Source: Pseudomonadota bacterium (GTDB taxonomy: Bacteria; Bdellovibrionota_C; UBA2361; OMII01). Taken from it: 64,000 nt of DNA. The position numbers and the translations under genes were made by a program. Position 1 is the first letter of the stretch. Every line of letters starts with the position of its first letter. Shown here one piece after another: positions 1 through 64,000 of this stretch. The notes beneath the pieces are model-generated. The model was given only the letters and a program-made list of their open reading frames with translations, made no database searches and had not been told where the DNA came from. Where the stretch lies: NCBI GenBank assembly GCA_046300175.1, contig JBKCMS010000094.1, positions 366-64,365 on the forward strand, read 5' to 3'.

Positions 1-1123
1 CCGAGGAGATAAGGGATGAAATAGATGACTCTGCAACTCCTAATCTAGCCGAGAGCGCCGGATGAACTAGCATCTGAAGAGTGTCTGACCCAACAGTAGT
101 GGTTAGCTGGGGATTGTTCGGTAAGCCAGGAGCTGCCAGACCGGCTGGAAATTTGGCTGGAGATGTGAATACCCGTATCTCATCCCACAGGTCTGCTTCG
201 ATAAACTGATTCAAAGTTGCAGTGCCGCCTTCAATGATAATCGATAGTATCTGCTTACGATAGAGTGCATTGCAAACCTGCATCGCAAGCGGTGAGTCAG
301 GATCATATGGCTCCACCGAGATGTGAGGCTCGGTGCGTCTGTAGGGCGTTCCGCTCGGCGAGAATACGAGAGTTGGCGCATCAGTCTGCCAGAGCGCAAG
401 GCTTGAGGGGAGTCGCTGAGCGTTTCCGATAACTACTCGCGTCGGTTGCCGGGGAGGAAGCTCGTGTTCATGATAGAGGTTGCAGTGTCTAGCCGTCAGG
501 CGCGGGTTGTCTCCGCGAGCAGTAGCATTACCAACAGCGATCGCCATCTCTTGGCCACGCCAGTAGTGCACGAGGTGTTGAGAGATTTCGGAGCTGATAG
601 TGACCGGTTCTCTGCTTAAGGGTGCAACAAGGCCATTTTGTGTCTGCGCCCACTTCAAAATGATGTAAGGACGGTGAAGTCGGTGTGACAGTATAAAGCG
701 GCTGTTGGCCAGAACGCATGCGTCATGAAGGATTCCTTCGATGACTTCCAATCCGGCTGAGCGAAGGGTTTCAATACCCCGACCAGATACCTGTGGAAAT
801 GGGTCCCTACAGCCGACAACAACGCGGGGAATCCTTGAGGCGATGATGCGATCGACGCAGGGCCCTGTTTTTCCTATGTGCGAACAGGGCTCGAGGGTGA
901 CATAGATAGTTGATGCGGGCAGGTCAGCAGTTTTAAGTACGGCGTTGATTGCGTTTACTTCGGCGTGAGGCCCTCCGAAAAACTCATGGTGACCTTCACC
1001 AATCACTTTATGCTCTGCAACAATCACCGCTCCAACGGTTGGGTTTGGAAGTACCTGGCGAGTAGCTGAGGCTGCCAGCGCCAGGGCGCGCTCCATGTAT
1101 CGATGATCCGCGCCGGTTACCAT
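1..1123 (-). CDS. ribD: Riboflavin biosynthesis protein RibD (pyrimidine deaminase / uracil reductase); 3' end runs off the window
   Basis: Hand translation of the minus strand from the ATG at 1123-1121 gives MVTGADHRYMERALALAASATRQVLPNPTVGAVIV...GGPHAEVNAI...TLEPCSHIGKTGPC (cytidine-deaminase-type H-A-E / PCxxC zinc motifs), then ...YIILKWAQTQNGLVA..., a reductase-type segment. I checked codon by codon that the frame stays open from about 300 down to base 2. The ORF is missing from the supplied track, presumably because no stop codon lies inside the window. Confidence 0.85.
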   Translation of the reverse strand, partial: MVTGADHRYMERALALAASATRQVLPNPTVGAVIVAEHKVIGEGHHEFFGGPHAEVNAINAVLKTADLPASTIYVTLEPCSHIGKTGPCVDRIIASRIPRVVVGCRDPFPQVSGRGIETLRSAGLEVIEGILHDACVLANSRFILSHRLHRPYIILKWAQTQNGLVAPLSREPVTISSEISQHLVHYWRGQEMAIAVGNATARGDNPRLTARHCNLYHEHELPPRQPTRVVIGNAQRLPSSLALWQTDAPTLVFSPSGTPYRRTEPHISVEPYDPDSPLAMQVCNALYRKQILSIIIEGGTATLNQFIEADLWDEIRVFTSPAKFPAGLAAPGLPNNPQLTTTVGSDTLQMLVHPALSARLGVAESSISSLISS

Positions 1124-1152
1124 ACTGTTACAAATTAGTTAGCGTTGCACGT

Positions 1153-2136
1153 TTAGGAGGTCGGCAATGTGCCGGCTGTAACGAATATTTCAGGGGTACC
1201 TCCAGGGGTGATATCTGCGCCGGTTTTATTCAACCACTCACTACGATTATTATCCTCGCTGGATTGTTTTAAAGACATTAGTAGCGTTCCACGTATCTCT
1301 GCGGGCAGCGATATCTCCTGGCCGACCCATGCAGGGGTTGAAGTTGGTATCTCATGCCCCTCCATGTAGGCATCCATCAGGCATTCGGCGAGGCGAAAAG
1401 GCACGCCGAAAGTCGGATCCGGGGTCAGAGATGTGCTCCTCTCGACAGCGCCTACGAATTGCATCGCAGCAGACCGGGGATATCCCATCTGCTCTAGTAG
1501 CAAGCTGGCTATCTGAACCGTAGTGCACTGCCACACCCGCTGCTCAAACTCTAAATCGAACGAGACGTCTTTAGCCTTTAGATGCTGGCGGTATTCCTTG
1601 AAAGCCTTGCGGTTTTCCCGCATAAGTGGAGCAAAAGCCAGGTAGCGCATCCCGCGGGTAAGAAGTCCCAGTCCCAGGCCCACTTCGTTTATATTTTTGC
1701 CTAGCTGCCCCCCGATAGCTAGCGACTCATAGAGCGGCGTTTGTACGTACTCCCACTCCTCCTTATCGATACGTTTGCTCAAATTTTTAAAAAGGTAGCA
1801 GAGAGTTAGGATCGCTGCATGGTCAATAGGATTGTAGGCCTTCAGGAAATCTTGAGGGGTAAGGTGAGGCTTGGCTGTGATCACTTCGGGGCGAAACTGC
1901 TTGGAAAAAAAGTAGTATATCGCTTTGATTGTGTCGTTCTTGATCAGTCTGACGATGTGATTGCTGCCGCCAGGAGACATCGGCAGAGAATTTGAGTGAG
2001 CGGCTGCGAGAAGACGTATGGCCTCAGTGAAATTTGCGGCCACGGTTCCAAAAGGTTTAATAAGCTCAGAGGCGGTGCTCCACCCTAAGGCCAGACCTAG
2101 ATCCCGCCCGGCCGATGTTGATGTTGATTCGGTCAT
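1153..2136 (-). CDS. Hypothetical protein, possibly an HDOD-like signalling/regulatory domain
   Basis: 327-aa ORF 30 nt upstream of ribD on the same strand. It looks helical and soluble. The segment ...GLGLGLLTRGMRYLAFAPLM... is loosely reminiscent of HDOD domains, but I see no diagnostic motif. Confidence 0.55.
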   Translation of the reverse strand: MTESTSTSAGRDLGLALGWSTASELIKPFGTVAANFTEAIRLLAAAHSNSLPMSPGGSNHIVRLIKNDTIKAIYYFFSKQFRPEVITAKPHLTPQDFLKAYNPIDHAAILTLCYLFKNLSKRIDKEEWEYVQTPLYESLAIGGQLGKNINEVGLGLGLLTRGMRYLAFAPLMRENRKAFKEYRQHLKAKDVSFDLEFEQRVWQCTTVQIASLLLEQMGYPRSAAMQFVGAVERSTSLTPDPTFGVPFRLAECLMDAYMEGHEIPTSTPAWVGQEISLPAEIRGTLLMSLKQSSEDNNRSEWLNKTGADITPGGTPEIFVTAGTLPTS

Positions 2137-2185
2137 CAGAAAAACCCCTAGGCCTCATCGAAAAGACGATGAGGGATTTTAGAGT

Positions 2186-2371
2186 CTAGAACTGGTCTCA
2201 AAAGCAATTTCTGCTGCGGTTGACGATATGCGTGCTGCGACTTCGTTAAACTTCGCGAAAAATCCTCAGCGTATCTAGGTGGATACAACTCTTGGTCTTT
2301 CGCTTGTTTTCCTAGTCTCGCCTGGCATCTCGCCAACCTCGCTACGAAGCTACTTTTGAGACCAGTTCTAG
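2186..2371 (+). mobile_element. MITE-like element, family A, copy A1 (non-coding, 186 bp)
   Basis: Perfect 19-bp terminal inverted repeat: CTAGAACTGGTCTCAAAAG (2186-2204) and CTTTTGAGACCAGTTCTAG (2353-2371). If the termini are read as GAACTGG...CCAGTTC, both ends are flanked by TA. The body aligns with copies at 4744-4931 and 40235-40379. Only a short low-complexity ORF overlaps it. Confidence 0.8.
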
Positions 2372-2496
2372 GTTAGCCGGAGAACTGTGTTAGGTTTAAT
2401 CTACCAGCTCTCTAATCTCTTGTGAACCCATCCTTTCGGGTCGCAAAAATTAGCTCAGGATAAAGAAGTTAGGTTGTTGTTTTGATTCAGACCCAC

Positions 2497-4548
2497 TCAG
2501 GCCTCGCAGTCAAGTAGCCCAGAGCGTTCAAGTAGGGGGCGAATGTCAGCCTTTCGGCCCATAAAGCGCTGAAAGAGAGTCTCAGGGTCCTCTGAGTCGC
2601 CGCGACTCAAAACGACATCACGAAATGCAAGTCCGGTATCACAGTTGAATAAACCTTCCTTGATGAAGCGAGAAAAAGCGTCGGCATCGAGTACCTCAGC
2701 CCATTGGTACGAATAGTAACCCGCAGCGTAGCCCACCGGCGAGCTGAACAGATGGGTGAATGTCAGTATCATTGAGTAATCTTCGGGCAGGGGCACGGCG
2801 GCAAAGTCCGACAGTATTGAGCGGGCGAATTTAACCACGTCAGGGTGCTCGTTAGCGTCGTATTCGCGGTGCAGGGCCAAATCAACAGTTGAAAATCCGA
2901 CCTGGCGCATGAGATGCGACGCGCTGCGGAAGTTGCGCGCCGCGACCATTTTTTTAAATAAAGACTCAGGGATCCCTTCTCCAGTTTGATGGTGGGCAGC
3001 GCATAGCGCGAGTGATTCTCGGTCCCAGCACCAGTTTTCTAGAATTTGCGAAGGCAGCTCTATGAAATCCCACGCTACGCTAGACATCGACTGGTTGCGT
3101 AACTCGGTGGTGTTACACAGCAGGTGTAGAAGGTGGCCAAATTCGTGGAAAAGAGTTGTTACCTCGTCATGAGTGAGTAGAGCTGGAATTTCCCCGTTTG
3201 GCGGGGAGAAATTGCCGGCGATTAGGCCCACATGAGGCAGCTCTGGTCCATCAACTCGGGAGTTGGTAACCAAGCTATTCATCCAGGCTCCACCGCGCTT
3301 GTTCTCGCGCGGGAAAAAGTCGGCGTAGAAGTGTCCGACTAAAGCCTTGGTTTTGGTGTCAAATGCCGAGTATGCAGTCACCAGTGGATCCCATGTTTGC
3401 AAATCCTGATTTGCCACCACAGAGATGCCAAAGACCCGTTCGACAATAGTAAAGAGACCTTTGAGTACATGAGGGAGAGGGAAATATGGACGCAGGTCCT
3501 CAGCATCGAAATCGTAGCGAGCTTTGCGCATCTTCTCAACGTAGTATGGGATATCCCAAGGCTTAATGTCGTCCTTTGCAACACCGAAGCTGTCTTTAAC
3601 AAATTGGAAGAGCTCCTGGTTATCTCGCTTGAAGTGAGGCTCGATGTGACCACGGAGCTTAAGTACAAAGTTGCTAGCCTGCGCCCCATTTTGGGCCATA
3701 CGGTCTGCTAAGATCAGGTCAGAAAAATCCTTAAACCCCAGAATCTGGGCCTTCTCCGAGCGTAGCTTGAGTATGGATTTAAGACACTCACGGTTATCGA
3801 GGGGTCCTTGCGAACAGCGCGAGTTATATGCCCGGTAGAAATGCTCGCGCAGCTCACGACTATCTGCGTGAGTCATGATCGCTATGAAGCTAGGTGCCTG
3901 CAAAGTGAAGCGCCAGCCATCAATATTTTTTGCGGCAGCTGACTCTCTACTCATATCAAGCGCACTCTCTGGTAATCCAGAGAGGTCAGTGTGCTGCGTT
4001 GTAACGTATTCAAAAGCGTTCGTGGCATCTAGAGTGTGCTGGGAGAATGTATTGGTAAGGTTGGCTAGCTCAGTATTAATCTCTGCCAAGCGTTTCTTGT
4101 CGGCAGCGTTAAGTTCGGCGCCACTACGACGAAATGAATCGATCGTTTTATCAAGGAAACGTTTGCGATGGTCGGCAAGGGCAACAGCTTCAGGAGTTTG
4201 AGCAAAGCTCGTGAGAGCACCCCAGAGACCTTCATCAAGGATCAGTTTAGATTGAAACTCAGTCACCTTAGGCAGCACCGAGTTATACGCTTCGCGCCAC
4301 TCGGTATTTGTTGCAACGGACTCAAGATGCGCCACAATGTCCATGGAAAAGTCGAGTCCAACTCCCAGGTTGTCGAGTGCTAGAAGAGTGTTGTCAAATG
4401 TACGTGGGGGAGGAGCGAGATTGATCTTCTCAAGCTCTTCATTTGCCTTTGCAAGTGAAGAATCAATCGCCTCCACTATGTGCGTATGGTCGAACGAGTT
4501 AAATTGAAGGTTTGAAGTTCTAACTGTAAGGGGGTTGGACTTGATCAT
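2497..4548 (-). CDS. M3-family zinc oligopeptidase (oligopeptidase A / thimet-like)
   Basis: HEFGH zinc motif (...TLFHEFGHLLHLL...). Length and overall layout are typical of M3 peptidases. I chose the start at the ATG at 4548 (MIKSNPLTV...); the track start at 4668 adds 40 residues that run toward the repeat-rich spacer. Confidence 0.85.
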   Translation of the reverse strand: MIKSNPLTVRTSNLQFNSFDHTHIVEAIDSSLAKANEELEKINLAPPPRTFDNTLLALDNLGVGLDFSMDIVAHLESVATNTEWREAYNSVLPKVTEFQSKLILDEGLWGALTSFAQTPEAVALADHRKRFLDKTIDSFRRSGAELNAADKKRLAEINTELANLTNTFSQHTLDATNAFEYVTTQHTDLSGLPESALDMSRESAAAKNIDGWRFTLQAPSFIAIMTHADSRELREHFYRAYNSRCSQGPLDNRECLKSILKLRSEKAQILGFKDFSDLILADRMAQNGAQASNFVLKLRGHIEPHFKRDNQELFQFVKDSFGVAKDDIKPWDIPYYVEKMRKARYDFDAEDLRPYFPLPHVLKGLFTIVERVFGISVVANQDLQTWDPLVTAYSAFDTKTKALVGHFYADFFPRENKRGGAWMNSLVTNSRVDGPELPHVGLIAGNFSPPNGEIPALLTHDEVTTLFHEFGHLLHLLCNTTELRNQSMSSVAWDFIELPSQILENWCWDRESLALCAAHHQTGEGIPESLFKKMVAARNFRSASHLMRQVGFSTVDLALHREYDANEHPDVVKFARSILSDFAAVPLPEDYSMILTFTHLFSSPVGYAAGYYSYQWAEVLDADAFSRFIKEGLFNCDTGLAFRDVVLSRGDSEDPETLFQRFMGRKADIRPLLERSGLLDCEA

Positions 4549-4681
4549 GGTGCGGTGCTTGCATATAGCGCCGATCTCAGCACAATCGGCAGAGCGGCTC
4601 ATTTGATATAGAATACAGTATCCAGAAATCCGGATAAAGCCAATTTCCGGAGCCAGTTTAAGAGACAAGCCTGCGCAAGTG

Positions 4682-4701
4682 ATTTTTGAAAAAGCCCACC
4701 C
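4682..4701. repeat. Short intergenic motif ATTTTTGAAAAA + GCCCACCC (site 1 of 4)
   Basis: The exact 12-mer ATTTTTGAAAAA at 4682-4693 is directly followed by GCCCACCC. The same 12-mer recurs at 39944, 52077 and 57247, with a CCCACCC/GGGTGGG or CCCAGCC motif nearby. Confidence 0.6.
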
Positions 4702-4743
4702 GCACTTATCGCCCCCTGATCGGGGATACCCAGTATTTGGTGA

Positions 4744-4931
4744 GTAGAACTGGTCTTATAAGTATCTTCTGCTGCGGTTGAAGAGATGCGGGCTGCGACT
4801 TCGTCAAACTTCGCGAAAAAATCCTTGAGTGTATCTCAGTGGATACACCTCCGGTTTTTTCGCTCGTTTTCCTCGTCTAGCCTCACATCTCGCCAACCTC
4901 GCGAAGAAGCTACTTTTGAGACCAGTTCTAG
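4744..4931 (+). mobile_element. MITE-like element, family A, copy A2 (188 bp)
   Basis: Left end GTAGAACTGGTCTTATAAG and right end CTTTTGAGACCAGTTCTAG, with TA flanks. Internal hairpin GTGTATC-tcagtg-GATACAC (4829-4848), followed by a T tract at 4855-4860. Same orientation as A1 and collinear with it. Confidence 0.8.
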
Positions 4932-5029
4932 TTACTTTTCAGGAATTAATGAGGGTGGGTTCGCCTCTTGGAGCCAGCTCACAAAGCTGCTGTTTCACTG
5001 GCCAGTGTGATGCGCTATCTTTAGAAACT

Positions 5030-6616
5030 ATGAAGCAGGTTGATTTTCTAGTAATTGGCGGTGGTATCGCCGGACTAACATACGCTCTCAAAGTGGCCGA
5101 CCACGGAAGTGTGGCGATTCTCTTTAAGAAGGACACCGGTACGTCATCGACCCTCTGGGCTCAGGGCGGGATCGCTGCGGTAATGCAACCCGATGACAGC
5201 TTCGATCTGCACGTAGAGGACACGCTTACCTGCGGAGCTGGCTTGTGCGACCCAGAGGTAGTTCGGATGGTGGTAACCGAAGGGCCGGATCGGGTGCGCG
5301 ACCTGATTGCACGTGGCACTCTCTTTGATACAGATGAAAGTGGCGATTTTCACCTACACCGCGAAGGCGGGCACTCGCGAAGACGGATATTTCACTCAGG
5401 AGACGCTACTGGTTTTGAGATTCAACGGGCTTTACTTGGCGCTGTTCAGAGACATCCGAATATCGAGTTGATTCGCTTCGCCAGTGCGATTGATTTGATC
5501 ACAACCCATAAGATGGGTATCTCATCGGCGGCAGCTAACAAGGTGCTTGGCGCCTACGTTTTTCGGGCCGGCGCGGCGATAGAGCCGATCTTGGCAGATA
5601 AGGTGTTAGTAGCAACCGGAGGAGCGGGGAAGATATACCTCTACACGTCAAACCCCGATGTGGCTACTGGCGACGGGATAGCGATGTGTTATCGGGCAGG
5701 CTGTCGCGTTGCAAATATGGAGTTCATTCAGTTTCACCCAACCTGTTTGTTCCATCCTCAAGCCAAGAGCTTCCTAATCACTGAAGCGATGCGTGGCGAA
5801 GGGGCCTACCTTCTCCGGTCGAATGGCGATCGTTTTATGGGGCGGTACGATTCGCGACTTGAGTTGGCTCCACGAGATATCGTGGCTCGAGCAATCGATG
5901 CTGAGATGAAGCTTCACGGGGATGAGTATGTTCTGCTTGATATTTCGCATCGCGATGCGGAGTTCGTAAAGGCGCATTTCCCGACGATATACGAGCGTTG
6001 CTTGAGTTTTGGTTTCGATATCACCAAAGGGCCAATTCCCGTTGTGCCCGCCGCGCACTATATGTGTGGCGGGGTGATGAGCGATGTGCATGGAGCAACT
6101 GATATTGTTGATCTGTACGTAGCAGGTGAATGTGCGTTCACCGGATTGCACGGCGCTAATAGGCTAGCATCCAATTCATTACTTGAAGGTGTCGTATTCG
6201 GTCATAGAGCAGCGGCGCACTCAGTTGAAAATCGAGGTAAAAACCGAGTTTCTGTGGTCCCAAGACCGTGGGACCCCGGCAGTGCTGTGGATAGCGATGA
6301 GCAGGTTGTGATCACGCAGAATTGGGATGAGATTCGGCGGACTATGTGGAATTATGTGGGGATCGTCCGCACAACAAAGAGGCTTGAGCGCGCGCTCCAT
6401 CGCATGGAGCTGATTAGACGCGAGATTCAGGAGTACTACACTCAATGTGTCGTGACACCAGACCTGCTTGAGCTGCGCAACCTGCATCTGGTGTCAGAGC
6501 TGGTGATTCGCTGTGCGTTGGCGCGTCGAGAGAGTCGCGGTTTGCATTACACCCTAGACTTCAAGGGCACCGGTGTAAAAGCCGAGAATACAATCCTTAG
6601 TCGATTCGGGGCTTGA
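5030..6616 (+). CDS. nadB: L-aspartate oxidase
   Basis: MKQVDFLVIGGGIAGLTYA dinucleotide-binding N-terminus; ...RMVVTEGPDRVRDL..., ...HPTCL..., ...HGANRLASNSLLEG... and the C-terminal ...ESRGLHY... are typical of NadB and the fumarate-reductase flavoprotein family. The track start at 4829 lies inside MITE A2, so I treat it as a spurious extension. Confidence 0.9.
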   Translation: MKQVDFLVIGGGIAGLTYALKVADHGSVAILFKKDTGTSSTLWAQGGIAAVMQPDDSFDLHVEDTLTCGAGLCDPEVVRMVVTEGPDRVRDLIARGTLFDTDESGDFHLHREGGHSRRRIFHSGDATGFEIQRALLGAVQRHPNIELIRFASAIDLITTHKMGISSAAANKVLGAYVFRAGAAIEPILADKVLVATGGAGKIYLYTSNPDVATGDGIAMCYRAGCRVANMEFIQFHPTCLFHPQAKSFLITEAMRGEGAYLLRSNGDRFMGRYDSRLELAPRDIVARAIDAEMKLHGDEYVLLDISHRDAEFVKAHFPTIYERCLSFGFDITKGPIPVVPAAHYMCGGVMSDVHGATDIVDLYVAGECAFTGLHGANRLASNSLLEGVVFGHRAAAHSVENRGKNRVSVVPRPWDPGSAVDSDEQVVITQNWDEIRRTMWNYVGIVRTTKRLERALHRMELIRREIQEYYTQCVVTPDLLELRNLHLVSELVIRCALARRESRGLHYTLDFKGTGVKAENTILSRFGA

Positions 6617-6888
6617 CACGCTCACCTAATGCTGACAGGGCACAAGGCACAGGGCGTTAGTAGAATAAAAACAGCGTTTGGACATGAAGGGATATTCCAT
6701 TATTTTCAATTCTGATCTACAAGTTAGCGCGAAGCTCATCCTTTGTTTCGCGGCTGTAGCCTGCGGAGCGGTGAGTATTCGGTAATGAGTAGCAGGTAAC
6801 ATCTGCAAAGAGTGGGGCTCGACAACTTTATTTGAGGTTGTCGAACAGAGTCTCGGATCTTCGCAGAAACCTCATTTCGTCTCTATCC

Positions 6889-7584
6889 ATGATAACAAGA
6901 ATCAGACTTGCGTTGTTCGGTGTGTGCGCGCTCGCCCTCACTGCATTGTGTGTGAATACAGAATCCCTGACAGGAGGCTGGAGCTTTTTCAAAAGCGAGG
7001 ATGCGGTGGCACAAAATGCCTCTCAGTCGACGTATCCCGCGGTGGGTGTTCGTGCCGGCGTGTATAACGACGGCCAGGCGGCTCTCTGGGACCTCAACAT
7101 AACCGACCATTTTCACTACTTTGGTCCAGCGCAGAGAGCGCGAGGTTATAAGCCTGACCAGCCGATCAATTTTAGCCATGTCATCCATGTGCAACAAAAC
7201 AAAATGGAGTGTCAGTACTGCCACTGGTCAGTTAGTAAGGCTGCCTACGCGGCTATCCCAGAAGAGGAGACCTGCATGGGATGCCACGGCGCGCTGATTG
7301 CCGGAAAGAGTGAGCAGGGCAAGAAGGACATTGAGAAGCTCAAGGATTACTACAAGCGTGGAGAGCCGATACCGTGGGTGAAGGTGCACGTTATGCCGGA
7401 TCATGTGAAGTTTAATCACAAGCGCCACGTGAAGGCCGGTGTATCGTGTCAGGAGTGCCACGGCCAGATACCTGAGATGGAGAAGGTGGAGCGAGTGTCC
7501 TCAATGAAGATGGGGTGGTGTATCAGCTGCCACCGCGAGAAGGGTGCCAGTATAGATTGTTTAACCTGTCACGGACATCGGTAG
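6889..7584 (+). CDS. actA: Alternative Complex III subunit ActA (pentahaem cytochrome c)
   Basis: Five CxxCH motifs (CQYCH, CMGCH, CQECH, CISCH, CLTCH). N-terminal signal anchor MITRIRLALFGVCALALTAL. First gene of an actABCDEF-ordered operon. The start could instead be at 6832. Confidence 0.85.
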   Translation: MITRIRLALFGVCALALTALCVNTESLTGGWSFFKSEDAVAQNASQSTYPAVGVRAGVYNDGQAALWDLNITDHFHYFGPAQRARGYKPDQPINFSHVIHVQQNKMECQYCHWSVSKAAYAAIPEEETCMGCHGALIAGKSEQGKKDIEKLKDYYKRGEPIPWVKVHVMPDHVKFNHKRHVKAGVSCQECHGQIPEMEKVERVSSMKMGWCISCHREKGASIDCLTCHGHR

Positions 7585-7630
7585 TTAATCGTCAAGTTTT
7601 AATTATTTCAGACTTTAGTAGAGGTCAAAG

Positions 7631-10600
7631 ATGGAAGGCGATATAGTTCAGCTGAACGCAAGCCAGAACAATGCAAATAGTTCGGCGGAGGTGACTGCAG
7701 GGGCGCCGCTAGTACAGATTTCACGGCGTCGATTCCTGCAAGTTTTGGGAGCAACTTCGGCTGTGGGCGCCGCGGCGTGCGCTAATCCAGCTGATCAGAA
7801 GATACTTCCCTACGTAAAGCCCGACCCTGAGCAGATTCCGGGAGTCGCTGTATGGTACAGCTCAACTTGTACAGAGTGCTCGGCGGGTTGTGGTATCCGT
7901 GTTCGTACTCGTGAAGGCAGAGCCGTAAAAGTGGAGGGTAATCCAAATAGCCCAGTAAACCGTGGTGGTTTGTGTGCTCTAGGACAAGCTTCGCTTCAAG
8001 CGCTCTACGACCCAGATCGTGTGCGTGAGCCGCAGAAAAAGAAGGGCAGAGGTTTTAATGACAAGCCCCTACGTGCCCCTGCAACGCCCGTTTATGCAGC
8101 CGCCTCATGGGATGACGCCTACGCCAAGATTAACGAAGCCGTATCAAAGGCGTCGAACAAAAAGGTTTTGCTAACCGGTGAGCTTACTTCAGCTCAAGCC
8201 GAATTGGTGGAGAGTTTTACCTCGCAGCTTGGGTTTACTCACGTAGTTTGGGATCCAACTCAGCCTGTGGCGGTAGCAAAGGCTTCTGAGCTCGTGTACG
8301 GCACTTACGGAGTGCCTACTTTTTCAATAGATAAAGCTCACGTAGTCGTAAACTTCGGAGCGGATTTCCTTGAGACGTGGGGCAATCCAGTCGGATATGC
8401 GCGACAATGGGCAGATTCCCGTCGTTCCGATAAGCCGCTTAGGTTCGTTCATATCGAGCCGCGCTTGTCGCTTACGGGTGCCAACTCCGATATGTGGCTA
8501 AAGTCTGCGGTTGGGTCAGAGACACGAATTGCTCTGTTCTTGATAGCTGAGCTGCTCAAGCGTGGGGTTACAAAAGGTTTAAGTGAGGATGTCAAAACCA
8601 AGCTTGCCAGATTGACCTCTGGGGTGACAGCTGAGGTGGTATCACAAGAGACGGGAGTTTCGACTGCTAAACTACTCCAAGTAGCGCAGTATTTGGCTGA
8701 TGCTGATGCGTCTCTGGTTCTTGCTGGTGGAGCAGCGACACAAACTGCCGATCCGCTGCCGCTGTTGGTTGCGGTGAACATCCTTAATGTGATGCTTGGT
8801 AACGTTGGTAAGACCGTGGATGTCGCCACCGCCAAAAAACCTGAATCTTCAGCTAAGGCTGTGGCAGCTCTGATCGAAGAGATGAAGGCAGGTAAGGTTG
8901 ATGTTCTTGTCACCTACAACACTAATCCACAGTTTACATTCCCTAGTGCCTTTGGCTTTGGTTACGGGGTGGCAGAGGTAGGAATCAAGGGTGAGGGGAC
9001 AGGTAAGAATTCTGGGCTCGTAGTGGCACTTTCCAGTCACCTCGATGAAACCGCTGAATTGGCTGATTTTGTTTTGCCGGTTCACACCGGGCTTGAGGAT
9101 TGGGGTTACGTTAAGCTGCCAGATGGCTCAGTAAGCCTAATGCAGCCATCGATGCGCCCGATTTTCAGCACAAAAAGTTTTGGAGATGTGTTGCTCGATA
9201 TAGCATCAGGCGCCTCGAAGACCATTGCCGGAGAGAGCAAGACATTCGATGCGTTTGTTAAGGCTGGGTACCTAAAGGCGTGTGCAGGCAAAACAGGGAC
9301 AGATAGCGAGAAGTTCTGGATGGCTAGCCTTGAGAAGGGGGGCTTGTTCTTAAATGCAGAGACAGCCAAGTCGGCAGTAGCAACGACTATCAATCCTGCG
9401 GTGTTCTCCATGACCTTTGGTCTTAGTGCAGCACGTGCTAAGGACGATTCACTTGTGCTGTATCCATTCCCATCGGTTAAGTCGTTTGATGGTCGTGCAG
9501 CGAACCGGCCTTGGCTTCAGGAGCTCGCTGACCCAATTACCCAAGCGGTGTGGGGAGCCTGGGCAGAGATTCATCCCGATACCGCCAAGAGCCTCAAAGT
9601 AGCTCAAGGTGATGCATTGGTTCTTCGCACGGCAGATGGAGAGGTGCGAGTGCCTGCATACGTAACCGAGCACGTCCACAAGGGGGTTGTGGCGGTTCCG
9701 ATAGGGCAGGGACACTCGGCTTACGGGAGATTTGCCAAGAGCGCTGCTGAAGGCAGTGGCAGTGTCTATAGCTTGCTCTCTAAAGAGCTGGCTAAGGACG
9801 CCGATGCTCTTGTTTTCACCGGAGGGCAGGTTTCGGTAAAGCGTGCTCTTGGAGATGGCAATCTTGTGACCGTTCAGGAATTTGCTTCACAGGAGAATCG
9901 TGAGCTTGCAAGAACCACTATGTTGGTTGCAGGAACAGCGGGAGCCGCAGCGCATGCCCACGGACACGATGAACACGGCAGTGCGCACGGAGTAGCGCAT
10001 GGTGGTGGGCATGATAACGGACATAGTTCCGCCCACCATGAGCCTAAGCAGATGTATGAGCAACGAGAGCATCCGTTGTATCAGTGGGGTCTAGCCGTTG
10101 ATTTAGCAGCGTGCACCGGTTGTTCGGCGTGCGTTGTGGCGTGCTCGGCTGAGAATAATATTCCAGTTGTTGGCAAGAAGGTTGTCTCGCAGGGACGTGA
10201 GATGGCCTGGATACGAATCGAGCGTTACTACGACTCAATCCACACAGAAGATGGCGGAGAAGAGTTGAAAGTGAGCTTCCTGCCGATGATGTGCCAGCAC
10301 TGCCAGAATGCCCCGTGCGAGCCGGTCTGCCCAGTATACGCCACTTACCACAATGAAGAGGGTATGAACGCGATGATATACAACCGTTGCGTCGGCACTC
10401 GGTATTGCTCAAATAACTGTTCGTATAAGGTACGCCGCTTTAACTGGTTCCAATACGAGTGGCCAGAGTTGCTTGATTGGCAGGTTAATCCGGATGTCAC
10501 CAAGCGTACTGTGGGTATTATGGAGAAGTGCACCTTCTGTGTTCAGCGCATCGCTGAGGCCAAGGATGTGGCTAAGGATCTTGGCCGTCTTGTTGAGGAC

Positions 10601-10786
10601 GGAGATGTCACACCAGCGTGTGTACAGACATGCCCGACACAGGCGCTTACTTTCGGTAACCTAAAGGATCCGAACAGCAGGGTGAGCAAGGTAGCGAAGA
10701 GCGAACGCGCATACAAGGTGCTTGACCACCACCTCAATACGCAGCCATCTGTCAGCTACCTAAACGACATTCGATACAAGGCATAA
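7631..10786 (+). CDS. actB: Alternative Complex III subunit ActB (molybdopterin-oxidoreductase-like domain fused to a 4Fe-4S ferredoxin domain)
   Basis: Twin-arginine signal SRRRFLQVLGATSAVGAAACA. N-terminal Cys cluster (STCTECSAGCG...GGLCALG). C-terminal ferredoxin Cys clusters (CTGCSACVVAC, CQHCQNAPCEPVCP, CVGTRYCSNNC, CTFCVQR...CVQTCP). 1051 aa, the usual size of a fused ActB. Confidence 0.9.
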   Translation: MEGDIVQLNASQNNANSSAEVTAGAPLVQISRRRFLQVLGATSAVGAAACANPADQKILPYVKPDPEQIPGVAVWYSSTCTECSAGCGIRVRTREGRAVKVEGNPNSPVNRGGLCALGQASLQALYDPDRVREPQKKKGRGFNDKPLRAPATPVYAAASWDDAYAKINEAVSKASNKKVLLTGELTSAQAELVESFTSQLGFTHVVWDPTQPVAVAKASELVYGTYGVPTFSIDKAHVVVNFGADFLETWGNPVGYARQWADSRRSDKPLRFVHIEPRLSLTGANSDMWLKSAVGSETRIALFLIAELLKRGVTKGLSEDVKTKLARLTSGVTAEVVSQETGVSTAKLLQVAQYLADADASLVLAGGAATQTADPLPLLVAVNILNVMLGNVGKTVDVATAKKPESSAKAVAALIEEMKAGKVDVLVTYNTNPQFTFPSAFGFGYGVAEVGIKGEGTGKNSGLVVALSSHLDETAELADFVLPVHTGLEDWGYVKLPDGSVSLMQPSMRPIFSTKSFGDVLLDIASGASKTIAGESKTFDAFVKAGYLKACAGKTGTDSEKFWMASLEKGGLFLNAETAKSAVATTINPAVFSMTFGLSAARAKDDSLVLYPFPSVKSFDGRAANRPWLQELADPITQAVWGAWAEIHPDTAKSLKVAQGDALVLRTADGEVRVPAYVTEHVHKGVVAVPIGQGHSAYGRFAKSAAEGSGSVYSLLSKELAKDADALVFTGGQVSVKRALGDGNLVTVQEFASQENRELARTTMLVAGTAGAAAHAHGHDEHGSAHGVAHGGGHDNGHSSAHHEPKQMYEQREHPLYQWGLAVDLAACTGCSACVVACSAENNIPVVGKKVVSQGREMAWIRIERYYDSIHTEDGGEELKVSFLPMMCQHCQNAPCEPVCPVYATYHNEEGMNAMIYNRCVGTRYCSNNCSYKVRRFNWFQYEWPELLDWQVNPDVTKRTVGIMEKCTFCVQRIAEAKDVAKDLGRLVEDGDVTPACVQTCPTQALTFGNLKDPNSRVSKVAKSERAYKVLDHHLNTQPSVSYLNDIRYKA

Positions 10787-10805
10787 GCTACGAGAGACGG
10801 GAACT

Positions 10806-12200
10806 ATGGAACATACCCATCGTGAAAAAACAGCAGATTCAGAGGCTCCAGTTACCTATGCAGAGGTAAACGATACGGTGCTCAAGATGCTAGAGCCCCC
10901 TGGTACGGGTTGGTTCTTACTCTTGTTCGCCTGCTTGTTCTTCCTGGCTATCGGTGCAGCCTGTTGGTTCTATCAAATGTGGAGCGGCTTCGGAGAGTCG
11001 GGTAAGAGCCATCCGATTGGTTGGGGTACCTACATCACCAACTTCGTATTCTGGGTGGGTATTGCGCATTCTGGCACGCTAATCTCGGCGGTGTTGTACC
11101 TATTTAGAGCAGCATTCCGCCAACCTATCTACCGGCTTGCAGAGGCAATGACGGTCTTTGCGGTAATGACCGCAGGTTTGTTCCCGATCATCCATCTGGG
11201 TCGTCCATGGTACGCTCTATGGCTCATGCCGTATCCTAATCAGCGTGCGCTGTGGCCACAGTTTCGCTCTCCGCTGTTGTGGGACGTGTTTGCGGTCTCG
11301 ACCTATTTTACGATCTCTGCGACGTTTTTCTTCGTCGGTTTGATACCTGATATTGCTGCTGCTCGAGATCGTGCTAAGACGAAATTTCGTAAGGCTCTGT
11401 ACGGGGTAACCTGCCTTGGGTGGCGTGGAAGCCACACCCAGTGGAAGCATTACCAAGCGGCCTACCTAATCTTCGCGGCGTTCGCTACTCCGCTGGTGGT
11501 TTCTGTACACTCAGTGGTTTCCTGGGACTTTGCGATGAGTATAGTTCCTGGATGGCATGCGACGATATTCCCGCCTTACTTCGTGGCAGGGGCGATCTTC
11601 TCGGGGGTGGCAATGGTGATCACCCTAGCTATCCCGTTGAGAAAGGCCTTTGGACTTGAGCGCCTGATCACTGCCTTTCACTTCGATGCGATGAGCAAGC
11701 TAATCCTGCTAACTTCAGGGGTTGTTTCCTACTCCTACATCACCGAGTTCTATACCGCGTGGTTTAGTAATAATCCTTTTGAGCGTTTTCAGTTCTGGTT
11801 CCGGCCTTTCGGTGAGTTCTGGATAGCCTTTTGGGGTATGACGTTCTGTAACTGTATTTTTCCTCAGCTGTTGTGGATTAAATCGCTGAGAACGAATATC
11901 CCGTTCCTGTTTGTCTTATCCATCTTCATCAACATAGGAATGTGGTTGGAGCGGTTTAATATTATCTTCCAATCTTTGACCAGAGAGTTCATTCCAGCTG
12001 CGTGGGGTGGGTATAACTTTTCGTGGGTTGAGATTGGCATAACTGTAGGCGCATTCGGTTGGTTCGGGATGTGGATGACTCTGTTCATCAAATTCTTCCC
12101 ATCCGTCGCTATCACAGAGATTAAAGAGATTTTGCCACCTCCAATGCGGCGCGGTGGTCATGGCCACGAGCATGGGGCCTCAGTTGGTGCAGGTCATTAG
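10806..12200 (+). CDS. actC: Alternative Complex III subunit ActC (NrfD/PsrC-like quinol-interacting membrane subunit)
   Basis: Polytopic membrane protein of NrfD type (...HSGTLISAVLYL..., ...WLERFNIIF...), in the third position of the act operon. Confidence 0.88.
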   Translation: MEHTHREKTADSEAPVTYAEVNDTVLKMLEPPGTGWFLLLFACLFFLAIGAACWFYQMWSGFGESGKSHPIGWGTYITNFVFWVGIAHSGTLISAVLYLFRAAFRQPIYRLAEAMTVFAVMTAGLFPIIHLGRPWYALWLMPYPNQRALWPQFRSPLLWDVFAVSTYFTISATFFFVGLIPDIAAARDRAKTKFRKALYGVTCLGWRGSHTQWKHYQAAYLIFAAFATPLVVSVHSVVSWDFAMSIVPGWHATIFPPYFVAGAIFSGVAMVITLAIPLRKAFGLERLITAFHFDAMSKLILLTSGVVSYSYITEFYTAWFSNNPFERFQFWFRPFGEFWIAFWGMTFCNCIFPQLLWIKSLRTNIPFLFVLSIFINIGMWLERFNIIFQSLTREFIPAAWGGYNFSWVEIGITVGAFGWFGMWMTLFIKFFPSVAITEIKEILPPPMRRGGHGHEHGASVGAGH

Positions 12201-12222
12201 GAAAGAGGTAAGGAGCTGAGCT

Positions 12223-12741
12223 ATGGTTGAGTCATCAAGTCGAGCAGTAGTTGGTGTTTTTACCTACATGGACGATGCCCTTGAGGCGGTAAAGAAGGTT
12301 AAGTCCGCTAATATGGACTACCGCATGTATTCACCTGTCCCGCGTCACGAGATCGAAGAGGTAACATATCCTCAGAAGAGTCCGGTGCGGACAGTGGCGC
12401 TCATTTGTGCCATTACTGGGTGTATCTCGGGATTCGCTTTAGCCATCCTTTGTTCTCTGGATTGGCCGATGCGCACGAGCGCTAAAAATGTTGTATCGAT
12501 CCCAGCATTTTTCGTTCCTGGCTACGAGTGGACGATCCTCTTCGGAGGGCTTGGAACACTTATGTCGATCCTAGTTTTTTGCCGGCTGCCTTCGGTTCTG
12601 CGTACTGCTGGATATGACCCGCGATTCTCAAATGACAAGTTCGGAGTAGTCGTGGCGTGTGCAGGGAATCAGGTAGAGGATGCAAAGCGTCGGATGATTG
12701 ATTCCGGTGCTGATGAAGTCGATGTTCGAGATAGTTTGTAA
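12223..12741 (+). CDS. actD: Alternative Complex III subunit ActD (DUF3341-type)
   Basis: 172 aa. N-terminus VVGVFTYMDDALEAVKKVK... followed by two transmembrane helices. Its position between actC and actE matches ActD. Confidence 0.8.
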   Translation: MVESSSRAVVGVFTYMDDALEAVKKVKSANMDYRMYSPVPRHEIEEVTYPQKSPVRTVALICAITGCISGFALAILCSLDWPMRTSAKNVVSIPAFFVPGYEWTILFGGLGTLMSILVFCRLPSVLRTAGYDPRFSNDKFGVVVACAGNQVEDAKRRMIDSGADEVDVRDSL

Positions 12742-12758
12742 AGGAAGGTGAGGGGCTA

Positions 12759-13280
12759 ATGAGCATGGCTCGCAAGATACAGGGATTTGTTTTCGCGGTT
12801 GTTGCTACCTGCGCAAGCGCGTTAGTAGTGGATGGGGCGAGTGCTTTGCCGTTCAACGACGATATGGTGAATGTGCAGAAGCGCACGGGGGTGTTCATGC
12901 GACCAAAAGCCCCTGGTACGGTAGCGGTAGGAATGTCGCAGTATCACGTGGCCTCACGAGAGGCAGCTGAAGCTCTGACTAATCCGCTCAAGGGGGATGT
13001 AACCTCTACAGCAAATGGCAAGCGGCTGTTCACGATTAATTGTGCTCCGTGTCACGGTGATATCAGTAAGAAGCCTTATGAGCCCGGAGCAGTAGGCAAG
13101 AAGTCTTTGCAGACTCCTCCCGATCTGACTTCGGATATGTACAAGACGCGTACAGACGGCAGTATTTACGCCACTATCCATTTTGGCATTCGCTTAATGC
13201 CAGGCCACGGTTGGAAACTGTCTCCAACCGAGCATTGGGATCTGGTCAATTACGTTCGCAGTCAGCAAGGTGTTAATTAG
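12759..13280 (+). CDS. actE: Alternative Complex III subunit ActE (monohaem cytochrome c)
   Basis: Signal peptide plus a single CAPCH haem motif, in the fifth position of the operon. Confidence 0.85.
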   Translation: MSMARKIQGFVFAVVATCASALVVDGASALPFNDDMVNVQKRTGVFMRPKAPGTVAVGMSQYHVASREAAEALTNPLKGDVTSTANGKRLFTINCAPCHGDISKKPYEPGAVGKKSLQTPPDLTSDMYKTRTDGSIYATIHFGIRLMPGHGWKLSPTEHWDLVNYVRSQQGVN

Positions 13281-13295
13281 TAGAGGTAGGATAGG

Positions 13296-14576
13296 ATGTC
13301 ACACGTACACATGGTTCCAGTGAACATCGAGAAGGTAGTTAATGCTGGACCGATATCGGTAGCAAGTTCTACATATGTCAAACTTTGGGCGATGGTGTTC
13401 GTCGGAGTCTTCGTTTTTGCCTACGGGCTTATAGCGGGCGATGCAGGGCACACCTGGGGAGCGTTCTATGTTAACGCTGTATATTTCCAGGGGTTGGCTC
13501 TCGGAGGTGTGATGACCACAGTCATCATGCAGATCGTTAGGGCAACCTGGGGAGCACCGGTAAGGAGATTAGCTGAGGCCAATGTTGCCTACTTGCCGGT
13601 GGCTTTTGTGGTTTTCCTCACCACCTATTTTGGAAGAGAGTACATATTTTACTGGGGTAAGAACCCTATGCCAGGACGAGAGTGGTGGATGACTCCGGGG
13701 TTTGTTTACGCCCGCTTCGCCGTTCTCTTTTTTGTTTTATACTTTCTAATGGCGCGTTTTGTCGGAATGTCTCTGCGAGGAGATGTAGGTTTGGCTCGAG
13801 ATCGAGCTAAGGATGCGAGTGTATGGAGTTTGCCGATCCATCGTTTTCTACTGCGAGGATGGAAAGGGGCAGAGCGCGAGGTGATTCCTCTCCAGCGTAA
13901 GATGTCGGTGAATGCGCCGATTATTGTCTTGGCATATGTAGTGACAATATCACTCTTTGCATTCGAGATGATCATGGGACAGAATCCGGTCTGGTTTTCA
14001 AATCTCTTTGGCGCCTTCATATTTGTTAGCCAAATATATATCGCTTGGGCAGGCCTAGCTCTGATGGCGATGTTTTTTGCCAAGCGCAATAAAAGTCTCG
14101 GAGAGCTGATCACGACTCAACAGTTCTGGGATCTTGGAAAGCTTAATTTCGGCTTTTGTATGTTATGGGGCTACATGTTCTGGTCCCAGTTTTTGACTCA
14201 GTGGTATGGAAATCTCCCCGAGGAGACTCAGTGGTTAATACTCCGTACTCGTGAATATCCGTGGAAGGGGCTTGCTTGGGTGGTCTTCCCGATGTGCTTC
14301 ATCATTCCGTTTATCTCGCTGCTCAGCCGAGATGTGAAGAAGAACCCGATCACCTATGCAATTGTGTGTCTGGTGCTGATGACAGGTGTGTGGCTTGACC
14401 GGTATCTGATTATTATGCCGGAGATATCCCCGCACCATATCCCGCTCGGTGTTACCGAGGTGGGCATATTTGTTGGATTTCTGGGGGCCTACCTAATCTG
14501 CATTAGGAGCTTTTTGAGTAAATATCCTTACGTGCCGGTGTCGCATCCGCTTACGCACGGAAGCGCGGAGTGGTAG
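13296..14576 (+). CDS. actF: Alternative Complex III subunit ActF (second NrfD-like membrane subunit)
   Basis: 426-aa polytopic membrane protein with ...WLDRYLIIMPE..., analogous to ActC. Last gene of the operon. Confidence 0.85.
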   Translation: MSHVHMVPVNIEKVVNAGPISVASSTYVKLWAMVFVGVFVFAYGLIAGDAGHTWGAFYVNAVYFQGLALGGVMTTVIMQIVRATWGAPVRRLAEANVAYLPVAFVVFLTTYFGREYIFYWGKNPMPGREWWMTPGFVYARFAVLFFVLYFLMARFVGMSLRGDVGLARDRAKDASVWSLPIHRFLLRGWKGAEREVIPLQRKMSVNAPIIVLAYVVTISLFAFEMIMGQNPVWFSNLFGAFIFVSQIYIAWAGLALMAMFFAKRNKSLGELITTQQFWDLGKLNFGFCMLWGYMFWSQFLTQWYGNLPEETQWLILRTREYPWKGLAWVVFPMCFIIPFISLLSRDVKKNPITYAIVCLVLMTGVWLDRYLIIMPEISPHHIPLGVTEVGIFVGFLGAYLICIRSFLSKYPYVPVSHPLTHGSAEW

Positions 14577-14828
14577 CACAGTGGCACCTAGGCTTAAATG
14601 GTTGCCCGAGTGGTCCATTTATGGTGCTGGATTTGTTGGTTTTTAGGTTAGGCGGTTTTAGCGATGCTGTGCGACCTTGTCCGAGGTACTGAAGAGGATG
14701 GGAGCAACAGTTGAAATTATTGGACAAATCGTGGTAGAAACCTCGCGGTGCTAAGGCAAGTACACGAGTGGGCCAGGGAGGCACAGCACGGTACCTCCAA
14801 GCCCGACGAATTTTAATGGTAGTGATTT

Positions 14829-15014
14829 ATGGCAGTTCCTAAGAAAAGAACCTCTCGATCAAAGCGTGACATGCGTCGTTCTCATCATGCGCTGTCGCGC
14901 ACATACGCCATTGTATGCCCTAAGTGTGCTGAGCCTGTGCTACCGCACCGCGCTTGCGCTAGCTGTGGCTCATACCGAGGCAAAGAGGTAGTGACGACTA
15001 AGTCGGCAGCATAA
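14829..15014 (+). CDS. rpmF: 50S ribosomal protein L32
   Basis: [22 protein letters not shown]... with CPxC...CxxC zinc-ribbon cysteines. Confidence 0.95.
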
Positions 15015-15035
15015 TTAGACCTCGCTTAAAGACTC

Positions 15036-16208
15036 GTGACCTCACAGCAGCAGACACCTTTAAGTTCGGCTCTTCCGATCGCAGTCGATGCGATGGGAGG
15101 CGACCATGGCCCGCGGGTAGTTGTAGAGGGGGCGGTGGCCGCAGCGCGCAATTTTGGCGTGTCAGCGGTCCTTGTCGGTGACGAGACCCAGATTCAGGCG
15201 CTACTTAAAGTCTGCGATCCAGGCGGTGAGCTGCCATTAACGGTGCAGCACGCCTCTCAAGTGGTTGGTATGGATGAATCGCCTGGATTGGCGATTAGAG
15301 GGAAGCAGGATTCCTCGGTGCGTGTGGCCTTTGAGCTGGTATCACAGGGTCGTGCCAGTGCAGTAGTTAGTCCCGGTAATACCGGGGCAATCATGGCAGC
15401 TGGAGTATTTGTTTCAGGGACACTGCCTGGGATAGCACGGCCAGCTATAGCCTCCCTAATACCTAAAGGGGGATCAGGGACTCCCACTGTGTTACTGGAT
15501 GCTGGCGCAAATACTGGCTGCCACGCCTTTCAGTTGGTTCAGTTTGCAATCATGGGGCACTATTATGCTGAGGCAGCACTTGGTTGCACAGCGCCGCGAA
15601 TCGCGTTGCTCTCAAACGGGACAGAATTAGCCAAGGGCAATGACATTATCCGCTCCGCCGCGATGATGCTTTCTGAATTAGATGGGATTAACTTCATCGG
15701 CTACGTTGAAGGCAGGGATATCGCCCGCGATGTTGTTGATGTTGTAGTCTGTGATGGTTTTGTTGGAAATATCGTACTCAAGGCCATGGAAGGGTGTGTT
15801 AGTTTGGTTACCGACTCAATGAAAGCGGTTTCACAGACAAGCTGGCGAGGAAAGGTGGGGTTATGGTTGGCCCGACCGGTATTGCGCACCGTATTCAAGG
15901 ATAAACTCGACCCATCAGCATATGGGGGAGCTCCGCTGCTGGGACTCGGGCAGATCGCCATTAAGTGCCACGGCTCATCTTCAAGTAGGGCTGTAATGAA
16001 CGGTATCAGGGTAGCGCAACGCTTTGTGGAACAAGGTGTTTTAGAGAGGTTGCACGTTGCCTTACAGCAGCTAGATGTTAAGAATGCAGGGATCGACGTA
16101 GAAGGTGGTCAGGGATGGTCACGTGCCTTTGAAAAGAAGGTTTCGGCGGGCAAGAGCGATAAACAGGAATCAAAGAAGTCAGTGGGAGGTGACCATGGTA
16201 GAGAATAA
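15036..16208 (+). CDS. plsX: Phosphate acyltransferase PlsX
   Basis: ...IAVDAMGGDHGP..., ...SPGNTGA..., ...VCDGFVGNIVLK... are classic PlsX motifs. It follows rpmF, as in many bacteria. Confidence 0.92.
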   Translation: MTSQQQTPLSSALPIAVDAMGGDHGPRVVVEGAVAAARNFGVSAVLVGDETQIQALLKVCDPGGELPLTVQHASQVVGMDESPGLAIRGKQDSSVRVAFELVSQGRASAVVSPGNTGAIMAAGVFVSGTLPGIARPAIASLIPKGGSGTPTVLLDAGANTGCHAFQLVQFAIMGHYYAEAALGCTAPRIALLSNGTELAKGNDIIRSAAMMLSELDGINFIGYVEGRDIARDVVDVVVCDGFVGNIVLKAMEGCVSLVTDSMKAVSQTSWRGKVGLWLARPVLRTVFKDKLDPSAYGGAPLLGLGQIAIKCHGSSSSRAVMNGIRVAQRFVEQGVLERLHVALQQLDVKNAGIDVEGGQGWSRAFEKKVSAGKSDKQESKKSVGGDHGRE

Positions 16209-16941
16209 GAAGAAGGTAGCGTTGGTTACAGGAGCTTCACGTGGAATTGGTCGGGCTATAGCTGTGGCACTCGCGAAGCAGGGAGCGTTCGTTATTGTAA
16301 ACTACTCATCATCACCAGAGGCAGCGCAAGAGACCCTCAATGAGATACGCGAGGTTGGTTCGGACGGAGAGGTGTTGAAATTTGCCGTTCAGGATAGTGA
16401 GGCTGTTGAGAACGCCTTCGACGGGATTAAAGCGCGACACGGGCAGCTTGATATTTTGGTAAATAACGCCGGCATATCGCGAGATGGATTGGTTTTGCGA
16501 ATGAAGGACGAGGAGTGGCTGGCAACCCTCGGAGTCAATCTTAATGGTGCGTTTTTCTGTTGTCGCGCTGCAGCACGCCTGATGCTAAAAGCCAAGACGG
16601 GTCGTATTGTGAATATCTCCTCTGTTGTCGGAGAGATGGGCAACGCTGGCCAGGCACCGTATGTGTCTTCCAAGGCCGGACTTATTGGACTGACCAAAGC
16701 GCTGGCAAAGGAGTTGGCGTCCCGCAATGTGACGGTCAATGCGATTACACCGGGTTTTATAGAGACCGATATGACAGCTGCGCTAAACGAGAAGCTCAAA
16801 GAGGAGCATATGAAGGCGATTCCTTTAGGGCGTTACGGGCACGCCAGTGAGGTGGCAGACCTAGTTGCCTATCTGACCTCCGACTCGGCTGCTTATATCA
16901 CTGGGCAGATTATCGGGATTAACGGTGGCATGTACATGTAG
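16195..16941 (+). CDS. fabG: 3-oxoacyl-[ACP] reductase
   Basis: MVENKKKVALVTGASRGIGRAIA (TGxxxGxG), NNAG, and the S...YxxxK catalytic pattern (YVSSKAG). I chose the ATG at 16195, which is preceded by GGGAGG and overlaps the plsX stop by 14 nt. The track start at 16105 lies inside plsX. Confidence 0.9.
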   Translation: MVENKKKVALVTGASRGIGRAIAVALAKQGAFVIVNYSSSPEAAQETLNEIREVGSDGEVLKFAVQDSEAVENAFDGIKARHGQLDILVNNAGISRDGLVLRMKDEEWLATLGVNLNGAFFCCRAAARLMLKAKTGRIVNISSVVGEMGNAGQAPYVSSKAGLIGLTKALAKELASRNVTVNAITPGFIETDMTAALNEKLKEEHMKAIPLGRYGHASEVADLVAYLTSDSAAYITGQIIGINGGMYM

Positions 16942-17327
16942 TCGCCTAGTCTTGGAAGGTGCTTATAGCCTCTAACTGTTTGAGAAATAAGCTTTTTATG
17001 CTTTAGGGCGTAGTTAGGTAAGGCAGAAATTAATACCTCTGAGCTATTGACTATTGTCCCTTCCTCTAATTAAATCAGGGCATTGACGTTCGAGGGGTCT
17101 AAGCTGTTTGGAAGTTCTCACACAAGGGGCCACGCTCTTGTCTTAAAGAGGCGGAGTGGGGAGTAACTTAGTAGAGATTGAGAATGTTTCCTTACTCCGT
17201 ATCTTCCTAGCTCTGCATGGTATGCATCTGCTACTGGTTGACTATTGCGACGATGTGCGCAGGCTTTGATCCCGTGGAGACGTCGTACTTATTGTAAACA
17301 AAGAAACGTTTAGGAGACGTGTTTTTC

Positions 17328-17573
17328 ATGGCAACACCTGAGGAGATTCAAGAGCGCATTAAGTCGATTATCGTAGAGCAGCTGGGTGTGAGCTTGGAGG
17401 AGGTTACTCCTCAGGCATCGTTCATCGAGGACCTAGGTGCAGATTCACTCGATATCGTTGAGCTCATTATGGCTCTCGAAGAAGAGTACGATATGGAGAT
17501 CCCGGATGAGGACGCCGAGAAGATCCAGACGGTTGATGATGTAACCAAGTACATCCTCGCTAAGCAAGCGTAA
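17328..17573 (+). CDS. acpP: Acyl carrier protein
   Basis: ...[19 protein letters not shown]... contains the phosphopantetheine attachment motif DSL. About 81 aa. Confidence 0.93.
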
Positions 17574-17619
17574 AGTGGCGTACCGATTTTTCCCGAAACG
17601 GGGATGATCTGGTATGCTA

Positions 17620-17646
17620 AAGGGGCCCTTTAGGGGCCCTTTTTTG
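17620..17646 (+). terminator. Rho-independent terminator after acpP
   Basis: AAAGGGGCCC-TTTAG-GGGCCCTTTTTT: a GC-rich stem built on paired GGGCCC arms, followed by a T6 run, 47 nt after the acpP stop. Confidence 0.7.
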
Positions 17647-17712
17647 TCCCGTAGTTTTTGTCCTAAGTGATTAGGGCGAGTGAGTTTAATAAATTCTATT
17701 TTGGAGTCTACA

Positions 17713-18996
17713 ATGGCACTTCCCGATGATTCCTACGAGTCTCGCAAACGCAACCTGCAAGCGGTTGACCCGGATATCTATAACCTGATTCAGCGCGAAA
17801 CAGAGCGCCAAGAGTTTGGTCTCGAGATGATTCCCAGCGAGAACTTTGTTAGCGAGGCCGTACTGGAGGCGATGGGATCGGTGCTGACAAACAAGTACGC
17901 CGAGGGGCAACCAGGCAAGCGCTATTACGGAGGTTGTCATGTTGTTGACGAGGTTGAGAATATAGCGAGCGCACGGGCCTGTGAGCTCTTCGGAACCGAG
18001 TTCGCGAACGTTCAACCGCACTCCGGAGTCCAGGCTAACCAGGCTGTTTTTGAGGCTTTCCTGAAGCCTGGAGACACATTTATGGGGCTGAGGCTTGATC
18101 ATGGCGGCCATCTCTCTCACGGTAGCCCGGTAAATTTTTCAGGACGTCACTACAAGGTGGTTGGTTACGGAGTGAGACCTTCTGATTGCATGATTGACCC
18201 AGAGGAGGTTCGGTCTCTAGCAAAGCAGCATCGGCCGGCCTTGATTATTGCAGGCGCCACGGCTTATTCCCGTAAGATTGATTGGAAGCTATTCCGAGAG
18301 GTCGCGGATGAGGTGGGTGCAGTCTTGATGGCGGACATTGCACACTACTCAGGACTAGTGGCAGGTGGGGCCTATCCTTCTCCGGTGCCGTTCGCAGATG
18401 TCGTGACTACCACCACGCATAAGACCCTAAGAGGCCCCCGATCGGGTATGGTCATGGGTCGTGAGGTGCACAGAAAGGCGATTAATAAGGCTGTCTTCCC
18501 GGGACTTCAGGGGGGGCCGCATATGCACACGATAGCTGCTAAGGCGGTTATGTTGAGAGAGGCTCTCTCGCCTGACTTTAAGAGGTATGCTGGGCAGGTA
18601 GTTAAGAATGCTCAGGCCCTCTCTGCAGCATTGATCAAGCGGGGTCTACAGGTGGTGTCGGGAGGCACTGATAGTCACCTGCTAGTGGTTGATCTACGAC
18701 CTATGAATGTTACTGGCAAGGTAGCTGAGGAGACGTGTGACAAAGTTGGGATAACGGGCAATAAGAATACAGTGCCTTTTGACCCACAGCCGCCATCAGT
18801 ATGCAGCGGTATTCGGTTGGGAACGCCAGCTTTAACTACGCGTGGTCTGCGAGAGGCCGAGATGGAGCAGGTAGCTGCCTTCATCGTCGAGGCGCTGGCA
18901 CACTCCCAGGATGAGAATAAATTGGCATCGGTGCGAGAAGGTGTTGTTGAGCTAAGTCGAAAATTCCCTCTATATAAGCATCGCTTGGTAGCTTAG
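17713..18996 (+). CDS. glyA: Serine hydroxymethyltransferase
   Basis: ...[14 protein letters not shown]..., ...[14 protein letters not shown]... (PLP-lysine motif). Start chosen at the ATG at 17713. Confidence 0.93.
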
Positions 18997-19019
18997 GAGT
19001 AAGGCTAGGTAGTTAGTGT

Positions 19020-19505
19020 ATGTACTGTCCCAAGTGCAATTCTGACAAAACCTCCGTCACTGATTCGCGAAGTGACAGCGGTGCTATTCGCCGAAGGCGT
19101 GAGTGCGGTGATTGCGGTTACCGCTTCACAACCTTTGAGCGAGTTGAGTTGGCTTTTCCTGTTGTAATTAAAAAAGATGGCAGCCGTGAAAACTACGATC
19201 GCGAGAAAATCCGGAGTGGTTTGCGCCGAGCCTGCGAGAAGCGGCCGGTAAGCATGGAAACTATAGACGAGGCTGTGGAAGCGATTGAAAAGAAGATACA
19301 AGAGCTTTGTCAAAAAGAGGTAGAGAGTCGTCTGCTGGGCGAGCTAGTTATGGATGAGCTTCGTAAGATAGACAAGATCGCCTACGTCCGGTTCGCCTCT
19401 GTGTATCGTGAGTTTTCTGACGTAAGTCAGTTTGTGGATACTCTGAAAAGTTTAGGCTCAAACTCTCAGAGTGGTAAGAGAGATCCGCAGTCTGGTGCTG
19501 TTTAG
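19020..19505 (+). CDS. nrdR: Transcriptional repressor NrdR
   Basis: MYCPKCNSDKTSVTDSR...RRRRECGDCGYRFTTFERVE zinc ribbon plus an ATP-cone (...KIAYVRFASVYREF...). Confidence 0.93.
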   Translation: MYCPKCNSDKTSVTDSRSDSGAIRRRRECGDCGYRFTTFERVELAFPVVIKKDGSRENYDREKIRSGLRRACEKRPVSMETIDEAVEAIEKKIQELCQKEVESRLLGELVMDELRKIDKIAYVRFASVYREFSDVSQFVDTLKSLGSNSQSGKRDPQSGAV

Positions 19506-19517
19506 GCAAAAAGTAGT

Positions 19518-20765
19518 ATGACTGCCAAGCATGCTAGCCCCTCACATGGTCCCGCAGAGCCGGTAGATACCGATCCATTTGTTGAAGTGTTAGCCCGATT
19601 TAAGAGCGGTGAACCGGTGTTGGTTCTCGATGACGTAGATCGTGAGAACGAAGGCGATGTCATCATTGCAGCGGAGGCTACAACCCCCGATGTAGTTGCG
19701 TTTCTTATGCGTGAGGCACGCGGGCTTATCTGTGTGAGCATATCTAAGCAGCTTGCAGAGTCATTAGAGCTGCCGTACCAAGTAGATACAAACAACTCCC
19801 AATTTCGCACTCCATTTGCCGTAAGTATAGACGCCAAACAGGTCGCTTCAACTGGGGTCACCGCATCATCCCGTGCCAAGACGATCGCAGCGCTAGTTAA
19901 CGCAACAGCCACACGTGACGACTTTGTAACACCCGGGCATGTGTTTCCATTGATAGCAAACGACGCCGGGGTTCTTGGCCGCGAAGGGCACACTGAGGGA
20001 GCTTTTGACTTGGCGCGATTAGCAGGGATGTTTCCTGCTGGAGTATTGTGCGAGGTGCTTAATCCCGATGGTTCAATGGCGCGCGGTGAGCAGCTACTGC
20101 GATTTGCAGATAAGCACAAAATGGCAGTAACAACTATCGCTGCTATTCGTAAGTATCGACTAGAGAATGAAATTGCGGTTAGGCGTCTGTCTATAGGGTC
20201 CATATCCAGTGACCTGGGCGATTTTGCGGTTCACTTGTTTGCAGATGATGCTGGTCACAAAGAGCATCTGGCGATAGTGAGAGGTGATCCGTCACAGGTG
20301 CCAGCATCTTACGCTCCCATCGTGCGGATACACTCAGAGTGCCTGACGGGTGATGTGTTCGGCAGCCGCAGATGTGATTGCGGTAATCAGCTTCAGGGCT
20401 CATTAAACGCGATTGCTCAGGAGGGGATGGGGGTTCTTTTGTACCTCAGGCAGGAGGGTCGAGGAATCGGTTTGGAAAATAAGCTGCGAGCCTATGCTTT
20501 GCAGGACCAGGGTCGTGACACCGTTGAAGCTAATCTTGAACTAGGCTTTCAGGCAGATGAACGTGATTTTGCTGTAGGGGCCCATATTCTGCGTGCTATG
20601 GGCCTGCGCAGAATTAGGCTGGTTACAAATAATCCCCGTAAGGTGGCTGCCATGCAGCAGGGCGGTATCGAGGTTGTTGAGCGAATACCTAGCCTATCTG
20701 AGCCAGATCCATGTAGTACGGGCTACCTGCTGACCAAACGAGACAAGCTGGGCCACGATCTTTAG
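19518..20765 (+). CDS. ribBA: Bifunctional 3,4-dihydroxy-2-butanone-4-phosphate synthase / GTP cyclohydrolase II
   Basis: DHBP synthase part (...DDVDRENEGDVIIAAE..., ...GHVFPL...) followed by the GCH-II part (...RIHSECLTGDVFGSRRCDCG..., ...LYLRQEGRGIGL...). Confidence 0.92.
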   Translation: MTAKHASPSHGPAEPVDTDPFVEVLARFKSGEPVLVLDDVDRENEGDVIIAAEATTPDVVAFLMREARGLICVSISKQLAESLELPYQVDTNNSQFRTPFAVSIDAKQVASTGVTASSRAKTIAALVNATATRDDFVTPGHVFPLIANDAGVLGREGHTEGAFDLARLAGMFPAGVLCEVLNPDGSMARGEQLLRFADKHKMAVTTIAAIRKYRLENEIAVRRLSIGSISSDLGDFAVHLFADDAGHKEHLAIVRGDPSQVPASYAPIVRIHSECLTGDVFGSRRCDCGNQLQGSLNAIAQEGMGVLLYLRQEGRGIGLENKLRAYALQDQGRDTVEANLELGFQADERDFAVGAHILRAMGLRRIRLVTNNPRKVAAMQQGGIEVVERIPSLSEPDPCSTGYLLTKRDKLGHDL

Positions 20766-20819
20766 TCGAGATCGATAGCTGACTTTGACTGCTTACTAAG
20801 GATGCCGAGAAACCAAACC

Positions 20820-21830
20820 CTACGGCGTCACTATCTCAACGCCTCTAAAGGTGAACACCTCGAAATTAAAGTCTAGGTGCCGGTCGCCATTTTCGTTTAC
20901 TTCGCGAAGCCCATTGATGGCGAAAGGTTTGTCTACTCTACCTGTCAGCAACAGGGCTGCATCGTGAAAGGTTGCCGCTGAAACGACGTGATCGGTGACG
21001 CCAGTTCGTTGTTTATACCTACTCACAAATTCAGGCGAAATTTTCGGGGCTGTAAACCACACTTTGTCAAGTGCGTCTCCGGCAGCGCGTATTTCTGCAG
21101 TTCCCTCAAGGAAATTACAGCCAAATATAGGTAGCCCGATCCCAAGCTCCCGTGATTGGCGAGCTAGCCGGCCATTCATCCCGGCTCCGAGACAGATCCC
21201 TATAGCGTCAAACCCAGAGCTCTTGGCTTTTATTAGTTGCGTAGCAAAACTATCTGGGGCCGCAGGGAACTCATGCACACGACTACCCGGGAAACGTAAC
21301 GCAAGCTCCTCCGCCCACTGGGTCGAGTAGGTATGGGTTGTGATGAAGAGCGCTAGCTTTTTATATCCCCGACGACTTACCTCGTCAGCAGCAAAACCGA
21401 GATCCTTAGTACTTGAACTCCACAGTCTAAGAGCGTAGGGATTTTGCGCGAATATTCCATCGCTTGATGCCCAGACAAAGAGCGGCAACTTAAGTTTTTG
21501 TGCAATAGGTGACACCGCCTGCGCGGTAACAGTATCGCCAACTATGGCTGCTGTGATTTTATCGTGCTGTACCAGCTTACGGAACGCTGCAACGCTTTTA
21601 GCTGGGAGAAACCCGTCTTCTTCATAGATAAAAGTTGTGCTCTTACCCACATCTGCCAGCTCGATACCGATTTGATAGGCCTGCCCGTAAGCACCCCACT
21701 CACCGGTATAACTCGCTAGAACACCAACTTTGTTCTCTGCCTTTGCGACCCCTAAAGAGGTAGCCATAAAAGCGAGAGCGATTGCTGAACCTGCTGCCTG
21801 CTGACGTGTAATTTTCAAGAAATTCAGCAT
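20820..21830 (-). CDS. Periplasmic substrate-binding protein, type-1 PBP (Leu/Ile/Val-binding-like family)
   Basis: Signal peptide, then ...ENKVGVLASYTGEWGAYGQAYQIG..., typical of LivJ-like binding proteins. No permease or ATPase genes are adjacent. Confidence 0.65.
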   Translation of the reverse strand: MLNFLKITRQQAAGSAIALAFMATSLGVAKAENKVGVLASYTGEWGAYGQAYQIGIELADVGKSTTFIYEEDGFLPAKSVAAFRKLVQHDKITAAIVGDTVTAQAVSPIAQKLKLPLFVWASSDGIFAQNPYALRLWSSSTKDLGFAADEVSRRGYKKLALFITTHTYSTQWAEELALRFPGSRVHEFPAAPDSFATQLIKAKSSGFDAIGICLGAGMNGRLARQSRELGIGLPIFGCNFLEGTAEIRAAGDALDKVWFTAPKISPEFVSRYKQRTGVTDHVVSAATFHDAALLLTGRVDKPFAINGLREVNENGDRHLDFNFEVFTFRGVEIVTP

Positions 21831-21927
21831 TCGACCCTCCTATTCACATGTATTCATTAGTAGCTGCGCAGAGAGTGCTTATTTACAACCACTTTTAGGC
21901 TATCAGCCATCGTCTGAGCGCACCAGA

Positions 21928-22509
21928 TTATTCGTCTATTCCGAGTAATTCATCCGTAAACGTCTCATTTACTGAATAGTCGGACAGCCAGATGCCAAAA
22001 TAAGCGCGAGTAAATGCTGAGTCGGTAATCGTTCCGAGTAGTCGTTGATTGAAGAAGAGTCGTAGCGTCCGCTGCGACGGATCGTAAGTTACGGCATATG
22101 AGTCACCTTTCTGTACTGGTACATACATGGATTTGATCCGTGATAGAAACGGTCGTAACCGGTCTAGCGAGAGCTGCGGATTTGTTCTCAGGGTCTCTTC
22201 AGATTTATCGATAAACTGATCGACTGATACGCTGCGATGGTATCGGAGTACAAGTTTTTTAGGTATCTCTCCTAAAACATTATATGGTGACGTTTCGGAC
22301 ACCGGCATATACAGGGCTCCAGTGTACACCCGCAACCCCCAATATCGAAAAGTACTCACGCCACGAAGGGTAAGTGATACGCCATCGACCGTCTCTTTCG
22401 TTGAAAAACAGAAGTCGTCACGGCACACTGACGACGAGGCATCTGCGCTACCGTTTGTTGCTGGCCCCAGCACCAGATACATCAGGAAAAATATCCACCA
22501 CCGCTTCAT
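21928..22509 (-). CDS. Chalcone-isomerase-fold (CHI-like) secreted protein
   Basis: Signal peptide. ...VSLTLRGVSTFRYWGLRVYTGALYMP... matches the characteristic CHI-like family N-terminal strand pattern. Confidence 0.55.
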   Translation of the reverse strand: MKRWWIFFLMYLVLGPATNGSADASSSVCRDDFCFSTKETVDGVSLTLRGVSTFRYWGLRVYTGALYMPVSETSPYNVLGEIPKKLVLRYHRSVSVDQFIDKSEETLRTNPQLSLDRLRPFLSRIKSMYVPVQKGDSYAVTYDPSQRTLRLFFNQRLLGTITDSAFTRAYFGIWLSDYSVNETFTDELLGIDE

Positions 22510-22559
22510 TTCAGCTCCTCTGTGCAGATCTCATCAAACATGCTCGCTCAATCCTAACG

Positions 22560-24290
22560 CTAAAGAACTCTGATCCTTGAAATCGACCAGTCAAACTGGG
22601 CGTGTCCGGTTTGGTAGATAAACAGACACGAAACGGTAGCTGGGTCTTTAAAAATAACTCGCACATCATTACGCGGGGAGTAATAGGGGATACCTCTTGA
22701 TAGAACCCTTAAAGCACCTTGCCAGGTTGGGTGCTCGGCTAGAATGACAGCGGCGGTCTGATCGCAAGATCCTCCGGCAATCCGAAGTCCGCGCGGATAA
22801 TCAGTGAAATATCGGCCCGGATCAAGGTCAACCCCGCGAATCTCTACCGGGGAACTAAAGCGGACTATAAGCAGTTCATCTCCGCGTTGTGAGCCGGTGC
22901 GAGTCGACCAGCGCCACGCATCATCCGCTGGACCTCCTTGGCTCACTTGTGATTGAGATGATATAGGATGCATTTCGACGACAGCATTTAGGCTTCTAAC
23001 ATCTCTGGACGGTAGGCGCGAGCTATCGCGAATGGTCTCTAGTTGCTTAGTGATGTCACCTTCCGATGCTGCGAGAGAGCGAAAAATAGCGGCCGAGGGC
23101 GACAAAATAAATGGTCGCAGTGTCTCGTTTTCGACGATGCCAACCCTTCTGAGCATGGGGCTATAGATATTCGGTGAGCCTACTACTGACAGGAGTGCTA
23201 CGGAACAGGCAAGTGGTACTAAGCTTATAGTTCTGAGATTAAGGACCAGGCTCGTGACTGTCATCCAAGCGCTAAGACCGAGTGCCACAGAGGTAATTGA
23301 GTAGCACGTTCCCCACGGTATCATACGTGACAGGCTCGGAAGGGGTGAAATCGCCGACAACGACTCAGTAAAGCAAGTGTTTAAGGACGCCAAGAGAGCG
23401 AGTACCATACCAACTTTGCCGGTGTATCTGGCCACTGCAGTGTTGTGCCTCCGGCGGAACCACCAGGCGATGATGGCCAGCACCAGCAAGGTAAAAGCCC
23501 GGTCACTATACTCAGCCCGCACAGCTGCTCGGTCGAGGGTATCAAATGGATAAGTAGGGCCCAGCAAGGGCCGCAGCGTGCCAAAGTTGCCCTCGAAGGG
23601 CAAAACATGCACTGACTTGGGATAGTGGGGCAACTCAGGCATCGGAGCGGTAACGGTTGCCAGTAAAGCTGGAGCAAGGGCTAACGACCAAGTTATTGCT
23701 CGCCGCTGACAGCTACCAGGAAGCGAAAGTGATAAAAGGTATGCCAGCCAGACCGCTGTTGCTACACTGGGCAGAGAGGCCAAATTAGCGCTGAAAGCAG
23801 CTTCGATGCTCACGATAAATAAGCCAATAAGGGGCAGATGGCCGTGCGTGCTGATCATCGCGATGTGCGCAGCGATAGCAACAAATGGAACCCAAGCCAC
23901 TGAACCGACCACTACTGGGTCAAGTCCGGTGACAAACACGATGAATGAAACAGCCAGTGCGGCGCCAGCCCAGAGCACTATTATGCTGGTAGGTCGTTGC
24001 ACTGAGCACCTGCGCAGAAATATATATGTGCCTATCAGCAAGAGGATCATTCCAGGAACGGGACGCTCGGCGAAATTGAAATTGGGACTGAGTAGTGAGG
24101 CAAGGCGCGTTAGATGATCTAGTCGCCACGAGTGATACCCGTTATTATTGAGGTTCACCAATGCAAACCAAGTTTTCTGCCGAAAATCTCCGGCAAGCGA
24201 AGATGATTGGAAGTAGGTCAGGAGCGCCAAGAGAGCGCCAGTAGCGAGTAAAAACCCGAGCATCGATACGGCGACGGCGCGTCTAATCAT
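22560..24290 (-). CDS. Polytopic membrane protein with a C-terminal discoidin (F5/8 type C)-like domain
   Basis: About 10 predicted transmembrane segments, then ...WRWSTRTGSQRGDELLIVRFSSPVEIRGVDLDPGRYFTDYPRGLRI..., which resembles galactose-binding/discoidin domains. I chose the ATG at 24290 (MIRRAVAV...), which forms an ATGA overlap with the upstream stop. The track start at 24359 lies inside the upstream gene. Confidence 0.6.
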   Translation of the reverse strand: MIRRAVAVSMLGFLLATGALLALLTYFQSSSLAGDFRQKTWFALVNLNNNGYHSWRLDHLTRLASLLSPNFNFAERPVPGMILLLIGTYIFLRRCSVQRPTSIIVLWAGAALAVSFIVFVTGLDPVVVGSVAWVPFVAIAAHIAMISTHGHLPLIGLFIVSIEAAFSANLASLPSVATAVWLAYLLSLSLPGSCQRRAITWSLALAPALLATVTAPMPELPHYPKSVHVLPFEGNFGTLRPLLGPTYPFDTLDRAAVRAEYSDRAFTLLVLAIIAWWFRRRHNTAVARYTGKVGMVLALLASLNTCFTESLSAISPLPSLSRMIPWGTCYSITSVALGLSAWMTVTSLVLNLRTISLVPLACSVALLSVVGSPNIYSPMLRRVGIVENETLRPFILSPSAAIFRSLAASEGDITKQLETIRDSSRLPSRDVRSLNAVVEMHPISSQSQVSQGGPADDAWRWSTRTGSQRGDELLIVRFSSPVEIRGVDLDPGRYFTDYPRGLRIAGGSCDQTAAVILAEHPTWQGALRVLSRGIPYYSPRNDVRVIFKDPATVSCLFIYQTGHAQFDWSISRIRVL

Positions 24291-26491
24291 GAGCTTCCTC
24301 CAATTAGCCGTTGCCACGGGGAGACGCTCTTTATGGTCACAGGAGTGCCAGGCGAGCATCCGGTTAGGGTTATCAGATTAAATCCTGCATCGCTGGCGCT
24401 TGCTCCGATTGAGCACGAGGTCGAGGAGATAAATGGAAAATGTCGAAACTTGAGAGTGAGGGATTCTGAGGTTGGGATAAAAGACACCGAGTTGGAGGTG
24501 TAGGTCAGGTCAGCTAGGCTGCCATTCATCGTATACGATGGCGAGTAGTTTAAACGCCTGAATACGAAAAATATCTCGCCACGCCACACCTGCTCGTATT
24601 CGTTCGGACGTTTCTTGAAGTAGTCTATCCACGTTGGCTCATGGGCCGTTACCACTGTGGCGTTCATCAGGTCTAGAAATTCTTTAATACCTTGATCTCC
24701 GCGGGAGATAAACGACTCCGGGATAGGTTGTTCGTATCTCCAGATGTTGTGTGCATAGCTCGATGCCACCATCGGAGTCTTTGCCCACAGCGGCAGTGGT
24801 GCGAGGTGCCCTCCACTGAACTGGTGCAATACACATCCGCTAAAAAGCACGCGCCCACCCGCGGCATGTTTAGATACGGCGCGAATAAAAGATGGAAGCT
24901 CTTTGTCTGCAAAGCTGTAGGTGTCATCTGCTCGATTAAGAACTACAGAGGTGGCCGTGAACGGACTTACTAAGACAAACGCTCCAGAGCAGATTGCCGC
25001 TAAGGTGAAAGTGATCCCACGTCCAGCTGAGGTAAAAAGTTGATACAGGAATTGACCTATGGGGATGGTGACTAAAATCGACGCGATGATAATCATTCGG
25101 TCAAGCTCTAGCTGCGGCTTGAGCGATACCCCAGCAGTGCCGAGTAGCAGCAGCCAGGAGCAGAGTGCAATCAGGTACCAGCGCGCAATACCAGAAAATG
25201 CTATCAGTGCCGGTATGGCGAAAACCACTAAGATTGGGTTGAGTGCGGTCGCGTTGCTTTGCCAATTAGCGAGGGCATTTTTTAGACTAAAAGTGCCGCT
25301 TTTGTGGCGATAGATCGTTGCACTAGCAGGGGAGTTGGGGGGAGCTAGAGAATTCGATGACTCACTTGAGGCTACTGGCGTTGGCGGGACAACAGCAGTG
25401 TGCGAATCGAGAAAGCGCCCCACATTGGAGACCTTCCACATCATACACATCCATGGCAGGTTTAAAGCTAACATTATGCACGCAGCGGCGAGATGTCGCT
25501 TTGAGAGAATTAGCTTAGGAATTCGTGGCAGCGCAACAAGTAGAATCGGTAGTGCTGCTATACCTGAGGGAGACCACAGTAGCATCAGAGTCGTCGTAAT
25601 GCATACGAGAACCATAGCGGCGCGAGATGGACGCTCAGCATGGATGAAGCGGATTGCTAATGCCGCAACCAAAGGAAATAGCGCAGTGCTGGTGATAAAA
25701 CCAACCGTGCCGTACTTTAGCGCCCAGCGAAACCAGAAGAGACCTGAACACAACGAGAGAGTGGTAGCAATAGAAGCAGCAACCACCGGAAGACCGAGCA
25801 TTCGTGCAGCTGCAAAGAGGCATGCAGGCGCAATAACCCAGAGCAGCCCGCCTATTAATATCGGATAAATAGCTTCCACGGGGAAAAGGTGAACGAGTGG
25901 GGCGCTTAGCAGGTATGCGTTTAGGGCTCCGGTGGCAAAAAAATCTCGCGCATCAAAGCCCGCGTTCCATAATGGAGACCAGAAAGGAATAGAAGGGAAA
26001 TTTTCGCGCAGGAGTTTTAACCTGAATAGAAACATCGGATGGTCATCTGAGAAGATCATCATCCCGTTAGCCGCGACTGAGAATGACCAGATGAGAAGTC
26101 CAATGACGACCATCGGCCAGCTAGCAAAGAAGCGTGACCAGAGTCGATAATGAAATAGAATGAAACAGATTATTGCGCCGACAAATAGCTCACCTCGGAT
26201 AGTTGGCCCCTTAAAGAGCCCCCAGGGTCTGTTCATCCAATCGGATATAAAGATGGCGAGTAAACCGAGCGTCCAGATACGCCTTTCTGTAAATGACTCC
26301 TTCTTGAGCCACCCTTGGCCGATTAAGTACGACACGCATGCTGCAGAAGCTGATAGCAAAAAGCCCGCGAGGACGAGATAGCGGCCAGCGGGGATCAGCG
26401 CTTCGTTTGAGCGTTCCCAGAGATACCAAGCACCTCCTGAAAGGCCCAGCACTATGAGCAGAAGTCCTGACGAGGCGAGGAGATGAATCAC
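24287..26491 (-). CDS. Large polytopic membrane protein, possibly a GT-C-fold glycosyltransferase/polymerase-like enzyme
   Basis: 734 aa with at least 12 hydrophobic segments. An acidic loop motif early in the protein (...IFSDDHPMF...) recalls GT-C enzymes. The C-terminal roughly 200 aa look soluble. No diagnostic motif recognised. Confidence 0.5.
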   Translation of the reverse strand: MIHLLASSGLLLIVLGLSGGAWYLWERSNEALIPAGRYLVLAGFLLSASAACVSYLIGQGWLKKESFTERRIWTLGLLAIFISDWMNRPWGLFKGPTIRGELFVGAIICFILFHYRLWSRFFASWPMVVIGLLIWSFSVAANGMMIFSDDHPMFLFRLKLLRENFPSIPFWSPLWNAGFDARDFFATGALNAYLLSAPLVHLFPVEAIYPILIGGLLWVIAPACLFAAARMLGLPVVAASIATTLSLCSGLFWFRWALKYGTVGFITSTALFPLVAALAIRFIHAERPSRAAMVLVCITTTLMLLWSPSGIAALPILLVALPRIPKLILSKRHLAAACIMLALNLPWMCMMWKVSNVGRFLDSHTAVVPPTPVASSESSNSLAPPNSPASATIYRHKSGTFSLKNALANWQSNATALNPILVVFAIPALIAFSGIARWYLIALCSWLLLLGTAGVSLKPQLELDRMIIIASILVTIPIGQFLYQLFTSAGRGITFTLAAICSGAFVLVSPFTATSVVLNRADDTYSFADKELPSFIRAVSKHAAGGRVLFSGCVLHQFSGGHLAPLPLWAKTPMVASSYAHNIWRYEQPIPESFISRGDQGIKEFLDLMNATVVTAHEPTWIDYFKKRPNEYEQVWRGEIFFVFRRLNYSPSYTMNGSLADLTYTSNSVSFIPTSESLTLKFRHFPFISSTSCSIGASASDAGFNLITLTGCSPGTPVTIKSVSPWQRLIGGSS

Positions 26492-26730
26492 TGATCGACA
26501 ACAAAAAATACTGTATCGTTTTGAAACGCAGATAAGGCCGCGTGCGCCGCTGGCGGCACGCGCCTGTCGGGCGCCGTAAGAAGCCCGCCGCGATTCAACC
26601 CGGTAGTCTATATTGCTATCGACCAGTCGTCAAAAGTTCTGTTGTATCAGGTAGTTGTCGGGCCATTATAGCGCTCCTCAAGGTAGCCTTTAAGGAACCA
26701 GGGGGGCAATGTGGCAAAAAACCACTAGTT

Positions 26731-27873
26731 CTAATTCTCGGTCTTGCTCGGATTCTGCACCCCGTGTTCGGAGTAGAAGCTATCGAAGCTAAAGACCGCA
26801 TCAGAAAAGGATGCCAGAGCTCGGTCGTTGTCGCGCTTATTTAGCGCATCTAGACCCTCTGCAAGCCTAGTCTTGATTATTTCCAGATTAGAGGGCTTAA
26901 AGTTTAGGTAGTGTTTTCCATCTGCCGATTTGCGAGCCTCGTAACACTGCAGGCTTGAGACTAGGTTGGCTACTGCTCCGAGGGTTTCCCCTTGCGCCTG
27001 CTGTATCAGAGCTTGAAGGGCAAAGTATCTAGGGCTCTCTTCTAGCTTCTCGCTGCATGCGAGGCACTGAGCTGCCGAGTTCGGATCTTGAAAGTGCAGA
27101 AATAATGCAGCTAGAGAGTGGTACGAAGCAGCGGCGCTCTCTTCGCTAAAAGATCTCCAGTCATGCTTGGGAAATAGCTCCTCGATGTTCATGCCGTCGA
27201 TTGCAGCGCGAAGGCATCGGGCCTTTGCCGCATTTGATAAGGTGCACAGTTGAGAAAGGGTCTCTGGATTCACAAGCGGTGTGATCCTGGCGGTCGTGCG
27301 CACATAGTCTCCATCGGAGATAGCGGTGATCATCGCTCTCGCCATGATTTCAATGACTGACTCGTTTCGGGCAGAGCATGCTGACGTCATCGTGCTTCGC
27401 GAAGTCGAAATACTCATCAGAGGCCATGCACTTGAGCTTTGAAGCATTGCCACGATCGATTCTGGTGAAAACTCAGTGGTGCTCACTGAGCTATTTGATA
27501 GAGCTGGAGCAACGATTATATGTTCGTTCAAATTTCTATTCTCTATCTCTGGCACAAGTTTTGAGAGGTCCGTCTCTGTGAATACTAAAGCGGAGTTAAC
27601 CATAAATACCCGCTTGCTGGCGGCGATTGATACCGCCTGCGCCACGGCTTCAGGGAGTGTCTCTGCCGTGATCCACATTCCAGTCGAGAATCCCTCTGGA
27701 GCCTGCTGGGTGCTTGCCACCAAGATATCCGCAAACGCTTTGACATCGTCGAGGAGTTGAGTTGTATCGACAACTGCAGCTTGCGTTCCGATTTCATCGA
27801 TAACTATCGCGCTATGCATAAGAACCCCGTTAACCATCGCGTTAAAAACAGGCTGAGCGCCTATAATTTCCAC
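26731..27873 (-). CDS. Hypothetical soluble protein (orphan)
   Basis: 380-aa ORF, co-directional with and 105 nt downstream of the TamB-Omp85 gene. The N-terminal roughly 100 aa are vaguely Roadblock/LC7-like and the C-terminal part is helical and TPR-like. I am not confident of any family match. Confidence 0.5.
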   Translation of the reverse strand: MEIIGAQPVFNAMVNGVLMHSAIVIDEIGTQAAVVDTTQLLDDVKAFADILVASTQQAPEGFSTGMWITAETLPEAVAQAVSIAASKRVFMVNSALVFTETDLSKLVPEIENRNLNEHIIVAPALSNSSVSTTEFSPESIVAMLQSSSAWPLMSISTSRSTMTSACSARNESVIEIMARAMITAISDGDYVRTTARITPLVNPETLSQLCTLSNAAKARCLRAAIDGMNIEELFPKHDWRSFSEESAAASYHSLAALFLHFQDPNSAAQCLACSEKLEESPRYFALQALIQQAQGETLGAVANLVSSLQCYEARKSADGKHYLNFKPSNLEIIKTRLAEGLDALNKRDNDRALASFSDAVFSFDSFYSEHGVQNPSKTEN

Positions 27874-27978
27874 CTTTCTGTGGGGTGCTCATCTGTTGTA
27901 GTCCTGTGGCTACAGAGAGATAGGATGCAGGGATCAGGAGAAGCGTTCTAATTTTATTTGATCAGGAATATTATATGG

Positions 27979-30900
27979 TTAGAACATACTGCCGACTGAA
28001 AAATGGATTCTGACAGAGGGCTCTCCAGACTTCTCATCGAGTGGTCGCCCCAGGTCAAAGCCGATTGGGCCTATCGGCGAGAGATACTGGAATCCGACTC
28101 CAACACTGGTGCGCAGGTCTTCCAGATCAAAGTCCTGATGCTGCAGGAACACATTTCCGAAGTCAAAGAAGAGGTGAGTACTTACTGAATCATCGGCGAG
28201 GTATTGAAGTTGTGTTTTACCGGCTATCATCGCATCACCTCCGATGACTGCACCATCTGAGCCCCTAGGGCCGAGAGAATTCTCCCTAAACCCGCGCACG
28301 GTAGTACGACCACCGAGATAAAAGCGCTGAGTGATCGGAATCTCTTCTGTGTCGCCCCACGGTTTAGAGATGCCTCCACTCAAACCAAGGCCCAGAGAAT
28401 AACGCGATCCGTAGCCAGCGAGCGGTATAATGGCGCTACTCTTGGCAACCAGAGAGCCAAAGTTGGCTTCAGAGGCAATTTGCTGAAAGGCAACTTTAGG
28501 CTCCACTGTCACTGTATAGCCGGATCTGGGTAGGAGTGGGTCATCGCGTTTGTCGTATTTAATGATGCTCGAAAGGAAGCTTAGGCGCACCGAGCCGTCG
28601 TCTAAATCTGAGATGACAGCACCGGGTGTCACATCTTGTAGGTTATCGAACACAAGCGAGTGCCCCGCAGAGAACGCAAGTTCATTTTGTATCTGTCTAA
28701 ACAAGTAAGAACCCACCAAGAGTCGATCAATGTTGAACTCCTGAGTGCTTAACTCCTGTCGTTGGTAACGGACTTCTTCGGTCAGGGAATATTCGGAATC
28801 TAGGAAGGACGGATCTGAATATCGCAGGCTAGTAAAGCCCTGACTGATCAGACCTGAGCCACTTGGATTGATCTGCGCCTGGTCAAAATATGTATCAACA
28901 CGGAGGGATAGGGTACGTCCATCAGAAAAGAGAGATTTGTTTGTGGCCTCGCCAAAGGTATGCAGGCCGAATTCGGAATTAGCGCCTAGCCCTAGTTCGA
29001 GAGTCTGCATCGGGCGTTCCACAACTCGAATTATCAGTGCCTCGTTGGCTCCATCGATAGCTCCATCTTGGGCTGTAATCTCAACCCTTGAAAACAATCC
29101 CGTCCGCAAAAGCTCCCGTTTGGTGGCATTGATATCTTCAACTCGGTAGGGAGATGCAGGTTTTAGTTTCGTTGATCTAGCTGCAGTACGTTCGGAAATA
29201 GACACCAGTCCTTCATAGGTGATTGAGCCCACAATCGTTCGCTGTCCCGGCACAACCGACACACTAATAGCTGAGTAGTCATCAGTGGGTGTGGCAAATA
29301 CCGCAGGTGATAGAAAGCCTTCGTTGCTGAGAGACTCAATCAGCAGGTCGATATACATATTCACCCGCGGCAGAGATATCTGGCCAGATGGAGGTTTTGG
29401 GAGATTTAACCCCGCTGGGTACCCGCTGACTTCGCCTAAATTCAAACGTTGAGGTTCTCCCTCTTGGATTGTGAACACAACATCAACTGAGCTTGATTTT
29501 TCGCGTTGCCGAATATCATACGAAGCAGCAGCGTCGGGGTAGCCTTCGTGGTGATACACAGATACGATGGCATCGCGCAGGGCGTCTAAGCGAGCCGGAA
29601 TTGCAAAGGTTGCATCCATGGCAGCCACGTGCTCTTTTAAGCCCATAGAATTCATCGACTTGATCAGGTTCGATCTGCTTAGGTGAGAATTCCCGATCAA
29701 GCTTAAAGTCTTGATTTCCACCGGTGCCTCTTCAGTGATGGCAATCCGATAAACCAGTCTCTCTGGATCGGACCTATCTTCAGAGTGAGAAACCTGAGCA
29801 AAAAGGTAACCCTCTTCCTGATACATTCGTTCGATGTTTTGGATGAGCAGGGTAATAGTATTATTTCCGAATGGTCGTTTGCGAGAGAATAGATCGATAC
29901 TGTTTAGAAAGTCTTCTTCTGTGAATTCCTTATTGCCAGTGAATGTAAAGGATATAGCCTGTCTAAGCTCTGATGTTACTACTAGGGTGCTTGAATGGTT
30001 TACTATATCGTGCCGGTAAGAAGGCGTAATGCGGGCTGCGATATAACCTTCGTTGCGCAGTGAGAGTACGAGTGCCCGCTCTACGCTGGCGAGAATTGAT
30101 GAGGTAGCGAGGGTCTTAATAGGAGCAATGGAGGTAACCTTTTGTACTAGCTCCGGGCTCAATTCGTCTCCCTCGAATATCACTCCCGAAACAGTGCTTG
30201 GTTGTCGCTCTTGAATGGTAATTAGCAGATCGTGACAAAACTTATCTCCTGAGCGACAGGAGACAGATGCGGACGCTGCTGTAAAACCGTGCTCGTTCAT
30301 GTATGTAGCTATCTGATTTTGAATTAGTGTCAGGCTCTCTGGAGTGTTCGCTATACGAGATGATGGGCCAAGACGAGCGGCGTTCAGGATTGACTGTTCA
30401 CTGAATTGGTTTAATCCCTCGATCGAAATAGTTACGAACCGAGATTCCTCGGACCATACAGTATAGGTCAGGTCGCTCGACAGAATAGAGTTTTTCTGGG
30501 TGCTGACGGTCTGGAAGAAAGCATTAATGTCAAGCGCTGGGGTAAGAGAGTAAACACCACCTGCTCGTGAATTACTAACTGAGCTAAACAAGCTCTCGCC
30601 AAGTAGGGTCAGGCGCGGAGAGATATTCTTACGCGCCACTACGGCAGGCTCAATTGTGCCGGTGAACTGGTTATATGCAGGTTCGAATGAGAGGATGTCA
30701 AGCTTGGTCAGGTTGCGGAAGAATGCTTTAAAGCTTGAGAAGGAGGTATCAGAGATGAAAAATCGCTGGTCTGAGCCAAACTGTGAGTCCATGCGGCCCT
30801 TCATCGTGCTTTCACCAAGCGGGCGGGATGAAGTAAGAATTAGTAGCAGGTCGCTTTGGGAGAGCCCTCGGTCAGAGTTAAGTGAAAACTTAGGAGCAGA

Positions 30901-33708
30901 GAGCGGACCTGATGCGTCGAGTATCACCAGTATACTCTCACCTGTTGGTGCTCGCAGGTTGCCTTCACCCACCAGCTCAAGGTGCGGAATAAGTGATGAA
31001 GGTTTAAAAGTTAGTCCTCCTGAAGTGATGTCAAATCGATTACCTTTCAGGCCAGCCCAGCCGCTGAGAATCTGCATGGAGCCTTCCAGAGCAGGTGATG
31101 TCACAGTGCCTCTAGCACGGAGATTAGTGTTGAGCTCGGCACTAAGAAATGGTGTCACAACGAATATATTCCGAGGGGCGGAAATTGCTACGTCAAGCTC
31201 CAGGTCCACTGAACTCTTCTTCGCTGCCGGCTGGATACGAGTCGGTAGGAAGTATCCGGAAATTGTGCTCATAATTAGCTTGTTTAGATCGAAGTCCTTA
31301 GCTACCTCCGCAAAAGTAATGTCTAAAGCACCTGAGAGAGTTTGGCGCTGTTTCTGATTAACGCCGAGAGCTAAGTCTCCCGAGAAAGTGATCGTAGCGT
31401 CCTCAATCGGTTCAATAGTCACCTCTTTTAGCTCGGTGCGTAGAGAGGAGTTGCCCGGTTCAAAGGGCAGAAGAGTGCCAGAGGCCGTAAAGGTGCCACC
31501 ATTCACTGAGCCTCCAAGTTTATTGATCCGAATAGCTCGCCCTGACAGAGAAAAATCCCCTGATATATGGTGGCCTCCTAGCTCCGGGGATGAAACACCG
31601 AACTGACCGTTAATTAGCTGGGCTGTTCCGGTTACTAATGGCTGCGATAAAGCGCCCTGAATGGATACATCGGTTTTTAATAGTCCACGGAGATCATCCA
31701 TGGCCGGTAAAAGAGGCAGCAGTGAGCTTAATTCAAGGCGTCCTCGTGCGGACATAGCAAAACCTTTGGCAATGCCCAGCTCACCATCAAGCTCCAGAGC
31801 GCTTTCCAGGGTAGCCAACGAGAGATTCTTGAGTTGCAATGCCCCGTTTCGTATCGGTATGCGCGACTCAGGCGGTGCTGATAGAGAGTAGGGGGCACAA
31901 CCTATTGCTAAAGAGTGCAGAATTACTTCACCGCTCCCTGCAAGAATCGCCTGTAGAGGAAATGTATAGGATAGTGAAGCTCCTACCTTACTGCACTCAT
32001 CTTCGTGACCTACGATCTCTTTCAGCTTGACCTCGGGTTGTGTGAAGCGCAGCTTGCCTTCGTAGCTCTTAGCAAAATCAACGGTGAGCTCCGCGCCAGC
32101 TCTTAGAGGAGAATTGGGTAGGGTAACTCTAAGTACTCCATCTTTAAGATTGGCTCGACCTGATAAAGGATACCCTGCGTGAAGCGCCGGCGAACGCACA
32201 GTTATATCCCCATCGGCAAGTAGAGTATTCAATCCTAGCGGCCCACGTAGCGCTATCTGAGAGGTGAAGGCTAGCGGACTTAGTGTCTCTTTGGTTACTG
32301 GAAGGGACAACGGGTAGCGATAATCGACGAGACTCAAGGAGCTGTCCTTTAGTGAAGCATCCGGTGATGATAGGTCGATCAGACCGCGCCACTTGAGCAC
32401 TCCTTGCTGTTTGTTGGAGCTCTCTACTGCGATGTCAGCGGCGGTTGGTGATACATGTATCTGAATCCGACTTGGTCCCAGTGAGAATCCCTGCATCAGG
32501 AGGTCATCTGATGTGATGGTAATATCGGTTGAGACGCCCGCCGGCCCCTCTGTGACATCGATCGTAGCGTTTGCTTTGGTTACCGCGAACGGCCCGTACT
32601 CAAATCGAGGTACCTTAGCGCTAAACCCGGCAGCTAGGCCCGCATCAGATAGCTTTAGGGGCTTAGTTGAGGTAAGCACCGCCTGTTCGTTTGAGGCATT
32701 AAGATCGGTCAGAGTGATGACCGGGTCTCCTCGGTTTACGTCGATTGTGAGTCCGCCAGACAGCTTTGGAAAATTTAGCTGGGATGCAAACGGCAGCGCT
32801 ATGGAGAAGGCGGTGTCGGGGCTACTCTGAATACTTCCGGTTAGTAGAGGGCTGCCAAGGGTCCCCGATATTGTGGTGTTGCCGATAATCAGGCCACGTA
32901 GCCAATCGGGAAGACCTATATAGTCGGGGGATACCGTGAAGGAGGTGTTACCTGAGAAAGTTGAGCTCTGGTCAGATAGAGCGACCCCAGTTGCTTCAAT
33001 ATGAGAGCGGTCGCGACCGAGGGTTAGAGACCTAAAAACGGTCTGCGCATCCTCAATCATTATTGAGCCAGCTAGTGGGCCGAGAAATAATTCCTGCGGA
33101 GGAGAACCAGGAGTGTCACCGTAAGTTGTGTAGCGGAAATCAGCGATACGGGGAGTGAGGGCATAATATTCACCATCTCGTTTAACGCTAAGAGATACGC
33201 CAGAGCCTGATATCTCGCTAGAACCAAAGGATTCGCGCAGGAATGATTTCCTGACCTCAAGGGAGTCCAAGATAACACGCCATCTGTCTGGCAACTGTTT
33301 CTCCGGTGGGAGCGGTTTTGTTAACTGATCGATAAATCTGAATGTAACTGAATTAGGACCAACGCCATCGGCCGTGCCATCATTAAGGATAAGATTGCGC
33401 AGATGAACCTTGCGGTCACGAATCTCAGAGATATCGATCTTGGTCGTAATAGTCTTGAAAGATAGTCTCGGCACACCTTTCTCGACGATTCGAACGTTAC
33501 GGGCGCGAGCTCTCAAGGTGGAGAACGAGAGGGAGAGAGAGTCAAAAGCAAGCGAGCAATCGCACGAGGCTATAACCTCCTCCTCAAGAGCGCTAACCAC
33601 CTCATTTATCAACCACTGTTTTGCTAGGAGTATGACTGCCCCGGTGGACAGGCCAAGGAAGAGGCCGATAGAAGCCAGTGTTTTGCCGCGAAACAGTCTA
33701 CGTATCAC
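27979..33708 (-). CDS. Single-chain TamB-like (AsmA-like/DUF490) + POTRA + Omp85 beta-barrel fusion protein
   Basis: Uninterrupted 1909-aa ORF.
- aa 1 to about 1085: signal anchor (LASIGLFLGLSTGAVILLA), a long beta-rich body, and a DUF490-type end (...SAPKFSLNSDRGLSQSDLLLILTSSRPLG..., ...ARKNISPRLTLLGESLF...).
- aa about 1090-1565: repeated POTRA-like units ending in ...EGY(I/L/P)...
- aa about 1565-1909: Omp85 barrel (...RFYLGGRTTVRGFRENSLGP..., ...VGVGFQYLSPIGPIGFDLGRPL..., terminal ...SVGSMF). Confidence 0.8.
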   Translation of the reverse strand: MIRRLFRGKTLASIGLFLGLSTGAVILLAKQWLINEVVSALEEEVIASCDCSLAFDSLSLSFSTLRARARNVRIVEKGVPRLSFKTITTKIDISEIRDRKVHLRNLILNDGTADGVGPNSVTFRFIDQLTKPLPPEKQLPDRWRVILDSLEVRKSFLRESFGSSEISGSGVSLSVKRDGEYYALTPRIADFRYTTYGDTPGSPPQELFLGPLAGSIMIEDAQTVFRSLTLGRDRSHIEATGVALSDQSSTFSGNTSFTVSPDYIGLPDWLRGLIIGNTTISGTLGSPLLTGSIQSSPDTAFSIALPFASQLNFPKLSGGLTIDVNRGDPVITLTDLNASNEQAVLTSTKPLKLSDAGLAAGFSAKVPRFEYGPFAVTKANATIDVTEGPAGVSTDITITSDDLLMQGFSLGPSRIQIHVSPTAADIAVESSNKQQGVLKWRGLIDLSSPDASLKDSSLSLVDYRYPLSLPVTKETLSPLAFTSQIALRGPLGLNTLLADGDITVRSPALHAGYPLSGRANLKDGVLRVTLPNSPLRAGAELTVDFAKSYEGKLRFTQPEVKLKEIVGHEDECSKVGASLSYTFPLQAILAGSGEVILHSLAIGCAPYSLSAPPESRIPIRNGALQLKNLSLATLESALELDGELGIAKGFAMSARGRLELSSLLPLLPAMDDLRGLLKTDVSIQGALSQPLVTGTAQLINGQFGVSSPELGGHHISGDFSLSGRAIRINKLGGSVNGGTFTASGTLLPFEPGNSSLRTELKEVTIEPIEDATITFSGDLALGVNQKQRQTLSGALDITFAEVAKDFDLNKLIMSTISGYFLPTRIQPAAKKSSVDLELDVAISAPRNIFVVTPFLSAELNTNLRARGTVTSPALEGSMQILSGWAGLKGNRFDITSGGLTFKPSSLIPHLELVGEGNLRAPTGESILVILDASGPLSAPKFSLNSDRGLSQSDLLLILTSSRPLGESTMKGRMDSQFGSDQRFFISDTSFSSFKAFFRNLTKLDILSFEPAYNQFTGTIEPAVVARKNISPRLTLLGESLFSSVSNSRAGGVYSLTPALDINAFFQTVSTQKNSILSSDLTYTVWSEESRFVTISIEGLNQFSEQSILNAARLGPSSRIANTPESLTLIQNQIATYMNEHGFTAASASVSCRSGDKFCHDLLITIQERQPSTVSGVIFEGDELSPELVQKVTSIAPIKTLATSSILASVERALVLSLRNEGYIAARITPSYRHDIVNHSSTLVVTSELRQAISFTFTGNKEFTEEDFLNSIDLFSRKRPFGNNTITLLIQNIERMYQEEGYLFAQVSHSEDRSDPERLVYRIAITEEAPVEIKTLSLIGNSHLSRSNLIKSMNSMGLKEHVAAMDATFAIPARLDALRDAIVSVYHHEGYPDAAASYDIRQREKSSSVDVVFTIQEGEPQRLNLGEVSGYPAGLNLPKPPSGQISLPRVNMYIDLLIESLSNEGFLSPAVFATPTDDYSAISVSVVPGQRTIVGSITYEGLVSISERTAARSTKLKPASPYRVEDINATKRELLRTGLFSRVEITAQDGAIDGANEALIIRVVERPMQTLELGLGANSEFGLHTFGEATNKSLFSDGRTLSLRVDTYFDQAQINPSGSGLISQGFTSLRYSDPSFLDSEYSLTEEVRYQRQELSTQEFNIDRLLVGSYLFRQIQNELAFSAGHSLVFDNLQDVTPGAVISDLDDGSVRLSFLSSIIKYDKRDDPLLPRSGYTVTVEPKVAFQQIASEANFGSLVAKSSAIIPLAGYGSRYSLGLGLSGGISKPWGDTEEIPITQRFYLGGRTTVRGFRENSLGPRGSDGAVIGGDAMIAGKTQLQYLADDSVSTHLFFDFGNVFLQHQDFDLEDLRTSVGVGFQYLSPIGPIGFDLGRPLDEKSGEPSVRIHFSVGSMF

Positions 33709-33824
33709 GAGGGTAGCAATAGCATATTAAACCACAAAACGGCAGGTAATGAGGTGAAAATGGTGTCTGGCGTTTACCAAAAGTCCATAGCCCAATACCC
33801 GCTTATGAGACACGTTATCAGCGG

Positions 33825-34547
33825 CTAACGCCCAAGTAGGAAAAGGCACGGCTGCTTACTGAGCTTTGGTGGGGTTTTGCGCCAGACGCTGACCGGATGC
33901 GTTTTAATGTACTCGGATGGAGTTGTGAGCCCTTGAGCGATGCAGAGGCGCACGGCAGGCTTGCAGACTTGTAGCAGGTCATGTAACAGCTTGTCGTTGC
34001 GGTACGGTGTGTCCATGATGATCTGAGTTTCTCCCGATGTTAGAGCTATCTCGCTCAGATTTTTAATAGCCACCCCACGCTGTTGGGCCTCTATCGGTAG
34101 GTAGCCCACAAAGCGCCATGCTTGTCCGTTGAGTCCCGATGCCATCAGAGCGAGCACCATTGAGCACGGCCCCACGAGTGGAACCACACGCAGATTGTTG
34201 GCATGGGCGAAACTCACAAGGGATGCACCAGGATCCGCGATGCCAGGGCAGCCAGCCTCAGAGATGACTCCAATGCTGTGTCCGGATGAGAGGGGGGACA
34301 TAAGCTCTGCCAATGTTTCCCTCTGCACCGTTTCAGGGATCCGTTGAATCGACAGTTCGCGAATGGCCATGTTAGGGCAGAGTGCCTTGATAAAAGCGCG
34401 TGCAGAGCGCTCCTCCTCGACAAGAAAGTGTTTCAGCGATGCTACTGTAGTGGCAGCAATAAGTGGTAGTGAGTGATCGACTGATGCAGCGCCGAGAAGA
34501 TTTGGTATTAGAAATAGAGCTGGAGCTGCTGATGAAGCGCTGTTCAT
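33825..34547 (-). CDS. Tetrapyrrole-methylase-fold SAM-dependent methyltransferase (RsmI-like)
   Basis: ...IGVISEAGCPGIADPGASLV... and ...VPLVGPCSMVLALMASGL... resemble the RsmI/YraL family. I chose the ATG at 34547 (MNSASS...) to avoid overlap with lipA. Confidence 0.65.
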   Translation of the reverse strand: MNSASSAAPALFLIPNLLGAASVDHSLPLIAATTVASLKHFLVEEERSARAFIKALCPNMAIRELSIQRIPETVQRETLAELMSPLSSGHSIGVISEAGCPGIADPGASLVSFAHANNLRVVPLVGPCSMVLALMASGLNGQAWRFVGYLPIEAQQRGVAIKNLSEIALTSGETQIIMDTPYRNDKLLHDLLQVCKPAVRLCIAQGLTTPSEYIKTHPVSVWRKTPPKLSKQPCLFLLGR

Positions 34548-34551
34548 CACT

Positions 34552-35475
34552 TCAGTCGACTCGCTTAGGAATGTCTGCTGTGTGTTTCCAAGCGTGGTAT
34601 GAGCTGCGCACAAATGGCCCTGATTCGACGAACTTAAACCCGCGCTTCATACCTTCGAGCTCATACTCTTTAAATTCTTCTGGGGTGATAAACGCTCTGA
34701 CTGGGAGTTGATTCTCTGATGGTCGGAGGTACTGGCCGATCGTCATCACATCAATTCCAGCATCTCGCATATCGTCCATTACCTGCAGAACTTCGTCTGC
34801 TGATTCTCCCAAACCAACCATGATGCCAGACTTGGTAACCACCAGTGGGTCGATCTCCTTCGCCCAGCGGTGAATAGCTAAAGAGCGTATGTAGCCGGCG
34901 CCCGGCCGAACTTTTCGGTATAACCGGGGAACCGTCTCGATATTGTGATTAAGCACGTCTACCTTGGCGCTAAGAATAGTTTCTAAGTCTTTGCGCGAGC
35001 CCTTGAGGTCTGGAATCAGCAGCTCAATCTTGCATTGAGGAGCGTGCTTGCGTATCGCCTGCACCGTTTTGCAGAAATGGCTAGCCCCGTTGTCGGCTAC
35101 ATCATCACGATCTACAGATGTCACCACTGCGTGACGAAGCCCGAGCTCCTTGACCGCAACTCCCACTCGCTCAGGCTCCAACGGATCAAGAGCAACGAGG
35201 GTTTCAGAGGTGCCTTTCTTTACCGAGCAAAAATGGCACCTGCGGGTGCACAACTCGCCCATGATCATGAATGTTGCTGTGTGGTGAGACCAGCACTCGC
35301 CGATGTTTGGGCACATCGCCTCTTCACATACAGTGTGCAGTTTGAGGTCCTTAACTATCTTTTTAGTTTCCAAGTACTCTGGCGAGCCTGGAGCTCTTAC
35401 CTTGAGCCACGAGGGCTTAACGATAGTTGTTGAATTACGAGGTACCTCAACCGCCATACGTGGCATCCTTATCAA
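34552..35475 (-). CDS. lipA: Lipoyl synthase
   Basis: CEEAMCPNIGECW and the radical-SAM motif CTRRCHFCSV; ...MVGLGE... near the C-terminus. Confidence 0.93.
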   Translation of the reverse strand: MIRMPRMAVEVPRNSTTIVKPSWLKVRAPGSPEYLETKKIVKDLKLHTVCEEAMCPNIGECWSHHTATFMIMGELCTRRCHFCSVKKGTSETLVALDPLEPERVGVAVKELGLRHAVVTSVDRDDVADNGASHFCKTVQAIRKHAPQCKIELLIPDLKGSRKDLETILSAKVDVLNHNIETVPRLYRKVRPGAGYIRSLAIHRWAKEIDPLVVTKSGIMVGLGESADEVLQVMDDMRDAGIDVMTIGQYLRPSENQLPVRAFITPEEFKEYELEGMKRGFKFVESGPFVRSSYHAWKHTADIPKRVD

Positions 35476-35488
35476 TACAGATAGTTAT

Positions 35489-36766
35489 TTAGGCCATCAG
35501 AAGGGCCGGCAGCTCAAGAGCTTCCTTAAAGTACTTGAGGAAGGTGCTGGCCATGACTCCGTCTATAATCCGGTGATCAACGGACACGGTAACCTTCATG
35601 ATAGAACCTACAACGATCTGACCACGGTATACCACAGGCTCCTCTTTGATAGCGCTAACAGCCAAGATACCTCCCTGCCCAGGGTTGATAATGGCTGTGA
35701 AATTTTCGACATCAAACATGCCCATGTTGGATATGCTAAACGTTCCACCAGATAGGTCACTCGAGCTGGGGCGGCCAGCACGAGCTCGTTCTATTGCCGC
35801 ACGAGCCTCAAACACAACGTCCTTGAGCGACATTCGGTCTACATCCTTTAGGACCGGTATAATCAAGCCGTCCTCAATTGCGGTGATGATTCCGATATTG
35901 ATGGATGCCGGTTGATAGAGCTGTCCGTCCCGCATTGCCGCGTTTACTCGCGGTTCCTTAGAGAGGCCATAGGCCGCAGCTTTAATTACTAAGTGGTTCA
36001 TCGAGATGCCCTTGTACTCAGGGCGCTCTTTGAGTACCTCACGTAGCCGCATAACCTCCCCCATGTTAATGGAGTTGGAGACGTAGAAGTGCGGCGCTGT
36101 GGTGACGCTCTCTTGCATCCGTCGAGCGATCGTCTCGCGCATTTTGGATAGCGGTGTGAAGGTTCCCGCAGCCGTTGTAGCCGGCATAACTGGTAGCGCT
36201 TGCGCGGGTTGAATTGCTGTTGCTGTGTTGCCTGTGACTGGAGTCGTTGGGGTGCCTGCTGCGGCTTCCACATCCCTGCGCACGATGCGCCCGTTGGGGC
36301 CGGAGCCCTGAACACCTGATAGGTTAACCTGGAGGTGTTCTGCAACCTTCTTTGCCAAAGGGCTGGCTTTGACACGATCATGAGACGCCACAACTGTGAG
36401 AGGAGTTGATTGGGCGTTCATAGAGGATGACACTGCAGGGGAAGTCTGTGTAGCAGAGACAGGTGTCGGCTGTGCATGGTAGGGGGCCGAGGTGGTCGCG
36501 GCTGGAGATGTGGTTCCTACTACTTCACCAGGCTGTCCGATGACTGCGATCGCTTCGCCAACTTTGGCCACCGAGCCGGCTGGAACCATGATCTTCAATA
36601 GAGATCCGTTGAAGAACGACTCGATCTCCAGGTTGGCTTTATCGGTTTCTACCTCAGCGAGTATGTCTCCGCGTTTAACAACGTCGCCCTCTTTGAGCCT
36701 CCAGGTTAGTATCTTCCCTGAGCTCATGGTGTCACTAAGTTGAGGCATTTTAACATCGGTGGCCAT
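35489..36766 (-). CDS. 2-oxoacid dehydrogenase E2 component (dihydrolipoamide acyltransferase)
   Basis: Lipoyl domain (...EVETDKANLEIES...), an Ala/Pro/Thr linker, a subunit-binding domain (...ASPLAKKVAEHLQVNLSGVQGSGPNGRI...), and a catalytic domain (...SVDHRIIDG...). Confidence 0.9.
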   Translation of the reverse strand: MATDVKMPQLSDTMSSGKILTWRLKEGDVVKRGDILAEVETDKANLEIESFFNGSLLKIMVPAGSVAKVGEAIAVIGQPGEVVGTTSPAATTSAPYHAQPTPVSATQTSPAVSSSMNAQSTPLTVVASHDRVKASPLAKKVAEHLQVNLSGVQGSGPNGRIVRRDVEAAAGTPTTPVTGNTATAIQPAQALPVMPATTAAGTFTPLSKMRETIARRMQESVTTAPHFYVSNSINMGEVMRLREVLKERPEYKGISMNHLVIKAAAYGLSKEPRVNAAMRDGQLYQPASINIGIITAIEDGLIIPVLKDVDRMSLKDVVFEARAAIERARAGRPSSSDLSGGTFSISNMGMFDVENFTAIINPGQGGILAVSAIKEEPVVYRGQIVVGSIMKVTVSVDHRIIDGVMASTFLKYFKEALELPALLMA

Positions 36767-36991
36767 GGGGTACCTTTAAAAGATATAGATAGTCTCCGGG
36801 AGTATAGTAAATAGAGAGTCATTTGCCAAATGACCATAAAAAGTCCCGATTTATTGGCTCCGGGGGGTGCTGCTGTGCCCCATAACTGTCGTAAGAAAAA
36901 TAGTAGCTACTCACCGGTTTAAAAGGTTGTGGTTCATGCTTCATTTTTAATTATCACCATTTCGTTGATCATTCTTTCTGGTGAGTAGTTA

Positions 36992-37135
36992 GTTTTGCCA
37001 CCCCGCTTTGCTCTGCAAAGCTGCCCCTGAATAGGGCTAGTGTTTCCACCCCGCTTTGCTCTGCAAAGCTGCCCCTTAATAGGGCTAGTGTTTCCACCCC
37101 GCTTTGCTCTGCAAAGCTGCCCCTTAATAGGGGCT
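36992..37135. repeat. Tandem repeat, 3 copies x 48 bp, each containing the palindrome GCTTTGC-TCT-GCAAAGC
   Basis: The three copies are 36992-37039, 37040-37087 and 37088-37135. Copies 2 and 3 are identical except for the last few bases. Copy 1 differs at a handful of positions. The array lies in the divergent spacer between the E2 gene (start 36766, minus strand) and the 902-aa ORF (start 37221, plus strand). Confidence 0.95.
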
Positions 37136-37220
37136 GGTGCTACAGTCGCTGCATTTGCTTAGTAGTTACGAAAAATAAATATGTTCATGGGTTGAAACTA
37201 GCGGTCGAATCGCGGTAAAC

Positions 37221-39929
37221 ATGGCGCCGCAATTTCAGATTAGCAAAAGCTGTGGTCCTGTAATGAACGTAGTTGAGAAGGACGCCCTAGGGATAGATAG
37301 AGAAGAGGATGCATCCCCAGACACGGGAGCGCTGCGCAAGTCGGCAACACGATCGGTAGGGGGAACCCCGTCGGCAAGCAAGCTCAATCGTCTTCCTGCG
37401 GTTAGGGATCGGGGGCTTATACCCAAAATAGACATTAGGCGTTACCTGAGCGAAGGGTCCAAAGCCTTGCAGACTTTTGTCGCGCCGCTTGAAGAGCAGG
37501 TGAGGCGTTGCGGCAAGTACAGAAGCCACAAGCATCGCAGCTCTGCCCGAGCGCAGGCTAAGGTAGCAGAGCTAGTTCTCGAGGTTATTCGTCAGCTAGC
37601 CCACAAAGAGACTGGAGTCTTCAATCTCGAAGCTCCAGTGTCGCAGCTCCTAAATTCTCTTTTTGCCGGATCTGTTGAAGTCGGGATAGTTACCGGCTTG
37701 GCTCGCAGAGCTAACAAAGCGTTGGTGCTCAGGGATATGCGGCAGCGAGAGGCCTTAACTGATGGTGCCCGGGCGCAATCAGCGCGTGGACTGGCCTACG
37801 ATGTGGCCCGCGAGCTTGACGAATTGCTTATGCTGCTCAAGTGGTATGTTCGCCGCAAGATGAGCCTTTGCGCGCTTGAGCTTGAAGCTAACGGTGAGTT
37901 CGCACTGCTCGATTCTGGGCTATCAGCAACCAGCGACGATCACGATCTGCTGTTCTCGCTTGATGTTATGCACGACCATCAGGTCTTTGGGGTCAAAGGG
38001 TGTCTGTTAACCTGTGGCCTGAAGTTGCTGGGGCGCGATGGTGAAGCGTTGTGGCTGCGGGTGGCGATTCATGCTGGAGGAGCTCCGGTGATGGTCCGGC
38101 CCGAGTGGTCAAGCTGGACCGACCCCGGGGGCGCGGAGGCGGTTGAGCTGCTTCCAGAGCACGCACCGTTCTGCTCGCTTGTACCGATCAGACCAAACTC
38201 GCAAAGGCTGGTGATTGATGAGGTGCGGGCATTTGTTCCATACGCAGCCCTTCAATTGCCCGCAGGGCGTTCGGAAGTAGAGGTGGTGGTTACGGTGATT
38301 GATGGAGCCGGGCAAGAGGTAGTAAGTGCTACCCGGCTTGAAAGTATCTGTGTTCCCCATCGCCAACTCAGTCTAGCTCCTGTACCTGCTCCGCACTCAC
38401 TGGGAATGTGGCCACACGATGTTGTGTCTGGTGACAAGATCTCTGAACTAACGGTCACCTCAGGTTTCAAACCGGTAGCGGGTTGGGAGCGTCACTCGAT
38501 ATCGGTTGCTTTTGACCTATCGCTATTTATGCACGCAGGTGAAAGCGTAATGCTCGAGTGCCGATTTGTGAATTCAAGGGGTGAAGTAGTTGAATTGGCC
38601 TCTCTCGGCATGCCCTTTATCGCCAGCGAGCTGAATGTCGCAGTCGAGTCGCTATCATCATACCGCTATCGCCGGGTGTTGCACCCCAGAGGGGCTTGGA
38701 CCCTATATCAGGGGTTGTGCATCGATATCCCTGTCGAATTTCTTTTGCTGGCTCCCGGGTCTCATGAGATCACATGTGAGCTGGTGGTTGTTTCCGCAGA
38801 CGAACGGGTGCTGTGCGGGGATATGAGCCGAGTGCAAGTGCAGGTGCCTGACAGAGAGCCAAAGACAGAGGTCTCCAGCGCTAATCATGAATCCGAGCAG
38901 CGTAATGGAGCAGTATCAAGGAAGATTGCGCATGCGGGACTTCAAATTGATTCTTTGGATGTAGAACCTGTGTGGCAGAGCGGGACAGATGACTGCATCA
39001 GAGTGGAGGCTCGCTTTTCTCCTCGCAGTCATGCTCAGCAGTTGGCGGACCTCGCCGCCGGACGGGTGGGGGAGCTTTTTGCACCTTATCGTGTGGAGAT
39101 TTCTTTGGAGCGTGAAGACGGCCACGTATTGCTTCAGGCATACTCTGATTCCCTGGGGATGAGCTTCAAGCCGGTAACGAGGGCCGTTTGCGTTGACCCG
39201 TATACAGGACACCCAGACCACACGGTGGTTGCTAATTTCAGACGCGAGGAGGTGTTGGGTTGGTCGTTGGGCTCAGATAACAGCCGAGCTGCCGCTAAAT
39301 CGAGGATATTTGCCCGGGTGATCGCGTTTTCATTAGCGGGAGAGGTGCTGATATCCGAGAGTAAGGAGCTGTTTGTAAAGCCGCTAAGCGATGGAACTAG
39401 GCAGGTTGTGCAGATCACAGAGCCAGCTCCTCGTATTGTGGATGTGTCTGCTTTTGCCAATGCCCAAGGAGAGCGATTAACAGCGCGTGTATTGGTCAAC
39501 ATGCCAGTTAGTGAAGGGGGCGAAGAGAGCGCTATGGTTCGATTCGTGCTCTGCTTACCGGGCGGACGGCGGGATGTGATCGCGACCAAAGAGATTCGCC
39601 CGCTCAATACCGGGGTATGGACGCGCCAGGTACCAGGCCTCTGTCAGTACGGAGTTGATTGTGAGTATTCACTCCGTGGAATCACAACAACTACTGGTTG
39701 TTCTATAGAGGCCACGGTGGTGACGCAAGCTGGAGAGGCTCTTCATTCTCTAGAGCAGCCGATTAGGAGCGCCGGAGTGCTCTCAGAGCTCGATGAAAAT
39801 GCGGCTGATTTTGATTCGGATTTAGTCCCCACGGAAGCCTTGCTCGATAAGCAGATGGCGAATGCAGCAGAAGCTGTCTCTGTGGTTCCTTCCAAAGGGC
39901 TATTGGGGCGACTGTTTAGTAGAGCATAA
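37221..39929 (+). CDS. Large orphan protein with a helical basic N-terminal region and about 6-7 repeated beta-rich modules
   Basis: 902-aa ORF with no motif I recognise. Strand-like segments recur roughly every 90-100 aa: EVEVVVTVIDGAGQEVVSATR, VMLECRFVNSRGEVVELAS, EITCELVVVSADERVLCGD, YRVEISLEREDGHVLLQAY, IFARVIAFSLAGEVLISES, MVRFVLCLPGGRRDVIATK, SIEATVVTQAGEALHSL. The start codon is uncertain because no clear RBS is visible. Confidence 0.6.
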   Translation: MAPQFQISKSCGPVMNVVEKDALGIDREEDASPDTGALRKSATRSVGGTPSASKLNRLPAVRDRGLIPKIDIRRYLSEGSKALQTFVAPLEEQVRRCGKYRSHKHRSSARAQAKVAELVLEVIRQLAHKETGVFNLEAPVSQLLNSLFAGSVEVGIVTGLARRANKALVLRDMRQREALTDGARAQSARGLAYDVARELDELLMLLKWYVRRKMSLCALELEANGEFALLDSGLSATSDDHDLLFSLDVMHDHQVFGVKGCLLTCGLKLLGRDGEALWLRVAIHAGGAPVMVRPEWSSWTDPGGAEAVELLPEHAPFCSLVPIRPNSQRLVIDEVRAFVPYAALQLPAGRSEVEVVVTVIDGAGQEVVSATRLESICVPHRQLSLAPVPAPHSLGMWPHDVVSGDKISELTVTSGFKPVAGWERHSISVAFDLSLFMHAGESVMLECRFVNSRGEVVELASLGMPFIASELNVAVESLSSYRYRRVLHPRGAWTLYQGLCIDIPVEFLLLAPGSHEITCELVVVSADERVLCGDMSRVQVQVPDREPKTEVSSANHESEQRNGAVSRKIAHAGLQIDSLDVEPVWQSGTDDCIRVEARFSPRSHAQQLADLAAGRVGELFAPYRVEISLEREDGHVLLQAYSDSLGMSFKPVTRAVCVDPYTGHPDHTVVANFRREEVLGWSLGSDNSRAAAKSRIFARVIAFSLAGEVLISESKELFVKPLSDGTRQVVQITEPAPRIVDVSAFANAQGERLTARVLVNMPVSEGGEESAMVRFVLCLPGGRRDVIATKEIRPLNTGVWTRQVPGLCQYGVDCEYSLRGITTTTGCSIEATVVTQAGEALHSLEQPIRSAGVLSELDENAADFDSDLVPTEALLDKQMANAAEAVSVVPSKGLLGRLFSRA

Positions 39930-39930
39930 A

Positions 39931-39974
39931 CCCAGCCTCATTAATTTTTGAAAAAATGAGTGAGAATAGCTGGG
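39931..39974 (+). repeat. Compound hairpin containing the ATTTTTGAAAAA motif (site 2 of 4), directly after the stop of the 902-aa ORF
   Basis: CCCAGC-CTCATTAATTTTTGAAAAAATGAG-tgagaata-GCTGGG: outer 6-bp arms enclose a CTCAT...ATGAG palindrome centred on the 12-mer at 39944-39955. It may act as a terminator, but there is no T tract. Confidence 0.5.
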
Positions 39975-40028
39975 CAAGCGCAGGGTTCGGAAAAAAGGAA
40001 GCTATTAAGCAAACTCCGGGACGGTGGC

Positions 40029-40229
40029 GCTAGCCCGCATATTTCATGATGCCTGCTACTACGATCGCCGATAACGGCGCTTTTTCGGCTCAAAAATCGA
40101 TTTTCGGACCGGAATGTATCACGATACGATCCCGCCCCAAAAATCGATTTTTGAATTCGCCCCACGGGCCCGAAAAATCACCATTCTCGGCGCTCTCGCG
40201 ACGCAGTTTCATGAAATATGCGGCCTAGC
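40029..40229 (+). mobile_element. MITE-like element, family B, copy B1 (201 bp)
   Basis: The termini GCCCGCATATTTCATGA and TCATGAAATATGCGGCC form an inverted repeat with 1 mismatch in 17. Both ends are flanked by TA. The interior holds the palindrome CAAAAATCGATTTTTG and an internal duplication of the AAAATCGATTTT region. The reverse complement aligns end to end with 52183-52335. Confidence 0.8.
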
Positions 40230-40234
40230 CCCTA

Positions 40235-40379
40235 ATGCGGGCTACGACTCCGTCAGACTTCGCGAAAAAATCCTTAGGTGTATCTCGCTGGATACACATC
40301 CGGTTTTTTGCTCTTTTCCCTCGTCTCGCCTTGCATCTCGGCAACCTCGCCACGAACCTACTTCTGAGACCAGTTTTAG
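40235..40379 (+). mobile_element. MITE-like element, family A, copy A3 (5'-truncated, abutting B1)
   Basis: Aligns with the right-hand roughly 145 bp of A1 and A2. This includes the hairpin GTGTATC-tcgctg-GATACAC (40278-40297), the T tract at 40304-40309, and the right terminus CTTCTGAGACCAGTTTTAG. The left terminal repeat is missing. Confidence 0.75.
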
Positions 40380-40398
40380 AAAAGAGCGCTGCCCGTAG

Positions 40399-41127
40399 CT
40401 AGCGGAGCTGATCGTCGCAGCGGGGACAAGACCCGTATTCGACAAATGCGACAGGGGTAGGTGACCTACATCGCCGACACCAACCGATAAAAGCAGAGCG
40501 TTCAGGTTTCATCGCTGCCAACAGCATAATACCGACCAGTAGGTAGATCACATTCAGTGCTGGAGTAGTTGCTCTGCCGACGGATAGAGCGCCGCAGAGG
40601 CTAATGATACGAGCGGCGATAATCGGTATTGAGAAGAGAACAATCAGTTGACGTTCCCACAAGGCAACGTGCAGCCGAGGAGAGTCCAAAAGAGCTTTTG
40701 ACTGGGCACGGGTCTCGCGTAGCACGTGTTGAACAGACGAGACGATGCCAAGCAGCAGGATTGCAGCGACGATAACTGCGGCGATGGTATTAATACTCGG
40801 AAGTAGCAACAATTTGACTACTACTATGCCTGCCAGGCTTACCCCAAGTATTACTTTAAAACCCCTGTTGCCACTCGTTCGGCTATCACTTTGCCACTTG
40901 CGTAATGAGGCAGCGCGTTTTGCGACTACTTGTTGATTAAGAAAAGGTAGGGTTACAAGGGTGCAAACAGTCGCGATGATTTGAGCCTGAAGTGCCGAAA
41001 GAGCGCTGCCAAGGAAGATGGCAGCAGCGCCATCCAGCGCCACGGATAGAAACATCCAGCGCCACATCGCAGAGAGGCGGGTGTGTGGCCCTGTGCGGGT
41101 TAGTCTACCTGATGTATTGCCCTTCAA
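40399..41127 (-). CDS. Membrane protein with a C-terminal CxxC...CxxC zinc-ribbon
   Basis: About 6 hydrophobic segments, then ...WCRRCRSPTPVAFVEYGSCPRCDDQL. No family recognised. The start may instead be at the MWRWMF... codon (41067). Confidence 0.5.
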   Translation of the reverse strand: MKGNTSGRLTRTGPHTRLSAMWRWMFLSVALDGAAAIFLGSALSALQAQIIATVCTLVTLPFLNQQVVAKRAASLRKWQSDSRTSGNRGFKVILGVSLAGIVVVKLLLLPSINTIAAVIVAAILLLGIVSSVQHVLRETRAQSKALLDSPRLHVALWERQLIVLFSIPIIAARIISLCGALSVGRATTPALNVIYLLVGIMLLAAMKPERSAFIGWCRRCRSPTPVAFVEYGSCPRCDDQLR

Positions 41128-41154
41128 TTTAGTATCTCTTCGTAGTAGCGTAGA

Positions 41155-42465
41155 GTGGTGAACCGTGCATTACGCCCACCTTCAACAGATCCAAAACCTT
41201 CCAGGTCTGATCCTGCCTATCTAAGCGTTACCGAGGTGACGCGCCTGGTTAACGATATACTGGAGCTGCAGTTTCCGCAGCTGCTTTTTCGTGGCGAGAT
41301 ATCACAACTTACTGTGGCTCAGAGTGGGCATATTTACTTTACGATAAAAGACGACGGCGCGCAGCTTGCTTGTGCGATGTGGGCCGGAGTTGCTCGGACG
41401 CTATCGTTTAAGCCTAAAGTCGGGATGTCGGTTCGGTGTCACGGTCGGCCGAACGTTTACGCTCAATCAGGGAGATTCCAGGTGGTAGTCCACCGACTCT
41501 TTGAAGATGGTGAAGGCGAATTGCGCCGAAGATTTCTAGAGTTGCAGAAGCGTCTTGAGGATGAGGGATTCTTTGCGCCAGAGCGAAAGCGGCAGTTGCC
41601 GTTCCTGCCAAGAGCGGTGGGGATAGTAACCTCCAGCACAGGGGCGGTCATTCACGATATGATGGTTAAAATTCGTGAGCGCTTTCCAGCTATGGTGGTT
41701 TATCTGGCCGATACACGGGTGCAGGGTGATGGGGCAGCTACCGAGATCGCAGATGCGATCCGTAGGCTCGACAGGTCAGGTTTAGTTGATGTTTTAATTG
41801 TGGCGCGTGGAGGCGGTTCGCTTGAAGACCTGTGGGCATTTAATGAGGAAGAGGTAGTTAAGGCTGTATTCTCGTGCTCGCGTCCGGTTATCTCAGGTGT
41901 AGGTCACGAAGTGGATGTGACGCTGTGTGATTTGGCGGCTGACGTACGGGCTCCGACCCCCACGGCGGCAGCCGAGATGGTTGTTCCACACGTTGCTGAT
42001 CTGCTCGCTAGGATTAATGAGCTGTCCAGAAGATTGGCCGATACGGATCGCTGGTACCAGCCACGAGTACAGAGGCTTGATGATCTGTCGCTTCGACTAA
42101 CCTCGCGCTTGTCAGCAGTTGCAATCGAGGCCGGATTGCGGGTGCGAGCTGCCGAGTCAGCCTTGGGACGAATTAAACCTGACCGTGTGATGGAGGTGCT
42201 GAGACTAAAGTTGCGAAATTTCGAGGGCCGCTTATTGGATGCAGCTGGGCGAGCGTGCCGCGATCGGGCCAGTCGTATTGAGGGGCTGAGCGCTCGATTG
42301 CAAGCGCTTAGCCCTCTTGCGGTTCTTGAAAGAGGTTTTAGTGTCCTGTATTCAGGAGGCGCTCACGTTCGTTCTGTGCACGATGTGAAAGTTGGAGAGC
42401 CACTTGAGGTGCGTGTGGTTGATGGTGTCATTGCCGGTGTAGTTAATAAAGTGAGAGGGGAGTAG
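41155..42465 (+). CDS. xseA: Exodeoxyribonuclease VII large subunit
   Basis: N-terminal OB-fold (...LSVTEVTRLVNDILE...FRGEISQL...SGHIYFTIKD...), ...IVTSSTGAVIHD..., ...ARGGGSLEDLWAFN..., ...GVGHEVD... Confidence 0.9.
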   Translation: MVNRALRPPSTDPKPSRSDPAYLSVTEVTRLVNDILELQFPQLLFRGEISQLTVAQSGHIYFTIKDDGAQLACAMWAGVARTLSFKPKVGMSVRCHGRPNVYAQSGRFQVVVHRLFEDGEGELRRRFLELQKRLEDEGFFAPERKRQLPFLPRAVGIVTSSTGAVIHDMMVKIRERFPAMVVYLADTRVQGDGAATEIADAIRRLDRSGLVDVLIVARGGGSLEDLWAFNEEEVVKAVFSCSRPVISGVGHEVDVTLCDLAADVRAPTPTAAAEMVVPHVADLLARINELSRRLADTDRWYQPRVQRLDDLSLRLTSRLSAVAIEAGLRVRAAESALGRIKPDRVMEVLRLKLRNFEGRLLDAAGRACRDRASRIEGLSARLQALSPLAVLERGFSVLYSGGAHVRSVHDVKVGEPLEVRVVDGVIAGVVNKVRGE

Positions 42466-42470
42466 GGTAT

Positions 42471-42749
42471 ATGGGTAAGGCGAAAGGTGATCAAGGCCCG
42501 GGCAAGAGTGTTTCACTTGATGATATTATGAAAGGAGATGTGACGCCTGACGGCATCGCGCAGCTCACCTTCGAGGAGGCACTGATGCTACTGGAGGGGG
42601 TAGTTGCCGCTGTAGAGTCCGGTAGTCTTCCGCTCGATCAGGCAATCGGTTCCTACGAGCGCGGTACATTGCTCGTGCAACATCTTAGGGGTTTGTTATC
42701 CGGAGCCGAAGAGAAGTTGCGGTTACTGAGCGAGGTCAAGGCGGGATAG
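42471..42749 (+). CDS. xseB: Exodeoxyribonuclease VII small subunit
   Basis: ...LTFEEALMLLEGVVAAVESGSLPLDQAIGSYERGTLLVQHL... is typical XseB, and the gene sits immediately downstream of xseA. Confidence 0.88.
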   Translation: MGKAKGDQGPGKSVSLDDIMKGDVTPDGIAQLTFEEALMLLEGVVAAVESGSLPLDQAIGSYERGTLLVQHLRGLLSGAEEKLRLLSEVKAG

Positions 42750-42803
42750 AAAACGGTGATTGCGGACACAGCTATAGAAATAGGTTTACAAAAAGGTGCA
42801 GAA

Positions 42804-43439
42804 ATGAACCACGGTCATGTTTCAGTGATTACCCACCCCTTGGTGCAGAACAAGTTAACCCTGATGCGTATGGAAGAAACTTCAACGGCTGAGTTTCGTC
42901 GCTTATTGCGTGAAGTCAGTATGTTGTTGGCGTATGAGGTAACTCGCGATTTGCCGTTAAAGCTCATCAGCATTAAGACCCCAGTAGACACGATGCAGGC
43001 CCCGGTCTTAGCGGGGAAGGACTTAACGCTTGTTTCCATTTTGCGGGCCGGGAATGGTATCTTAGAGGGGATGCTTGAGCTGATACCGTCAGCACGAGTG
43101 GGACACATAGGGCTTTATCGTGACCCGGAGACGTTACAACCGGTTGAGTACTACTTTAAGATGCCCTCGGATATCAGTGAACGAGATGTGCTTGTAGTGG
43201 ACCCTATGCTGGCTACGGGTGGCTCTGCGGCAGCAGCGGTGACTCGCCTCAAGAAACTCGCACCCCGTTCGATACGATTCGTCTGTCTGATAGCCTCGCC
43301 AGAGGGTGTTAATACCTTTCGCTCGGAGCATCCGGATGTGCCGATCTTCACGGCCGCAGTTGATGATAAGCTAAATGAGCACGGATATATCGTCCCAGGT
43401 CTAGGCGATGCCGGAGATAGGATATACGGGACCAAGTAG
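42804..43439 (+). CDS. upp: Uracil phosphoribosyltransferase
   Basis: ...[12 protein letters not shown]..., ...ILRAGNG..., PRPP motif ...[14 protein letters not shown]..., C-terminal ...[17 protein letters not shown]. Start chosen at the MNHGHV... codon (42804). Confidence 0.92.
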
Positions 43440-43748
43440 CAAAGGTTCGACTCCGGCTTGATAGCGCTGGAGGATATTGAACCTAAAAAGAGCAGTTGCG
43501 GGTTTCAGAATGGCGCATCTGGCTAAAATCACTACGGCTTTTGAATTTTCGGTGCTCACCCTGACGGTGCCAGGGTTCCGCGCCGAAAATATCAAAATCC
43601 TTTGTGCTTTTAACCAGCTGCTCCATTCTGCCCCACCTTAACTGCTCTTTTCAGGATAATCCTAGCACACCGGACCCTAGACTGGGGGTCTAATACAGCA
43701 GACACCCCAACACTCCAGTTAATTATGATGCACTAGCTTACTCAAAGG

Positions 43749-44054
43749 TTACGCCTTTTTATTTAACTTATTAAAATCCTTCAGGATTACATCCTTAACC
43801 CCAAGCCCCTTGCCCTCAGATATAGAGGATGCCAGGGCTTCGTTGAGCATATCGCGATACATCGCCTCTTCGTTACTACCCGATAACAATCCATTCTGCG
43901 GAACAGTACTCCACATAGATTCAAGCATCTGCTGAACAAGCAGCGCTTCGAACTGCTGCGCTGCAACCTCTGGCTGCTGCGCTACCGGCATGCTTTTTTT
44001 AAGGTTACGCGCTTCTACACCTAAGGATCCCCCAAGCGACTTAATCGATGTCAT
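43749..44054 (-). CDS. flgJ: Flagellar rod-binding protein (FlgJ N-terminal-domain-only homologue)
   Basis: 101 aa. ...QQFEALLVQQMLESMW... is the Rod_binding signature. No muramidase domain is present. Confidence 0.75.
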   Translation of the reverse strand: MTSIKSLGGSLGVEARNLKKSMPVAQQPEVAAQQFEALLVQQMLESMWSTVPQNGLLSGSNEEAMYRDMLNEALASSISEGKGLGVKDVILKDFNKLNKKA

Positions 44055-44064
44055 AATCTCACCC

Positions 44065-45195
44065 TTACATCACTACCAGCTCTGCATTAAGCGCCCCTGC
44101 TGCCTTGAGCGCGGTAAATATCGCTATCAAATCACGCGGCGTAGCCCCCAGCTCATTAAGTGCTGCCACCACGTCTCCTAGCGTCACTTCACCCCCAACG
44201 ATCTGCAGCGCTTTCACGTCCTCTCCAACCGTTATATCGGTGTTAGTAACCCCTGCCGTCACTCCACCTGCTAATGCATTGGGCTGTACCACTTCGTTTT
44301 CGGATCGGATAGCTATATTGAGATTTCCATGAGCCAATGCCACCTTACTTATGGTTACCCTCTCTCCCATAATTACTGTGCCCGTTCGCTCATTAACAAC
44401 TACACGCGCTCCTATATCCTGCTCAACTTCAACTTGCTCCAGTTGTGCTACGAGAGCTACCGGGTCGAACTGATCCTGGACATCGAGCCCGATCTCTACC
44501 GCACCCGAATCGACTGCTACCGCTGTTTGCTTACCCATACGACGATTAAGTGCATTCACTACGCGTGTCATCGTCGTAAAGTCCGGGCGACGGAGCACTA
44601 TGCGCACTTTTTTTGACTGAAACAGATCAAACGGTATAGAACGCTCTACCAATGCACCTCCTGGTATTACAGCCACGGTTGGATGATTCTTCTGCGCTGA
44701 ATCGCCCCCCTCTGCCACAGCAAAGCCTCCCAGGTCTATCGCCCCTTGGCCCACTGCGTAAGTGTTCCCGTCGGCACCCTTCATCGGAGTAAACAAAAGA
44801 GTGCCTCCTTGAAGGCTCTTGGCATCGCCCATAGAAGAGAGAGTTATGTCGATCTTCGAGCCAGGCCGAGCAAATGGAGGCAGTTCGGCAGTCACCATTA
44901 CCGCCGCAACGTTCTTGACCCGTACTGCCATCGGGTCCACCCTGAGTCCCATCTTCTCAAGCATGTTCGATATGCTCTTGGGGGTGAAGTCAGTCATTCG
45001 ACCATCACCAGTGCCGTTAAGACCAACTACAAGTCCATATCCCAGAAGTTGGTTGCCTCGCACTCCCTCGATATCGGCGATATCTTTAAGGCGTGCCCCC
45101 TGCGCCTCATGCGCCAGAGACAACACCGCAAGCACCAGCAAACTAAGTCGTTGAATTAAAATGGCCACAAAATCCTCAACAATCGCGATAACCAA
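44065..45195 (-). CDS. flgI: Flagellar P-ring protein FlgI
   Basis: ...RLKDIADIEGVRGNQLLGYGLVVGLNGTGD..., C-terminal ...LKAAGALNAELVVM. The real start may be the GVG... the GTG at 45168, which leaves a plausible signal peptide. Confidence 0.92.
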   Translation of the reverse strand: MVIAIVEDFVAILIQRLSLLVLAVLSLAHEAQGARLKDIADIEGVRGNQLLGYGLVVGLNGTGDGRMTDFTPKSISNMLEKMGLRVDPMAVRVKNVAAVMVTAELPPFARPGSKIDITLSSMGDAKSLQGGTLLFTPMKGADGNTYAVGQGAIDLGGFAVAEGGDSAQKNHPTVAVIPGGALVERSIPFDLFQSKKVRIVLRRPDFTTMTRVVNALNRRMGKQTAVAVDSGAVEIGLDVQDQFDPVALVAQLEQVEVEQDIGARVVVNERTGTVIMGERVTISKVALAHGNLNIAIRSENEVVQPNALAGGVTAGVTNTDITVGEDVKALQIVGGEVTLGDVVAALNELGATPRDLIAIFTALKAAGALNAELVVM

Positions 45196-46118
45196 CCACC
45201 ATACTGCGCTTCTCCAACTGTGCCTTTTCCGTAGTAATCAATTCGCACTTGAGCGATCTGAGAGGCATTTACCTCATTGTTCGAATTGATATCTCGTTGG
45301 CGAACAAGTCCGGATATCACCAGCACCTGCTCCTCGTTGTTCACTGCTATAATCTTCTCCCCTTCAATCCGTAAAAGACCCGATGGGAGGACCTCCGCAA
45401 CTACAGCGGAAACCCGCGCGTTTAACTGCGCCTGACGGAGAGTTCGGCCCTCTCCTCGAAAATCATTACGCGTTTGCGCTTGTATCAAACTGGTGAGATC
45501 AGGAGGATTGCTCCAGTTGGCAGTCTGCTTCTCTAAGCCGAAAAAGTTTTCGATTGCCGCCAAATACTCGCTCTTTGCCTTTATTTCAGTATTTGCCAAC
45601 TGTTGACCCAGCGACTGCTCCGTTACAACGATCGTAACAAGGTCCATCGGCTGCCAGGCCCGATAATCGCGAAATGGGTCGTTGCCAGCTTGACTCTCAC
45701 GAAACAGCGACGCTGTGATTCCAGGATCCCCCATATCAAGAGGTCCCTTATACGCGATGCCCTGCTGCTCTGCGCTACGCATCACCCGTACTCCCGGACC
45801 TAAATCCGATCCTGCATCTCTAAACTGCGCCGGCTGGGCAGTCATTGCTACTACAGGAGGAGGAGCATCTGCAAAGCGCAATTTTGCTCGTCCATCGTCG
45901 GTGGGCTCCTCTACGAAGCCTCCCTTCCAGTGGATATTCTTACTCTGGTCAAAAGTTCCAGGAGATGGAGATGTCGCATATCTGCGCGATGGAACGTATG
46001 GATTCTGCGGCAGCTGCGGCGCGCATGCACCGAGTAGGCCAGCACAAGCGACCCCAACGTAAAGAACCATCGGAGTTCGCTTATGACTTAAGGATGAAAT
46101 ACGATTTGTCCTGCCCAT
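45156..46118 (-). CDS. flgH: Flagellar L-ring lipoprotein FlgH (with an extended N-terminal region)
   Basis: Lipobox ...GLLGAC. C-terminal core ...DLVTIVVTE..., ...FRGEGRT..., ...LRIEGEKIIAVNNEEQVLVISGLVR..., ...IDYYGKG... At 320 aa it is longer than the roughly 230 aa typical of enterobacterial FlgH. Confidence 0.9.
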   Translation of the reverse strand: MGRTNRISSLSHKRTPMVLYVGVACAGLLGACAPQLPQNPYVPSRRYATSPSPGTFDQSKNIHWKGGFVEEPTDDGRAKLRFADAPPPVVAMTAQPAQFRDAGSDLGPGVRVMRSAEQQGIAYKGPLDMGDPGITASLFRESQAGNDPFRDYRAWQPMDLVTIVVTEQSLGQQLANTEIKAKSEYLAAIENFFGLEKQTANWSNPPDLTSLIQAQTRNDFRGEGRTLRQAQLNARVSAVVAEVLPSGLLRIEGEKIIAVNNEEQVLVISGLVRQRDINSNNEVNASQIAQVRIDYYGKGTVGEAQYGGWLSRLLRILWPF

Positions 46119-46120
46119 GA

Positions 46121-47146
46121 CTACCGCGCTCCCACTAGTACGACGTCTTTTTGCTGAACTCGCGCCCGAACCACCTTCTGTGAGGCTTCATTTCGCACTC
46201 CGATCTCCTGTCCATCTGCGCCGTCTTCAAGAGCCATGCCCCGTGCTGTCGCTTCAAGACGACCACGCCGAAAAACCATCGTCACTCTTGAGCCTGCCTC
46301 TACTAAAGGTGGTATCTTCACTACTTTTGAACTAAACATCTCGCCCTGTCCAATATCTCGCAGAAGCGCTCGACCAACAACGTCTCCGATCTGTTCAATA
46401 GAGTCGCTGGCGGTCGCGGTCCCATTAACCCGTGAAAGCCTCACATCACCTGCTGTCACGATATCTCCGCGCTTAAGTGGACGCGCTGCTGTTGGCATTA
46501 TCCTCCATTCATCGGCAAGTGCTTTCATCTGAAAACGCACTTCACCTGAGCCGGCACGCGAGCGATAATCGACGCCAAAGTGACCAGGCTGCATCGCCTG
46601 CAAACCTACAACCTCTATACTCAGGGCGTCAGCCGGGATTCTAACCGGCCTCTCTGCAAGGATATGCTTAACTTCTATCTTGCGGTCTTGCGCCAGTAGG
46701 AAAGACTTTAACGCCCGCTCAAGCTCATCACGTGAGACCTCACGATACGCCCGTGTAACCTGTACCTGCCTTGGAAAGGTATATAACAGCGAGTCAAGCT
46801 TCACTCCCGCATCTCTTAGCTTCTCTAGAATCGTTACTCCATCCAGAGCAAACGACTCCCCGGCACGCGGACTGTTGCCCAGAGGTATCTTCCTAAGCTC
46901 TATGATCGCCTCATCATCAGAAACAGCAGCAGACTCAATAAGCGCAACATCCGCCAGGCGAATCACTGGTTCGGTTACAACCGCCTCTGTACGGCCCTGT
47001 AACCTAATATCGGTAGGCTTACCTGCATGTATGTCCGCCAAGCTTACAATCGGAGCACTGACCACGACTAACGAAGTAAGCAAGGTGCACACAGCCTGTA
47101 TTCGATGATATGCACCGAAATGCCTACTGGCTTTTTTATCAGTCAT
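46121..47146 (-). CDS. flgA: Flagellar basal-body P-ring formation protein FlgA
   Basis: Signal peptide. C-terminal ...RGDIVTAGDV..., ...VEAGSRVTMVFRRGRLEATARGMALEDGADGQEIGVRNEASQKVVRARV... is the FlgA/SAF pattern. The gene lies between flgG and flgH. Confidence 0.85.
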   Translation of the reverse strand: MTDKKASRHFGAYHRIQAVCTLLTSLVVVSAPIVSLADIHAGKPTDIRLQGRTEAVVTEPVIRLADVALIESAAVSDDEAIIELRKIPLGNSPRAGESFALDGVTILEKLRDAGVKLDSLLYTFPRQVQVTRAYREVSRDELERALKSFLLAQDRKIEVKHILAERPVRIPADALSIEVVGLQAMQPGHFGVDYRSRAGSGEVRFQMKALADEWRIMPTAARPLKRGDIVTAGDVRLSRVNGTATASDSIEQIGDVVGRALLRDIGQGEMFSSKVVKIPPLVEAGSRVTMVFRRGRLEATARGMALEDGADGQEIGVRNEASQKVVRARVQQKDVVLVGAR

Positions 47147-47149
47147 ACA

Positions 47150-47938
47150 TTACCTCTTTAAGTTGATCGCCATATTTAACATCTCATCAGCGGTAGTAAT
47201 TCCTTTCGAGGACGCCTCGTATGCGCGCTGTGCGGTAATCATGTTTACTACCTGCTCTACTACGCTGACGTTACTGCTCTCCAAGAATCCCTGATTCAGC
47301 CGCCCGAAACCTAGCTGACTGAAGATTCCGTTTACCGGAGCTCCTGATGCCTGGGTTTCCTCATACAAATTCTGCCCGACTGCTCGCAAACCGGCGTTGT
47401 TCGGAAAGCGCACACCGATAAGCTGACCTACCTGTGTTGGTACTGCGTTGTTGGGTTGAGTTACAGTTACCGTACCATCACGGGCAACGGTTACCTTGAG
47501 AGCATCGGGTGGTATCGTAATTCCCGGAGCAACCTGATATCCGTCCGATGTCACCATCAATCCGTTCATATCCAGCTGAAAAACTCCAGTACGGGTGTAA
47601 GCGAATGTTCCGTCAGGGCGGAGTACCTGAAAGAATCCATCACCCTCGATCGCTATATCCAACTGATTTCCGGTTGAGCTGAGGTCTCCCTGAGTAAAGA
47701 CCTTCTGCACTGCTGCGGTTTTAACTCCTAATCCTACCTGCACACCGGTAGGATTGCTGGTAGTCTGAGATGTCAGCGCACCTGGCTCGATCACGTACTG
47801 GTACATAAGGTCTTGAAAGTCCGCTCGCCCCTTCTTAAATCCAACGGTGTTGACGTTCGCCAAGTTGTTGGAGATCACATCGATATTGGTCTCTTGAGCA
47901 TTCATCCCAGTTGCGGCCGTGTATAGTGCTCTAATCAT
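47150..47938 (-). CDS. flgG: Flagellar distal rod protein FlgG
   Basis: MIRALYTAATGMNAQETNIDVISNNLANVNTVGFKK... and the C-terminal ...VNMITAQRAYEASSK... Confidence 0.93.
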   Translation of the reverse strand: MIRALYTAATGMNAQETNIDVISNNLANVNTVGFKKGRADFQDLMYQYVIEPGALTSQTTSNPTGVQVGLGVKTAAVQKVFTQGDLSSTGNQLDIAIEGDGFFQVLRPDGTFAYTRTGVFQLDMNGLMVTSDGYQVAPGITIPPDALKVTVARDGTVTVTQPNNAVPTQVGQLIGVRFPNNAGLRAVGQNLYEETQASGAPVNGIFSQLGFGRLNQGFLESSNVSVVEQVVNMITAQRAYEASSKGITTADEMLNMAINLKR

Positions 47939-47951
47939 CGCAATCCTCTAT

Positions 47952-48731
47952 TTATCTCTGCCTACGTCCAAGTTGTGATACTGCTGCTTGATTCATCGAA
48001 TCCAGGGTCTGTGCTGCTCTTGTATAAGCCTCGAATGCACGATTAGTTGCGATCAGATCAACCATCCCGTTGATCGCTGATACATTCGACATCTCTAAAG
48101 ACTGGGGCTCCACACGTGGATCAACCTGCACGGGGCGGGGGCCACCCTTGATCTTAAAGCGCGCTCCCTCGGTAGCCTCGAGTCCAGAGAGGTCTTCAAA
48201 ACGCACTACCCGTAAGCGCCCAACTATATTTGGCTGTGCCCCAACATTGGCTCCTGCTCGCACACTGCCGTCAGGAAAGATCGAGACCCCTGGCGCCTGC
48301 GCCGATATAGCACCCCCCTCGCCCATTACTTGATATCCATCAACCGTTACTAAGTCTCCGGTTGGTGATAACGTAAAGTTTCCTGCTCTGGTGTAGCGCT
48401 CTCCTTGCGGTGTGTTAACTACGAAGAAGTCCTTTGGGGATCGCAGCGCAGCATCGAGCGGATTTCCTGTATGCTGAATCGGCCCCTGAGAGAAATCGAT
48501 CTGCGTTTTTACATCAACTACGTTCTTTAGCTGCGTTTGGTCAGGTCGAGCGTATGGGTCACGCTCCTCTATGGTACTGGCCAGGGTTCGGTCAAAGCTC
48601 TGAGGCTCAGCAACTACGAATTGGCCTTTAAAACCAACTGTATTGATGTTAGCCAGGTTGTTATTTTGAACCTCAAGCTTCTTCATCTGAAGAACCCCAG
48701 ATGATGTCGCTACATAGGTGCCGATATCCAT
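47952..48731 (-). CDS. flgF: Flagellar proximal rod protein FlgF
   Basis: ...LEVQNNNLANINTVGFKG... and the C-terminal ...MVDLIATNRAFEAYTRA... Directly upstream of flgG. Confidence 0.88.
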   Translation of the reverse strand: MDIGTYVATSSGVLQMKKLEVQNNNLANINTVGFKGQFVVAEPQSFDRTLASTIEERDPYARPDQTQLKNVVDVKTQIDFSQGPIQHTGNPLDAALRSPKDFFVVNTPQGERYTRAGNFTLSPTGDLVTVDGYQVMGEGGAISAQAPGVSIFPDGSVRAGANVGAQPNIVGRLRVVRFEDLSGLEATEGARFKIKGGPRPVQVDPRVEPQSLEMSNVSAINGMVDLIATNRAFEAYTRAAQTLDSMNQAAVSQLGRRQR

Positions 48732-48811
48732 ACCTTAAAAACCCTCATTAAAACGTCCTTGCGCTAGCGCAGCCCCACTACTTAGCTAAAGCGTCCCTAT
48801 ACGGCTGAAAT

Positions 48812-49642
48812 TTAACGTCGAGATAGACCCAGTGCACCCAACCTTGGATCGGCGCTTACTCGACCAGCTGGATACTGCACCGGGACCTCTGCGCCTTCTT
48901 CCCGCTCTATCTCGATCATCTGGGCCAAACGCCTCACCCCTTCAATCGGCAAGTTAGTTCGCTCAGAAACCTCTTCCACATTACGCCCTCGCTTGAGCAT
49001 ATCTTCTGCGCTTCTATACGACTCTTGTAGCGATTGCACGGTGGCTGGCTTGTCTTGCACAAAAATCTCAGTATTGGGCCTATTCTCTCTGGTATTATTG
49101 TGCGCTCCGACTCCCCGCTGTTTGGCTCCGCGTGCGGTGGAAACGGCAGCGTTCGGTAAAGCCACTTGATCGGTGAAATCATCCTGCGAACTTTCAACTA
49201 AATCAGAGCTGCGAGATCGCCTTGGTCTACTACGACGAGCCTGCCGTGACGAATCAGCTTGGCTGTTCTGGGCCGATCGAAACTCGGCAATAGCGCGCTC
49301 CAGCTCTAAGGCCTCCCGTCGTGCACTCTCGCACAAGAGAGCCAACTCCTTTGATAGAGCGTCACCGTCACTAAGTGCGACTCCTGCATCCTTCTGATGC
49401 TTTTCGATCTCTGCTATGTAACGAGAGAGGTTTTGCTCGCGACGTATAAGCTGGTCGCTAACATGTTTAGCGCGCCCCTCTATCTCGGCCATCATCACCG
49501 AGATACGCCCCTCCATCTCAACTATCTTAGGTAGCAGAGTATGTACCCGCGTGCCCTTGGCGAACCGAAACGCCATCACCAGCATTGATGTTACTAAACA
49601 GACGTCGATAACCATCTGCCAAATCGATACGTGACTGAGCAT
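48812..49642 (-). CDS. Membrane-anchored coiled-coil protein at the head of the flagellar cluster
   Basis: One N-terminal transmembrane helix, a coiled-coil region, an Arg/Ser-rich linker, and a C-terminal helix-turn-helix-like tail (...RGRNVEEVSERTNLPIEGVRRLAQMIEIE...). No family assigned. Confidence 0.55.
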   Translation of the reverse strand: MLSHVSIWQMVIDVCLVTSMLVMAFRFAKGTRVHTLLPKIVEMEGRISVMMAEIEGRAKHVSDQLIRREQNLSRYIAEIEKHQKDAGVALSDGDALSKELALLCESARREALELERAIAEFRSAQNSQADSSRQARRSRPRRSRSSDLVESSQDDFTDQVALPNAAVSTARGAKQRGVGAHNNTRENRPNTEIFVQDKPATVQSLQESYRSAEDMLKRGRNVEEVSERTNLPIEGVRRLAQMIEIEREEGAEVPVQYPAGRVSADPRLGALGLSRR

Positions 49643-49940
49643 GTTTCCTCACCTTCTAGGGTCAATACTGCCTTGCTACTAGCACCCTTAACCGGGCCTG
49701 TTGCCTGGAACTTCGAGGGCAACCTCGGCTCTCAATCCGCGTCAAAAAAATCGAGCGGCAGAGGCGTGTAGTTGTCAGCTAATTGACTCGTCTCATCTTC
49801 TTGCTCCGGCTAACTAACTGAATTACCATGAGCTAGCAGTCTGTTGGGCTTAACCCACTTGCTGCTGTATCAATCAAAGGCAAAACCCCTGCCAAGCGCC
49901 CAACTTACTTGGGAACGGCAGTCAACAACGAGCTATCGAT

Positions 49941-51101
49941 ATGTACAAAGAACGCCTTCTAACGCCCGGCCCGACTCAAATTCCTCTGCGCATATTGCAG
50001 GCTATGGAACGCCCGCTCCTGCACCATCGAAGCGAGATTTTTAAGCAGGAGCTTAAGCGGGCAGCTGAGGGCATGCGCTGGCTGTGTGACTGGGATAGTG
50101 CTCCGATTTTTCTCGCCTGCTCAGGGACAGGTGCTATGGAGGCATCAGTACTCAACACCTGCAAACCTGGAGATGAGATTATCACCGTAAATGCTGGAGC
50201 TTTTGGGGCACGCTGGCGCCAAATCGGCGAGCGGCTTGGGCTTACCGTACACGAGCTCAAAATTGAGTGGGGAAAAGCTGCTGATGTCGCACTGGTTAGA
50301 GAGTTTGTATCCGAACACCTTCACGCCCGTGCTTTTTGTATTCAGCACAGCGAAACCTCCACAACCGCTCTCCACCCTCTAGAGTCGATCCTTCCCGAGG
50401 TAAAAAAGCTCGCCCCAAACATGCTCACGATCGTTGATGGTATATCTTCGTGCGTAACCACACCTATGCCTGGAACCCCAGCAACCATCGATATCTTTAT
50501 CGCCGGGTCGCAGAAGGCATTTATGCTACCTCCTGGACTATCGATGGTGCTGATGTCGACACGGGGCTGGCAAGCGGTAGAAGAAACACCAAAGCGCTCG
50601 CTCTACTTTGATCTAGCTCTAGAGCGCGCATCCCTCTCTGCCGGAGAGACCTCGTGGACCCCTGCCTCAACTATCATTGTCGGACTTAATGCCGCTATCG
50701 ATATGTTTCGTGAAGAAGGGCTCGATGCGATCTACCAGCGCCATGCGCTCCTGGCGCAGATCGTGCGTGAAAGCACCGTAGCGATGGGATTTCGTCTCAT
50801 CGCACCGGATGCGCCTGGAACAAGTGTCACGGGGATTTTCCCTCCAAGCGGAATAAACGCGGACACTCTGCGCACAGAGGTACGTAAACGCTTCGGCATT
50901 CGTTTGGCAGGCGGGCAGGGAAAATTCAAAGGAGCGGTGGTGCGGATAGGGCACATGGGACACGTGGATGCTTTTGATGCAATGAATTCAGTTGTAGCGC
51001 TAGGAATCACAGCAAAAGCGCTCGGAGCCCAAGTCGACATAGAGCGCGGAACTGCGGTAAGCTTGAAAATTATCTCTGAAGGAAGATCACCACTGGCCTA
51101 A
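49941..51101 (+). CDS. Class V aminotransferase (serine/alanine-glyoxylate aminotransferase-like)
   Basis: MYKERLLTPGPTQIPLRILQAM... N-terminus and ...GSQKAFMLPPGLS... (PLP-lysine context) are typical of class V aminotransferases. Confidence 0.8.
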   Translation: MYKERLLTPGPTQIPLRILQAMERPLLHHRSEIFKQELKRAAEGMRWLCDWDSAPIFLACSGTGAMEASVLNTCKPGDEIITVNAGAFGARWRQIGERLGLTVHELKIEWGKAADVALVREFVSEHLHARAFCIQHSETSTTALHPLESILPEVKKLAPNMLTIVDGISSCVTTPMPGTPATIDIFIAGSQKAFMLPPGLSMVLMSTRGWQAVEETPKRSLYFDLALERASLSAGETSWTPASTIIVGLNAAIDMFREEGLDAIYQRHALLAQIVRESTVAMGFRLIAPDAPGTSVTGIFPPSGINADTLRTEVRKRFGIRLAGGQGKFKGAVVRIGHMGHVDAFDAMNSVVALGITAKALGAQVDIERGTAVSLKIISEGRSPLA

Positions 51102-51103
51102 GT

Positions 51104-52030
51104 ATGGACTCAAACCTGCCACCTATTCGTAAGCGCGCAGCTCAGCTCTTTCAATCGATTCAGACTCACATCTGCTCGAAACTTGAGTCGATCGACGGTG
51201 CAGCTAAGTTTGCAACTGACTACTGGCAGCGTCCCGATATTCGCGGAGGCGATGGCGGTGGTGGCGCCACGCGCATTCTCGCAAACGGTGACGTATTTGA
51301 GAAGGCTGGCGTTAACTTTAGCGAGGTCTTAGGACACGTATCTGCTGATTTTGCCGAGAAGCTGGGCGCCCCAATGGAAGAACTGCCATTTTTTGCTACC
51401 GGGGTTTCTCTGGTGATTCATCCGCGATCACCGATGGTGCCGACCACACATGCCAACTGGCGCTATCTAGAACTTGGAGACAAGGCGTGGTTTGGTGGTG
51501 GGTCCGATCTTACCCCTTATTATCTCGAAGATGCTGATGCAACCCACTTTCACTCTGTGCTTAAGGATGTCTGCGAACGTCACTCTCCAGAGTACTACAC
51601 ACGATTTAAGAAATGGTGCGACGAATACTTCTATCTCCCACACCGCAGAGAGACTCGAGGGATCGGCGGCATATTCTTTGATCACCTTGGCCGAAATGAC
51701 GGAGCGAATCACGAGCAGTTGCTTACATTCGTGCGCGATCTCGGTTTTGCATTCACCGAACAATACATTCCGATTGTAGAGCGCCGCATGCGCGTGCCCT
51801 ACGGTGAGCATGAGCGATACTTTCAACTTCTCAGACGGGGTCGTTATGTGGAGTTTAACCTTCTATACGATAGAGGGACTCACTTCGGGCTTCAAACCGG
51901 TGGACGCACCGAATCAATCCTAATGTCGCTACCACCTGAGGTTCGCTGGGATTACTGCCCAAGCGTTACACCAGGATCACGGGAAGAGTATCTACTACAC
52001 ACGCTCCAAAAGCCCCGAGATTGGGTATAA
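51104..52030 (+). CDS. hemF: Oxygen-dependent coproporphyrinogen III oxidase
   Basis: ...GGGGATRILANGDVFEKAGVNFS..., ...HPRSPMVPTTHANWRY..., ...WFGGGSDLTPYY..., ...RRETRGIGGIFFD..., ...GRYVEFNLLYDRGT.FGL... Confidence 0.92.
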   Translation: MDSNLPPIRKRAAQLFQSIQTHICSKLESIDGAAKFATDYWQRPDIRGGDGGGGATRILANGDVFEKAGVNFSEVLGHVSADFAEKLGAPMEELPFFATGVSLVIHPRSPMVPTTHANWRYLELGDKAWFGGGSDLTPYYLEDADATHFHSVLKDVCERHSPEYYTRFKKWCDEYFYLPHRRETRGIGGIFFDHLGRNDGANHEQLLTFVRDLGFAFTEQYIPIVERRMRVPYGEHERYFQLLRRGRYVEFNLLYDRGTHFGLQTGGRTESILMSLPPEVRWDYCPSVTPGSREEYLLHTLQKPRDWV

Positions 52031-52076
52031 GGTGAACAATCCCTGCGCGAGACTTTAAATAAACCCTGTGCGAGTT

Positions 52077-52088
52077 ATTTTTGAAAAA
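52077..52088. repeat. ATTTTTGAAAAA motif (site 3 of 4)
   Basis: Exact 12-mer 47 nt after the hemF stop, preceded by CCCTGCGCGAG...CCCTGTGCGAG direct repeats. Similar CTGCGCAAG and CACGCGAGAG strings precede sites 1 and 4. Confidence 0.55.
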
Positions 52089-52182
52089 AATCGTCTTATA
52101 CATTAGGTACTATGAGCGATTTGCTGATTTCAAAGCCGCCATTCTCAAGCTTCTTTGTTAACATCAAGCAGTACCGTCCAGA

Positions 52183-52335
52183 GCTAGCCAGGATATTTCA
52201 TGAAACTGCGTCGCGAGAGCGCCGGGAATGGTGATTTTTGGGGCCCGTAGGGCGAATTCAAAAATCGATTTTTGAACCGGAAAAGCGCCGTTATCGGCGA
52301 TCGTAGTAGCAGGCTTCATGAAATTTCCGGGCTAG
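52183..52335 (-). mobile_element. MITE-like element, family B, copy B2 (153 bp, inverted relative to B1, with an internal deletion)
   Basis: The termini GCCAGGATATTTCATGAA and TTCATGAAATTTCCGGGC are flanked by TA. It is collinear with the reverse complement of B1 but lacks about 48 bp of the internally duplicated segment. Confidence 0.78.
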
Positions 52336-52648
52336 AGTCTCTGATTACATTAAAATTTCACACGCTTAAGCACATAGGAGTTTGTTGTCTTTTGCGGCAA
52401 AAGTTGTAGGTCTTAAAATGGTGCAAGTGGCTAAAATCCCCAGCGATTTTCGGGGCTACTGTTGCTTTTAGGTGAAATAACTGGCCATTTGCGGAGCTCG
52501 TCACGCTCTAAATGCTAAACCTTTTCTAATAATACTCCGTACTAGATCCCTACAAGCAGAGAGCCTCTTATAGGAAACCCACGTCGCTGGGCCAGCAGAT
52601 GAGTGCTCTTTTCTACATGTGGCTAGGACAGGATGATAGGGGGGCAGT

Positions 52649-53299
52649 ATGAGCGCACTCAAGCTTTATTTAGTCGAAGATCAGTTACTAACCCGACAGG
52701 CATTTGCACGAGCATTCTCGGCAACAGAGAGGTATGAGGTTGTCGGCCAGTCTGCAGGTGCGGCAGAGCTACTGTCGAATCCTGCCACCTGGCAAGCTGA
52801 TGTGATTATTCTCGATCTAGCACTCTCACGTTATGGAAGTTTAGATGCGATCCACCAGCTCCGCGAACGCGGAGTGCGATCTCCAATACTGATTCTCTCG
52901 AGCGGAGAAAACGGCGCAGCGATGCAAGCGATTCTTAATGCAGGAGCTCAAGGCTGCGTTCCTAAGCACTCTGACTTTAATGAGATGGAGCACGCTATTG
53001 AGGCGGTCGCCAAGGGCCAAACATATCTGAGCCCTTCCCTGCAAAATGGCTCTATCAACGGCTCTCACTCCGGCAATGGGGCAAACCCCTGGCCGAATTC
53101 ATCTCAATCGATCTTATCAAAACGGGAGCACGAGATATTCATGCTTTTAGCGCAGGGCAAAAAGAACCGAGAAATAGGCAAGCTTCTGTGCATCAGCACT
53201 CGCACTGTAGACACCCACCGGTCTAATATACTCAAAAAACTTCAGGTAAAAAGCAACGCCGAGTTAGCGCGCATGGCGATCAAAGAGGGCTTGCTGTAG
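52649..53299 (+). CDS. NarL/LuxR-family response regulator (REC + HTH)
   Basis: REC domain (...LYLVEDQLL..., ...DVIILDLAL..., ...ILILSS...) and a LuxR-type HTH (...SKREHEIFMLLAQGKKNREIGKLLCISTRTVDTHRSNILKKL...). No histidine kinase is adjacent. Confidence 0.88.
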   Translation: MSALKLYLVEDQLLTRQAFARAFSATERYEVVGQSAGAAELLSNPATWQADVIILDLALSRYGSLDAIHQLRERGVRSPILILSSGENGAAMQAILNAGAQGCVPKHSDFNEMEHAIEAVAKGQTYLSPSLQNGSINGSHSGNGANPWPNSSQSILSKREHEIFMLLAQGKKNREIGKLLCISTRTVDTHRSNILKKLQVKSNAELARMAIKEGLL

Positions 53300-53317
53300 C
53301 TCTCTATAGCCGTAGAC

Positions 53318-53776
53318 TTACTTTGGGAGCTCCTCTCTGAGGCTTTTGACACCCTGGTCGCTCAAAGCGCGATCTATACAGTCCCATGCTAGAAGAGCGC
53401 ACTTGATCCGGGCTGAGTGGTTCTTAACGCCTTCAAGAGCCAAGGCGTCTCCAAGATCGTTAAGCGCATCTCCAGATACCTCGCTCTTAATCATCTGCCT
53501 GAAAAGCTTAGATAGCCTCTGAGCCTCTTGCGTCGATTTTCCCAACAAAAGCTCCGCCATCATCGAAGCAGTAGCCTGGCTAATAGAGCAGCCGTGTCCG
53601 GTAAACGCTATCTCCGATATAGTCCCATCGTGCAACTTAACGTTAAGGGATATCTGATCACCACATAGTGGATTATGCAGATCGACCACCCGATCAGGGT
53701 TAAGCAAGACCCCCTTGAATCGCGGCGATTTATAGTGGTCCAGGAGCAATTCCTGGTAGACATCGTCTAGCTTCAC
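53318..53776 (-). CDS. sufU: SufU/IscU-like Fe-S cluster scaffold (SufE-like sulfur acceptor)
   Basis: ...HNPLCGDQISL..., ...GHGCSISQATASMM..., ...SARIKCALLAW... are the three conserved Cys contexts of SufU/NifU-N. Confidence 0.85.
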   Translation of the reverse strand: MKLDDVYQELLLDHYKSPRFKGVLLNPDRVVDLHNPLCGDQISLNVKLHDGTISEIAFTGHGCSISQATASMMAELLLGKSTQEAQRLSKLFRQMIKSEVSGDALNDLGDALALEGVKNHSARIKCALLAWDCIDRALSDQGVKSLREELPK

Positions 53777-53974
53777 AAATGCTACTCTCTATCTTTCTTT
53801 AATTTACTGTGGAGAGTCTAGCCGATTTTTATACAGTAAGCCAATTCCGCAACTCTCTGCAAAGGGCTCCGCAGCTCTACCGCCGTTTACTCAATGCTGC
53901 TGGAGATCGCAAAAGGGATAAAATTGAGCGAGCTGCTACTATTTTACCCAGCCAATTTCCAAGCTTTGTCGGGT

Positions 53975-54301
53975 TTAAGCTGGTAGCGCGTTGAGCGCAC
54001 TGGCACGGTCGAGTATCATCGCCAGCCGTAAAAAAGGCTCTGGGTCGCCGTTAAGGTGTATAGCGCCAGATCGAAACGCCGACTGGAGTGTAGTCTCTCC
54101 GCGCACCAACCGCTGCAGGGACTGCTCATCACCACTGACTTCAGATGTTGCATTAACTCCACTAGAGATCTGCCCAGTAGATAGATCAATACCGCTAACA
54201 ACCTCTCCGCAACGCACTCTGATCTCGCACAAGACCCCTGGACGAGTCGCTCCTGATGCTGAAATCAGACCACTTAGCTCATGCAACCAACTATTACTCA
54301 T
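53975..54301 (-). CDS. Small SCP2 (sterol-carrier)-like domain protein
   Basis: 108 aa. ...LQRLVRGETTLQSAFRSGAIHLNGDPEPFLRLAMIL... resembles the C-terminal helix region of SCP2 domains. Weak call. Confidence 0.4.
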   Translation of the reverse strand: MSNSWLHELSGLISASGATRPGVLCEIRVRCGEVVSGIDLSTGQISSGVNATSEVSGDEQSLQRLVRGETTLQSAFRSGAIHLNGDPEPFLRLAMILDRASALNALPA

Positions 54302-54543
54302 CCGAACACACCCTTTGAACTCAAACCCTATCGATAACCTGAACTATTGCCCGTTAGGAAAATAAAGCCACAATTTGCTGTGATGTTATTTTCTTATTAA
54401 CGGCCTATAGCTGTTTAGTTGACGCGCTTCTAGCACCTCGATAGCCAATAACGAAAATCTGCACCATTAGTTTCCTTATTGGCCATAGATCCTTTATCTT
54501 ACCCATTCCCGATCATCTTCACCAGTAAGCCAAACCAATTCAA

Positions 54544-55560
54544 TTACACTTGAGTTCCAACCGCGGCAGACTGTAAAAACCGCTCTAGCTTTTCAATCCC
54601 CGGATGGCCGCCGATGAGCCTGCCAGCGATCTTCTTGGCCTGAAGAGCGACCAACAATGCGGCCCCTTTATCACCTACAGCCACGTAGGCTTGGGCCAAG
54701 ATGTAAAGCTCATGAATTCCGCGCCATGCTGTTACCTGACACGCTCTAAGCGCCAACTGCACAGCGTAATTTGGCTCGAAGAATGGGCCCTCATGCAGAT
54801 ACGTAAGAACTAGTAGTCGTAATACCTTGGGGTGCTCAGGAGCAACTGTTAAAGCGCGGTGAAGATGATGTCGCGCATAAGCTAGCTTACCTTCAGATAC
54901 AAGCACCTCAGCAAATGCCACCACTGCGTCAAACGGACAACGATCGTGGGCTGCTAATTTCGAAATATCATCGCGTGCGTCACCGCACATTAACACCTTG
55001 TGGGCTAACCGCGCTCGAGCTACTTCCAAAGCTGGAAAGCCCCCTGGATCGCAATGCACACGTGAAAGGAGCTCCTGGGCCTCCCTAACAACCGCCGAAT
55101 CTGCTCCGGCCTCAACGACCGCAGTAACAAAGAGAGTTGCTAGCTCTGGATCAACCGGGATCTTTTGCAGACACACTCGCATCGTCCAGATCGCTTCAGT
55201 TGAATAGCCCAACCAGAGCTGGAGTCGAGCCAGCCGAACATACCCTTCTCTTAGGTTTGGAAATGATGCGGTCACCTGTCGCAGGAATACTTCTGCCTCA
55301 TCAAATCTGTGCAGGCGAAAGAGACAGTGAGCTAAATCTAAAAGCGCGTTCACCCTTGCTTTGCTGCTAGGGTGTGACCTCAACCCTTTCATGTAACACT
55401 CAGCCGCCTTCCCAAACTCGCCGCGTCGATACAACTCTGCGCCCTCGATCCACGGGCGTACCGGTAGGGAGTGCCACCGTTGCACCCACTGCATATAGCT
55501 CTTTAATCGATTGGACGCGTTGGCCAAAGCTCTCACGACTGACTTACTCCTAAAATCCAA
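54544..55560 (-). CDS. TPR-repeat protein
   Basis: Repeated roughly 34-aa A/Y/L-rich helical hairpins (...AECYMKGLRSHPSS...ALLDLAHCLFRLHRFDEAEVFLRQV...). Confidence 0.7.
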   Translation of the reverse strand: MDFRSKSVVRALANASNRLKSYMQWVQRWHSLPVRPWIEGAELYRRGEFGKAAECYMKGLRSHPSSKARVNALLDLAHCLFRLHRFDEAEVFLRQVTASFPNLREGYVRLARLQLWLGYSTEAIWTMRVCLQKIPVDPELATLFVTAVVEAGADSAVVREAQELLSRVHCDPGGFPALEVARARLAHKVLMCGDARDDISKLAAHDRCPFDAVVAFAEVLVSEGKLAYARHHLHRALTVAPEHPKVLRLLVLTYLHEGPFFEPNYAVQLALRACQVTAWRGIHELYILAQAYVAVGDKGAALLVALQAKKIAGRLIGGHPGIEKLERFLQSAAVGTQV

Positions 55561-55681
55561 ATCGGGGTCGCAGAAAGGAGCGAACCCATGCTACCATCTT
55601 ATATTCTGCAACCTAGCGTTCAGTGCTTCAGCAAATCGCTGCGGACCACCCATCAGGCCCCGCGATTCAACCGGGTAGTGT

Positions 55682-57109
55682 ATGTCAAATATAAATAATA
55701 CTGAGTCATTACAGGCACTTTTCAGCCAGATACTGCCCTCCGAGCGGGTCCTCAGCGATAGTCAATCACGGCAGTTTTACGGGCGCGACTGGCTAAAAGA
55801 CTTCTCCCCCTCGCCCGCCCTGGTACTGCTACCAGAGAGCACCAAAGAAGTGCAATCCATCGTCAGCCTCTGCCATAAGCATGGCATAGCCATCGTCCCA
55901 TCAGGTGGAAGAACCGGTCTTAGTGGCGGAGCCACTGCCACAAACGGAGAGGTAGTAATCAACATGGAGCGCATGCGCTCGATTATCGAGATTGATCGCT
56001 CGGCACGTACCGCTCGCTGCCAAGCGGGGGTTGTGCTTGAACAGTTGCAGATCGCTGCGGCTGCCAAGGACCTATACTTTCCAGTAGATTTTTCAAGTCG
56101 CGGCTCATCTCAAATAGGGGGCAACATCGCCACAAATGCCGGCGGGATTCGCGTCATAAAGTATGGCAATATGCGCGATTCAGTACTTGGCCTCACCGTT
56201 GTGACCGGAACCGGCGAAGTTTTGGAACTAAACGGCCCCTTACACAAGAACAACTCCGGATACGACCTTCGCAACTTATTCATTGGCTCGGAAGGCACGC
56301 TCGGTATAATCACTGAAGCGATCCTAAAGCTCACATCACCGCCTCGCGATGTAGTGAGGGTACTGTGTGGCTTGTCGGATTTTGATTCAGTACTTACGCT
56401 TCTCACATACTGTCGAGACACAATCCCCAATCTATCGGCCTTTGAATTTATGGAGAGGGTTCCATATTCAGAGGTCATCAGGCATCGCGGTCTCCGTGAC
56501 CCTCTATCCCAATCATACCAAGCATACGTGCTGATAGAGAGCGAGATCCGATCAAGCACCGAACATGAGGCTCTCACTGCGGCGTGTGCAGAGGCGTACG
56601 AACGCGGTCTGATTCAAGATGTAGTGGTCAGCGAGTCTTCAGCTCAGGCCCAAGAGCTTATGAATCTAAGAGATTTAATTAGCGAGACACTCAGCCAGCA
56701 CTACACCATTCACAAAAACGATGTGTCGGTACCTGTTACGGCGATCCCCGCCTTCCTGCGCGACCTGCACAGCGCAATTCGCGAAACATACCCGAGTTAT
56801 CGCGTGGCAGTTTTCGGACATGTAGGCGATGGGAATCTCCACGTAAATGTCCTCAAGCCGGCAGACATGGATGACGCGCAATTCTGGAGCAATTGCCATG
56901 CGGCTGACACAATCGTCTTTACTATCGTGCAAAGATACAGGGGCAGCATCTCAGCGGAACACGGAGTTGGCCTATTAAAGCGCGACTTTATTCACTTTAC
57001 CCGTTCTAAGTCTGAGATCGATATCATGCGCGGAATTAAGGCCGTACTCGATCCGAAAGGCATCATGAATCCAGGTAAGATATTTATAGCGTTCTCCAGA
57101 AGTCCGTAG
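55682..57109 (+). CDS. FAD-linked oxidase (GlcD / D-2-hydroxyacid dehydrogenase family)
   Basis: FAD-binding PCMH-type N-terminus (...IVPSGGRTGLSGGA..., ...GNIATNAGGIRVIKYG..., ...GSEGTLGIITEA...) and C-terminal ...HVGDGNLHVN..., ...GSISAEHGVG..., ...LDPKGIMNPGK... Confidence 0.88.
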   Translation: MSNINNTESLQALFSQILPSERVLSDSQSRQFYGRDWLKDFSPSPALVLLPESTKEVQSIVSLCHKHGIAIVPSGGRTGLSGGATATNGEVVINMERMRSIIEIDRSARTARCQAGVVLEQLQIAAAAKDLYFPVDFSSRGSSQIGGNIATNAGGIRVIKYGNMRDSVLGLTVVTGTGEVLELNGPLHKNNSGYDLRNLFIGSEGTLGIITEAILKLTSPPRDVVRVLCGLSDFDSVLTLLTYCRDTIPNLSAFEFMERVPYSEVIRHRGLRDPLSQSYQAYVLIESEIRSSTEHEALTAACAEAYERGLIQDVVVSESSAQAQELMNLRDLISETLSQHYTIHKNDVSVPVTAIPAFLRDLHSAIRETYPSYRVAVFGHVGDGNLHVNVLKPADMDDAQFWSNCHAADTIVFTIVQRYRGSISAEHGVGLLKRDFIHFTRSKSEIDIMRGIKAVLDPKGIMNPGKIFIAFSRSP

Positions 57110-57246
57110 CGAAATCCGGGCTTTTGGGGAACGCTATCGATTCGCGGATGCGAATCAAAACAACAACTTATAGTGATGTAACGCAAAAACCTTGCCAATT
57201 TTACTGGCACGGACTTTTGCACATCAATTTAAACCCCACGCGAGAG

Positions 57247-57277
57247 ATTTTTGAAAAATATGAATGAGGGTGGGCTT
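57247..57277. repeat. ATTTTTGAAAAA motif + AATGAGGGTGGGCT (site 4 of 4)
   Basis: Exact 12-mer at 57247-57258, then ATGAATGAGGGTGGGCT. The string AATGAGGGTGGG also occurs at 4948-4959, just right of MITE A2. The site lies between two convergent gene ends. Confidence 0.55.
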
Positions 57278-57304
57278 AGCTCGACTCTGATTAAGTTACG
57301 CAGT

Positions 57305-58117
57305 CTAAAGCTGCTCCCCGTACTTCACGGAGCGCGAATCTCTTAAAGCGGCGCTACTTGGCCGAAGATTCTCAGCGATAACGATCACACTAGATCCCAT
57401 TTTGAAGGTACCTAGCTTGTCCCCAGCCACAACAGGGATACTCGGATGATCTACTACTTTCACCGATTTAGGCTCCCACGGTCGCATGTTGGTCTCCAGT
57501 GGCGCGTAATGTAGCGCGATACGACCGACATTTGTAGCTCCAATCATTACAACCGCTACTAGCCCATCTTGCGTTTCAATAAAGGTAACAACCCGCTCGT
57601 TAACCGCAAAAAGATAATCGACTGAGTTGAGCGCCCAATCGTTCACAGGCCATAGCTTTCCTGGAATGTGCACGGTGCGAACTATCATTCCACCTGCTGG
57701 GGCAAAGATGTGGTGCGCATCGGACGGAGAGAGATACATGTTCCACAGCGCACCGCGCTCTAGTCGTGACGTAAAACTATCTCCTGCAAGAAGCTGCTCA
57801 AGGCTATAGTCTCGGCCCTTCACCTGTGAAATCAGCATACCGGGGCTAAGCTCGTGGTAGGAGCGCAACTTACCATCGACTGGGCAGATAAACCGATCTC
57901 CTAGTGGTCGCTCCTCAGGCCTGAGGTCCCTGGTAAAGAACTCTCCGATCGAACGAAACTCGTTTACTGGCCTGGTCGCAGTTGTGTGGTCTATACCGTA
58001 GAACCAGGCAAATACTCGAATCGTCCACTCGGCCAACGGCTGAGGCAATGGAAGATTAGCCAATAGTCCTAGAAACCAACTGATGTAGGAGAGCGGCAGG
58101 TATCGAATCAGGCTCAT
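57305..58117 (-). CDS. psd: Phosphatidylserine decarboxylase proenzyme
   Basis: ...FFTRDL..., ...SPSDAHHIFAP..., ...NERVV..., and the cleavage-site context ...LGTFKMGSSVIV... (a G-S-S/T motif). Confidence 0.85.
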   Translation of the reverse strand: MSLIRYLPLSYISWFLGLLANLPLPQPLAEWTIRVFAWFYGIDHTTATRPVNEFRSIGEFFTRDLRPEERPLGDRFICPVDGKLRSYHELSPGMLISQVKGRDYSLEQLLAGDSFTSRLERGALWNMYLSPSDAHHIFAPAGGMIVRTVHIPGKLWPVNDWALNSVDYLFAVNERVVTFIETQDGLVAVVMIGATNVGRIALHYAPLETNMRPWEPKSVKVVDHPSIPVVAGDKLGTFKMGSSVIVIAENLRPSSAALRDSRSVKYGEQL

Positions 58118-59118
58118 GAGCTACTTTTTTCATTTAGCGCCCGAATGAGGTTCTCAACTGCTGCCGTTCCCTGTCGAACCACACTCTCATATGTGCGACT
58201 ACCTACGTGAGGAGTAAGGTGCACATTGGCCAATCCAAGGAGTGGATTGTCAAGCTGCACCGGCTCTGGGTCAAGCACGTCGGCACCGTAACCCGCAACG
58301 TGGCCCGAGCGAACTAGATCGGCCAAAGCTCGCTGGTCGACTAGAGCTCCGCGACTTACATTCACCACGTACACACCCCGGCGACACATCACAAGACGCC
58401 GACGATTGAGAAAATGTTGATTGTCACGGGTCAGGCTCATGTGAACTGAGAGGAAATCCGAGTGCGGGAATATATCCTCGTCCTTAGGAGCTCTTTGTAT
58501 TGTGGGTCGGTACTCGGAGAACAATCCGTGCGAGAATACCTGTGTCAGCTCGTCTAGATACGCCGCGTGTTGCTGTGACCACGAGGTATTAAACACCCGC
58601 ACGTTCATGCCGAATGCCATTGCACGTTTAGCAACCTCTTTACCCACTCTGCCGAAACCGAGAATGCCGAGCGTCTTTCCCGCCAACTCTCGACCTGTAT
58701 GGCGACGCCACTCTCCCTTGTGCACCAGAGCGTTCTGCTCGGGGATGTACCGAGTTAAACTCAAAAGCAATCCGAAAGTCAGTTCAGTCACCGTTGTATG
58801 GTTAACTCCTGGTGTGTTGGTAACCTTAATCCCCAACCTCTCAGCCTCAGATAGATCAATCTTATCGAGACCAACTCCGTACTTACTTATTACCTTGGCT
58901 TTGGGAGCCGCTGCCTGCAACACCTGAGCACTAAAGTCGTCTTCACCACAAACAAATGCATCGAACTTAGAGCCATCGCCGATATAAGACAGCAGCTGCT
59001 CTGCATTGAGAGGCCCACGCGCCTTTACTACCTCAAATCCAGCCTCTAAAAGCTTGGAGACGTGCGGACCCGGCGTGTCTATAAAACTGGAGGTTGATAC
59101 TAGTACTGAATACGTCAT
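58114..59118 (-). CDS. D-isomer-specific 2-hydroxyacid dehydrogenase (PGDH/SerA-like)
   Basis: NAD-binding motif ...LGILGFGRVGKEVAKRA..., ...NVSRGALVD..., ...HLTPHVGS... The stop overlaps the psd start (ATGA at 58114-58117). Confidence 0.85.
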   Translation of the reverse strand: MTYSVLVSTSSFIDTPGPHVSKLLEAGFEVVKARGPLNAEQLLSYIGDGSKFDAFVCGEDDFSAQVLQAAAPKAKVISKYGVGLDKIDLSEAERLGIKVTNTPGVNHTTVTELTFGLLLSLTRYIPEQNALVHKGEWRRHTGRELAGKTLGILGFGRVGKEVAKRAMAFGMNVRVFNTSWSQQHAAYLDELTQVFSHGLFSEYRPTIQRAPKDEDIFPHSDFLSVHMSLTRDNQHFLNRRRLVMCRRGVYVVNVSRGALVDQRALADLVRSGHVAGYGADVLDPEPVQLDNPLLGLANVHLTPHVGSRTYESVVRQGTAAVENLIRALNEKSSS

Positions 59119-59344
59119 TACACATCACTCCCTTGCGGGTCGCTTGGCAGACAATCGGTCTACCGTATCAAAGCCAGGTTCGCGGATCAAGCCAAACAGG
59201 GTTGACCATGGACTCTTCAACTCAACGCCAAGGTATTGACCTTACAGCAGAAAAATCTCCCGGCCGTAGCTACTCCATTTGCCGCATCGAATGAAATGAA
59301 GTACTCTCGATCGTAGGCCAAGGTGCCTAAGTGTTAAGTCAGCT

Positions 59345-60397
59345 ATGATCTCCCCGGCAACCAAACAGCATTCAGCACCGCTTTCCGCTCGTAGCAAGGC
59401 GCTGCTAGTCACCTTTGGCGCCTGTCTAGCAGTTGCAATCAGCGCAGTGACACTCCAGTTCATTCCAACGGCGCCGGAAGGCACCGAATTTAATTCTCTT
59501 GCCGACCTACGTCGCGCTCTGCAGGAACCCCATCAACCACAGAATGGCACCAGACAGAAGTCCAGTGGCAGCATATCTCTCAAGCACATCGTTCAGTCAC
59601 ACCCCAGTGATTCAATCATTTACACCCTGCAGCCAAACCTAGATTTGACCTTCATACGAGCGCGTGTCGTAACCAACTCATGTGGCATGCGCTCTCCTGA
59701 ACGACCGATCGCTAAGCCTCCCGGCACCTATCGAATCGCTCTGCTAGGCGATTCGTTTGCATTTGGTTGGGGGGTCGCCCAGGAGGCGACCTTCGCCCAG
59801 AAACTTGAGGACAACTTAAATAGGATAGCAGCCTCGAAGAAACGCTTTGAGGTGCTTAACTTTGGGGTACCAGGATACTCAACTTTTCAGGAGGTGGCGC
59901 TCTTTGAGGAGCTAGCGCTCGATTTTAATCCAGATGCGCTGCTGGTCTACTTCGTTCAGAATGATTTCGGGATGCCATTCTTCGTGCGAGACATTGACGG
60001 GTCAGGCGGTCTATTCTCCTCGATGAAATTTGTTCAACTTAGTCGCAAGCTGCTATCGCCGGATGCGCTCAACGAGCAGATATCTCGTCTTGGCCTGCAT
60101 CCCAATAACGCCCTTGAGCGTCTAGCCTCGCTCTGCGAACGTCACGGAATTAAACTTTTCTTCACGGTCAATCCACGCAAATCGTGGCGACGAGATTTAA
60201 GCCAACTGTCAGCGATAAAAAACAATCCTAATGTTCAGATTATCCCTCTACGAGAAGGCCTTTTAGAGTATATTAGTAGGAATAACATACCTCAGGAGGC
60301 TCTTACGTTATCTTTTGATCCACATCCAAGCGAGATTCGTCATACCATATTAGGGGGACTATTGACCCCGCACTTTATGGAAGCTGCACAATTATGA
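59345..60397 (+). CDS. SGNH/GDSL-family hydrolase with an N-terminal membrane anchor
   Basis: Block I ...IALLGDSFAFGWGV... (GDS), block III ...NFGVPGYST..., block V ...FDPHPSEIRH... (DxxH). A hydrophobic anchor lies near the N-terminus. Confidence 0.75.
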   Translation: MISPATKQHSAPLSARSKALLVTFGACLAVAISAVTLQFIPTAPEGTEFNSLADLRRALQEPHQPQNGTRQKSSGSISLKHIVQSHPSDSIIYTLQPNLDLTFIRARVVTNSCGMRSPERPIAKPPGTYRIALLGDSFAFGWGVAQEATFAQKLEDNLNRIAASKKRFEVLNFGVPGYSTFQEVALFEELALDFNPDALLVYFVQNDFGMPFFVRDIDGSGGLFSSMKFVQLSRKLLSPDALNEQISRLGLHPNNALERLASLCERHGIKLFFTVNPRKSWRRDLSQLSAIKNNPNVQIIPLREGLLEYISRNNIPQEALTLSFDPHPSEIRHTILGGLLTPHFMEAAQL

Positions 60398-61554
60398 TTC
60401 GAACTTTTTTCACATCCATTCGTCTAGCGCTGGTATTGCTCTGTTGCTGGTGCTCAATGGCAGCAGCTGAAGAGACCCCTAGCGCCACTCCTCAACAACA
60501 GCAGCAACTAAAGGACTCCAACCGCCCACAGCCAACAGTACCCACACAAAGCCTTCAAAAGGCGCTAAGCATAACCGACCTAAAAATCGAAATGGCTGAG
60601 AGTAGTTGGAAAATCAAGCCAACCTTACGCGCTCTCACTGAGCTAGCAAACGCGCTTGAGCAGTACCTTAACGAGAACTGTTTCGGTGACATGTTAAAGA
60701 CTCTATCGTATGTCGGACCTCCCACTAATCCCGACTGCCTAATGCGCATGGAGCGGCTGCTCGATATCTATCCAGAAAATCCCGTCGCAACCTGCTTACG
60801 AGATGGCATAGAGGCGCAGTCGTGTAGCGATGCCTATCGTGGCCAGAGCATGACCCAATTCTCATCAGCAACTTCCTCCGAAGATGCCCCCGATCCTGCG
60901 CTACGAGTTGGTCTCTCTGCTCAAGATAACGAAAAGCTGCGAGCAATTAACGAAACGCTCTCAAATGTTAACAGAGACTACCAGCGCTCTACCACCGATG
61001 CTGAAAAGCAAAAGCACACTGAGGATGCGATGCACCTCTATGATCGGGCTCTAAGTATCGCGTGTAAGATCGTAGCACTAAAGCTTGACGATCCATCTGC
61101 GTCAAAGAACCAGGAGAGTGAACACCCATCTGTCCGGGAAGCGCGCGAAAAATTGCTAAAAATACCGCCCGCCCTGCGCCCCGACTACCAAAACAAGCTG
61201 ATAACAGAAGCGGAGGAAGACCTGGCTAAGGCAAAGAATTCTCCTAGCGATCAAAAGGTCATTCTGGCCAAGATAGCTGCAATACAGAATCCCGAAGTGG
61301 ACACAACCCCAAAGACGGCCGGAAAGATTCGCTATCGAGTCGTTCTTCCTCAGTGCTATGACCTAGTGGGTAAGGCGACTGTACTCGTTCCAAACCTGCC
61401 ATCCCCAACGTGCCATCGAGATGGATGGCAATCACCACAGTGCCTCGCAGCGATTAAAAAGTGGCACACCTATAAAGCGCAAGTAGCAGAGCGAAAGAAG
61501 CAGAGCGAGCAGCGCGCCCTCCCGACACCGGGCTCGCAGATATCATCTTTTTAA
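60394..61554 (+). CDS. Secreted hypothetical protein (Cys-containing, helical)
   Basis: Signal peptide MIRTFFTSIRLALVLLCCWCSMAAA, a Gln-rich spacer, and several paired cysteines. The start overlaps the SGNH gene stop (ATGA at 60394-60397). No family recognised. Confidence 0.55.
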   Translation: MIRTFFTSIRLALVLLCCWCSMAAAEETPSATPQQQQQLKDSNRPQPTVPTQSLQKALSITDLKIEMAESSWKIKPTLRALTELANALEQYLNENCFGDMLKTLSYVGPPTNPDCLMRMERLLDIYPENPVATCLRDGIEAQSCSDAYRGQSMTQFSSATSSEDAPDPALRVGLSAQDNEKLRAINETLSNVNRDYQRSTTDAEKQKHTEDAMHLYDRALSIACKIVALKLDDPSASKNQESEHPSVREAREKLLKIPPALRPDYQNKLITEAEEDLAKAKNSPSDQKVILAKIAAIQNPEVDTTPKTAGKIRYRVVLPQCYDLVGKATVLVPNLPSPTCHRDGWQSPQCLAAIKKWHTYKAQVAERKKQSEQRALPTPGSQISSF

Positions 61555-61675
61555 TTCCTCCTAGGGTCATAAGGCTGGGCGCATTACTGCTAAATCAGTT
61601 AAGCCTATCTCTGCACGCAACTTTTAAACGCTTTCTCCGATTACCTGTGATGCAAGTAACTTCAAGGAGCAGTAT

Positions 61676-62053
61676 ATGCACAGGAATATCTCGACCGCTC
61701 AAGGCGGCTTTACTCTAGTTGAACTTCTGGTTGTGATGGGCATTATCAGCACCCTAATCGCCGTAGCCCTACCAAGGTACGCCAGCTATCGCGCAAGCGC
61801 ATTTGATAGCCGTGCCGAGATGGACCTGCGTTCTGTCGCCATGGCTGAAGAGGCCTATTTCCTCGAAAACGATGCTTACCTTGCCTGTGCACAAGAGAGC
61901 TGCACACGACTTCCTGGGATTAAACGGCTCTCTGCTGGTGTTACGCTCTCTATAACTGCCTCTGAGACCGGATTCACTGGCACAGCATCCCACCCAAAGG
62001 GATCAGGCAGGGTCTTTACCTGGGATTCAGAGCAGGGTGGATTCAGTGGCTAA
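61676..62053 (+). CDS. Type IV pilin-like protein (prepilin-type N-terminal methylation domain)
   Basis: ...AQGGFTLVELLVVMGIISTLIAVALPRY... is the canonical class III signal (G/F cleavage site with Glu at position +5). A pair of cysteines is present in the C-terminal half. No pil assembly genes are nearby. Confidence 0.8.
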   Translation: MHRNISTAQGGFTLVELLVVMGIISTLIAVALPRYASYRASAFDSRAEMDLRSVAMAEEAYFLENDAYLACAQESCTRLPGIKRLSAGVTLSITASETGFTGTASHPKGSGRVFTWDSEQGGFSG

Positions 62054-62120
62054 ACACACAAAAACTAAAGAGCCCTAGTCGCCGGGCCGAGAATCCCGAA
62101 TTTCCTTCAACCTAGGAACG

Positions 62121-63512
62121 TTAGTTGAGCTCTTTAGCCTCACTCCACTCTTTGGCTATTTTGGCTGCCTCGGCCCTAATCTCACGCACGGCCGTTATCT
62201 CCCACAGATCCTCTCGCTGTAATGGTCCTATTAGGGCGATCGAGTGGGGTGATCCTGCGCCAAAAAAATTATAGCTTATGCTTACGCCTAGCCCGAGTGT
62301 TCCGACCCGCAGCCCTCCTTTGTGAAGGAGCTCTTTTATCAGAGGCATCTCAACTTTAGCGAGATCACCCTCTGGACCAGCGCAGAGTATAGCGCGGTCA
62401 AACCACACTGTGGTCATGCCGCTAACCTCTTTACCATTAACTCCTCTAATGGCATGAGCTTCGCTTAACTTAACCTCTACCTGCGACAGCTTAGCTGACA
62501 CAGCACGAATCCGTCCGCTTACTAGACTCAGCTTACGTTGCTCTATTAGCTGATTTAAGGTGTCGTGATGTTGCCGTGGAATGCGGTGACGATGAATCTC
62601 CCAGATTGGCCTTAATAGCCTTAAAAATCGGCTCTTCTCGCGCATCGAAAAACGACTCCAGATAACATGGAGGTTAGGCCTCAATGCCGCTATTACAGGT
62701 TGCGACGAGCCTAATCTTAACGCTTCGCTGATTACTAGCCGCGTTAGTCCATTGAGCCCAAGCCGAGCCACCTCACTTTGCGCGCCAAGCCTCGGGTCGA
62801 TCTCAAGCTTGGATTGCTGAACTGCCTCGTGCGCAAGCGGCAATCTACCATGTCGAGAAAGCAGGGTGTATTCACCTCTAAAGCCCCTACCCTTCGCCTC
62901 CAAAACGGCATCAACCGCGGTTAATGAACTGCCGATAATTAATATTCTCTGACACTCAGAGATACCCCGATAGGTATCTTGATCATACGGGCTCAACAAC
63001 ACTTTCTGGTCCCGCAATCCCGCAAAGCTAGCGCGTGGGATATTACCCAAGGCCAAAGCACAGAGATCGGCTTTCAATGTACTTCCAGAGGCTAGCGTGA
63101 CCGTGTATCGGCAAGCCGCATCTAGTGGCGAGATATCAATCGCTTCATCCTTAATCGTGGTGAACACCAACTGCGCGGGTGGCGCGCGCCTAAGCTCTTC
63201 TAAGAGCGACTTTAAGTATTCGCCGTACAATCTTCGCGTGACGAACTGATCACCTGTAATTGATCGCTCTCTAAGCTTGACCCAATTAAAGAATCCAGCT
63301 GGATCCTCAGGAAACGCTCCCATCTGATCAGCCGGAACATTTAATTTACACAGGTCACTTGGAACGGTGTAGGCCAAACCCGGCCCTACATCACTGCGCT
63401 TTTCAACGATGGTGATCCTTAGCTGTGAGCTCTGCCATTGACGTGCCAGCTGTAACGCCACTAACGCTCCGCTCAAGCCGCCGCCGATTATAACGACATC
63501 TTTTCCGGTCAC
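62121..63512 (-). CDS. FAD/NAD(P)-binding oxidoreductase (PF13454-like architecture)
   Basis: MTGKDVVIIGGGLSGALVALQLAR dinucleotide-binding motif and a second Rossmann-like motif ...ILIIGSSLTAVDAVLE... 463 aa. Confidence 0.7.
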   Translation of the reverse strand: MTGKDVVIIGGGLSGALVALQLARQWQSSQLRITIVEKRSDVGPGLAYTVPSDLCKLNVPADQMGAFPEDPAGFFNWVKLRERSITGDQFVTRRLYGEYLKSLLEELRRAPPAQLVFTTIKDEAIDISPLDAACRYTVTLASGSTLKADLCALALGNIPRASFAGLRDQKVLLSPYDQDTYRGISECQRILIIGSSLTAVDAVLEAKGRGFRGEYTLLSRHGRLPLAHEAVQQSKLEIDPRLGAQSEVARLGLNGLTRLVISEALRLGSSQPVIAALRPNLHVIWSRFSMREKSRFLRLLRPIWEIHRHRIPRQHHDTLNQLIEQRKLSLVSGRIRAVSAKLSQVEVKLSEAHAIRGVNGKEVSGMTTVWFDRAILCAGPEGDLAKVEMPLIKELLHKGGLRVGTLGLGVSISYNFFGAGSPHSIALIGPLQREDLWEITAVREIRAEAAKIAKEWSEAKELN

Positions 63513-63979
63513 GGCTTAACCCAAAAACTACTGCTCTGTGCCGCGTAATCAGTAAGGTGCTCATAGTGAGCAAAGAAGGTCTCATTCTGATCAAAGACAC
63601 GCATCGACGAAAGGGGTGGTGAATAACAGTGTAGAGTGACCAGATCGGTATTATTAGCCGCGAAATTACCAACTAAATGCGCATCTGTATCGACACTGAT
63701 GGCGGTCTCTCCTGCCCTAATTACCTTAGTTTCAGATGGCACAAGTGGACCCAACCCGGAGCGAGTAAATGCTACCTCGGTAGCTTCCCCTCGCAGTACG
63801 TGAAAACCGCAAACTGAGCCTAAGTGATCATGAATAGGAGTGCGCTGGGAAGGCCTCCAGCAAAGTAAGAGTATATCGATCTGCTCTGAGCTAAAGAGCC
63901 GATTGCGCCGATAAAAAGCATCATCAAAAAGCTCGTGTGATGCCAGCTCTTCGCGCGCTTCGGTAAGACTCTTAATCAA
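63509..63979 (-). CDS. Cysteine-dioxygenase-type-I-like cupin
   Basis: ...LLCWRPSQRTPIHDHLGSVCGFHVLRGEATEVAF... and a later His (...DTDAHLV...) match the CDO / 3-mercaptopropionate dioxygenase metal-site pattern. The stop overlaps the downstream gene start (63509-63512). The frame is still open upstream of the listed ATG, toward the window edge. Confidence 0.7.
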   Translation of the reverse strand: MIKSLTEAREELASHELFDDAFYRRNRLFSSEQIDILLLCWRPSQRTPIHDHLGSVCGFHVLRGEATEVAFTRSGLGPLVPSETKVIRAGETAISVDTDAHLVGNFAANNTDLVTLHCYSPPLSSMRVFDQNETFFAHYEHLTDYAAQSSSFWVKP

Positions 63980-64000
63980 CTCCTCGATCTCAGCCTGCGA

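Follow-up and report, generated by a model that had tools for sequence, protein, structure and literature searches.

Genes of the row and their flanks

The window that we analyzed (the whole stretch of DNA, 64,000 nucleotides long) comes from an uncultured freshwater Bdellovibrionota and carries six genes in a row on the minus strand. All six open reading frames proposed in a first-pass annotation were borne out, and we refer to them as FUS, P380, P734, P576, CHI, and PBP. Together with the flanking housekeeping genes, they lie as follows:

17680..20765, plus strand: glyA (SHMT), nrdR, and ribBA; convergent housekeeping flank (Pfam, synteny)
20820..21830, minus strand: PBP, 336 aa; orphan periplasmic solute-binding protein of a LivJ-like family, with a signal peptide
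21928..22509, minus strand: CHI, 193 aa; secreted chalcone-isomerase-like protein
22560..24290, minus strand: P576, 576 aa; GT-C-like membrane domain with a CBM32/discoidin-like C-terminus
24287..26491, minus strand: P734, 734 aa; predicted GT-C fold glycosyltransferase of an unnamed family
26731..27873, minus strand: P380, 380-aa frame; likely true start at the ATG at 27819 (362 aa)
27979..33708, minus strand: FUS, 1909 aa; single-chain TAM
33825..36766, minus strand: methylase-like gene, lipA (lipoyl synthase), and 2-oxoacid dehydrogenase E2; housekeeping genes 5' of FUS (Pfam)

As called, the gaps between the six frames measure 105, 239, -4 (an ATGA overlap), 50, and 97 nt; only the second differs from the spacing first reported, which gave it as 240 nt. 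Homologues of P380 start at M19, which leaves a protein of 362 aa and widens the gap between FUS and P380 to 159 nt. For P576, the open frame covers 22560-24359 (599 aa) and homologues are 551-587 aa long; its start at the ATG at 24290, with GGAGGA upstream, gives 576 aa rather than the 577 aa originally annotated. The co-directional run on the minus strand extends beyond the six genes to nine, with the methylase-like gene, lipA, and the 2-oxoacid dehydrogenase E2 gene ahead of FUS. The ribBA/PBP, PBP/CHI, CHI/P576, and P576/P734 junctions also occur on contigs from four further lake metagenome studies, so the gene arrangement is not an assembly artefact. Neither promoter-like sites (14, compared to 15.8 in shuffled sequence) nor terminator-like sites (17, compared to 14.5) exceeded the shuffled background, and an Rfam scan of positions 19000-37500 returned nothing at E<=1. 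One promoter-like site falls in the spacer between P380 and P734, in a scan that overall performed no better than on shuffled sequence.

FUS is a single-chain TAM found across the order

Pfam places a TamB domain (PF04357, 2.7e-29, residues 734-1083), three stretches of POTRA (PF07244), and an Omp85 barrel (PF01103, 2e-47, residues 1627-1909) in one and the same frame, confirming the TamB-Omp85 fusion that had been annotated here. The full domain order is an N-terminal signal-anchor, a TamB-like region, the three POTRA stretches, and the barrel (Pfam, NCBIfam). Apart from that of FUS, the genome has no TamB domain; it encodes a separate BamA as well as a third Omp85 protein at other loci. The known TAM consists of two proteins, TamA in the outer membrane and TamB anchored in the inner membrane, encoded in the order tamA-then-tamB. 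FUS shares with the TAM of E. coli and other Proteobacteria the TamB/DUF490 domain, the three-POTRA Omp85 barrel, and the N-terminal anchor, whereas it is one uninterrupted polypeptide of 1909 aa, rather than two, in which the TamB part comes first. Frames of this type (~1900 aa) are present across the order, while in outgroup orders of the class the TamB frames are about 1000-1390 aa long in 19 of the 22 genomes with a match. We conclude that in FUS a TamB precedes, within one chain, a TamA-like Omp85 protein with three POTRA stretches, and that this fusion is an order-wide trait. A literature phrase search for a TamB-Omp85 fusion returned irrelevant matches only; the available portion of PMC4494059 does not mention 'fusion' or 'fused', and that of PMC4104836 contains nothing on TamB.

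P734 has the core of a GT-C glycosyltransferase

When we compared an AF2 model of P734 (pLDDT 87.3) to known structures, the best 30 Foldseek matches were all GT-C enzymes, in line with the polytopic GT-C-like protein first proposed. Structural Z scores (VIA) were 22.8 for yeast STT3 (over 447 residues), 22.0 for AglB, 18.9 for ArnT, and 17.7 for PglB, and ALG12 and AftD were likewise good structural matches. The STT3 and AglB matches span model residues 117-650; they take in the membrane core along with a portion of the C-terminal domain, which is periplasmic and mixed. Just after canonical TM1 lies an invariant D149-D150-H151, of which D149 and D150 are unchanged in 29/29 and 42/42 sequences in two alignments; this acidic pair sits 8-9 residues past the helix aligned with canonical TM1, a placement given by alignment offsets only. 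P734 thus has in common with STT3/AglB/PglB and ArnT the GT-C membrane core, the mixed C-terminal periplasmic domain, and, by the same offsets, the acidic pair after TM1. It differs from them in having four extra N-terminal transmembrane helices, the canonical core starting at about residue 115, and in lacking any Pfam match at E<=0.1, the STT3 family included. A WWDYG-type motif marks the C-terminal domain of STT3, PglB, and AglB; the WW dipeptide is absent from the whole of P734, which therefore has no such motif.

A sequence search with P734 retrieved 250 matches, all 'hypothetical' and without Pfam assignment, so that no family name was gained, and a literature search found no paper that combines GT-C, Bdellovibrionota, and glycosyltransferase. 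The family is widespread: of 124 genomes from the phylum, 120 have it, and both P734 and FUS are near-universal in the order. On the strength of the structural model, we assign P734 as a GT-C glycosyltransferase with an STT3/ArnT-like core that stands outside the described families. The fold does not fix its acceptor, because ArnT, ALG12, and AftD also match well.

P576 joins a GT-C-like membrane domain to a lectin-like module

The AF2 model of P576 (pLDDT 92.3) shows a polytopic GT-C-like domain from residue 1 to about 420, followed by a CBM32/discoidin-like jelly roll at about 425-576. The discoidin-like domain noted at first pass was thus recovered: the C-terminus superimposes on CBM32 modules with Z scores of 12-13 (13.0 to 4zxe_A and 12.5 to 2v72_A) and an rmsd of 2.7-3.0 over 120-126 residues, and Foldseek found such matches too, while by sequence there is only a weak match to the Allantoicase repeat (E 0.012). 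It has the jelly-roll fold of CBM32/discoidin (F5/8 type C) modules, but in contrast to the CBM32 modules of glycoside hydrolases it is joined to a polytopic membrane protein.

For the membrane part, the matches were GT-C enzymes only (STT3, AglB, Pmt1/2, Pmt4, AftD, and DPY19), with Z scores of 10.2-11.7 that lie below the level of about 13 at which the structural aligner calls for caution with helical bundles, and in a VIA-wide list dominated by the C-terminal domain, in which alternative folds for the membrane part were barely sampled. The bacterial GT-C families YfhO, DUF6044, and PMT_2 come nearest to this domain, both in the Atlas language-model features (DUF6044/AftD/YfhO/PMT_2; 0.97, 197/256 shared) and in a structure search of the Atlas (TM by query 0.57-0.63 for DUF6044, YfhO, and PMT_2). 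Compared to these families, P576 adds the CBM32-like domain and has no Pfam match in its membrane part, and its first loop (residues 27-58) lacks any conserved acidic residue: N50 is the sole invariant position there, and 27 of 37 sequences have an acidic residue at the position of D58. A sequence search gave 17 matches and no family name. We propose that P576 is a second GT-C-like membrane protein that is probably non-catalytic, since its first loop lacks a conserved acidic residue.

P734 and P576 move together and are predicted to form a complex

The start of P576 overlaps the stop of P734 (ATGA), and P576 has its own Shine-Dalgarno sequence (GGAGGA). The two genes are adjacent in 48 of the 61 loci with a flank of at least 2.5 kb, and this adjacency extends to nine outgroup genomes (G065, G068, G069, G070, G071, G078, G083, G084, and G088). 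In one related genome, the fusion gene, P380, and ribBA are retained together and P576-P734 sits on another contig; in two others, the pair is more than 100 kb from the fusion gene on the same contig. P734 and P576 thus travel as a pair and are the only part of the six-gene row that behaves as a unit. Their partnership is not obligatory, given that they lie on different contigs in 11 of the 21 outgroup genomes with both and that one sublineage of the genus is without P576. Close to P734 in the outgroups, we observed a GT4 gene directly upstream (G069 and G071) and other sugar genes (G068, G083/G084, and G065).

Structure prediction of the two proteins together gave an ipSAE of 0.77, compared to 0.00 for the best of three controls; this score expresses the confidence of the model and was computed with alignments that we built ourselves. 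Among solved complexes, 116 of 157 score this high, and among mismatched pairs 2 of 215. The runs had at least 96% of their contacts in common, and the partner had a pLDDT of at least 81. In the prediction, P576 docks onto the lineage-specific extra N-terminal helices of P734 and its canonical TM1. Comparing loci with and without the partner, we found changes at residues of P734 that belong to the predicted interface: G100 is a glycine in all 38 partner-bearing loci and K or R in all four P576-less loci, the small residue at position 514 is replaced by H, R, or N, and R520 is replaced by Q or K. No change is seen in the P576-less loci (4/4) at D149, D150, H151, or 11 further conserved positions. 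All four loci belong to one lineage and hence count as one event. Together, these observations suggest that P734 and P576 probably work as a complex.

Pmt1-Pmt2 and EmbA-EmbB are heterodimers, and P734 as well as P576 matched both Pmt and Emb structures in the fold comparisons. The predicted pairing resembles these cases in that two GT-C-like membrane proteins, encoded side by side, would form a complex. It differs from them in that P734 and P576 have no detectable sequence homology to each other, that the interface uses the lineage-specific N-terminal helices of P734, and that the first loop of P576 has no conserved acidic residue. We also considered that the two might be paralogues, which we rejected at an hhalign probability of 1.6%.

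Linkage of the fusion gene to the pair follows background synteny

The row had been put forward as a candidate module for making and exporting a lipid or glycoconjugate, with conservation of the neighborhood as the proposed check. FUS is upstream of P734 in 23 of the 40 loci that have 9 kb or more of flanking sequence, and ribBA is found downstream in 23 of the 37 that have 8 kb or more. In the class of loci that has diverged most, the fusion gene is retained in 4 of 17, ribBA in 3 of 14, and P576 in 13 of 20. The linkage of FUS to the pair therefore decays like that of the unrelated ribBA, and only P734-P576 exceeds the background. In several families FUS and the pair are more than 100 kb apart or on other contigs, and in the outgroup orders of the class that we searched, no TamB match lies near a P734 match among the matches listed. 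A link between FUS and the pair is accordingly confined to the order and no stronger there than the housekeeping flanks, and the two are unlinked in the other orders searched. Three distant members of the order have lipA upstream of the fusion gene, at a distance of 25-62 nt. Still, most of the genus and several further families of the order keep FUS, P380, and the pair contiguous, and a functional tie among them could exist within the order, given this contiguity in 23 of 40 loci.

CHI and PBP are a lineage-private insertion

As annotated earlier, CHI is a secreted CHI-fold protein (Chalcone_3, PF16036, 2.2e-24; 86.9 bits with a cut-off of 27) and PBP is a periplasmic binding protein (Peripla_BP_6, PF13458, 1.7e-21; 77.7 bits with a cut-off of 31.7), with no adjacent transporter genes within the window. 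Neither is found near P734 homologues in any of 77 related loci. Of 61 genomes, 21 have CHI, which in none of them shares a contig with the GT-C pair; in one, it lies within a block corresponding to contig C34 in the source genome. Orthologues of PBP in relatives (51-63% identity) are likewise on contigs other than that of the pair, between C166-like and C180-like genes in G019 and G032 and beside C166-like genes in G009. The two genes are not linked to each other elsewhere in relatives. The closest relatives have ribBA immediately next to the P576 gene, as seen in G004, G006, and G011. Since both genes are absent from the 77 loci, have other native contexts, and are missing where ribBA and P576 abut in the closest relatives, we conclude that they were inserted into the convergent P576/ribBA junction in this lineage alone and stand outside the conserved block. 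No repeats flank the insertion. In other lineages this junction carries unrelated cargo, as expected of a permissive insertion site. The first-pass proposal of one six-gene module thus fails by the refuting condition that came with it, neighbors unlinked in relatives, and no functional connection of CHI, PBP, or TamB with the GT-C pair is in evidence.

P380 is a conserved protein with a TPR-like domain

P380 had been called an orphan, a label that does not survive the finding of homologues in 53 of 61 related genomes. The protein has a variable N-half and a strongly conserved C-half that forms a TPR-like helical domain, with weak, sub-threshold TPR matches in 10 of 23 members. HMM and structure searches, the route that had been suggested for the poorly characterized proteins of the row, supplied folds for P734 and P576 and the PF16036 assignment for CHI, and gave no useful PDB profile match for P380 (its profile hit a single PDB sequence, at E 0.41). 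By eye, we saw no signal-peptide-like segment at its N-terminus, and we infer that P380 is a conserved TPR-containing protein located in the cytoplasm. An Atlas lead pointed to GT2+TPR (0.91-0.92), and faint GT2/GT21 matches appeared in 3 of 23 members (E about 0.01). We set aside the idea of an active GT2 that feeds the GT-C enzyme: the GT2 signal is faint, the N-half has no invariant acidic residue, and the position expected for the GT-A DxD reads N-S-A in the window and D-A-x in divergent members.

A probable composite row around a predicted two-subunit GT-C enzyme

We propose that the row is a composite of four unrelated parts, namely a single-chain TAM, P380, a heteromeric GT-C enzyme made of P734 and P576, and the inserted CHI and PBP, with all of them co-directional by chance in a compact genome, and we put the probability of this reading at roughly two in three. 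In such an enzyme, P734 would be the catalytic subunit, with its D149-D150, placed in the first loop on the periplasmic side, serving to activate the acceptor. To our knowledge, all known GT-C enzymes use a polyprenyl-phosphate-linked sugar donor, and by analogy the donor of P734 may be of this kind. P576 would be translationally coupled to P734 and dock onto its extra N-terminal helices and TM1, in an arrangement that recalls the Pmt1-Pmt2 or EmbA-EmbB heterodimers; its CBM32-like lectin domain, likely periplasmic, would presumably hold or select the glycan acceptor or product. From the earlier picture of a lipid or glycoconjugate maker and exporter, what stands is P734 and P576 as a candidate glycoconjugate-making unit, and what falls is export by six genes via the TamB-Omp85 fusion.

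The alternatives concern the acceptor of the pair and its ties to the neighboring genes. P734 could be a protein oligosaccharyltransferase-like enzyme with periplasmic or outer-membrane protein targets rather than one that glycosylates lipids or polysaccharides, the lectin domain of P576 recognizing the transferred glycan. Its best structural matches are indeed STT3 and AglB (Z 22-22.8, residues 117-650), but the missing WW dipeptide, and with it the WWDYG-type motif, the lack of a Pfam STT3 match at E<=0.1, the fit of ArnT (Z 18.9), ALG12, and AftD that leaves the acceptor unfixed, and the polysaccharide-type neighbors in outgroups (GT4, pyruvyl transferase, and epimerase) argue against it, and we give it a slim but real chance. 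It is unlikely that an ancestral, order-level block of fusion, (AI-2E transporter), P380, P734, and P576 acts as an envelope-biogenesis unit in which the pair glycosylates the lipid or outer-membrane-protein cargo of the single-chain TAM. In its favor, most of the genus and several other families keep the four genes contiguous and co-directional (23/40 loci), and the fusion and P734 are each near-universal in the order. However, the linkage decays at the same rate as that of ribBA, lipA is equally tight beside the fusion gene in distant members, and the block breaks on either side of P380 in different lineages. Moreover, one genome that is 92% complete has P734 with no TamB domain or fusion seen, outgroup orders carry the pair with an unfused, unlinked TamB, and the row itself has gaps of 159 and 239 nt and a promoter-like site upstream of P734. 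The specific route, in which P734/P576 would glycosylate cargo (lipid or outer-membrane protein) in the periplasm as it moves along the TamB groove and the fused Omp85 barrel would then insert it, appears quite unlikely.

We regard it as highly improbable that CHI and PBP, newly inserted in one lineage, were recruited as partners of the GT-C pair in a new operon. They share its strand, with short gaps of 50 and 97 nt, and the arrangement is stable in several lake populations; against this, neither gene lies near the pair in any relative, the two are unlinked to each other elsewhere, and the P576/ribBA junction has unrelated cargo in other lineages. The tempting link from AsmA/TamB lipid transport through CHI to a glycosyltransferase is thereby removed as unsupported, and the case illustrates that genes of a compact genome can look like an operon because of background synteny. 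Under the composite reading, P734 and P576 point to an envelope glycan or glycoconjugate characteristic of these presumably predatory, uncultured Bdellovibrionota, and, with P576 probably non-catalytic, may represent a GT-C enzyme that naturally has a pseudoenzyme as one of its subunits. Apart from the pair, the single-chain TamB-TamA protein is interesting with respect to the organization of the TAM.

Gene content of the run

The first-pass annotation had read the minus-strand run at 20820..33708 as a single candidate export module for a lipid or glycoconjugate. All six of its open reading frames are present in the ORF listing, separated by 105, 239, -4 (an overlap), 50 and 97 nt:

27979..33708, minus strand: TamB-POTRA-Omp85 single-chain protein, 1909 aa (the fusion)
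26731..27873, minus strand: 380-aa protein (P380)
24287..26491, minus strand: GT-C-fold protein, 734 aa (P734)
22560..24290, minus strand: predicted partner protein, 576 aa (P576; with P734, the GT-C pair)
21928..22509, minus strand: chalcone-isomerase-like protein (CHI)
20820..21830, minus strand: periplasmic binding protein (PBP)

The window is part of contig C94 of a source genome (G000) of 3.36 Mb and 96% completeness, whose relatives' public contigs are titled uncultured freshwater Bdellovibrionota (below, G, L and C numbers denote genomes, fetched loci and contigs). Searches of Pfam and NCBIfam upheld the assignments of CHI (Chalcone_3) and PBP (Peripla_BP_6), and returned no family above cut-off for the 380-, 734- and 576-aa proteins. 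The fusion gene is preceded on the same strand by a methylase-like gene, lipA (lipoyl synthase) and an E2 acyltransferase gene (Pfam), and is thus not the start of the co-directional run; the far end of the run converges with glyA-nrdR-ribBA. Within the 239-nt spacer ahead of P734 (26492-26730) a promoter-like TTGACG-17-TAGACT precedes an inverted repeat rich in G+C; the spacer matched no Rfam family.

A single-chain TAM

The proposed TamB-Omp85 fusion is real: by Pfam and NCBIfam, a single 1909-aa frame encodes TamB/DUF490 (residues 734-1083), POTRA in three stretches and the Omp85 barrel (1627-1909). A BamA separate from the fusion and another Omp85 protein are encoded elsewhere in the source genome, which has no TamB domain besides that of the fusion, which is therefore its TAM (translocation and assembly module). 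The third Omp85-family gene lies outside the window (G000:C148:12851-13576, 763-aa frame). At the phylum level, 93 of 96 genomes gave a TamB match. TamB frames from the class's other orders measure ~1000-1390 aa in 19 of the 22 genomes with a match and at least 1700 aa in three (G062, G071 and G085). By the coordinates of the matches listed for these orders, TamB is nowhere near P734; the two share a contig in G071 alone, ~0.8 Mb apart. In literature listings and in passages of PMC4494059, PMC4104836 and PMC5582053, we found no description of a TamB-Omp85 fusion or of the P734-P576 pair.

Among the upstream neighbours of the fusion gene, lipA is the most persistent. In distant members of the order it ends 25-62 nt ahead of the fusion start (L060:2409-8930, L064:2562-9192 and L086:836-7303; window counterpart 33709-35475), and the methylase-like gene of the window is absent between the two. 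Such spacing indicates that unrelated genes here commonly lie close together on one strand.

The six genes are not one module

To assess conservation of the neighbourhood, we searched each protein in 61 genomes drawn from the genus, family and order and compared 20 regions. We also examined 77 loci, each reaching +/-10 kb about a P734 homologue, taken from a collection with one genome per species (185,579 species). The fusion gene lies upstream of P734 in 23 of the 40 loci with at least 9 kb of upstream flank (13/15, 6/8 and 4/17 by divergence class), and ribBA lies downstream in 23 of the 37 with at least 8 kb of downstream flank (14/17, 6/6 and 3/14). Since the figures are similar in each class, linkage to the fusion falls off as does that to ribBA, an unrelated riboflavin gene. 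The block is broken on either side of P380, depending on the genome. Fusion and P380 stay together with the GT-C pair elsewhere in G024, G005, G048 and G052 (in the latter two on the same contig, at a distance of over 100 kb); G007 keeps fusion-P380-ribBA, with the pair shifted as a unit to another contig; and in G049 and G047 P380 still adjoins P734. One order member (G053; 1.8 Mb, 92% complete) retains P734, with no TamB domain or fusion found. Because CHI and PBP occur in 0 of the 77 loci, the fusion is linked no more durably than ribBA and the block breaks at P380, the idea of a six-gene export module does not hold. The locus is made up of a single-chain TAM, a conserved TPR-like protein, a probable heteromeric GT-C enzyme and a two-gene insertion private to this lineage.

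P380 homologues begin at M19, and the family is poorly conserved in its N-terminal half, with at least 30 invariant positions in the C-terminal half. Weak, sub-threshold TPR matches occur in 10 of 23 members and faint GT2/GT21 matches in 3 of 23; an Atlas search returned GT2+TPR proteins (0.91-0.92). We infer that P380 is cytoplasmic. Most members of the genus have a gene of the AI-2E transporter family between the fusion gene and P380; it is lacking in the window and its closest relatives. This gene encodes ~340 aa, and both scanned copies (L045:7579-8604 and L028:7604-8629) match the AI-2E (PerM-like) family; equivalents occur in L037, L038 and L053 (window place 27874-27978). In L043, two unnamed ~665-aa genes and an AI-2E gene separate P380 from P734.

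A probable heteromeric GT-C pair

The reading of P734 as GT-C-like was upheld by its predicted structure. The best 30 Foldseek matches of its model (29 homologues, pLDDT 87.3) are all GT-C enzymes, and re-alignment gave Z scores of 22.8 to yeast STT3 (447 residues), 22.0 to AglB, 18.9 to ArnT and 17.7 to PglB. These alignments start at model residue 111-124; P734 therefore has an N-terminal extension of four helices ahead of canonical TM1 (helix 118-141), directly after which D149, D150 and H151 are invariant. A WW dipeptide, and hence a WWDYG-type motif, is absent from the protein, as is any Pfam match to STT3 or PMT; its sequence defines a new family that has the GT-C fold and lies outside any named one.

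The discoidin-like domain noted in P576 was likewise recovered: in its model (37 homologues, pLDDT 92.3), the last ~150 residues fold as a jelly roll resembling CBM32/discoidin domains (Z 13.0 and 12.5). The membrane part aligns with GT-C enzymes only, namely STT3 (304 residues, Z 11.7) followed by AglB, Pmt1/2, Pmt4, AftD and DPY19, with Z below the aligner's caution level for helical bundles, and an independent comparison by language-model features and Atlas structures points to the clusters DUF6044, AftD-type, YfhO and PMT_2 (score 0.97). In the first loop of P576, N50 is invariant and no acidic residue is conserved, which suggests that the protein is non-catalytic. No homology between the P734 and P576 families was detected by hhalign. 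Many genomes (~50 matches listed) also encode a ~650-760-aa protein that has only the CBM32-like C-terminal domain in common with P576 (for example G008:C3:4060-4422 and G018:C60:29539-29901), so this lectin module is reused.

Across the phylum, the P734 family was found in 120 of 124 genomes and the P576 family in 93 of 96. Of the 61 loci whose flank is 2.5 kb or longer, 48 have P576 directly downstream of P734. The 13 exceptions comprise five within the genus (P734 identity 45-47%), where ribBA lies ~600-2,500 nt downstream, seven low-identity P734 matches (30-35%), which are probably paralogues, and L058. Several genomes carry such a second, divergent P734 without an adjacent P576 (L095-L100; second matches, e.g. 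G036:C4:30604-32745 and G045:C140:63486-65594). The stop codon of P734 and the start codon of P576 share an ATGA in the window, and a GGAGGA lies 8-13 nt upstream. The pair is adjacent in nine outgroup genomes (G065, G068, G069, G070, G071, G078, G083, G084 and G088); in G066 a distance of 3.7 kb separates the two genes, and in 11 they lie on different contigs. Neighbours of P734 include a GT4 glycosyltransferase gene directly upstream (G069 and G071), GT4 and polysaccharide pyruvyl transferase genes within 5 kb (G068), methyltransferase and NAD-dependent sugar epimerase/dehydratase genes (G083 and G084), a PMT_2 GT-C gene (G065) and an ABC exporter gene ending 1 nt before P734 (G053). The P576-like gene of G053 lies apart from P734 and adjoins an SGNH/AlgX-like gene and glyA-nrdR (L119:6761-10762 and L120:7459-10267).

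Binding between P734 and P576 is supported by complex prediction, for which P734 residues 1-530 and P576 residues 1-430 were used with alignments made in this analysis. The pair scored 0.77, against 0.00 for the best of three controls; solved complexes attain this mark in 116 of 157 cases, mismatched pairs in 2 of 215. The runs share at least 96% of their contacts, and the pLDDT of the partner is 81 or higher. The predicted interface involves P734 residues 96-107, 132-139 and 511-520 (R99 invariant, G100 and E101 nearly so) and P576 residues 213, 235-245 and 313-323 (R322 invariant, G244 and P316 nearly so). A partial independent check came from four full-length P734 genes of a P576-less sublineage, a single lineage and hence one event, in which position 100 is K or R in 4/4 loci, compared with G in 38/38 partner-bearing loci. 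In the same sublineage, small residues at position 514 are replaced by H, R or N, and R520 by Q or K; D149, D150, H151 and 11 further conserved positions are the same.

A private two-gene insertion

The absence of CHI and PBP from all 77 loci around P734 homologues extends to the three closest relatives examined (G004, G006 and G011), where glyA-nrdR-ribBA is followed by convergent P576-P734-P380-fusion and ribBA directly adjoins P576. CHI homologues occur in 21 of the 61 genomes, always on contigs other than the cluster's; PBP orthologues (51-63% identity) occur in several, all on non-cluster contigs; and no CHI-PBP linkage was found among the 61. The CHI gene of G021 lies inside a block mapping to contig C34 of the source genome, and the PBP gene lies between genes mapping to C166 and C180 in G019 and G032 and adjoins C166-like genes in G009. 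Every junction from ribBA to P734 is bridged by contigs of four other lake-metagenome studies; the insertion is thus genuine and confined to this lineage.

In other lineages the convergent P576/ribBA junction holds unrelated cargo. This variable spot (L029, L031, L046, L053, L060 and L072; window ribBA/PBP junction 20766-20819) carries genes for a PIG-L deacetylase, a GNAT protein and a 3-hydroxyacyl-CoA dehydrogenase in one lineage and for a polysaccharide pyruvyl transferase and a GT2 in another; further cargo includes an RlmI-like methyltransferase, and a formate-THF ligase with an amine oxidase. The CHI protein of the window shares 67-73% identity with its counterparts in more distant members of the genus (G021, G008, G018, G031 and G034) and only ~50% with those of the closest relatives G004 and G011, a pattern that suggests either two paralogous CHI types or transfer within the genus.

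Follow-up and report, generated by a model that had tools for sequence, protein, structure and literature searches.

A TamB-like module and a POTRA-Omp85 barrel joined in one polypeptide of uncultured Bdellovibrionota

One open reading frame carries TamB-like, POTRA and Omp85 modules

The gene described here lies on contig JBKCMS010000094.1 of an uncultured Bdellovibrionota bacterium (GCA_046300175.1), within a 64-kb stretch of DNA that was analysed as a whole and is called the window below. It starts with GTG and runs without interruption along the minus strand, and in its product TamB and Omp85, which are separate proteins in studied bacteria, are joined in one chain. The features of the locus are as follows (window coordinates; aa, residues of the fused protein).

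27979..33708, minus strand: whole fused gene, 1909 codons plus stop, 206.2 kDa protein
33622..33678, minus strand: signal-anchor segment, aa 11-29 (LASIGLFLGLSTGAVILLA), within a helix of aa 8-48 (hydrophobicity, AF2)
30874..33558, minus strand: TamB-like beta-groove (beta-taco) body, aa 51-945 (AF2, Foldseek, hhalign)
30460..31509, minus strand: Pfam TamB/DUF490 match PF04357, aa 734-1083, profile positions 6-378 of 381
30706..30858, minus strand: helical insert of the DUF490 end, aa 951-1001 (AF2, profile alignment)
30454..30696, minus strand: six short amphipathic strands T1-T6, aa 1005-1085 (AF2)
30433..30453, minus strand: linker, aa 1086-1092 (SEESRFV; family alignment, AF2)
29014..30432, minus strand: six POTRA domains, aa 1093-1166, 1172-1247, 1251-1325, 1331-1415, 1422-1486 and 1492-1565 (AF2, Pfam)
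27982..29007, minus strand: 16-strand Omp85 barrel, aa 1568-1909, ending in ...IHFSVGSMF (Pfam, AF2, Foldseek)
28288..28299, minus strand: loop-6 VRGF motif, aa 1804-1807, part of the Omp85 barrel
26731..27873, minus strand: downstream ORF of 380 aa, co-directional with the fused gene, no family assignment

The initial annotation had proposed one uninterrupted reading frame of 1909 aa with a TamB-like part, POTRA-like units and an Omp85 barrel in that order. The reading frame itself, Pfam, AF2 and hhalign bear this out, with module boundaries nearly where they had been placed, and the fusion is confirmed as real. Profile scans, structure prediction and a database search had been suggested as checks, and all three agree: Pfam matches each of the modules (TamB/DUF490 at 103 bits, Omp85 at 163 bits, and POTRA), AF2 yields a TamB-type N-terminal part, POTRA units and a 16-strand barrel, and the same architecture is present in relatives, of which split tamB-omp85 versions were also found.

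The genes around the fusion include rsmI-like, lipA, E2 and membrane-protein genes, and Pfam identifies housekeeping genes together with three that have no assignment; no known BAM or TAM accessory is among the neighbours checked in this way. In 36 related loci the 380-aa ORF likewise follows the fused gene. Searches of the 64-kb window with four modules by tblastn revealed no second copy of Omp85 or TamB, and promoter and terminator scans around the fused gene stayed at chance level.

The N-terminal half is a TamB-family module

The segment at aa 11-29 is the sole strongly hydrophobic 19-mer of the whole protein (Kyte-Doolittle 2.14) and is conserved across the alignment of the fusion family. 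In the AF2 model of aa 1-1100 (mean pLDDT 81.8) it lies in the helix of aa 8-48, which is followed by continuous groove strands at aa 51-945 (pLDDT mostly 85-95), helices at 951-1001 and six strands at 1005-1082. The best PDB matches of this model in Foldseek are TamB chains, namely 9xdc_B (E 4e-10), 9xdd_B and 5vtg_A (TM-score 0.76). The N-terminal 733 aa have no Pfam match, but in a profile-profile comparison stand-alone TamB proteins (residues 5-927) match aa 28-733 (hhalign probability 99.7%, E 2.9e-27, ~660 aligned columns). The remainder of the module belongs to the DUF490 family, with PF04357 scoring 103.1 bits against a gathering cut-off of 22.4, and a profile of the family aligns to residues 925-1155 of E. 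coli TamB (E 7.5e-6). Within the helical insert, the stretch SDRGLSQSDLLLILTSSR aligns with SDPAMSQQAALSYLLRGQ of E. coli TamB, whose C-terminal domain is described as helices plus six strands (PMC12800296) and contains a conserved amphipathic helix required for function (PMC13119328). Pfam, hhalign, AF2 and Foldseek thus agree with the inner-membrane anchor, TamB-like body and DUF490 end that had been assigned to aa 1 to ~1085. Going by these alignments and models, homology to TamB extends over the entire groove body, and the DUF490 end is complete. The NCBIfam model NF047952 (ATportTamB) scores 27.7 bits against a cut-off of 825, and by this measure the module is a distant member of the TamB family, not the proteobacterial equivalog.

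The last of the six strands, T6 (ILSSDLTYTVW), was compared with the C-termini of 17 stand-alone TamB proteins and is similar to the beta-signal-like strand in which these end: the fusion reads SSDLTYTVW where stand-alone proteins have endings of the GxDxxFxxxF type, and D1079 and T1083 are invariant in an alignment of 15 sequences. In the fusion, the chain runs on into the first POTRA domain ~7 residues after this end, so the module is not a separate polypeptide with a free C-terminus. The linker is conserved and ungapped across the family, and no signal-peptide remnant was found at the junction. W1085 is replaced by Leu or Ile in many family members, suggesting that selection no longer maintains a free aromatic C-terminus.

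Six POTRA domains lead into a barrel closest to BamA

Pfam detects POTRA (PF07244) in four stretches with 96 bits, and the AF2 model of aa 720-1909 (pLDDT 76.5, pTM 0.62) contains six beta-alpha-alpha-beta-beta POTRA units and 16 barrel strands. The presence of POTRA domains had therefore been recognized correctly in the initial annotation, whereas its count of about five gives way to six, spanning aa 1093-1565, in the AF2 model. The best PDB matches of this model in Foldseek are BamA (E 5e-41), and aa 1239-1816 align with residues 81-672 of E. coli BamA, with the five colinear POTRA domains typical of that protein. Since residue 81 of BamA aligns at aa 1239, POTRA2-6 correspond to POTRA1-5 of BamA, and POTRA1 is an extra unit on the N-terminal side.

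The barrel is matched by the Omp85 profile PF01103 at aa 1627-1909 with 162.8 bits, and R1805, G1806 and F1807 of the loop-6 motif as well as the terminal F1909 are invariant in the 15-sequence alignment, as befits a barrel of the BamA type. An Omp85 barrel with a C-terminal aromatic residue, as claimed at the outset, is therefore upheld by the profile, the 16 predicted strands and the invariant F1909. Which Omp85 protein is this? The BamA equivalog model TIGR03303 gives 268.2 bits, close to but under its cut-off of 297.15, and the TamA model NF047950 gives 112.9 bits against a cut-off of 625, with six POTRA domains in place of the three of TamA. Because the scores fall under the NCBIfam cut-offs for BamA, TamA and TamB alike, the fusion is an equivalog of none of them.

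A covalent bridge between the two membranes is the favoured reading

The protein contains only six cysteines, which form three pairs that are all invariant in the 15-sequence alignment; these are possible disulfides, which would suit a protein in the periplasm. The topology that had been proposed, in which the chain starts in the inner membrane and ends as a barrel in the outer one, is in keeping with the single hydrophobic segment, the cysteine pairs and the invariant terminal Phe. We consider it probable that the protein is a single-polypeptide TamB-Omp85 envelope machine, born by fusion of the two genes of a tamB-omp85 operon. By analogy with characterized systems, it most likely works as a covalent TAM or BamA-TamB machine, and its likely function would be outer-membrane biogenesis, that is, anterograde lipid supply and possibly barrel-protein assembly.

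How would such a chain be arranged in the envelope? Following the E. coli TamAB structures, the N-terminal helix would remain in the inner membrane and the beta-groove would cross the periplasm as a phospholipid conduit, perhaps also letting nascent outer-membrane proteins slide along it. The last six strands of the TamB part would then enter the outer membrane, where strand 6 would pair antiparallel with beta1 of the protein's own barrel to give an intramolecular hybrid barrel. Such a pairing would place the end of strand 6 and the start of beta1 side by side at the periplasmic face, and for this reason the six intervening POTRA domains would have to form a closed loop under the barrel. The result would be a bridge in which 1:1 stoichiometry and docking are fixed covalently. 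The pairing has precedents: the last strand of E. coli TamB is described as pairing with beta1 of TamA (PMC12800296, PMC13119328), and the same contact has been modelled for Borrelia BamA-TamB (PMC13382580).

Coevolution was analysed by mfDCA on 224 sequences, a set with a low effective number of 170, and 231 strand pairs were ranked. The family as a whole comprises 660 hits at E ≤ 1e-30. The antiparallel band between TamB strand 6 and beta1 scored 4.01, rank 10 of 231, with z 3.9 relative to 208 non-adjacent pairs, and the top residue pairs (1084-1570, 1075-1577, 1081-1571 and 1085-1569) share one register; the beta1-beta16 seam scored at background. With MI-APC the same strand pair, in the same register, ranked 25 of 231 (z 1.6), so the signal depends on the method, and coevolution backs the strand 6-beta1 pairing only tentatively.

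Could the fusion instead be the organism's only, essential BamA with a TamB attached, acting primarily in outer-membrane protein insertion and not in lipid transport? We regard this as unlikely, but it is the alternative with most in its favour. The best NCBIfam match is the BamA equivalog, far above TamA, the best structural matches are BamA, and the window holds no second Omp85. One extra N-terminal POTRA plus five BamA-like ones is also the layout of the regular Omp85 in some delta-proteobacteria according to PMC2878562, and Borrelia offers a case of a sole BamA that pairs with TamB (PMC13382580). A genome scan yielded one locus per species representative, with the exception of one MAG (bin153), but it used patterns specific to the fusion family, which a canonical BamA would escape. 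The shortfall against the BamA cut-off also counts against this reading, and a lateral gate that is always filled by TamB strands would hinder the insertion of substrates. Around a typical bamA, rseP, skp and lpxD are expected; all three are absent at this locus, where rsmI-like, lipA, E2 and membrane-protein genes are found in their stead. Moreover, extra-POTRA Omp85 proteins are reported beside a regular BamA in Myxococcales and Acidobacteria (PMC2878562). A sole BamA with TamB attached would tether every site of barrel insertion to the inner membrane. In its fullest form, which we think somewhat less likely again, the fused protein would be the only Omp85/BamA of the clade, its gate filled by its own TamB strands and its six POTRA domains in a covalently closed ring, such that all outer-membrane growth, of lipid and of protein, would take place at fixed trans-envelope machines. 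Were this so, envelope biogenesis would proceed in a mode unlike that of the freely diffusing BAM complex of model bacteria.

An improbable alternative is a precursor role: once exported, and with its barrel assembled, the chain would be cleaved at the junction or close to it, and TamB and Omp85 would then be ordinary individual subunits. Type V secretion provides examples of outer-membrane polyproteins that are processed, the TamB module retains a complete C-terminal strand of the stand-alone type, and the products of a cut at ~aa 1085-1092 would resemble their stand-alone counterparts. However, the linker comprises only ~7 residues, contains no recognizable protease site and lies beside membrane-embedded strands, the would-be new C-terminal residue W1085 is Leu or Ile in many members, and no protease gene is conserved in the neighbourhood of the fused gene.

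Much less credible still is type V, PlpD-like secretion, in which the Omp85 barrel would bring the beta-rich N-terminal part, as its passenger, to the cell surface, either through the barrel or by its action. Omp85 proteins with non-POTRA N-terminal domains exist, for example PlpD (PMC4104836), and the N-terminal 733 aa without a Pfam match would suit such a passenger. However, this part is homologous to TamB over the ~660 aligned columns, with DUF490 and a beta-taco fold, and in split relatives its counterpart is a regular tamB gene. In place of the cleavable signal peptide, non-TamB passenger and single POTRA of a type Vd protein, the fusion has a long hydrophobic N-terminal anchor of the uncleaved type, a TamB body and six POTRA domains, and the passenger reading is rejected on the TamB homology of the whole N-terminal body.

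The fusion is widespread and follows the operon order of its lineage

The search for relatives recovered 57 full-length homologues with 34-100% identity, and the ~70 GTDB species representatives with a family locus are all uncultured Bdellovibrionota, Oligoflexia or 'delta proteobacterium' MAGs. Carriers of the fusion include JBBALZ01, JBIKWQ01, JBIIHQ01 and JBMNIF01, the last with a 709-kb contig, and many of the MAGs come from freshwater lakes. A library of 1.84 billion proteins, clustered at 50% identity, was searched exhaustively through its representatives; among the best 150 of these, 124 reach 1700 aa or more, almost always with a single match running across the junction. An assembly or frameshift artefact joining two adjacent genes can be set aside: as a general prior, some chimeric ORFs of great length in MAGs are artefactual, and one related locus (L019, coverage ~1x) has an interrupted ORF, but the same uninterrupted ORF of ~1900 aa occurs in ~55 independent MAG contigs from different studies, which together with the 124 diverse full-length representatives excludes a frameshift or misjoin, the junction is conserved and ungapped, and mere read-through of a tamB-omp85 pair would leave a signal-peptide remnant, which is absent. 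On this comparative evidence, the fusion is real and ancient, conserved in well over a hundred related lineages.

When only the POTRA-barrel half was used as query, the homologues recovered were limited to pieces of fused proteins from short contigs and to distant BamAs (~24% identity). The closest unfused relatives among the matches listed, P0253 and P0255 (loci L081 and L082), came instead from the exhaustive representative search; they are 30-31% identical to the Omp85 half over ~780 aa, have signal peptides of their own, and each directly follows a separate tamB. The tamB stop and the omp85 start overlap as ATGA in L081 and are separated by a 2-nt gap in L082, and the tamB that precedes P0255 shares 25% identity with the TamB half. 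Because the closest unfused relatives carry abutting genes in the order tamB then omp85, the fusion follows the local operon order. The 'inverted order' of the initial annotation consequently holds only relative to the proteobacterial (E. coli) tamA-tamB arrangement and not within this lineage.

The deposited protein is identical in MFN4895617.1 and MFN5062892.1 (NCBI), and database labels of the fused architecture are generic ('TamB domain-containing protein', 'outer membrane protein insertion porin family'). No fused TamB-Omp85 is described in the literature searched on TAM, AsmA-like and Omp85 proteins, including Heinz 2014 and 2015, a 2024 TAM review, a 2023 AsmA-like review and the 2026 TamAB structure papers.

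Implications

Whether TAM moves lipids, proteins or both is actively debated, and the hybrid barrel of TamA-TamB is presented as a stable working state in PMC13119328 and as one of two alternating states in PMC12800296. The fusion brings a Rosetta-stone argument to this question: at least once, and perhaps twice, evolution has welded the two partners at the very strand on which the hybrid barrel depends. The position of the joint, and a linker too short for the strand to wander far, argue that a 1:1, permanently docked TamB-Omp85 is viable and selectable. The model predicts a closed six-POTRA loop, and a single-chain TAM could ease expression and stoichiometry in structural and transport assays. 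A further question is how a 206-kDa protein whose two ends would lie in different membranes is assembled. If the protein were the sole BamA, the picture of outer-membrane growth in the clade would change.

Comparison with known systems

The fusion shares with E. coli TamA-TamB (9xdc/9xdd; PMC12800296, PMC13119328) the signal anchor and beta-taco groove, a DUF490 end with helices and six strands of which the last is beta-signal-like, and an Omp85 with POTRA domains and a 16-strand barrel. It differs in being one polypeptide with a ~7-residue joint where E. coli has two partners, in its six POTRA domains as opposed to three, in a barrel nearer to BamA than to TamA (268 versus 113 bits), and in a shorter TamB module (~1086 versus 1259 aa). 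In addition, the gene order is tamB then omp85 where E. coli has tamA then tamB, and the Omp85 part lacks a separate signal peptide, unlike E. coli TamA.

A second parallel is BB0794/BB0795 of Borrelia burgdorferi, in which TamB is likewise paired with an adjacently encoded, BamA-type multi-POTRA Omp85 and the C-terminal TamB strands are modelled to complete the BamA barrel; these are two separate proteins with five POTRA domains, in contrast to one chain with six, and in Borrelia the essential task of insertion falls to BamA alone, which has BamB and BamD as partners (PMC5582053, PMC11361582, PMC13382580). Closer in order are Bd2494-Bd2495 of B. bacteriovorus and MXAN_5764-5763 of M. xanthus, which by description in PMC3983030 have a tamB-to-omp85 arrangement and an extra-POTRA Omp85, as do the unfused relatives P0253 and P0255; for Bd2495, that paper gives seven POTRA domains and a TPR gene located upstream. 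Such split operons of Bdellovibrionota and Myxococcota differ from the fusion in consisting of two genes with a stop codon between them and in an Omp85 with its own signal peptide.

The architecture also occurs in a second family of fused TamB-POTRA-Omp85 proteins, of 2086-2307 aa, in Acidobacteriota (Blastocatellia HKX28079.1, Vicinamibacterales HMF97754.1). Its members have the same module order and keep a beta-signal-like TamB strand before the first POTRA, but they are only 22-27% identical to the Bdellovibrionota fusion in local matches, their TamB module is longer, with AsmA, DUF748 and YhdP-type N-terminal matches, and their linker measures 15-35 aa in place of ~7 residues. The Acidobacteriota family may represent an independent fusion event.

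One reading frame joins TamB, POTRA and Omp85 modules

Positions 27979-33708 on the minus strand of the window are a single 1909-codon ORF that starts with GTG and encodes a 206.2 kDa protein. In Pfam, aa 734-1083 match TamB/DUF490 (103 bits) and aa 1627-1909 match Omp85 (163 bits), with POTRA found in four stretches, and these matches, together with AlphaFold2 models and profile alignment, bear out the TamB-to-POTRA-to-barrel chain read by the initial annotation. The top NCBIfam match is the BamA equivalog TIGR03303 (aa 1240-1909), whose 268 bits lie below the cut-off of 297, and scores for TamA (113 versus 625 bits) and TamB (28 versus 825 bits) are far under theirs. The protein contains one strongly hydrophobic segment (aa 11-29) and six cysteines, all invariant in a 15-sequence alignment, which form the pairs 49/51, 572/604 and 1151/1158; these are possible disulfides, with which a periplasmic location would fit.

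The initial annotation had proposed a database search for the same architecture. A word-indexed search yielded 57 homologues of full length (34-100% identity) that share its three Pfam families; the identical protein is deposited at NCBI as MFN4895617.1 and MFN5062892.1, assigned to ‘Pseudomonadota bacterium’ and named only ‘TamB domain-containing protein’. When one genome per GTDB species was scanned, about 70 species representatives had the full-length gene. These are all uncultured MAGs; the majority carry the label Bdellovibrionota, Bdellovibrionales, Oligoflexia or delta proteobacterium, and lakes are the source of many. An exhaustive phmmer search with aa 720-1909 against 1.84 billion cluster representatives returned 660 matches at E <= 1e-30; among the 150 best, 124 are at least 1700 aa long, nearly all with one continuous match that extends over DUF490, the POTRA domains and the barrel. 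The fusion is real and old.

The suspicion that an assembly or frameshift artifact had joined two genes can be excluded, since about 55 contigs that span the whole gene have an uninterrupted ORF and those 124 representatives are full-length. At one related locus (L019, coverage about 1x) the ORF is interrupted with 1182 aa left, probably by a sequencing error or as a pseudogene. In the MAG JBIKUD01 (bin153) the family occurs twice (loci L026 and L067), once as a full fused gene (35% identity) and once as a barrel fragment (50% identity) that ends at a contig end. This could reflect a paralogue or bin contamination.

The N-terminal half resembles TamB throughout

Residues 1-733 are without any Pfam match. 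A profile of this part built from 224 family members was compared by hhalign with stand-alone TamB proteins, and it aligned with their residues 5-927 over 659 columns (probability 99.7%, E 2.9e-27). For aa 1-1100, AlphaFold2 (mean pLDDT 81.8) predicts a helix at 8-48 and unbroken strands up to 945, followed by helices (951-1001) and six strands (1005-1082). The closest solved structures are the TamB chains 9xdc_B (E 4e-10) and 9xdd_B of E. coli TamAB, with 5vtg_A, a crystal structure of the TamB beta-taco, also among the best matches (TM-score 0.76). A profile covering aa 700-1092 matches residues 925-1155 of E. coli TamB (E 7.5e-6), including the helix-forming stretch SDRGLSQSDLLLILTSSR of the fused protein against SDPAMSQQAALSYLLRGQ of E. 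coli TamB, and the two helices and six strands of the E. coli C-terminal domain (PMC12800296) are an arrangement broadly shared by the fused protein. By profile and model, then, this half is TamB along its whole length, and the TamB-like body with a DUF490 end claimed initially stands on Pfam, hhalign and the structural matches.

The C-terminal half resembles a six-POTRA BamA

The AlphaFold2 model of aa 720-1909 (mean pLDDT 76.5, pTM 0.62) contains six beta-alpha-alpha-beta-beta units (1093-1166, 1172-1247, 1251-1325, 1331-1415, 1422-1486 and 1492-1565) and sixteen barrel strands from 1568 to 1909. The initial annotation was right about POTRA-like units; its count of about five gives way to six. 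Its barrel with a C-terminal aromatic residue is confirmed, and both the terminal Phe and the loop-6 RGF motif are invariant. Foldseek matches the model to BamA (E 5e-41) and TamA (E about 1e-28), and in the sequence alignment E. coli BamA residue 81 falls at aa 1239, so that POTRA2-6 correspond to BamA POTRA1-5 and POTRA1 is an extra N-terminal unit. Alignment and model thus describe an Omp85 that resembles BamA and carries six POTRA domains.

Could this protein be the housekeeping BamA? The genes rseP, skp and lpxD, expected around a typical bamA, are absent from the fused-gene locus, and no known BAM or TAM accessory was found among the neighbouring genes checked. The layout with an extra N-terminal POTRA is known from some delta-proteobacteria, where the six-POTRA protein is the regular Omp85, and seven-POTRA Omp85 proteins adjoining DUF490 genes are present besides a regular BamA (PMC2878562). 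The literature points both ways on a sole or an additional BamA role.

Genomic context

The fused gene belongs to a conserved co-directional string, in order 2-oxoacid dehydrogenase E2, lipA, an rsmI-like methylase, the fused gene, a 380-aa protein and two polytopic membrane proteins. Features of the window are as follows.

10806-14576, plus strand: alternative complex III genes (NrfD-like ActC, ActD, cytochrome c subunit), upstream of plsX and fabG
22560-24359, minus strand: polytopic membrane protein, 599 aa, without Pfam family
24287-26491, minus strand: polytopic membrane protein, 734 aa, without Pfam family
26731-27873, minus strand: 380-aa ORF immediately after the fused gene
27979-33708, minus strand: fused TamB-POTRA-Omp85 gene
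37221-39929, plus strand: 902-aa ORF without Pfam match

The 380-aa ORF has neither a signal peptide nor a Pfam family, its only hint being a very weak TPR/ARM-like match (E 0.099). Its downstream position on the same strand is kept at 36 related loci, mostly at a distance of about 1.4 kb, which would leave room for an intervening gene. The cytoplasmic TPR protein Bd2492 of B. bacteriovorus is co-transcribed with tamB-omp85 and binds MglA and RomR (PMC3983030). The 734-aa and 599-aa proteins, downstream in 26 and 17 related loci, respectively, may be envelope or glycan related; in the latter, the C-terminal part is soluble and gives a weak hint of an allantoicase repeat (E 0.012). At 18 related loci the divergent 902-aa ORF keeps its place upstream of the E2-lipA-fused-gene string. 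Housekeeping genes make up the wider window (alternative complex III, plsX, fabG, glyA, nrdR, ribBA, xseA), and the alternative complex III region is an ordinary respiratory context. GC skew of the plus strand changes sign at about 44 kb, from positive over 1-44 kb to negative over 44-64 kb, with a cumulative peak near 44 kb. This switch (about 42000-46000) could be replication terminus-like, and is not simply gene orientation because genes at 20-37 kb lie on the minus strand while the skew is positive.

Origin of the fusion

The search for split versions suggested by the initial annotation succeeded at two related loci, L081 and L082. The phmmer search held two complete stand-alone Omp85 proteins, P0253 (846 aa) and P0255 (935 aa), each with its own signal peptide, 30-31% identity to the fused Omp85 half and a separate tamB gene directly preceding it. 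The tamB stop and omp85 start overlap as ATGA at L081 and are 2 nt apart at L082, whose TamB is 25% identical to the fused module across 627 residues. As these genes abut in the same order, the fusion looks like the product of a tamB-omp85 operon in which the stop codon of tamB and the signal peptide of Omp85 were lost. What was initially called an inverted order is so only relative to proteobacterial tamA-tamB; in this lineage the split relatives also have tamB first, as do B. bacteriovorus Bd2494-Bd2495 and M. xanthus MXAN_5764-5763 (PMC3983030). Some Myxococcales MAGs among the related loci carry separate genes in the opposite order, omp85 then tamB. L081 and L082 share the downstream string thioredoxin-thiS-thiG-thiE, which differs from the fused-gene neighbourhood, so fused and split forms lie in different genomic contexts.

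The C-terminal strand of stand-alone TamB proteins is of the type GxDxxFxxxF, and its equivalent in the fused protein is SSD1079-LTYTV-W1085, with Leu or Ile at position 1085 in many family members. Seven linker residues (SEESRFV) lead directly to the first strand of POTRA1; the junction is gap-free throughout the family, and no signal-peptide remnant is found there in the fused protein.

A predicted hybrid barrel and comparison with known systems

In E. coli, cryo-EM reveals a hybrid barrel in which TamA beta1 pairs with the final strand of TamB, a pairing confirmed in vivo by cysteine cross-links (PMC12800296, PMC13119328), and the same arrangement has been modelled for Borrelia BamA-TamB (PMC13382580). 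Coevolution was analyzed in 224 full-length sequences (effective number 170). By mean-field DCA, true barrel neighbours stand out, adjacent pairs making up 13 of the 20 top strand pairs, and TamB strand 6 with beta1 scores 4.01 (rank 10 of 231, z 3.9 against 208 non-adjacent pairs). Its top contacts (1084-1570, 1075-1577, 1081-1571 and 1085-1569) follow a single antiparallel register, and the beta1-beta16 seam and TamB strand 1 with beta16 are at background level. Plain MI-APC ranks the pair, in the same register, only 25 (z 1.6). These couplings suggest, but do not establish, that the last TamB strand pairs antiparallel with beta1 of its own barrel. Such pairing would put residue 1085 beside 1569, and the six intervening POTRA domains would then have to close a loop under the barrel.

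TamB, Omp85 and their partnership are already well known. As to whether the architecture is catalogued, the single-chain covalent form is present in public databases under generic names; no description of it was found in the 2014/2015 evolutionary surveys, 2023/2024 reviews and 2026 structure papers, and one of these papers sorts bacterial DUF490 proteins into length classes that reach 1650-1700 aa, with no mention of a fused class (PMC13119328). A second fused family of 2086-2307 aa, outside the window, occurs in Acidobacteriota (Blastocatellia HKX28079.1, Vicinamibacterales HMF97754.1; proteins P0058, P0059, P0060, P0062, P0063, P0066 and P0070). Acidobacterial operons place bamA before tamB (PMC4494059), and this fusion may therefore have needed a rearrangement. 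The two families share module order and the terminal TamB strand, whereas the Acidobacteriota proteins are distantly related, with a longer linker (15-35 residues) and N-terminal parts with recognisable AsmA, DUF748 and YhdP-type matches.

Follow-up and report, generated by a model that had tools for sequence, protein, structure and literature searches.

An undescribed syntenic protein family of uncultured Bdellovibrionota with predicted Ig-like beta-sandwiches and a candidate MinD-type membrane-targeting tail

MinD and FtsA carry a short basic amphipathic peptide at the C-terminus, separated from the folded body of the protein by a flexible linker. In MinD of E. coli, this membrane-targeting sequence (MTS) reads KGFLKRLFGG (PMC5471200). 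The protein described here, encoded in a 64,000-nucleotide stretch of a Pseudomonadota genome (the window), ends with a peptide of the same format, but its body is different: the ParA/MinD ATPase domain is missing and a helical domain with four predicted beta-sandwiches stands in its place. Two consecutive seven-to-eight-stranded beta-sandwiches are also found in RbmA of V. cholerae, in the C-terminal beta-barrels 1-2 of transglutaminase and factor XIII and in MSCRAMMs, and the large subunits of eukaryotic TRAPPII combine a helical N-terminal region with a string of such domains. Arrays of Ig/FnIII-like domains are more characteristic of proteins outside the cell, and cytoplasmic Ig-fold scaffolds this large are, to our knowledge, unusual in bacteria.

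The longest uninterrupted ORF at this locus spans 37221..39929 on the + strand (902 aa), and an initial annotation, made from the sequence alone, had presented it as a 902-aa orphan. The open frame is intact; its start, on the other hand, has to be moved. Because the homologues open with M-N/S-V-V-E-K, equivalent to M15 of the 902-aa ORF, translation probably begins at 37263 rather than at 37221, and the protein would then have 888 aa. Residues are numbered here as in the 902-aa ORF. The gene and the segments of its product are as follows.

37263..39929, + strand: gene, probable true extent (888 aa plus stop), start taken from the alignment of homologues
37263..37286, + strand: peptide MNVVEKDA at the N-terminus, residues 15-22, conserved (mean identity 65% in the close family)
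37287..37418, + strand: disordered N-terminal linker (residues 23-66), 27% identity
37419..37916, + strand: basic helical domain (residues 67-232), from AF2 secondary structure and net positive charge
37932..38366, + strand: beta-sandwich 1, Ig/FnIII-like (residues 238-382), 64% identity in the close family
38367..38441, + strand: inter-domain motif ...APVPAPHSLGMWPHDVVSGDKISEL (residues 383-407), the most conserved segment
38442..38858, + strand: beta-sandwich 2 (residues 408-546), strand order as in beta-sandwich 1, 73% identity
38934..39386, + strand: beta-sandwich 3 (residues 572-722), from AF2, 61% identity
39420..39776, + strand: beta-sandwich 4 (residues 734-852), from AF2, 35% identity, the least conserved domain
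39777..39887, + strand: acidic variable disordered linker (residues 853-889), 23% identity
39888..39926, + strand: C-terminal basic amphipathic tail ...SKGLLGRLFSRA, candidate membrane-targeting helix

Orphan status does not survive the homologue searches. At least 100 homologues span the full length, with identity of 39-72%, and clustering at 50% identity leaves 100 representatives, 90 of them with E <= 1e-10. Homologues occur in 36 distinct loci of species-representative genomes and, as far as sources are concerned, in uncultured MAGs only, labelled Bdellovibrionota, Bdellovibrionales, delta- or Pseudomonadota; in cluster look-ups every member is a "hypothetical protein" from a MAG. The search with the broad alignment as query was dominated by the close family, the search with distant sequences only returned nothing beyond the query, and a metagenome scan with an 11-sequence subset of the alignment recovered chiefly close-family loci.

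The initial annotation had expected a clear match to a known family to end the orphan status. No such match was found, and it is the homologues that end it. Its other statement, that both family and function of the protein are undescribed, agrees with the curated libraries and the PDB, which yield nothing specific. Pfam gave 0 families at E <= 1, NCBIfam and PADLOC gave no match and the best PHROGs value was E = 0.13. Curated Ig-type sequence families (fn3, Big_x, CARDB, TIG and others) were not matched either. Pfam searches of ten distant relatives brought nothing useful, and those of all 51 sequences in the broad alignment (E <= 1) brought scattered noise, with no family recurring. Sequence searches of the PDB (single sequence and two profiles) found no relative, only one short motif, discussed below. 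The protein is the founding member of a sizeable, undescribed conserved family. An apparent orphan thus becomes a defined family of about 100 clusters, whose gene is single-copy and fixed in its genomic position. A new domain-of-unknown-function entry could be created for the family, which could also act as a positional marker gene for the freshwater Bdellovibrionota clade. Because the organisms are uncultured and no long-standing open question is touched as yet, the impact is modest.

The coarse anatomy proposed initially (basic helical N-terminal part, beta-rich modules, acidic tail) is reproduced by the models. Residues 51-200 are net basic and AF2 predicts helices at 71-101, 109-131, 151-180 and 195-229. 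Within them, W208-Y-x-R212 is invariant in the family, and its W and R are invariant across the superfamily. The preceding region has pLDDT < 50 over residues 1-66 in the full-length AF2 model; M-[ED]-x-A-E-K recurs at the N-terminus of distant family members. The beta-rich part had been divided into at least six modules of 90-100 aa, and here the models show four beta-sandwiches of about 120-150 aa instead. The examples given for a strand-G-x-E/Q-strand pattern are real and correspond to beta-hairpins within the predicted sandwiches. Internal repeats were also looked for: BLAST self-comparison of the protein found none, and hhalign between domains gave weak profile-profile similarity (beta-sandwiches 1 and 2, E = 0.01, in register over 115 columns; 2 and 4, E = 0.0015). 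We therefore do not speak of tandem repeats at sequence level.

Sandwiches 1 and 2 are modelled with high confidence, with pLDDT 90.9 and pTM 0.87 for the core model, and this pTM indicates a rigid two-domain unit. In the models, the pair is held together by the most conserved motif of the family (residues 383-407; identity 78% among close and 40% among broad family members), in which W397-D405 is invariant and which is itself confidently modelled. Structure comparison recognizes the seven-to-eight-stranded two-sheet sandwich of Ig/FnIII type, at fold level only. The linker before sandwich 3 (residues 547-571) is variable, with 13% identity. Residues 853-893 again have pLDDT < 50, and the charge of the acidic linker is -2 to -10 in most close homologues. 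Residues invariant across the superfamily are chiefly W, G, P, F and Y, and the conserved polar residues include D252, D333, R448 and E520. Judged from this composition and from the absence of Walker A, the protein appears to carry no enzyme signature.

Structure prediction with Foldseek, which the initial annotation had recommended, returned only generic tandem Ig-fold matches and no specific relative. With the core model (PDB, BFVD) the matches were at fold level; with the whole chain they were generic multi-Ig proteins with TM about 0.1. RbmA, the transglutaminase barrels and the MSCRAMMs matched with probability 1.0 and E about 1e-6, but TM was only 0.2-0.3, rmsd 12-20 A and identity at most 13%, and Pfam fn3, Big and Transglut_core are all unmatched in the window protein. 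These look-alikes are, moreover, extracellular proteins or appendages of enzyme cores, whereas the present protein has neither export signal nor catalytic core. In particular, the papain-like core of transglutaminases (Cys-His-Asp triad) was not found, so that the likeness to them rests on the beta-sandwich domains. A large subunit of TRAPPII was among the top whole-chain matches (7u06; E about 1e-9), with TM about 0.11, rmsd > 30 A and no sequence similarity; the likeness lies in type and order of domains alone and homology is unsupported.

Membership among arrestins, TRAPP, transglutaminases or adhesins was rejected, Foldseek likeness being generic and at fold level only. The short motif met in the PDB sequence searches belongs to subunit RC-S of the Gemmatimonas-type photosystem (PDB 9h19 chain S). 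A stretch of about 20 residues, PxPQA...(M/L)WP.D.V(S/T)G, matches the motif between sandwiches 1 and 2 (E = 7.7e-4 with the broad family profile, 37 residues covered). In that photosystem, RC-S lies in the periplasm as a string-like polypeptide strapping the RC to LH1 (PMC8849296). Given this role, and with the photosynthesis context absent here, we regard the match as a short-motif resemblance and reject homology.

The acidic linker is followed, as initially described, by a tail ending in ...KGLLGRLFSRA. Aligned in the same register with the MTS of MinD, it has identical K1, G2, L4, R6, L7 and F8; both peptides are hydrophobic at positions 3, 4, 7 and 8 and basic at 1 and 6. A corresponding pattern, [KRQ][GSTAN]-hydrophobic-hydrophobic-x-[KRW]-hydrophobic-[hydrophobic or K/R], was sought in the last 22 aa of homologues. 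80 of the 91 close homologues carry it, none of the 3,535 internal windows taken as background does, and its position is always the extreme C-terminus, behind the variable acidic linker. The sequence pattern thus corresponds to the C-terminal amphipathic MTS of the MinD/ParA group. The deviant Walker A P-loop of these ATPases (KGGxxK[ST]) was found neither by Pfam and NCBIfam nor by regular expression, and the candidate anchor device alone is shared with MinD, almost certainly by convergence. In the distant branch, the strict pattern occurs in 2 of 45 sequences and the tails are heterogeneous, so membrane anchoring may not hold superfamily-wide. AF2 models the tail with low confidence (pLDDT about 40-50), and it could alternatively be a protein-binding peptide.

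The lack of signal peptide and transmembrane segment, noticed already in the initial annotation, is borne out. The maximum 19-aa Kyte-Doolittle value is 1.48, and motif and hydrophobicity checks describe the N-terminus, MNVVEKDALGIDREED..., as polar, with neither Tat motif nor lipobox. Of the 139 family members, a single one starts with a hydrophobic stretch. Nothing places the protein among Sec- or Tat-exported proteins or lipoproteins, and on these sequence features it is predicted to be cytoplasmic.

The genes next to it are the following.

34552..35475: lipoyl synthase (LipA), after E2 (Pfam, NCBIfam)
35489..36766, - strand: divergent neighbour, PDH-type dihydrolipoamide acyltransferase E2 (Pfam, NCBIfam)
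40399..41127, - strand: convergent polytopic membrane protein (hydrophobic segments) with C-terminal CxxC...CxxC zinc ribbon, candidate partner

The gene is accordingly divergent from E2 and convergent with the membrane protein, just as had been read from the window. The order of genes (TamB/Omp85, RsmI, LipA, E2, the gene in divergent orientation, the convergent zinc-ribbon protein, XseAB) is the same in about 50 loci (at least 36 species-level genomes), down to 25-32% protein identity. Wherever a locus includes upstream sequence, E2-LipA is found there in divergent orientation, and this holds for the rearranged distant loci L051 and L052 too. An orthologue of the zinc-ribbon protein is in place in 40 of the 42 loci reaching this far, among them 5 of 7 distant ones, and CxxC..CxxC is retained in 39 of these 40; its sole Pfam match, DUF7103, scores 21.6 bits and stays below the cut-off of 27. 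When genes of the same loci are compared, ours (divergence 49-69%) takes a place between E2/XseA on one side and RsmI on the other, as housekeeping genes under purifying selection are expected to do. It is real, conserved and syntenic: a vertically inherited, single-copy core gene of an uncultured freshwater Bdellovibrionota clade.

From the domain architecture and the conserved tail pattern we tentatively suggest, as the most likely reading, that the protein is a membrane-tethered cytoplasmic scaffold or adaptor, possibly acting together with the zinc-ribbon membrane protein; tether, scaffold role and partner are all inferred, and we consider the proposal possible rather than probable. The C-terminal MinD-type helix would tether the protein to the inner membrane by inserting into its cytoplasmic leaflet. 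The array of beta-sandwiches and the helical domain would make contacts with other proteins, as a scaffold or adaptor without enzymatic function, and a likely contact would be the convergently encoded polytopic protein, whose zinc ribbon is predicted to lie on the cytoplasmic side. If tether and scaffold are true, a cytoplasmic Ig-fold array with a MinD-like anchor would represent an unusual architecture for protein organisation at the inner membrane. The core structure is modelled confidently, and the C-terminal membrane-targeting helix is a prediction that can be put to the test.

As to the candidate partner, its gene is convergent and not in operon with ours, and co-occurrence of the two could be phylogenetic inertia within a generally frozen gene block. 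"Scaffold" is also the default reading for a protein that lacks a catalytic signature. A more far-reaching and rather unlikely version would make the protein a lineage-specific component of cell architecture, in which the Ig-like array, tethered by its MinD-type helix, and the zinc-ribbon partner organise a membrane-proximal complex, possibly the lipoylated 2-oxoacid dehydrogenase core.

Several other explanations have to be weighed against the tethered scaffold. The same membrane-tether anatomy would be compatible with a different client: the protein may be coupled to the divergent E2-LipA pair and might, for example, act in assembly, localisation or regulation of the lipoylated 2-oxoacid dehydrogenase core, keeping it at the membrane. 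Genes in conserved bidirectional pairs are often co-regulated, and E2-LipA is the one invariant neighbour. The adjacency survives in L051, where a NadB-like gene is inserted and XseA and the zinc-ribbon protein are absent, and in L052, where ETF genes lie downstream; E2-LipA also adjoins the gene in L042, L050, L053 and L054, and the neighbours at broken synteny are flavoproteins of oxidative metabolism (ETF, DAO, the NadB-like protein). A specific link, however, rests on about two independent rearrangements, and since the whole block rearranges slowly, the adjacency may be inertia. Lipoyl, E3-binding, PSBD and DNA-binding domains were not detected in the protein, and genes for E1 and E3 are absent from the neighbourhood. 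Altogether we find coupling to E2-LipA unlikely. Even less can be said for export of an adhesin- or matrix-like protein by a non-classical route (such as a C-terminal T1SS-type signal), with the Ig-like domains placed outside the cell. It is true that the top Foldseek matches are extracellular (RbmA, the Bap BSP domain, MSCRAMM adhesins, integrin legs) and that a conserved sequence stands at the extreme C-terminus behind an acidic region. But TM-scores of 0.2-0.3 at no more than 13% identity mean likeness at fold level only, and the basic amphipathic tail fits the format of the MinD MTS, not that of a secretion signal. The features of T1SS/RTX adhesins (GGxGxD repeats, low Cys, a nearby ABC/MFP exporter) were not found: RTX repeats are absent here and none of the 139 family members reaches three, the protein contains 16 cysteines (1.8%; family median 1.5%), several of them conserved, and the neighbours are housekeeping genes, with no ABC transporter, MFP or TolC gene nearby. 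We judge export improbable.

Two further readings question the gene itself rather than its role as tethered scaffold. That it is a spurious or non-functional ORF could be argued from the promoter/terminator scan, in which no clear sigma-70-like promoter stood out upstream on the + strand (nothing above shuffle expectation); Rfam found zero RNA families anywhere in the window. Against this, the 2.7-kb ORF is intact and full-length across dozens of genomes, its conservation follows the domains (78% in the inter-domain motif, 13-27% in linkers) and its core fold is predicted confidently. Conservation effectively refutes this reading, to which we give practically no weight. It was also proposed that the gene is isolated, accessory or recently acquired, carried in with the repeats on its two sides. 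These repeats do exist:

36990..37132, unstranded: 3 x 48-nt tandem repeat in the divergent intergenic region between E2 and the gene (TRF score 265, 96% matches)
40026..40379, unstranded: two adjacent MITE-like dispersed repeats between the convergent stop codons
40026-40232: the first of them, an inverted-repeat element with 24-nt terminal inverted repeats and a 93% copy at 52183-52335
40235-40379: the second dispersed repeat, with copies at 4786-4931 and 2228-2371

Together with the failure of all known families to match, they are what speaks for a recent arrival. Yet there are the hundred or more homologues counted above, the genomic slot is the same at about 50 loci even where identity drops to 25-30%, and the composition is native: GC3 is 0.545 (0.47-0.58 across the window), and codon usage, a check suggested at the outset, is native as well. 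Searches by tblastn of phage and plasmid collections found no relatives, and these together with PADLOC and PHROGs do not place the protein in anti-phage defence or mobile-element cargo. Synteny and homologues already refute acquisition, which we consider very improbable. The repeats themselves do not mark an acquired locus, as they have no counterpart in related loci: the 48-nt repeat, with three copies and no others in the window, has no match in 54 related loci, and the dispersed repeats recur at other places in the window. The spacer separating the convergent stop codons measures 470 nt here and about 13-40 nt in relatives. The flanking repeats are genome-specific and were inserted into the spacers between genes whose order is fixed.

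The open reading frame at 37221..39929 (+ strand, 902 aa) matches the initial annotation exactly, and both its neighbours agree with it too. Homologues begin with M-[NS]-V-[VA]-E-K, which aligns to M15 of this frame; the true start is therefore probably 37263, giving an 888-aa protein.

35489-36766, - strand: E2, PDH-type, upstream of the 902-aa gene, divergent
37221-39929, + strand: 902-aa gene
40399-41127, - strand: polytopic Zn-ribbon membrane protein with C-terminal CxxC...CxxC, downstream, convergent

The supposed orphan status of the protein no longer holds. At least 100 relatives came out of a word-indexed search across 5.8 billion proteins; the majority are full length (860-950 aa, 39-72% identity), and all are unnamed and without Pfam domains. 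Exhaustive HMMER search of 1.84 billion representatives gave 100 clusters, 90 of them with E <= 1e-10, including a distant branch (24-36% identity, 450-960 aa) whose common region covers residues about 115-545. When one genome per GTDB species was scanned, 36 distinct loci carried a homologue, in mostly lake-derived MAGs labelled Bdellovibrionota, Bdellovibrionales, 'delta proteobacterium' or Pseudomonadota. Cluster look-ups of family members yield 'hypothetical protein' only. No match to the 902-aa protein came from Pfam, NCBIfam, PADLOC or PHROGs, and as a query it found no sequence relative in PDB.

The suggestion that the locus is accessory or recently acquired is refuted by fixed gene order, native composition, lack of phage or plasmid matches and the genome-specific nature of the repeats. 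In every locus with sufficient flank, the TamB/Omp85 giant, RsmI, LipA and E2 lie on one strand and the 902-aa gene on the opposite one, followed by the convergent Zn-ribbon gene and XseA-XseB. This order is kept even at 25-32% protein identity (related loci L042, L048, L050, L053 and L054). The one truly invariant neighbour is divergent E2-LipA, which still adjoins the 902-aa gene in L051 and L052, where downstream genes are replaced. In close-family loci, identity to the window protein is 83-92% for LipA, 67-81% for E2, 57-83% for XseA, 48-69% for the 902-aa protein, 43-63% for RsmI and 27-50% for the Zn-ribbon protein; these values reflect ordinary purifying selection. Comparison with other genes, proposed initially as a check, gives a GC3 of 0.545 (0.47-0.58 in the window's long ORFs) and native codon usage. 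With tblastn, neither the 50,697 phage nor the 72,556 plasmid records searched gave a match. Elsewhere, the window consists of housekeeping chromosome (GlyA, RibBA, HemF, FlgFGAHI, Upp). We consider it near certain that this is a real core gene; the family is conserved, vertically inherited and lineage-restricted, and is described in no database.

The repeats noted on both sides of the gene are real:

36990-37132: near-perfect tandem array, 3 x 48 nt, in the E2/902-aa gene divergent promoter region
40026-40232: MITE-like inverted-repeat element with 24-nt terminal inverted repeats; 93% copy at 52183-52335, without an internal segment
40235-40379: second dispersed repeat; copies at 4786-4931 and 2228-2371

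None of them occurs in any of the 54 related loci, and the stop-to-stop spacer between the 902-aa and Zn-ribbon genes is 470 nt in the window versus about 13-40 nt in relatives. This makes the repeats genome-specific insertions into a frozen gene order; the two dispersed families, because they are absent from all related loci, are recent. By eye, each 48-nt unit contains two small palindromes, GCTTTGC-TCT-GCAAAGC and GCCCCT-TAAT-AGGGGC. This unit, which has no further copy in the window or the related loci, may represent a REP-like element or an array that binds a regulator.

The domain architecture is well supported. It was derived from a full-length AlphaFold2 model (pLDDT 68, 40-sequence alignment); percentages are mean identities per segment in the close family.

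Predicted segments of the 902-aa protein
Residues 1-66: disordered N-terminus
Residues 71-229: four long helices (helical domain, 54%)
Residues 243-378: beta1 sandwich, 64%
Residues 383-407: beta1-beta2 connecting motif, APVPAPHSLGMWPHDVVSGDKISEL, 78% (40% in the broad alignment)
Residues 408-542: beta2 sandwich, 73%
Residues 574-719: beta3 sandwich, 61%
Residues 738-849: beta4 sandwich, 35%
Residues 853-893: disordered segment
Linkers: 13-27%
Small islands: N-terminal peptide, 65%; C-terminal tail, 41%

The coarse anatomy proposed earlier (a basic helical N-terminal part, beta-rich sequence and an acidic stretch before the terminus) stands, residues 51-200 having a basic net charge. In place of at least six modules of 90-100 aa, the model contains four of about 120-150 aa; the strand-G-x-E/Q-strand motif marks real hairpins, which sit inside the sandwiches and do not form separate modules. 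BLAST self-comparison revealed no internal repeat. Profile-profile matches are weak for beta1-beta2 (E = 0.01, yet in register across 115 columns) and beta2-beta4 (E = 0.0015), and any duplication would be ancient. Residues 236-546, remodelled with 83 sequences including the distant branch, reach pLDDT 90.9 and pTM 0.87, which indicates a rigid two-domain unit.

Foldseek comparison of the predicted structure, another check proposed initially, gave many significant whole-chain PDB matches with poor geometry (TM about 0.1), all of them multi-Ig proteins: Bap BSP domain, TRAPPII, mastigoneme, transglutaminases, integrins and macroglobulins. The high-confidence core resembles tandem Ig/FnIII pairs, for example those of RbmA, transglutaminase/factor XIII beta-barrels and MSCRAMM adhesins, with probability 1.0 but TM of 0.2-0.3 and identity of at most 13%; BFVD gave the same sort of matches. 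The predicted fold class is therefore clear, with no specific relative within these two libraries. What is new is an undescribed family and a domain combination assembled from familiar parts.

The sole sequence-level PDB match, obtained with the broad profile (E = 7.7e-4), is to photosystem RC-S of Gemmatimonas type (PDB 9h19 chain S), a string-like periplasmic strap (PMC8849296). It involves the motif that the family conserves best, (A/S)P(x)PQ/H..(G)(M/L)WP.D.V(S)G (residues 383-407, window 38367-38441). Roughly 20 residues match, and we take this to be a short-motif resemblance, probably coincidental.

The terminus reads ...KGLLGRLFSRA after an acidic stretch. Nearly all close homologues have a variable acidic linker and end in a peptide like KGLWGRLFGR, KGLLSWFRR, KTLWKRLFR or GKGFLKRLLGRLT (consensus [KR]-G-[LIF]-[LFW]-[SGK]-[WR]-[LF]-[FKR]-[RSG]). 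The pattern lies within the last 22 residues of 80/91 close homologues and in 0/3,535 internal windows; in the distant branch the strict form is found in 2/45, tails being heterogeneous and often hydrophobic and basic. The membrane-targeting sequence of E. coli MinD, KGFLKRLFGG (PMC5471200), has the same K1, G2, L4, R6, L7 and F8 and the same hydrophobic register (i, i+1, i+4, i+5). As initially stated, the 902-aa protein has no signal peptide or transmembrane segment (maximal 19-residue hydropathy 1.48; no hydrophobic N-terminus, Tat motif or lipobox). Together with its 16 cysteines, these features point to a cytoplasmic protein peripherally tethered to the inner membrane, and such a tether is plausible.

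The superfamily-invariant residues are mostly W, G, P, F and Y, with a few polar ones (R212, D252, D333, R448, E520), a set unlike a catalytic signature. We infer a scaffold role: the protein, anchored on the inner membrane through an amphipathic helix of MinD type, would most likely act as a non-enzymatic scaffold or adaptor, possibly together with the Zn-ribbon protein next door. To this reading as a whole we give slightly less than an even chance. Orthologues of the Zn-ribbon protein were found by profile search in 40/42 loci reaching far enough, including 5/7 distant ones, and 39/40 retain CxxC...CxxC. Its N-terminus is basic and its hydrophobic segments, as read from overlapping segments, are apparently even in number; the ribbon therefore probably faces the cytoplasm, which makes this protein a plausible partner. 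Alternatively, or as part of the scaffold reading, the 902-aa protein may be functionally linked to the lipoylated dehydrogenase core: E2-LipA adjacency survives in L051 and L052 despite the replaced downstream genes, but it may be mere inertia. No E1 or E3 gene lies near E2-LipA in the window or in loci L001-L054.

Some neighbours deserve a comment of their own. The Zn-ribbon protein itself belongs to a conserved but uncharacterised family, with Pfam DUF7103 as its one match, below threshold; it diverges much faster than its neighbours (27-50% identity), with CxxC...CxxC nonetheless kept. E2 (35489-36766, - strand), paired with lipoyl synthase, matches best the PDH type, below the equivalog cut-off, and an E2-LipA unit with no E1/E3 beside it is conserved throughout the lineage. 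Three consecutive ORFs lie upstream of the TamB/Omp85 gene and are further uncharacterised proteins of this lineage.

22560-24359, - strand: 599-aa ORF, no Pfam family at E <= 1e-5
24287-26491, - strand: 734-aa ORF, no Pfam family at E <= 1e-5
26731-27873, - strand: 380-aa ORF, no Pfam family at E <= 1e-5
27979-33708, - strand: 1909-aa ORF; TamB (residues 734-1083), POTRA (from 1254) and Omp85 (1627-1909) in a single polypeptide

The 1909-aa ORF looks like a fusion of TamB with TamA, which in the translocation and assembly module are the inner- and outer-membrane components, respectively. Orthologues of this ORF (1,890-1,925 aa) occupy the same position throughout the lineage.
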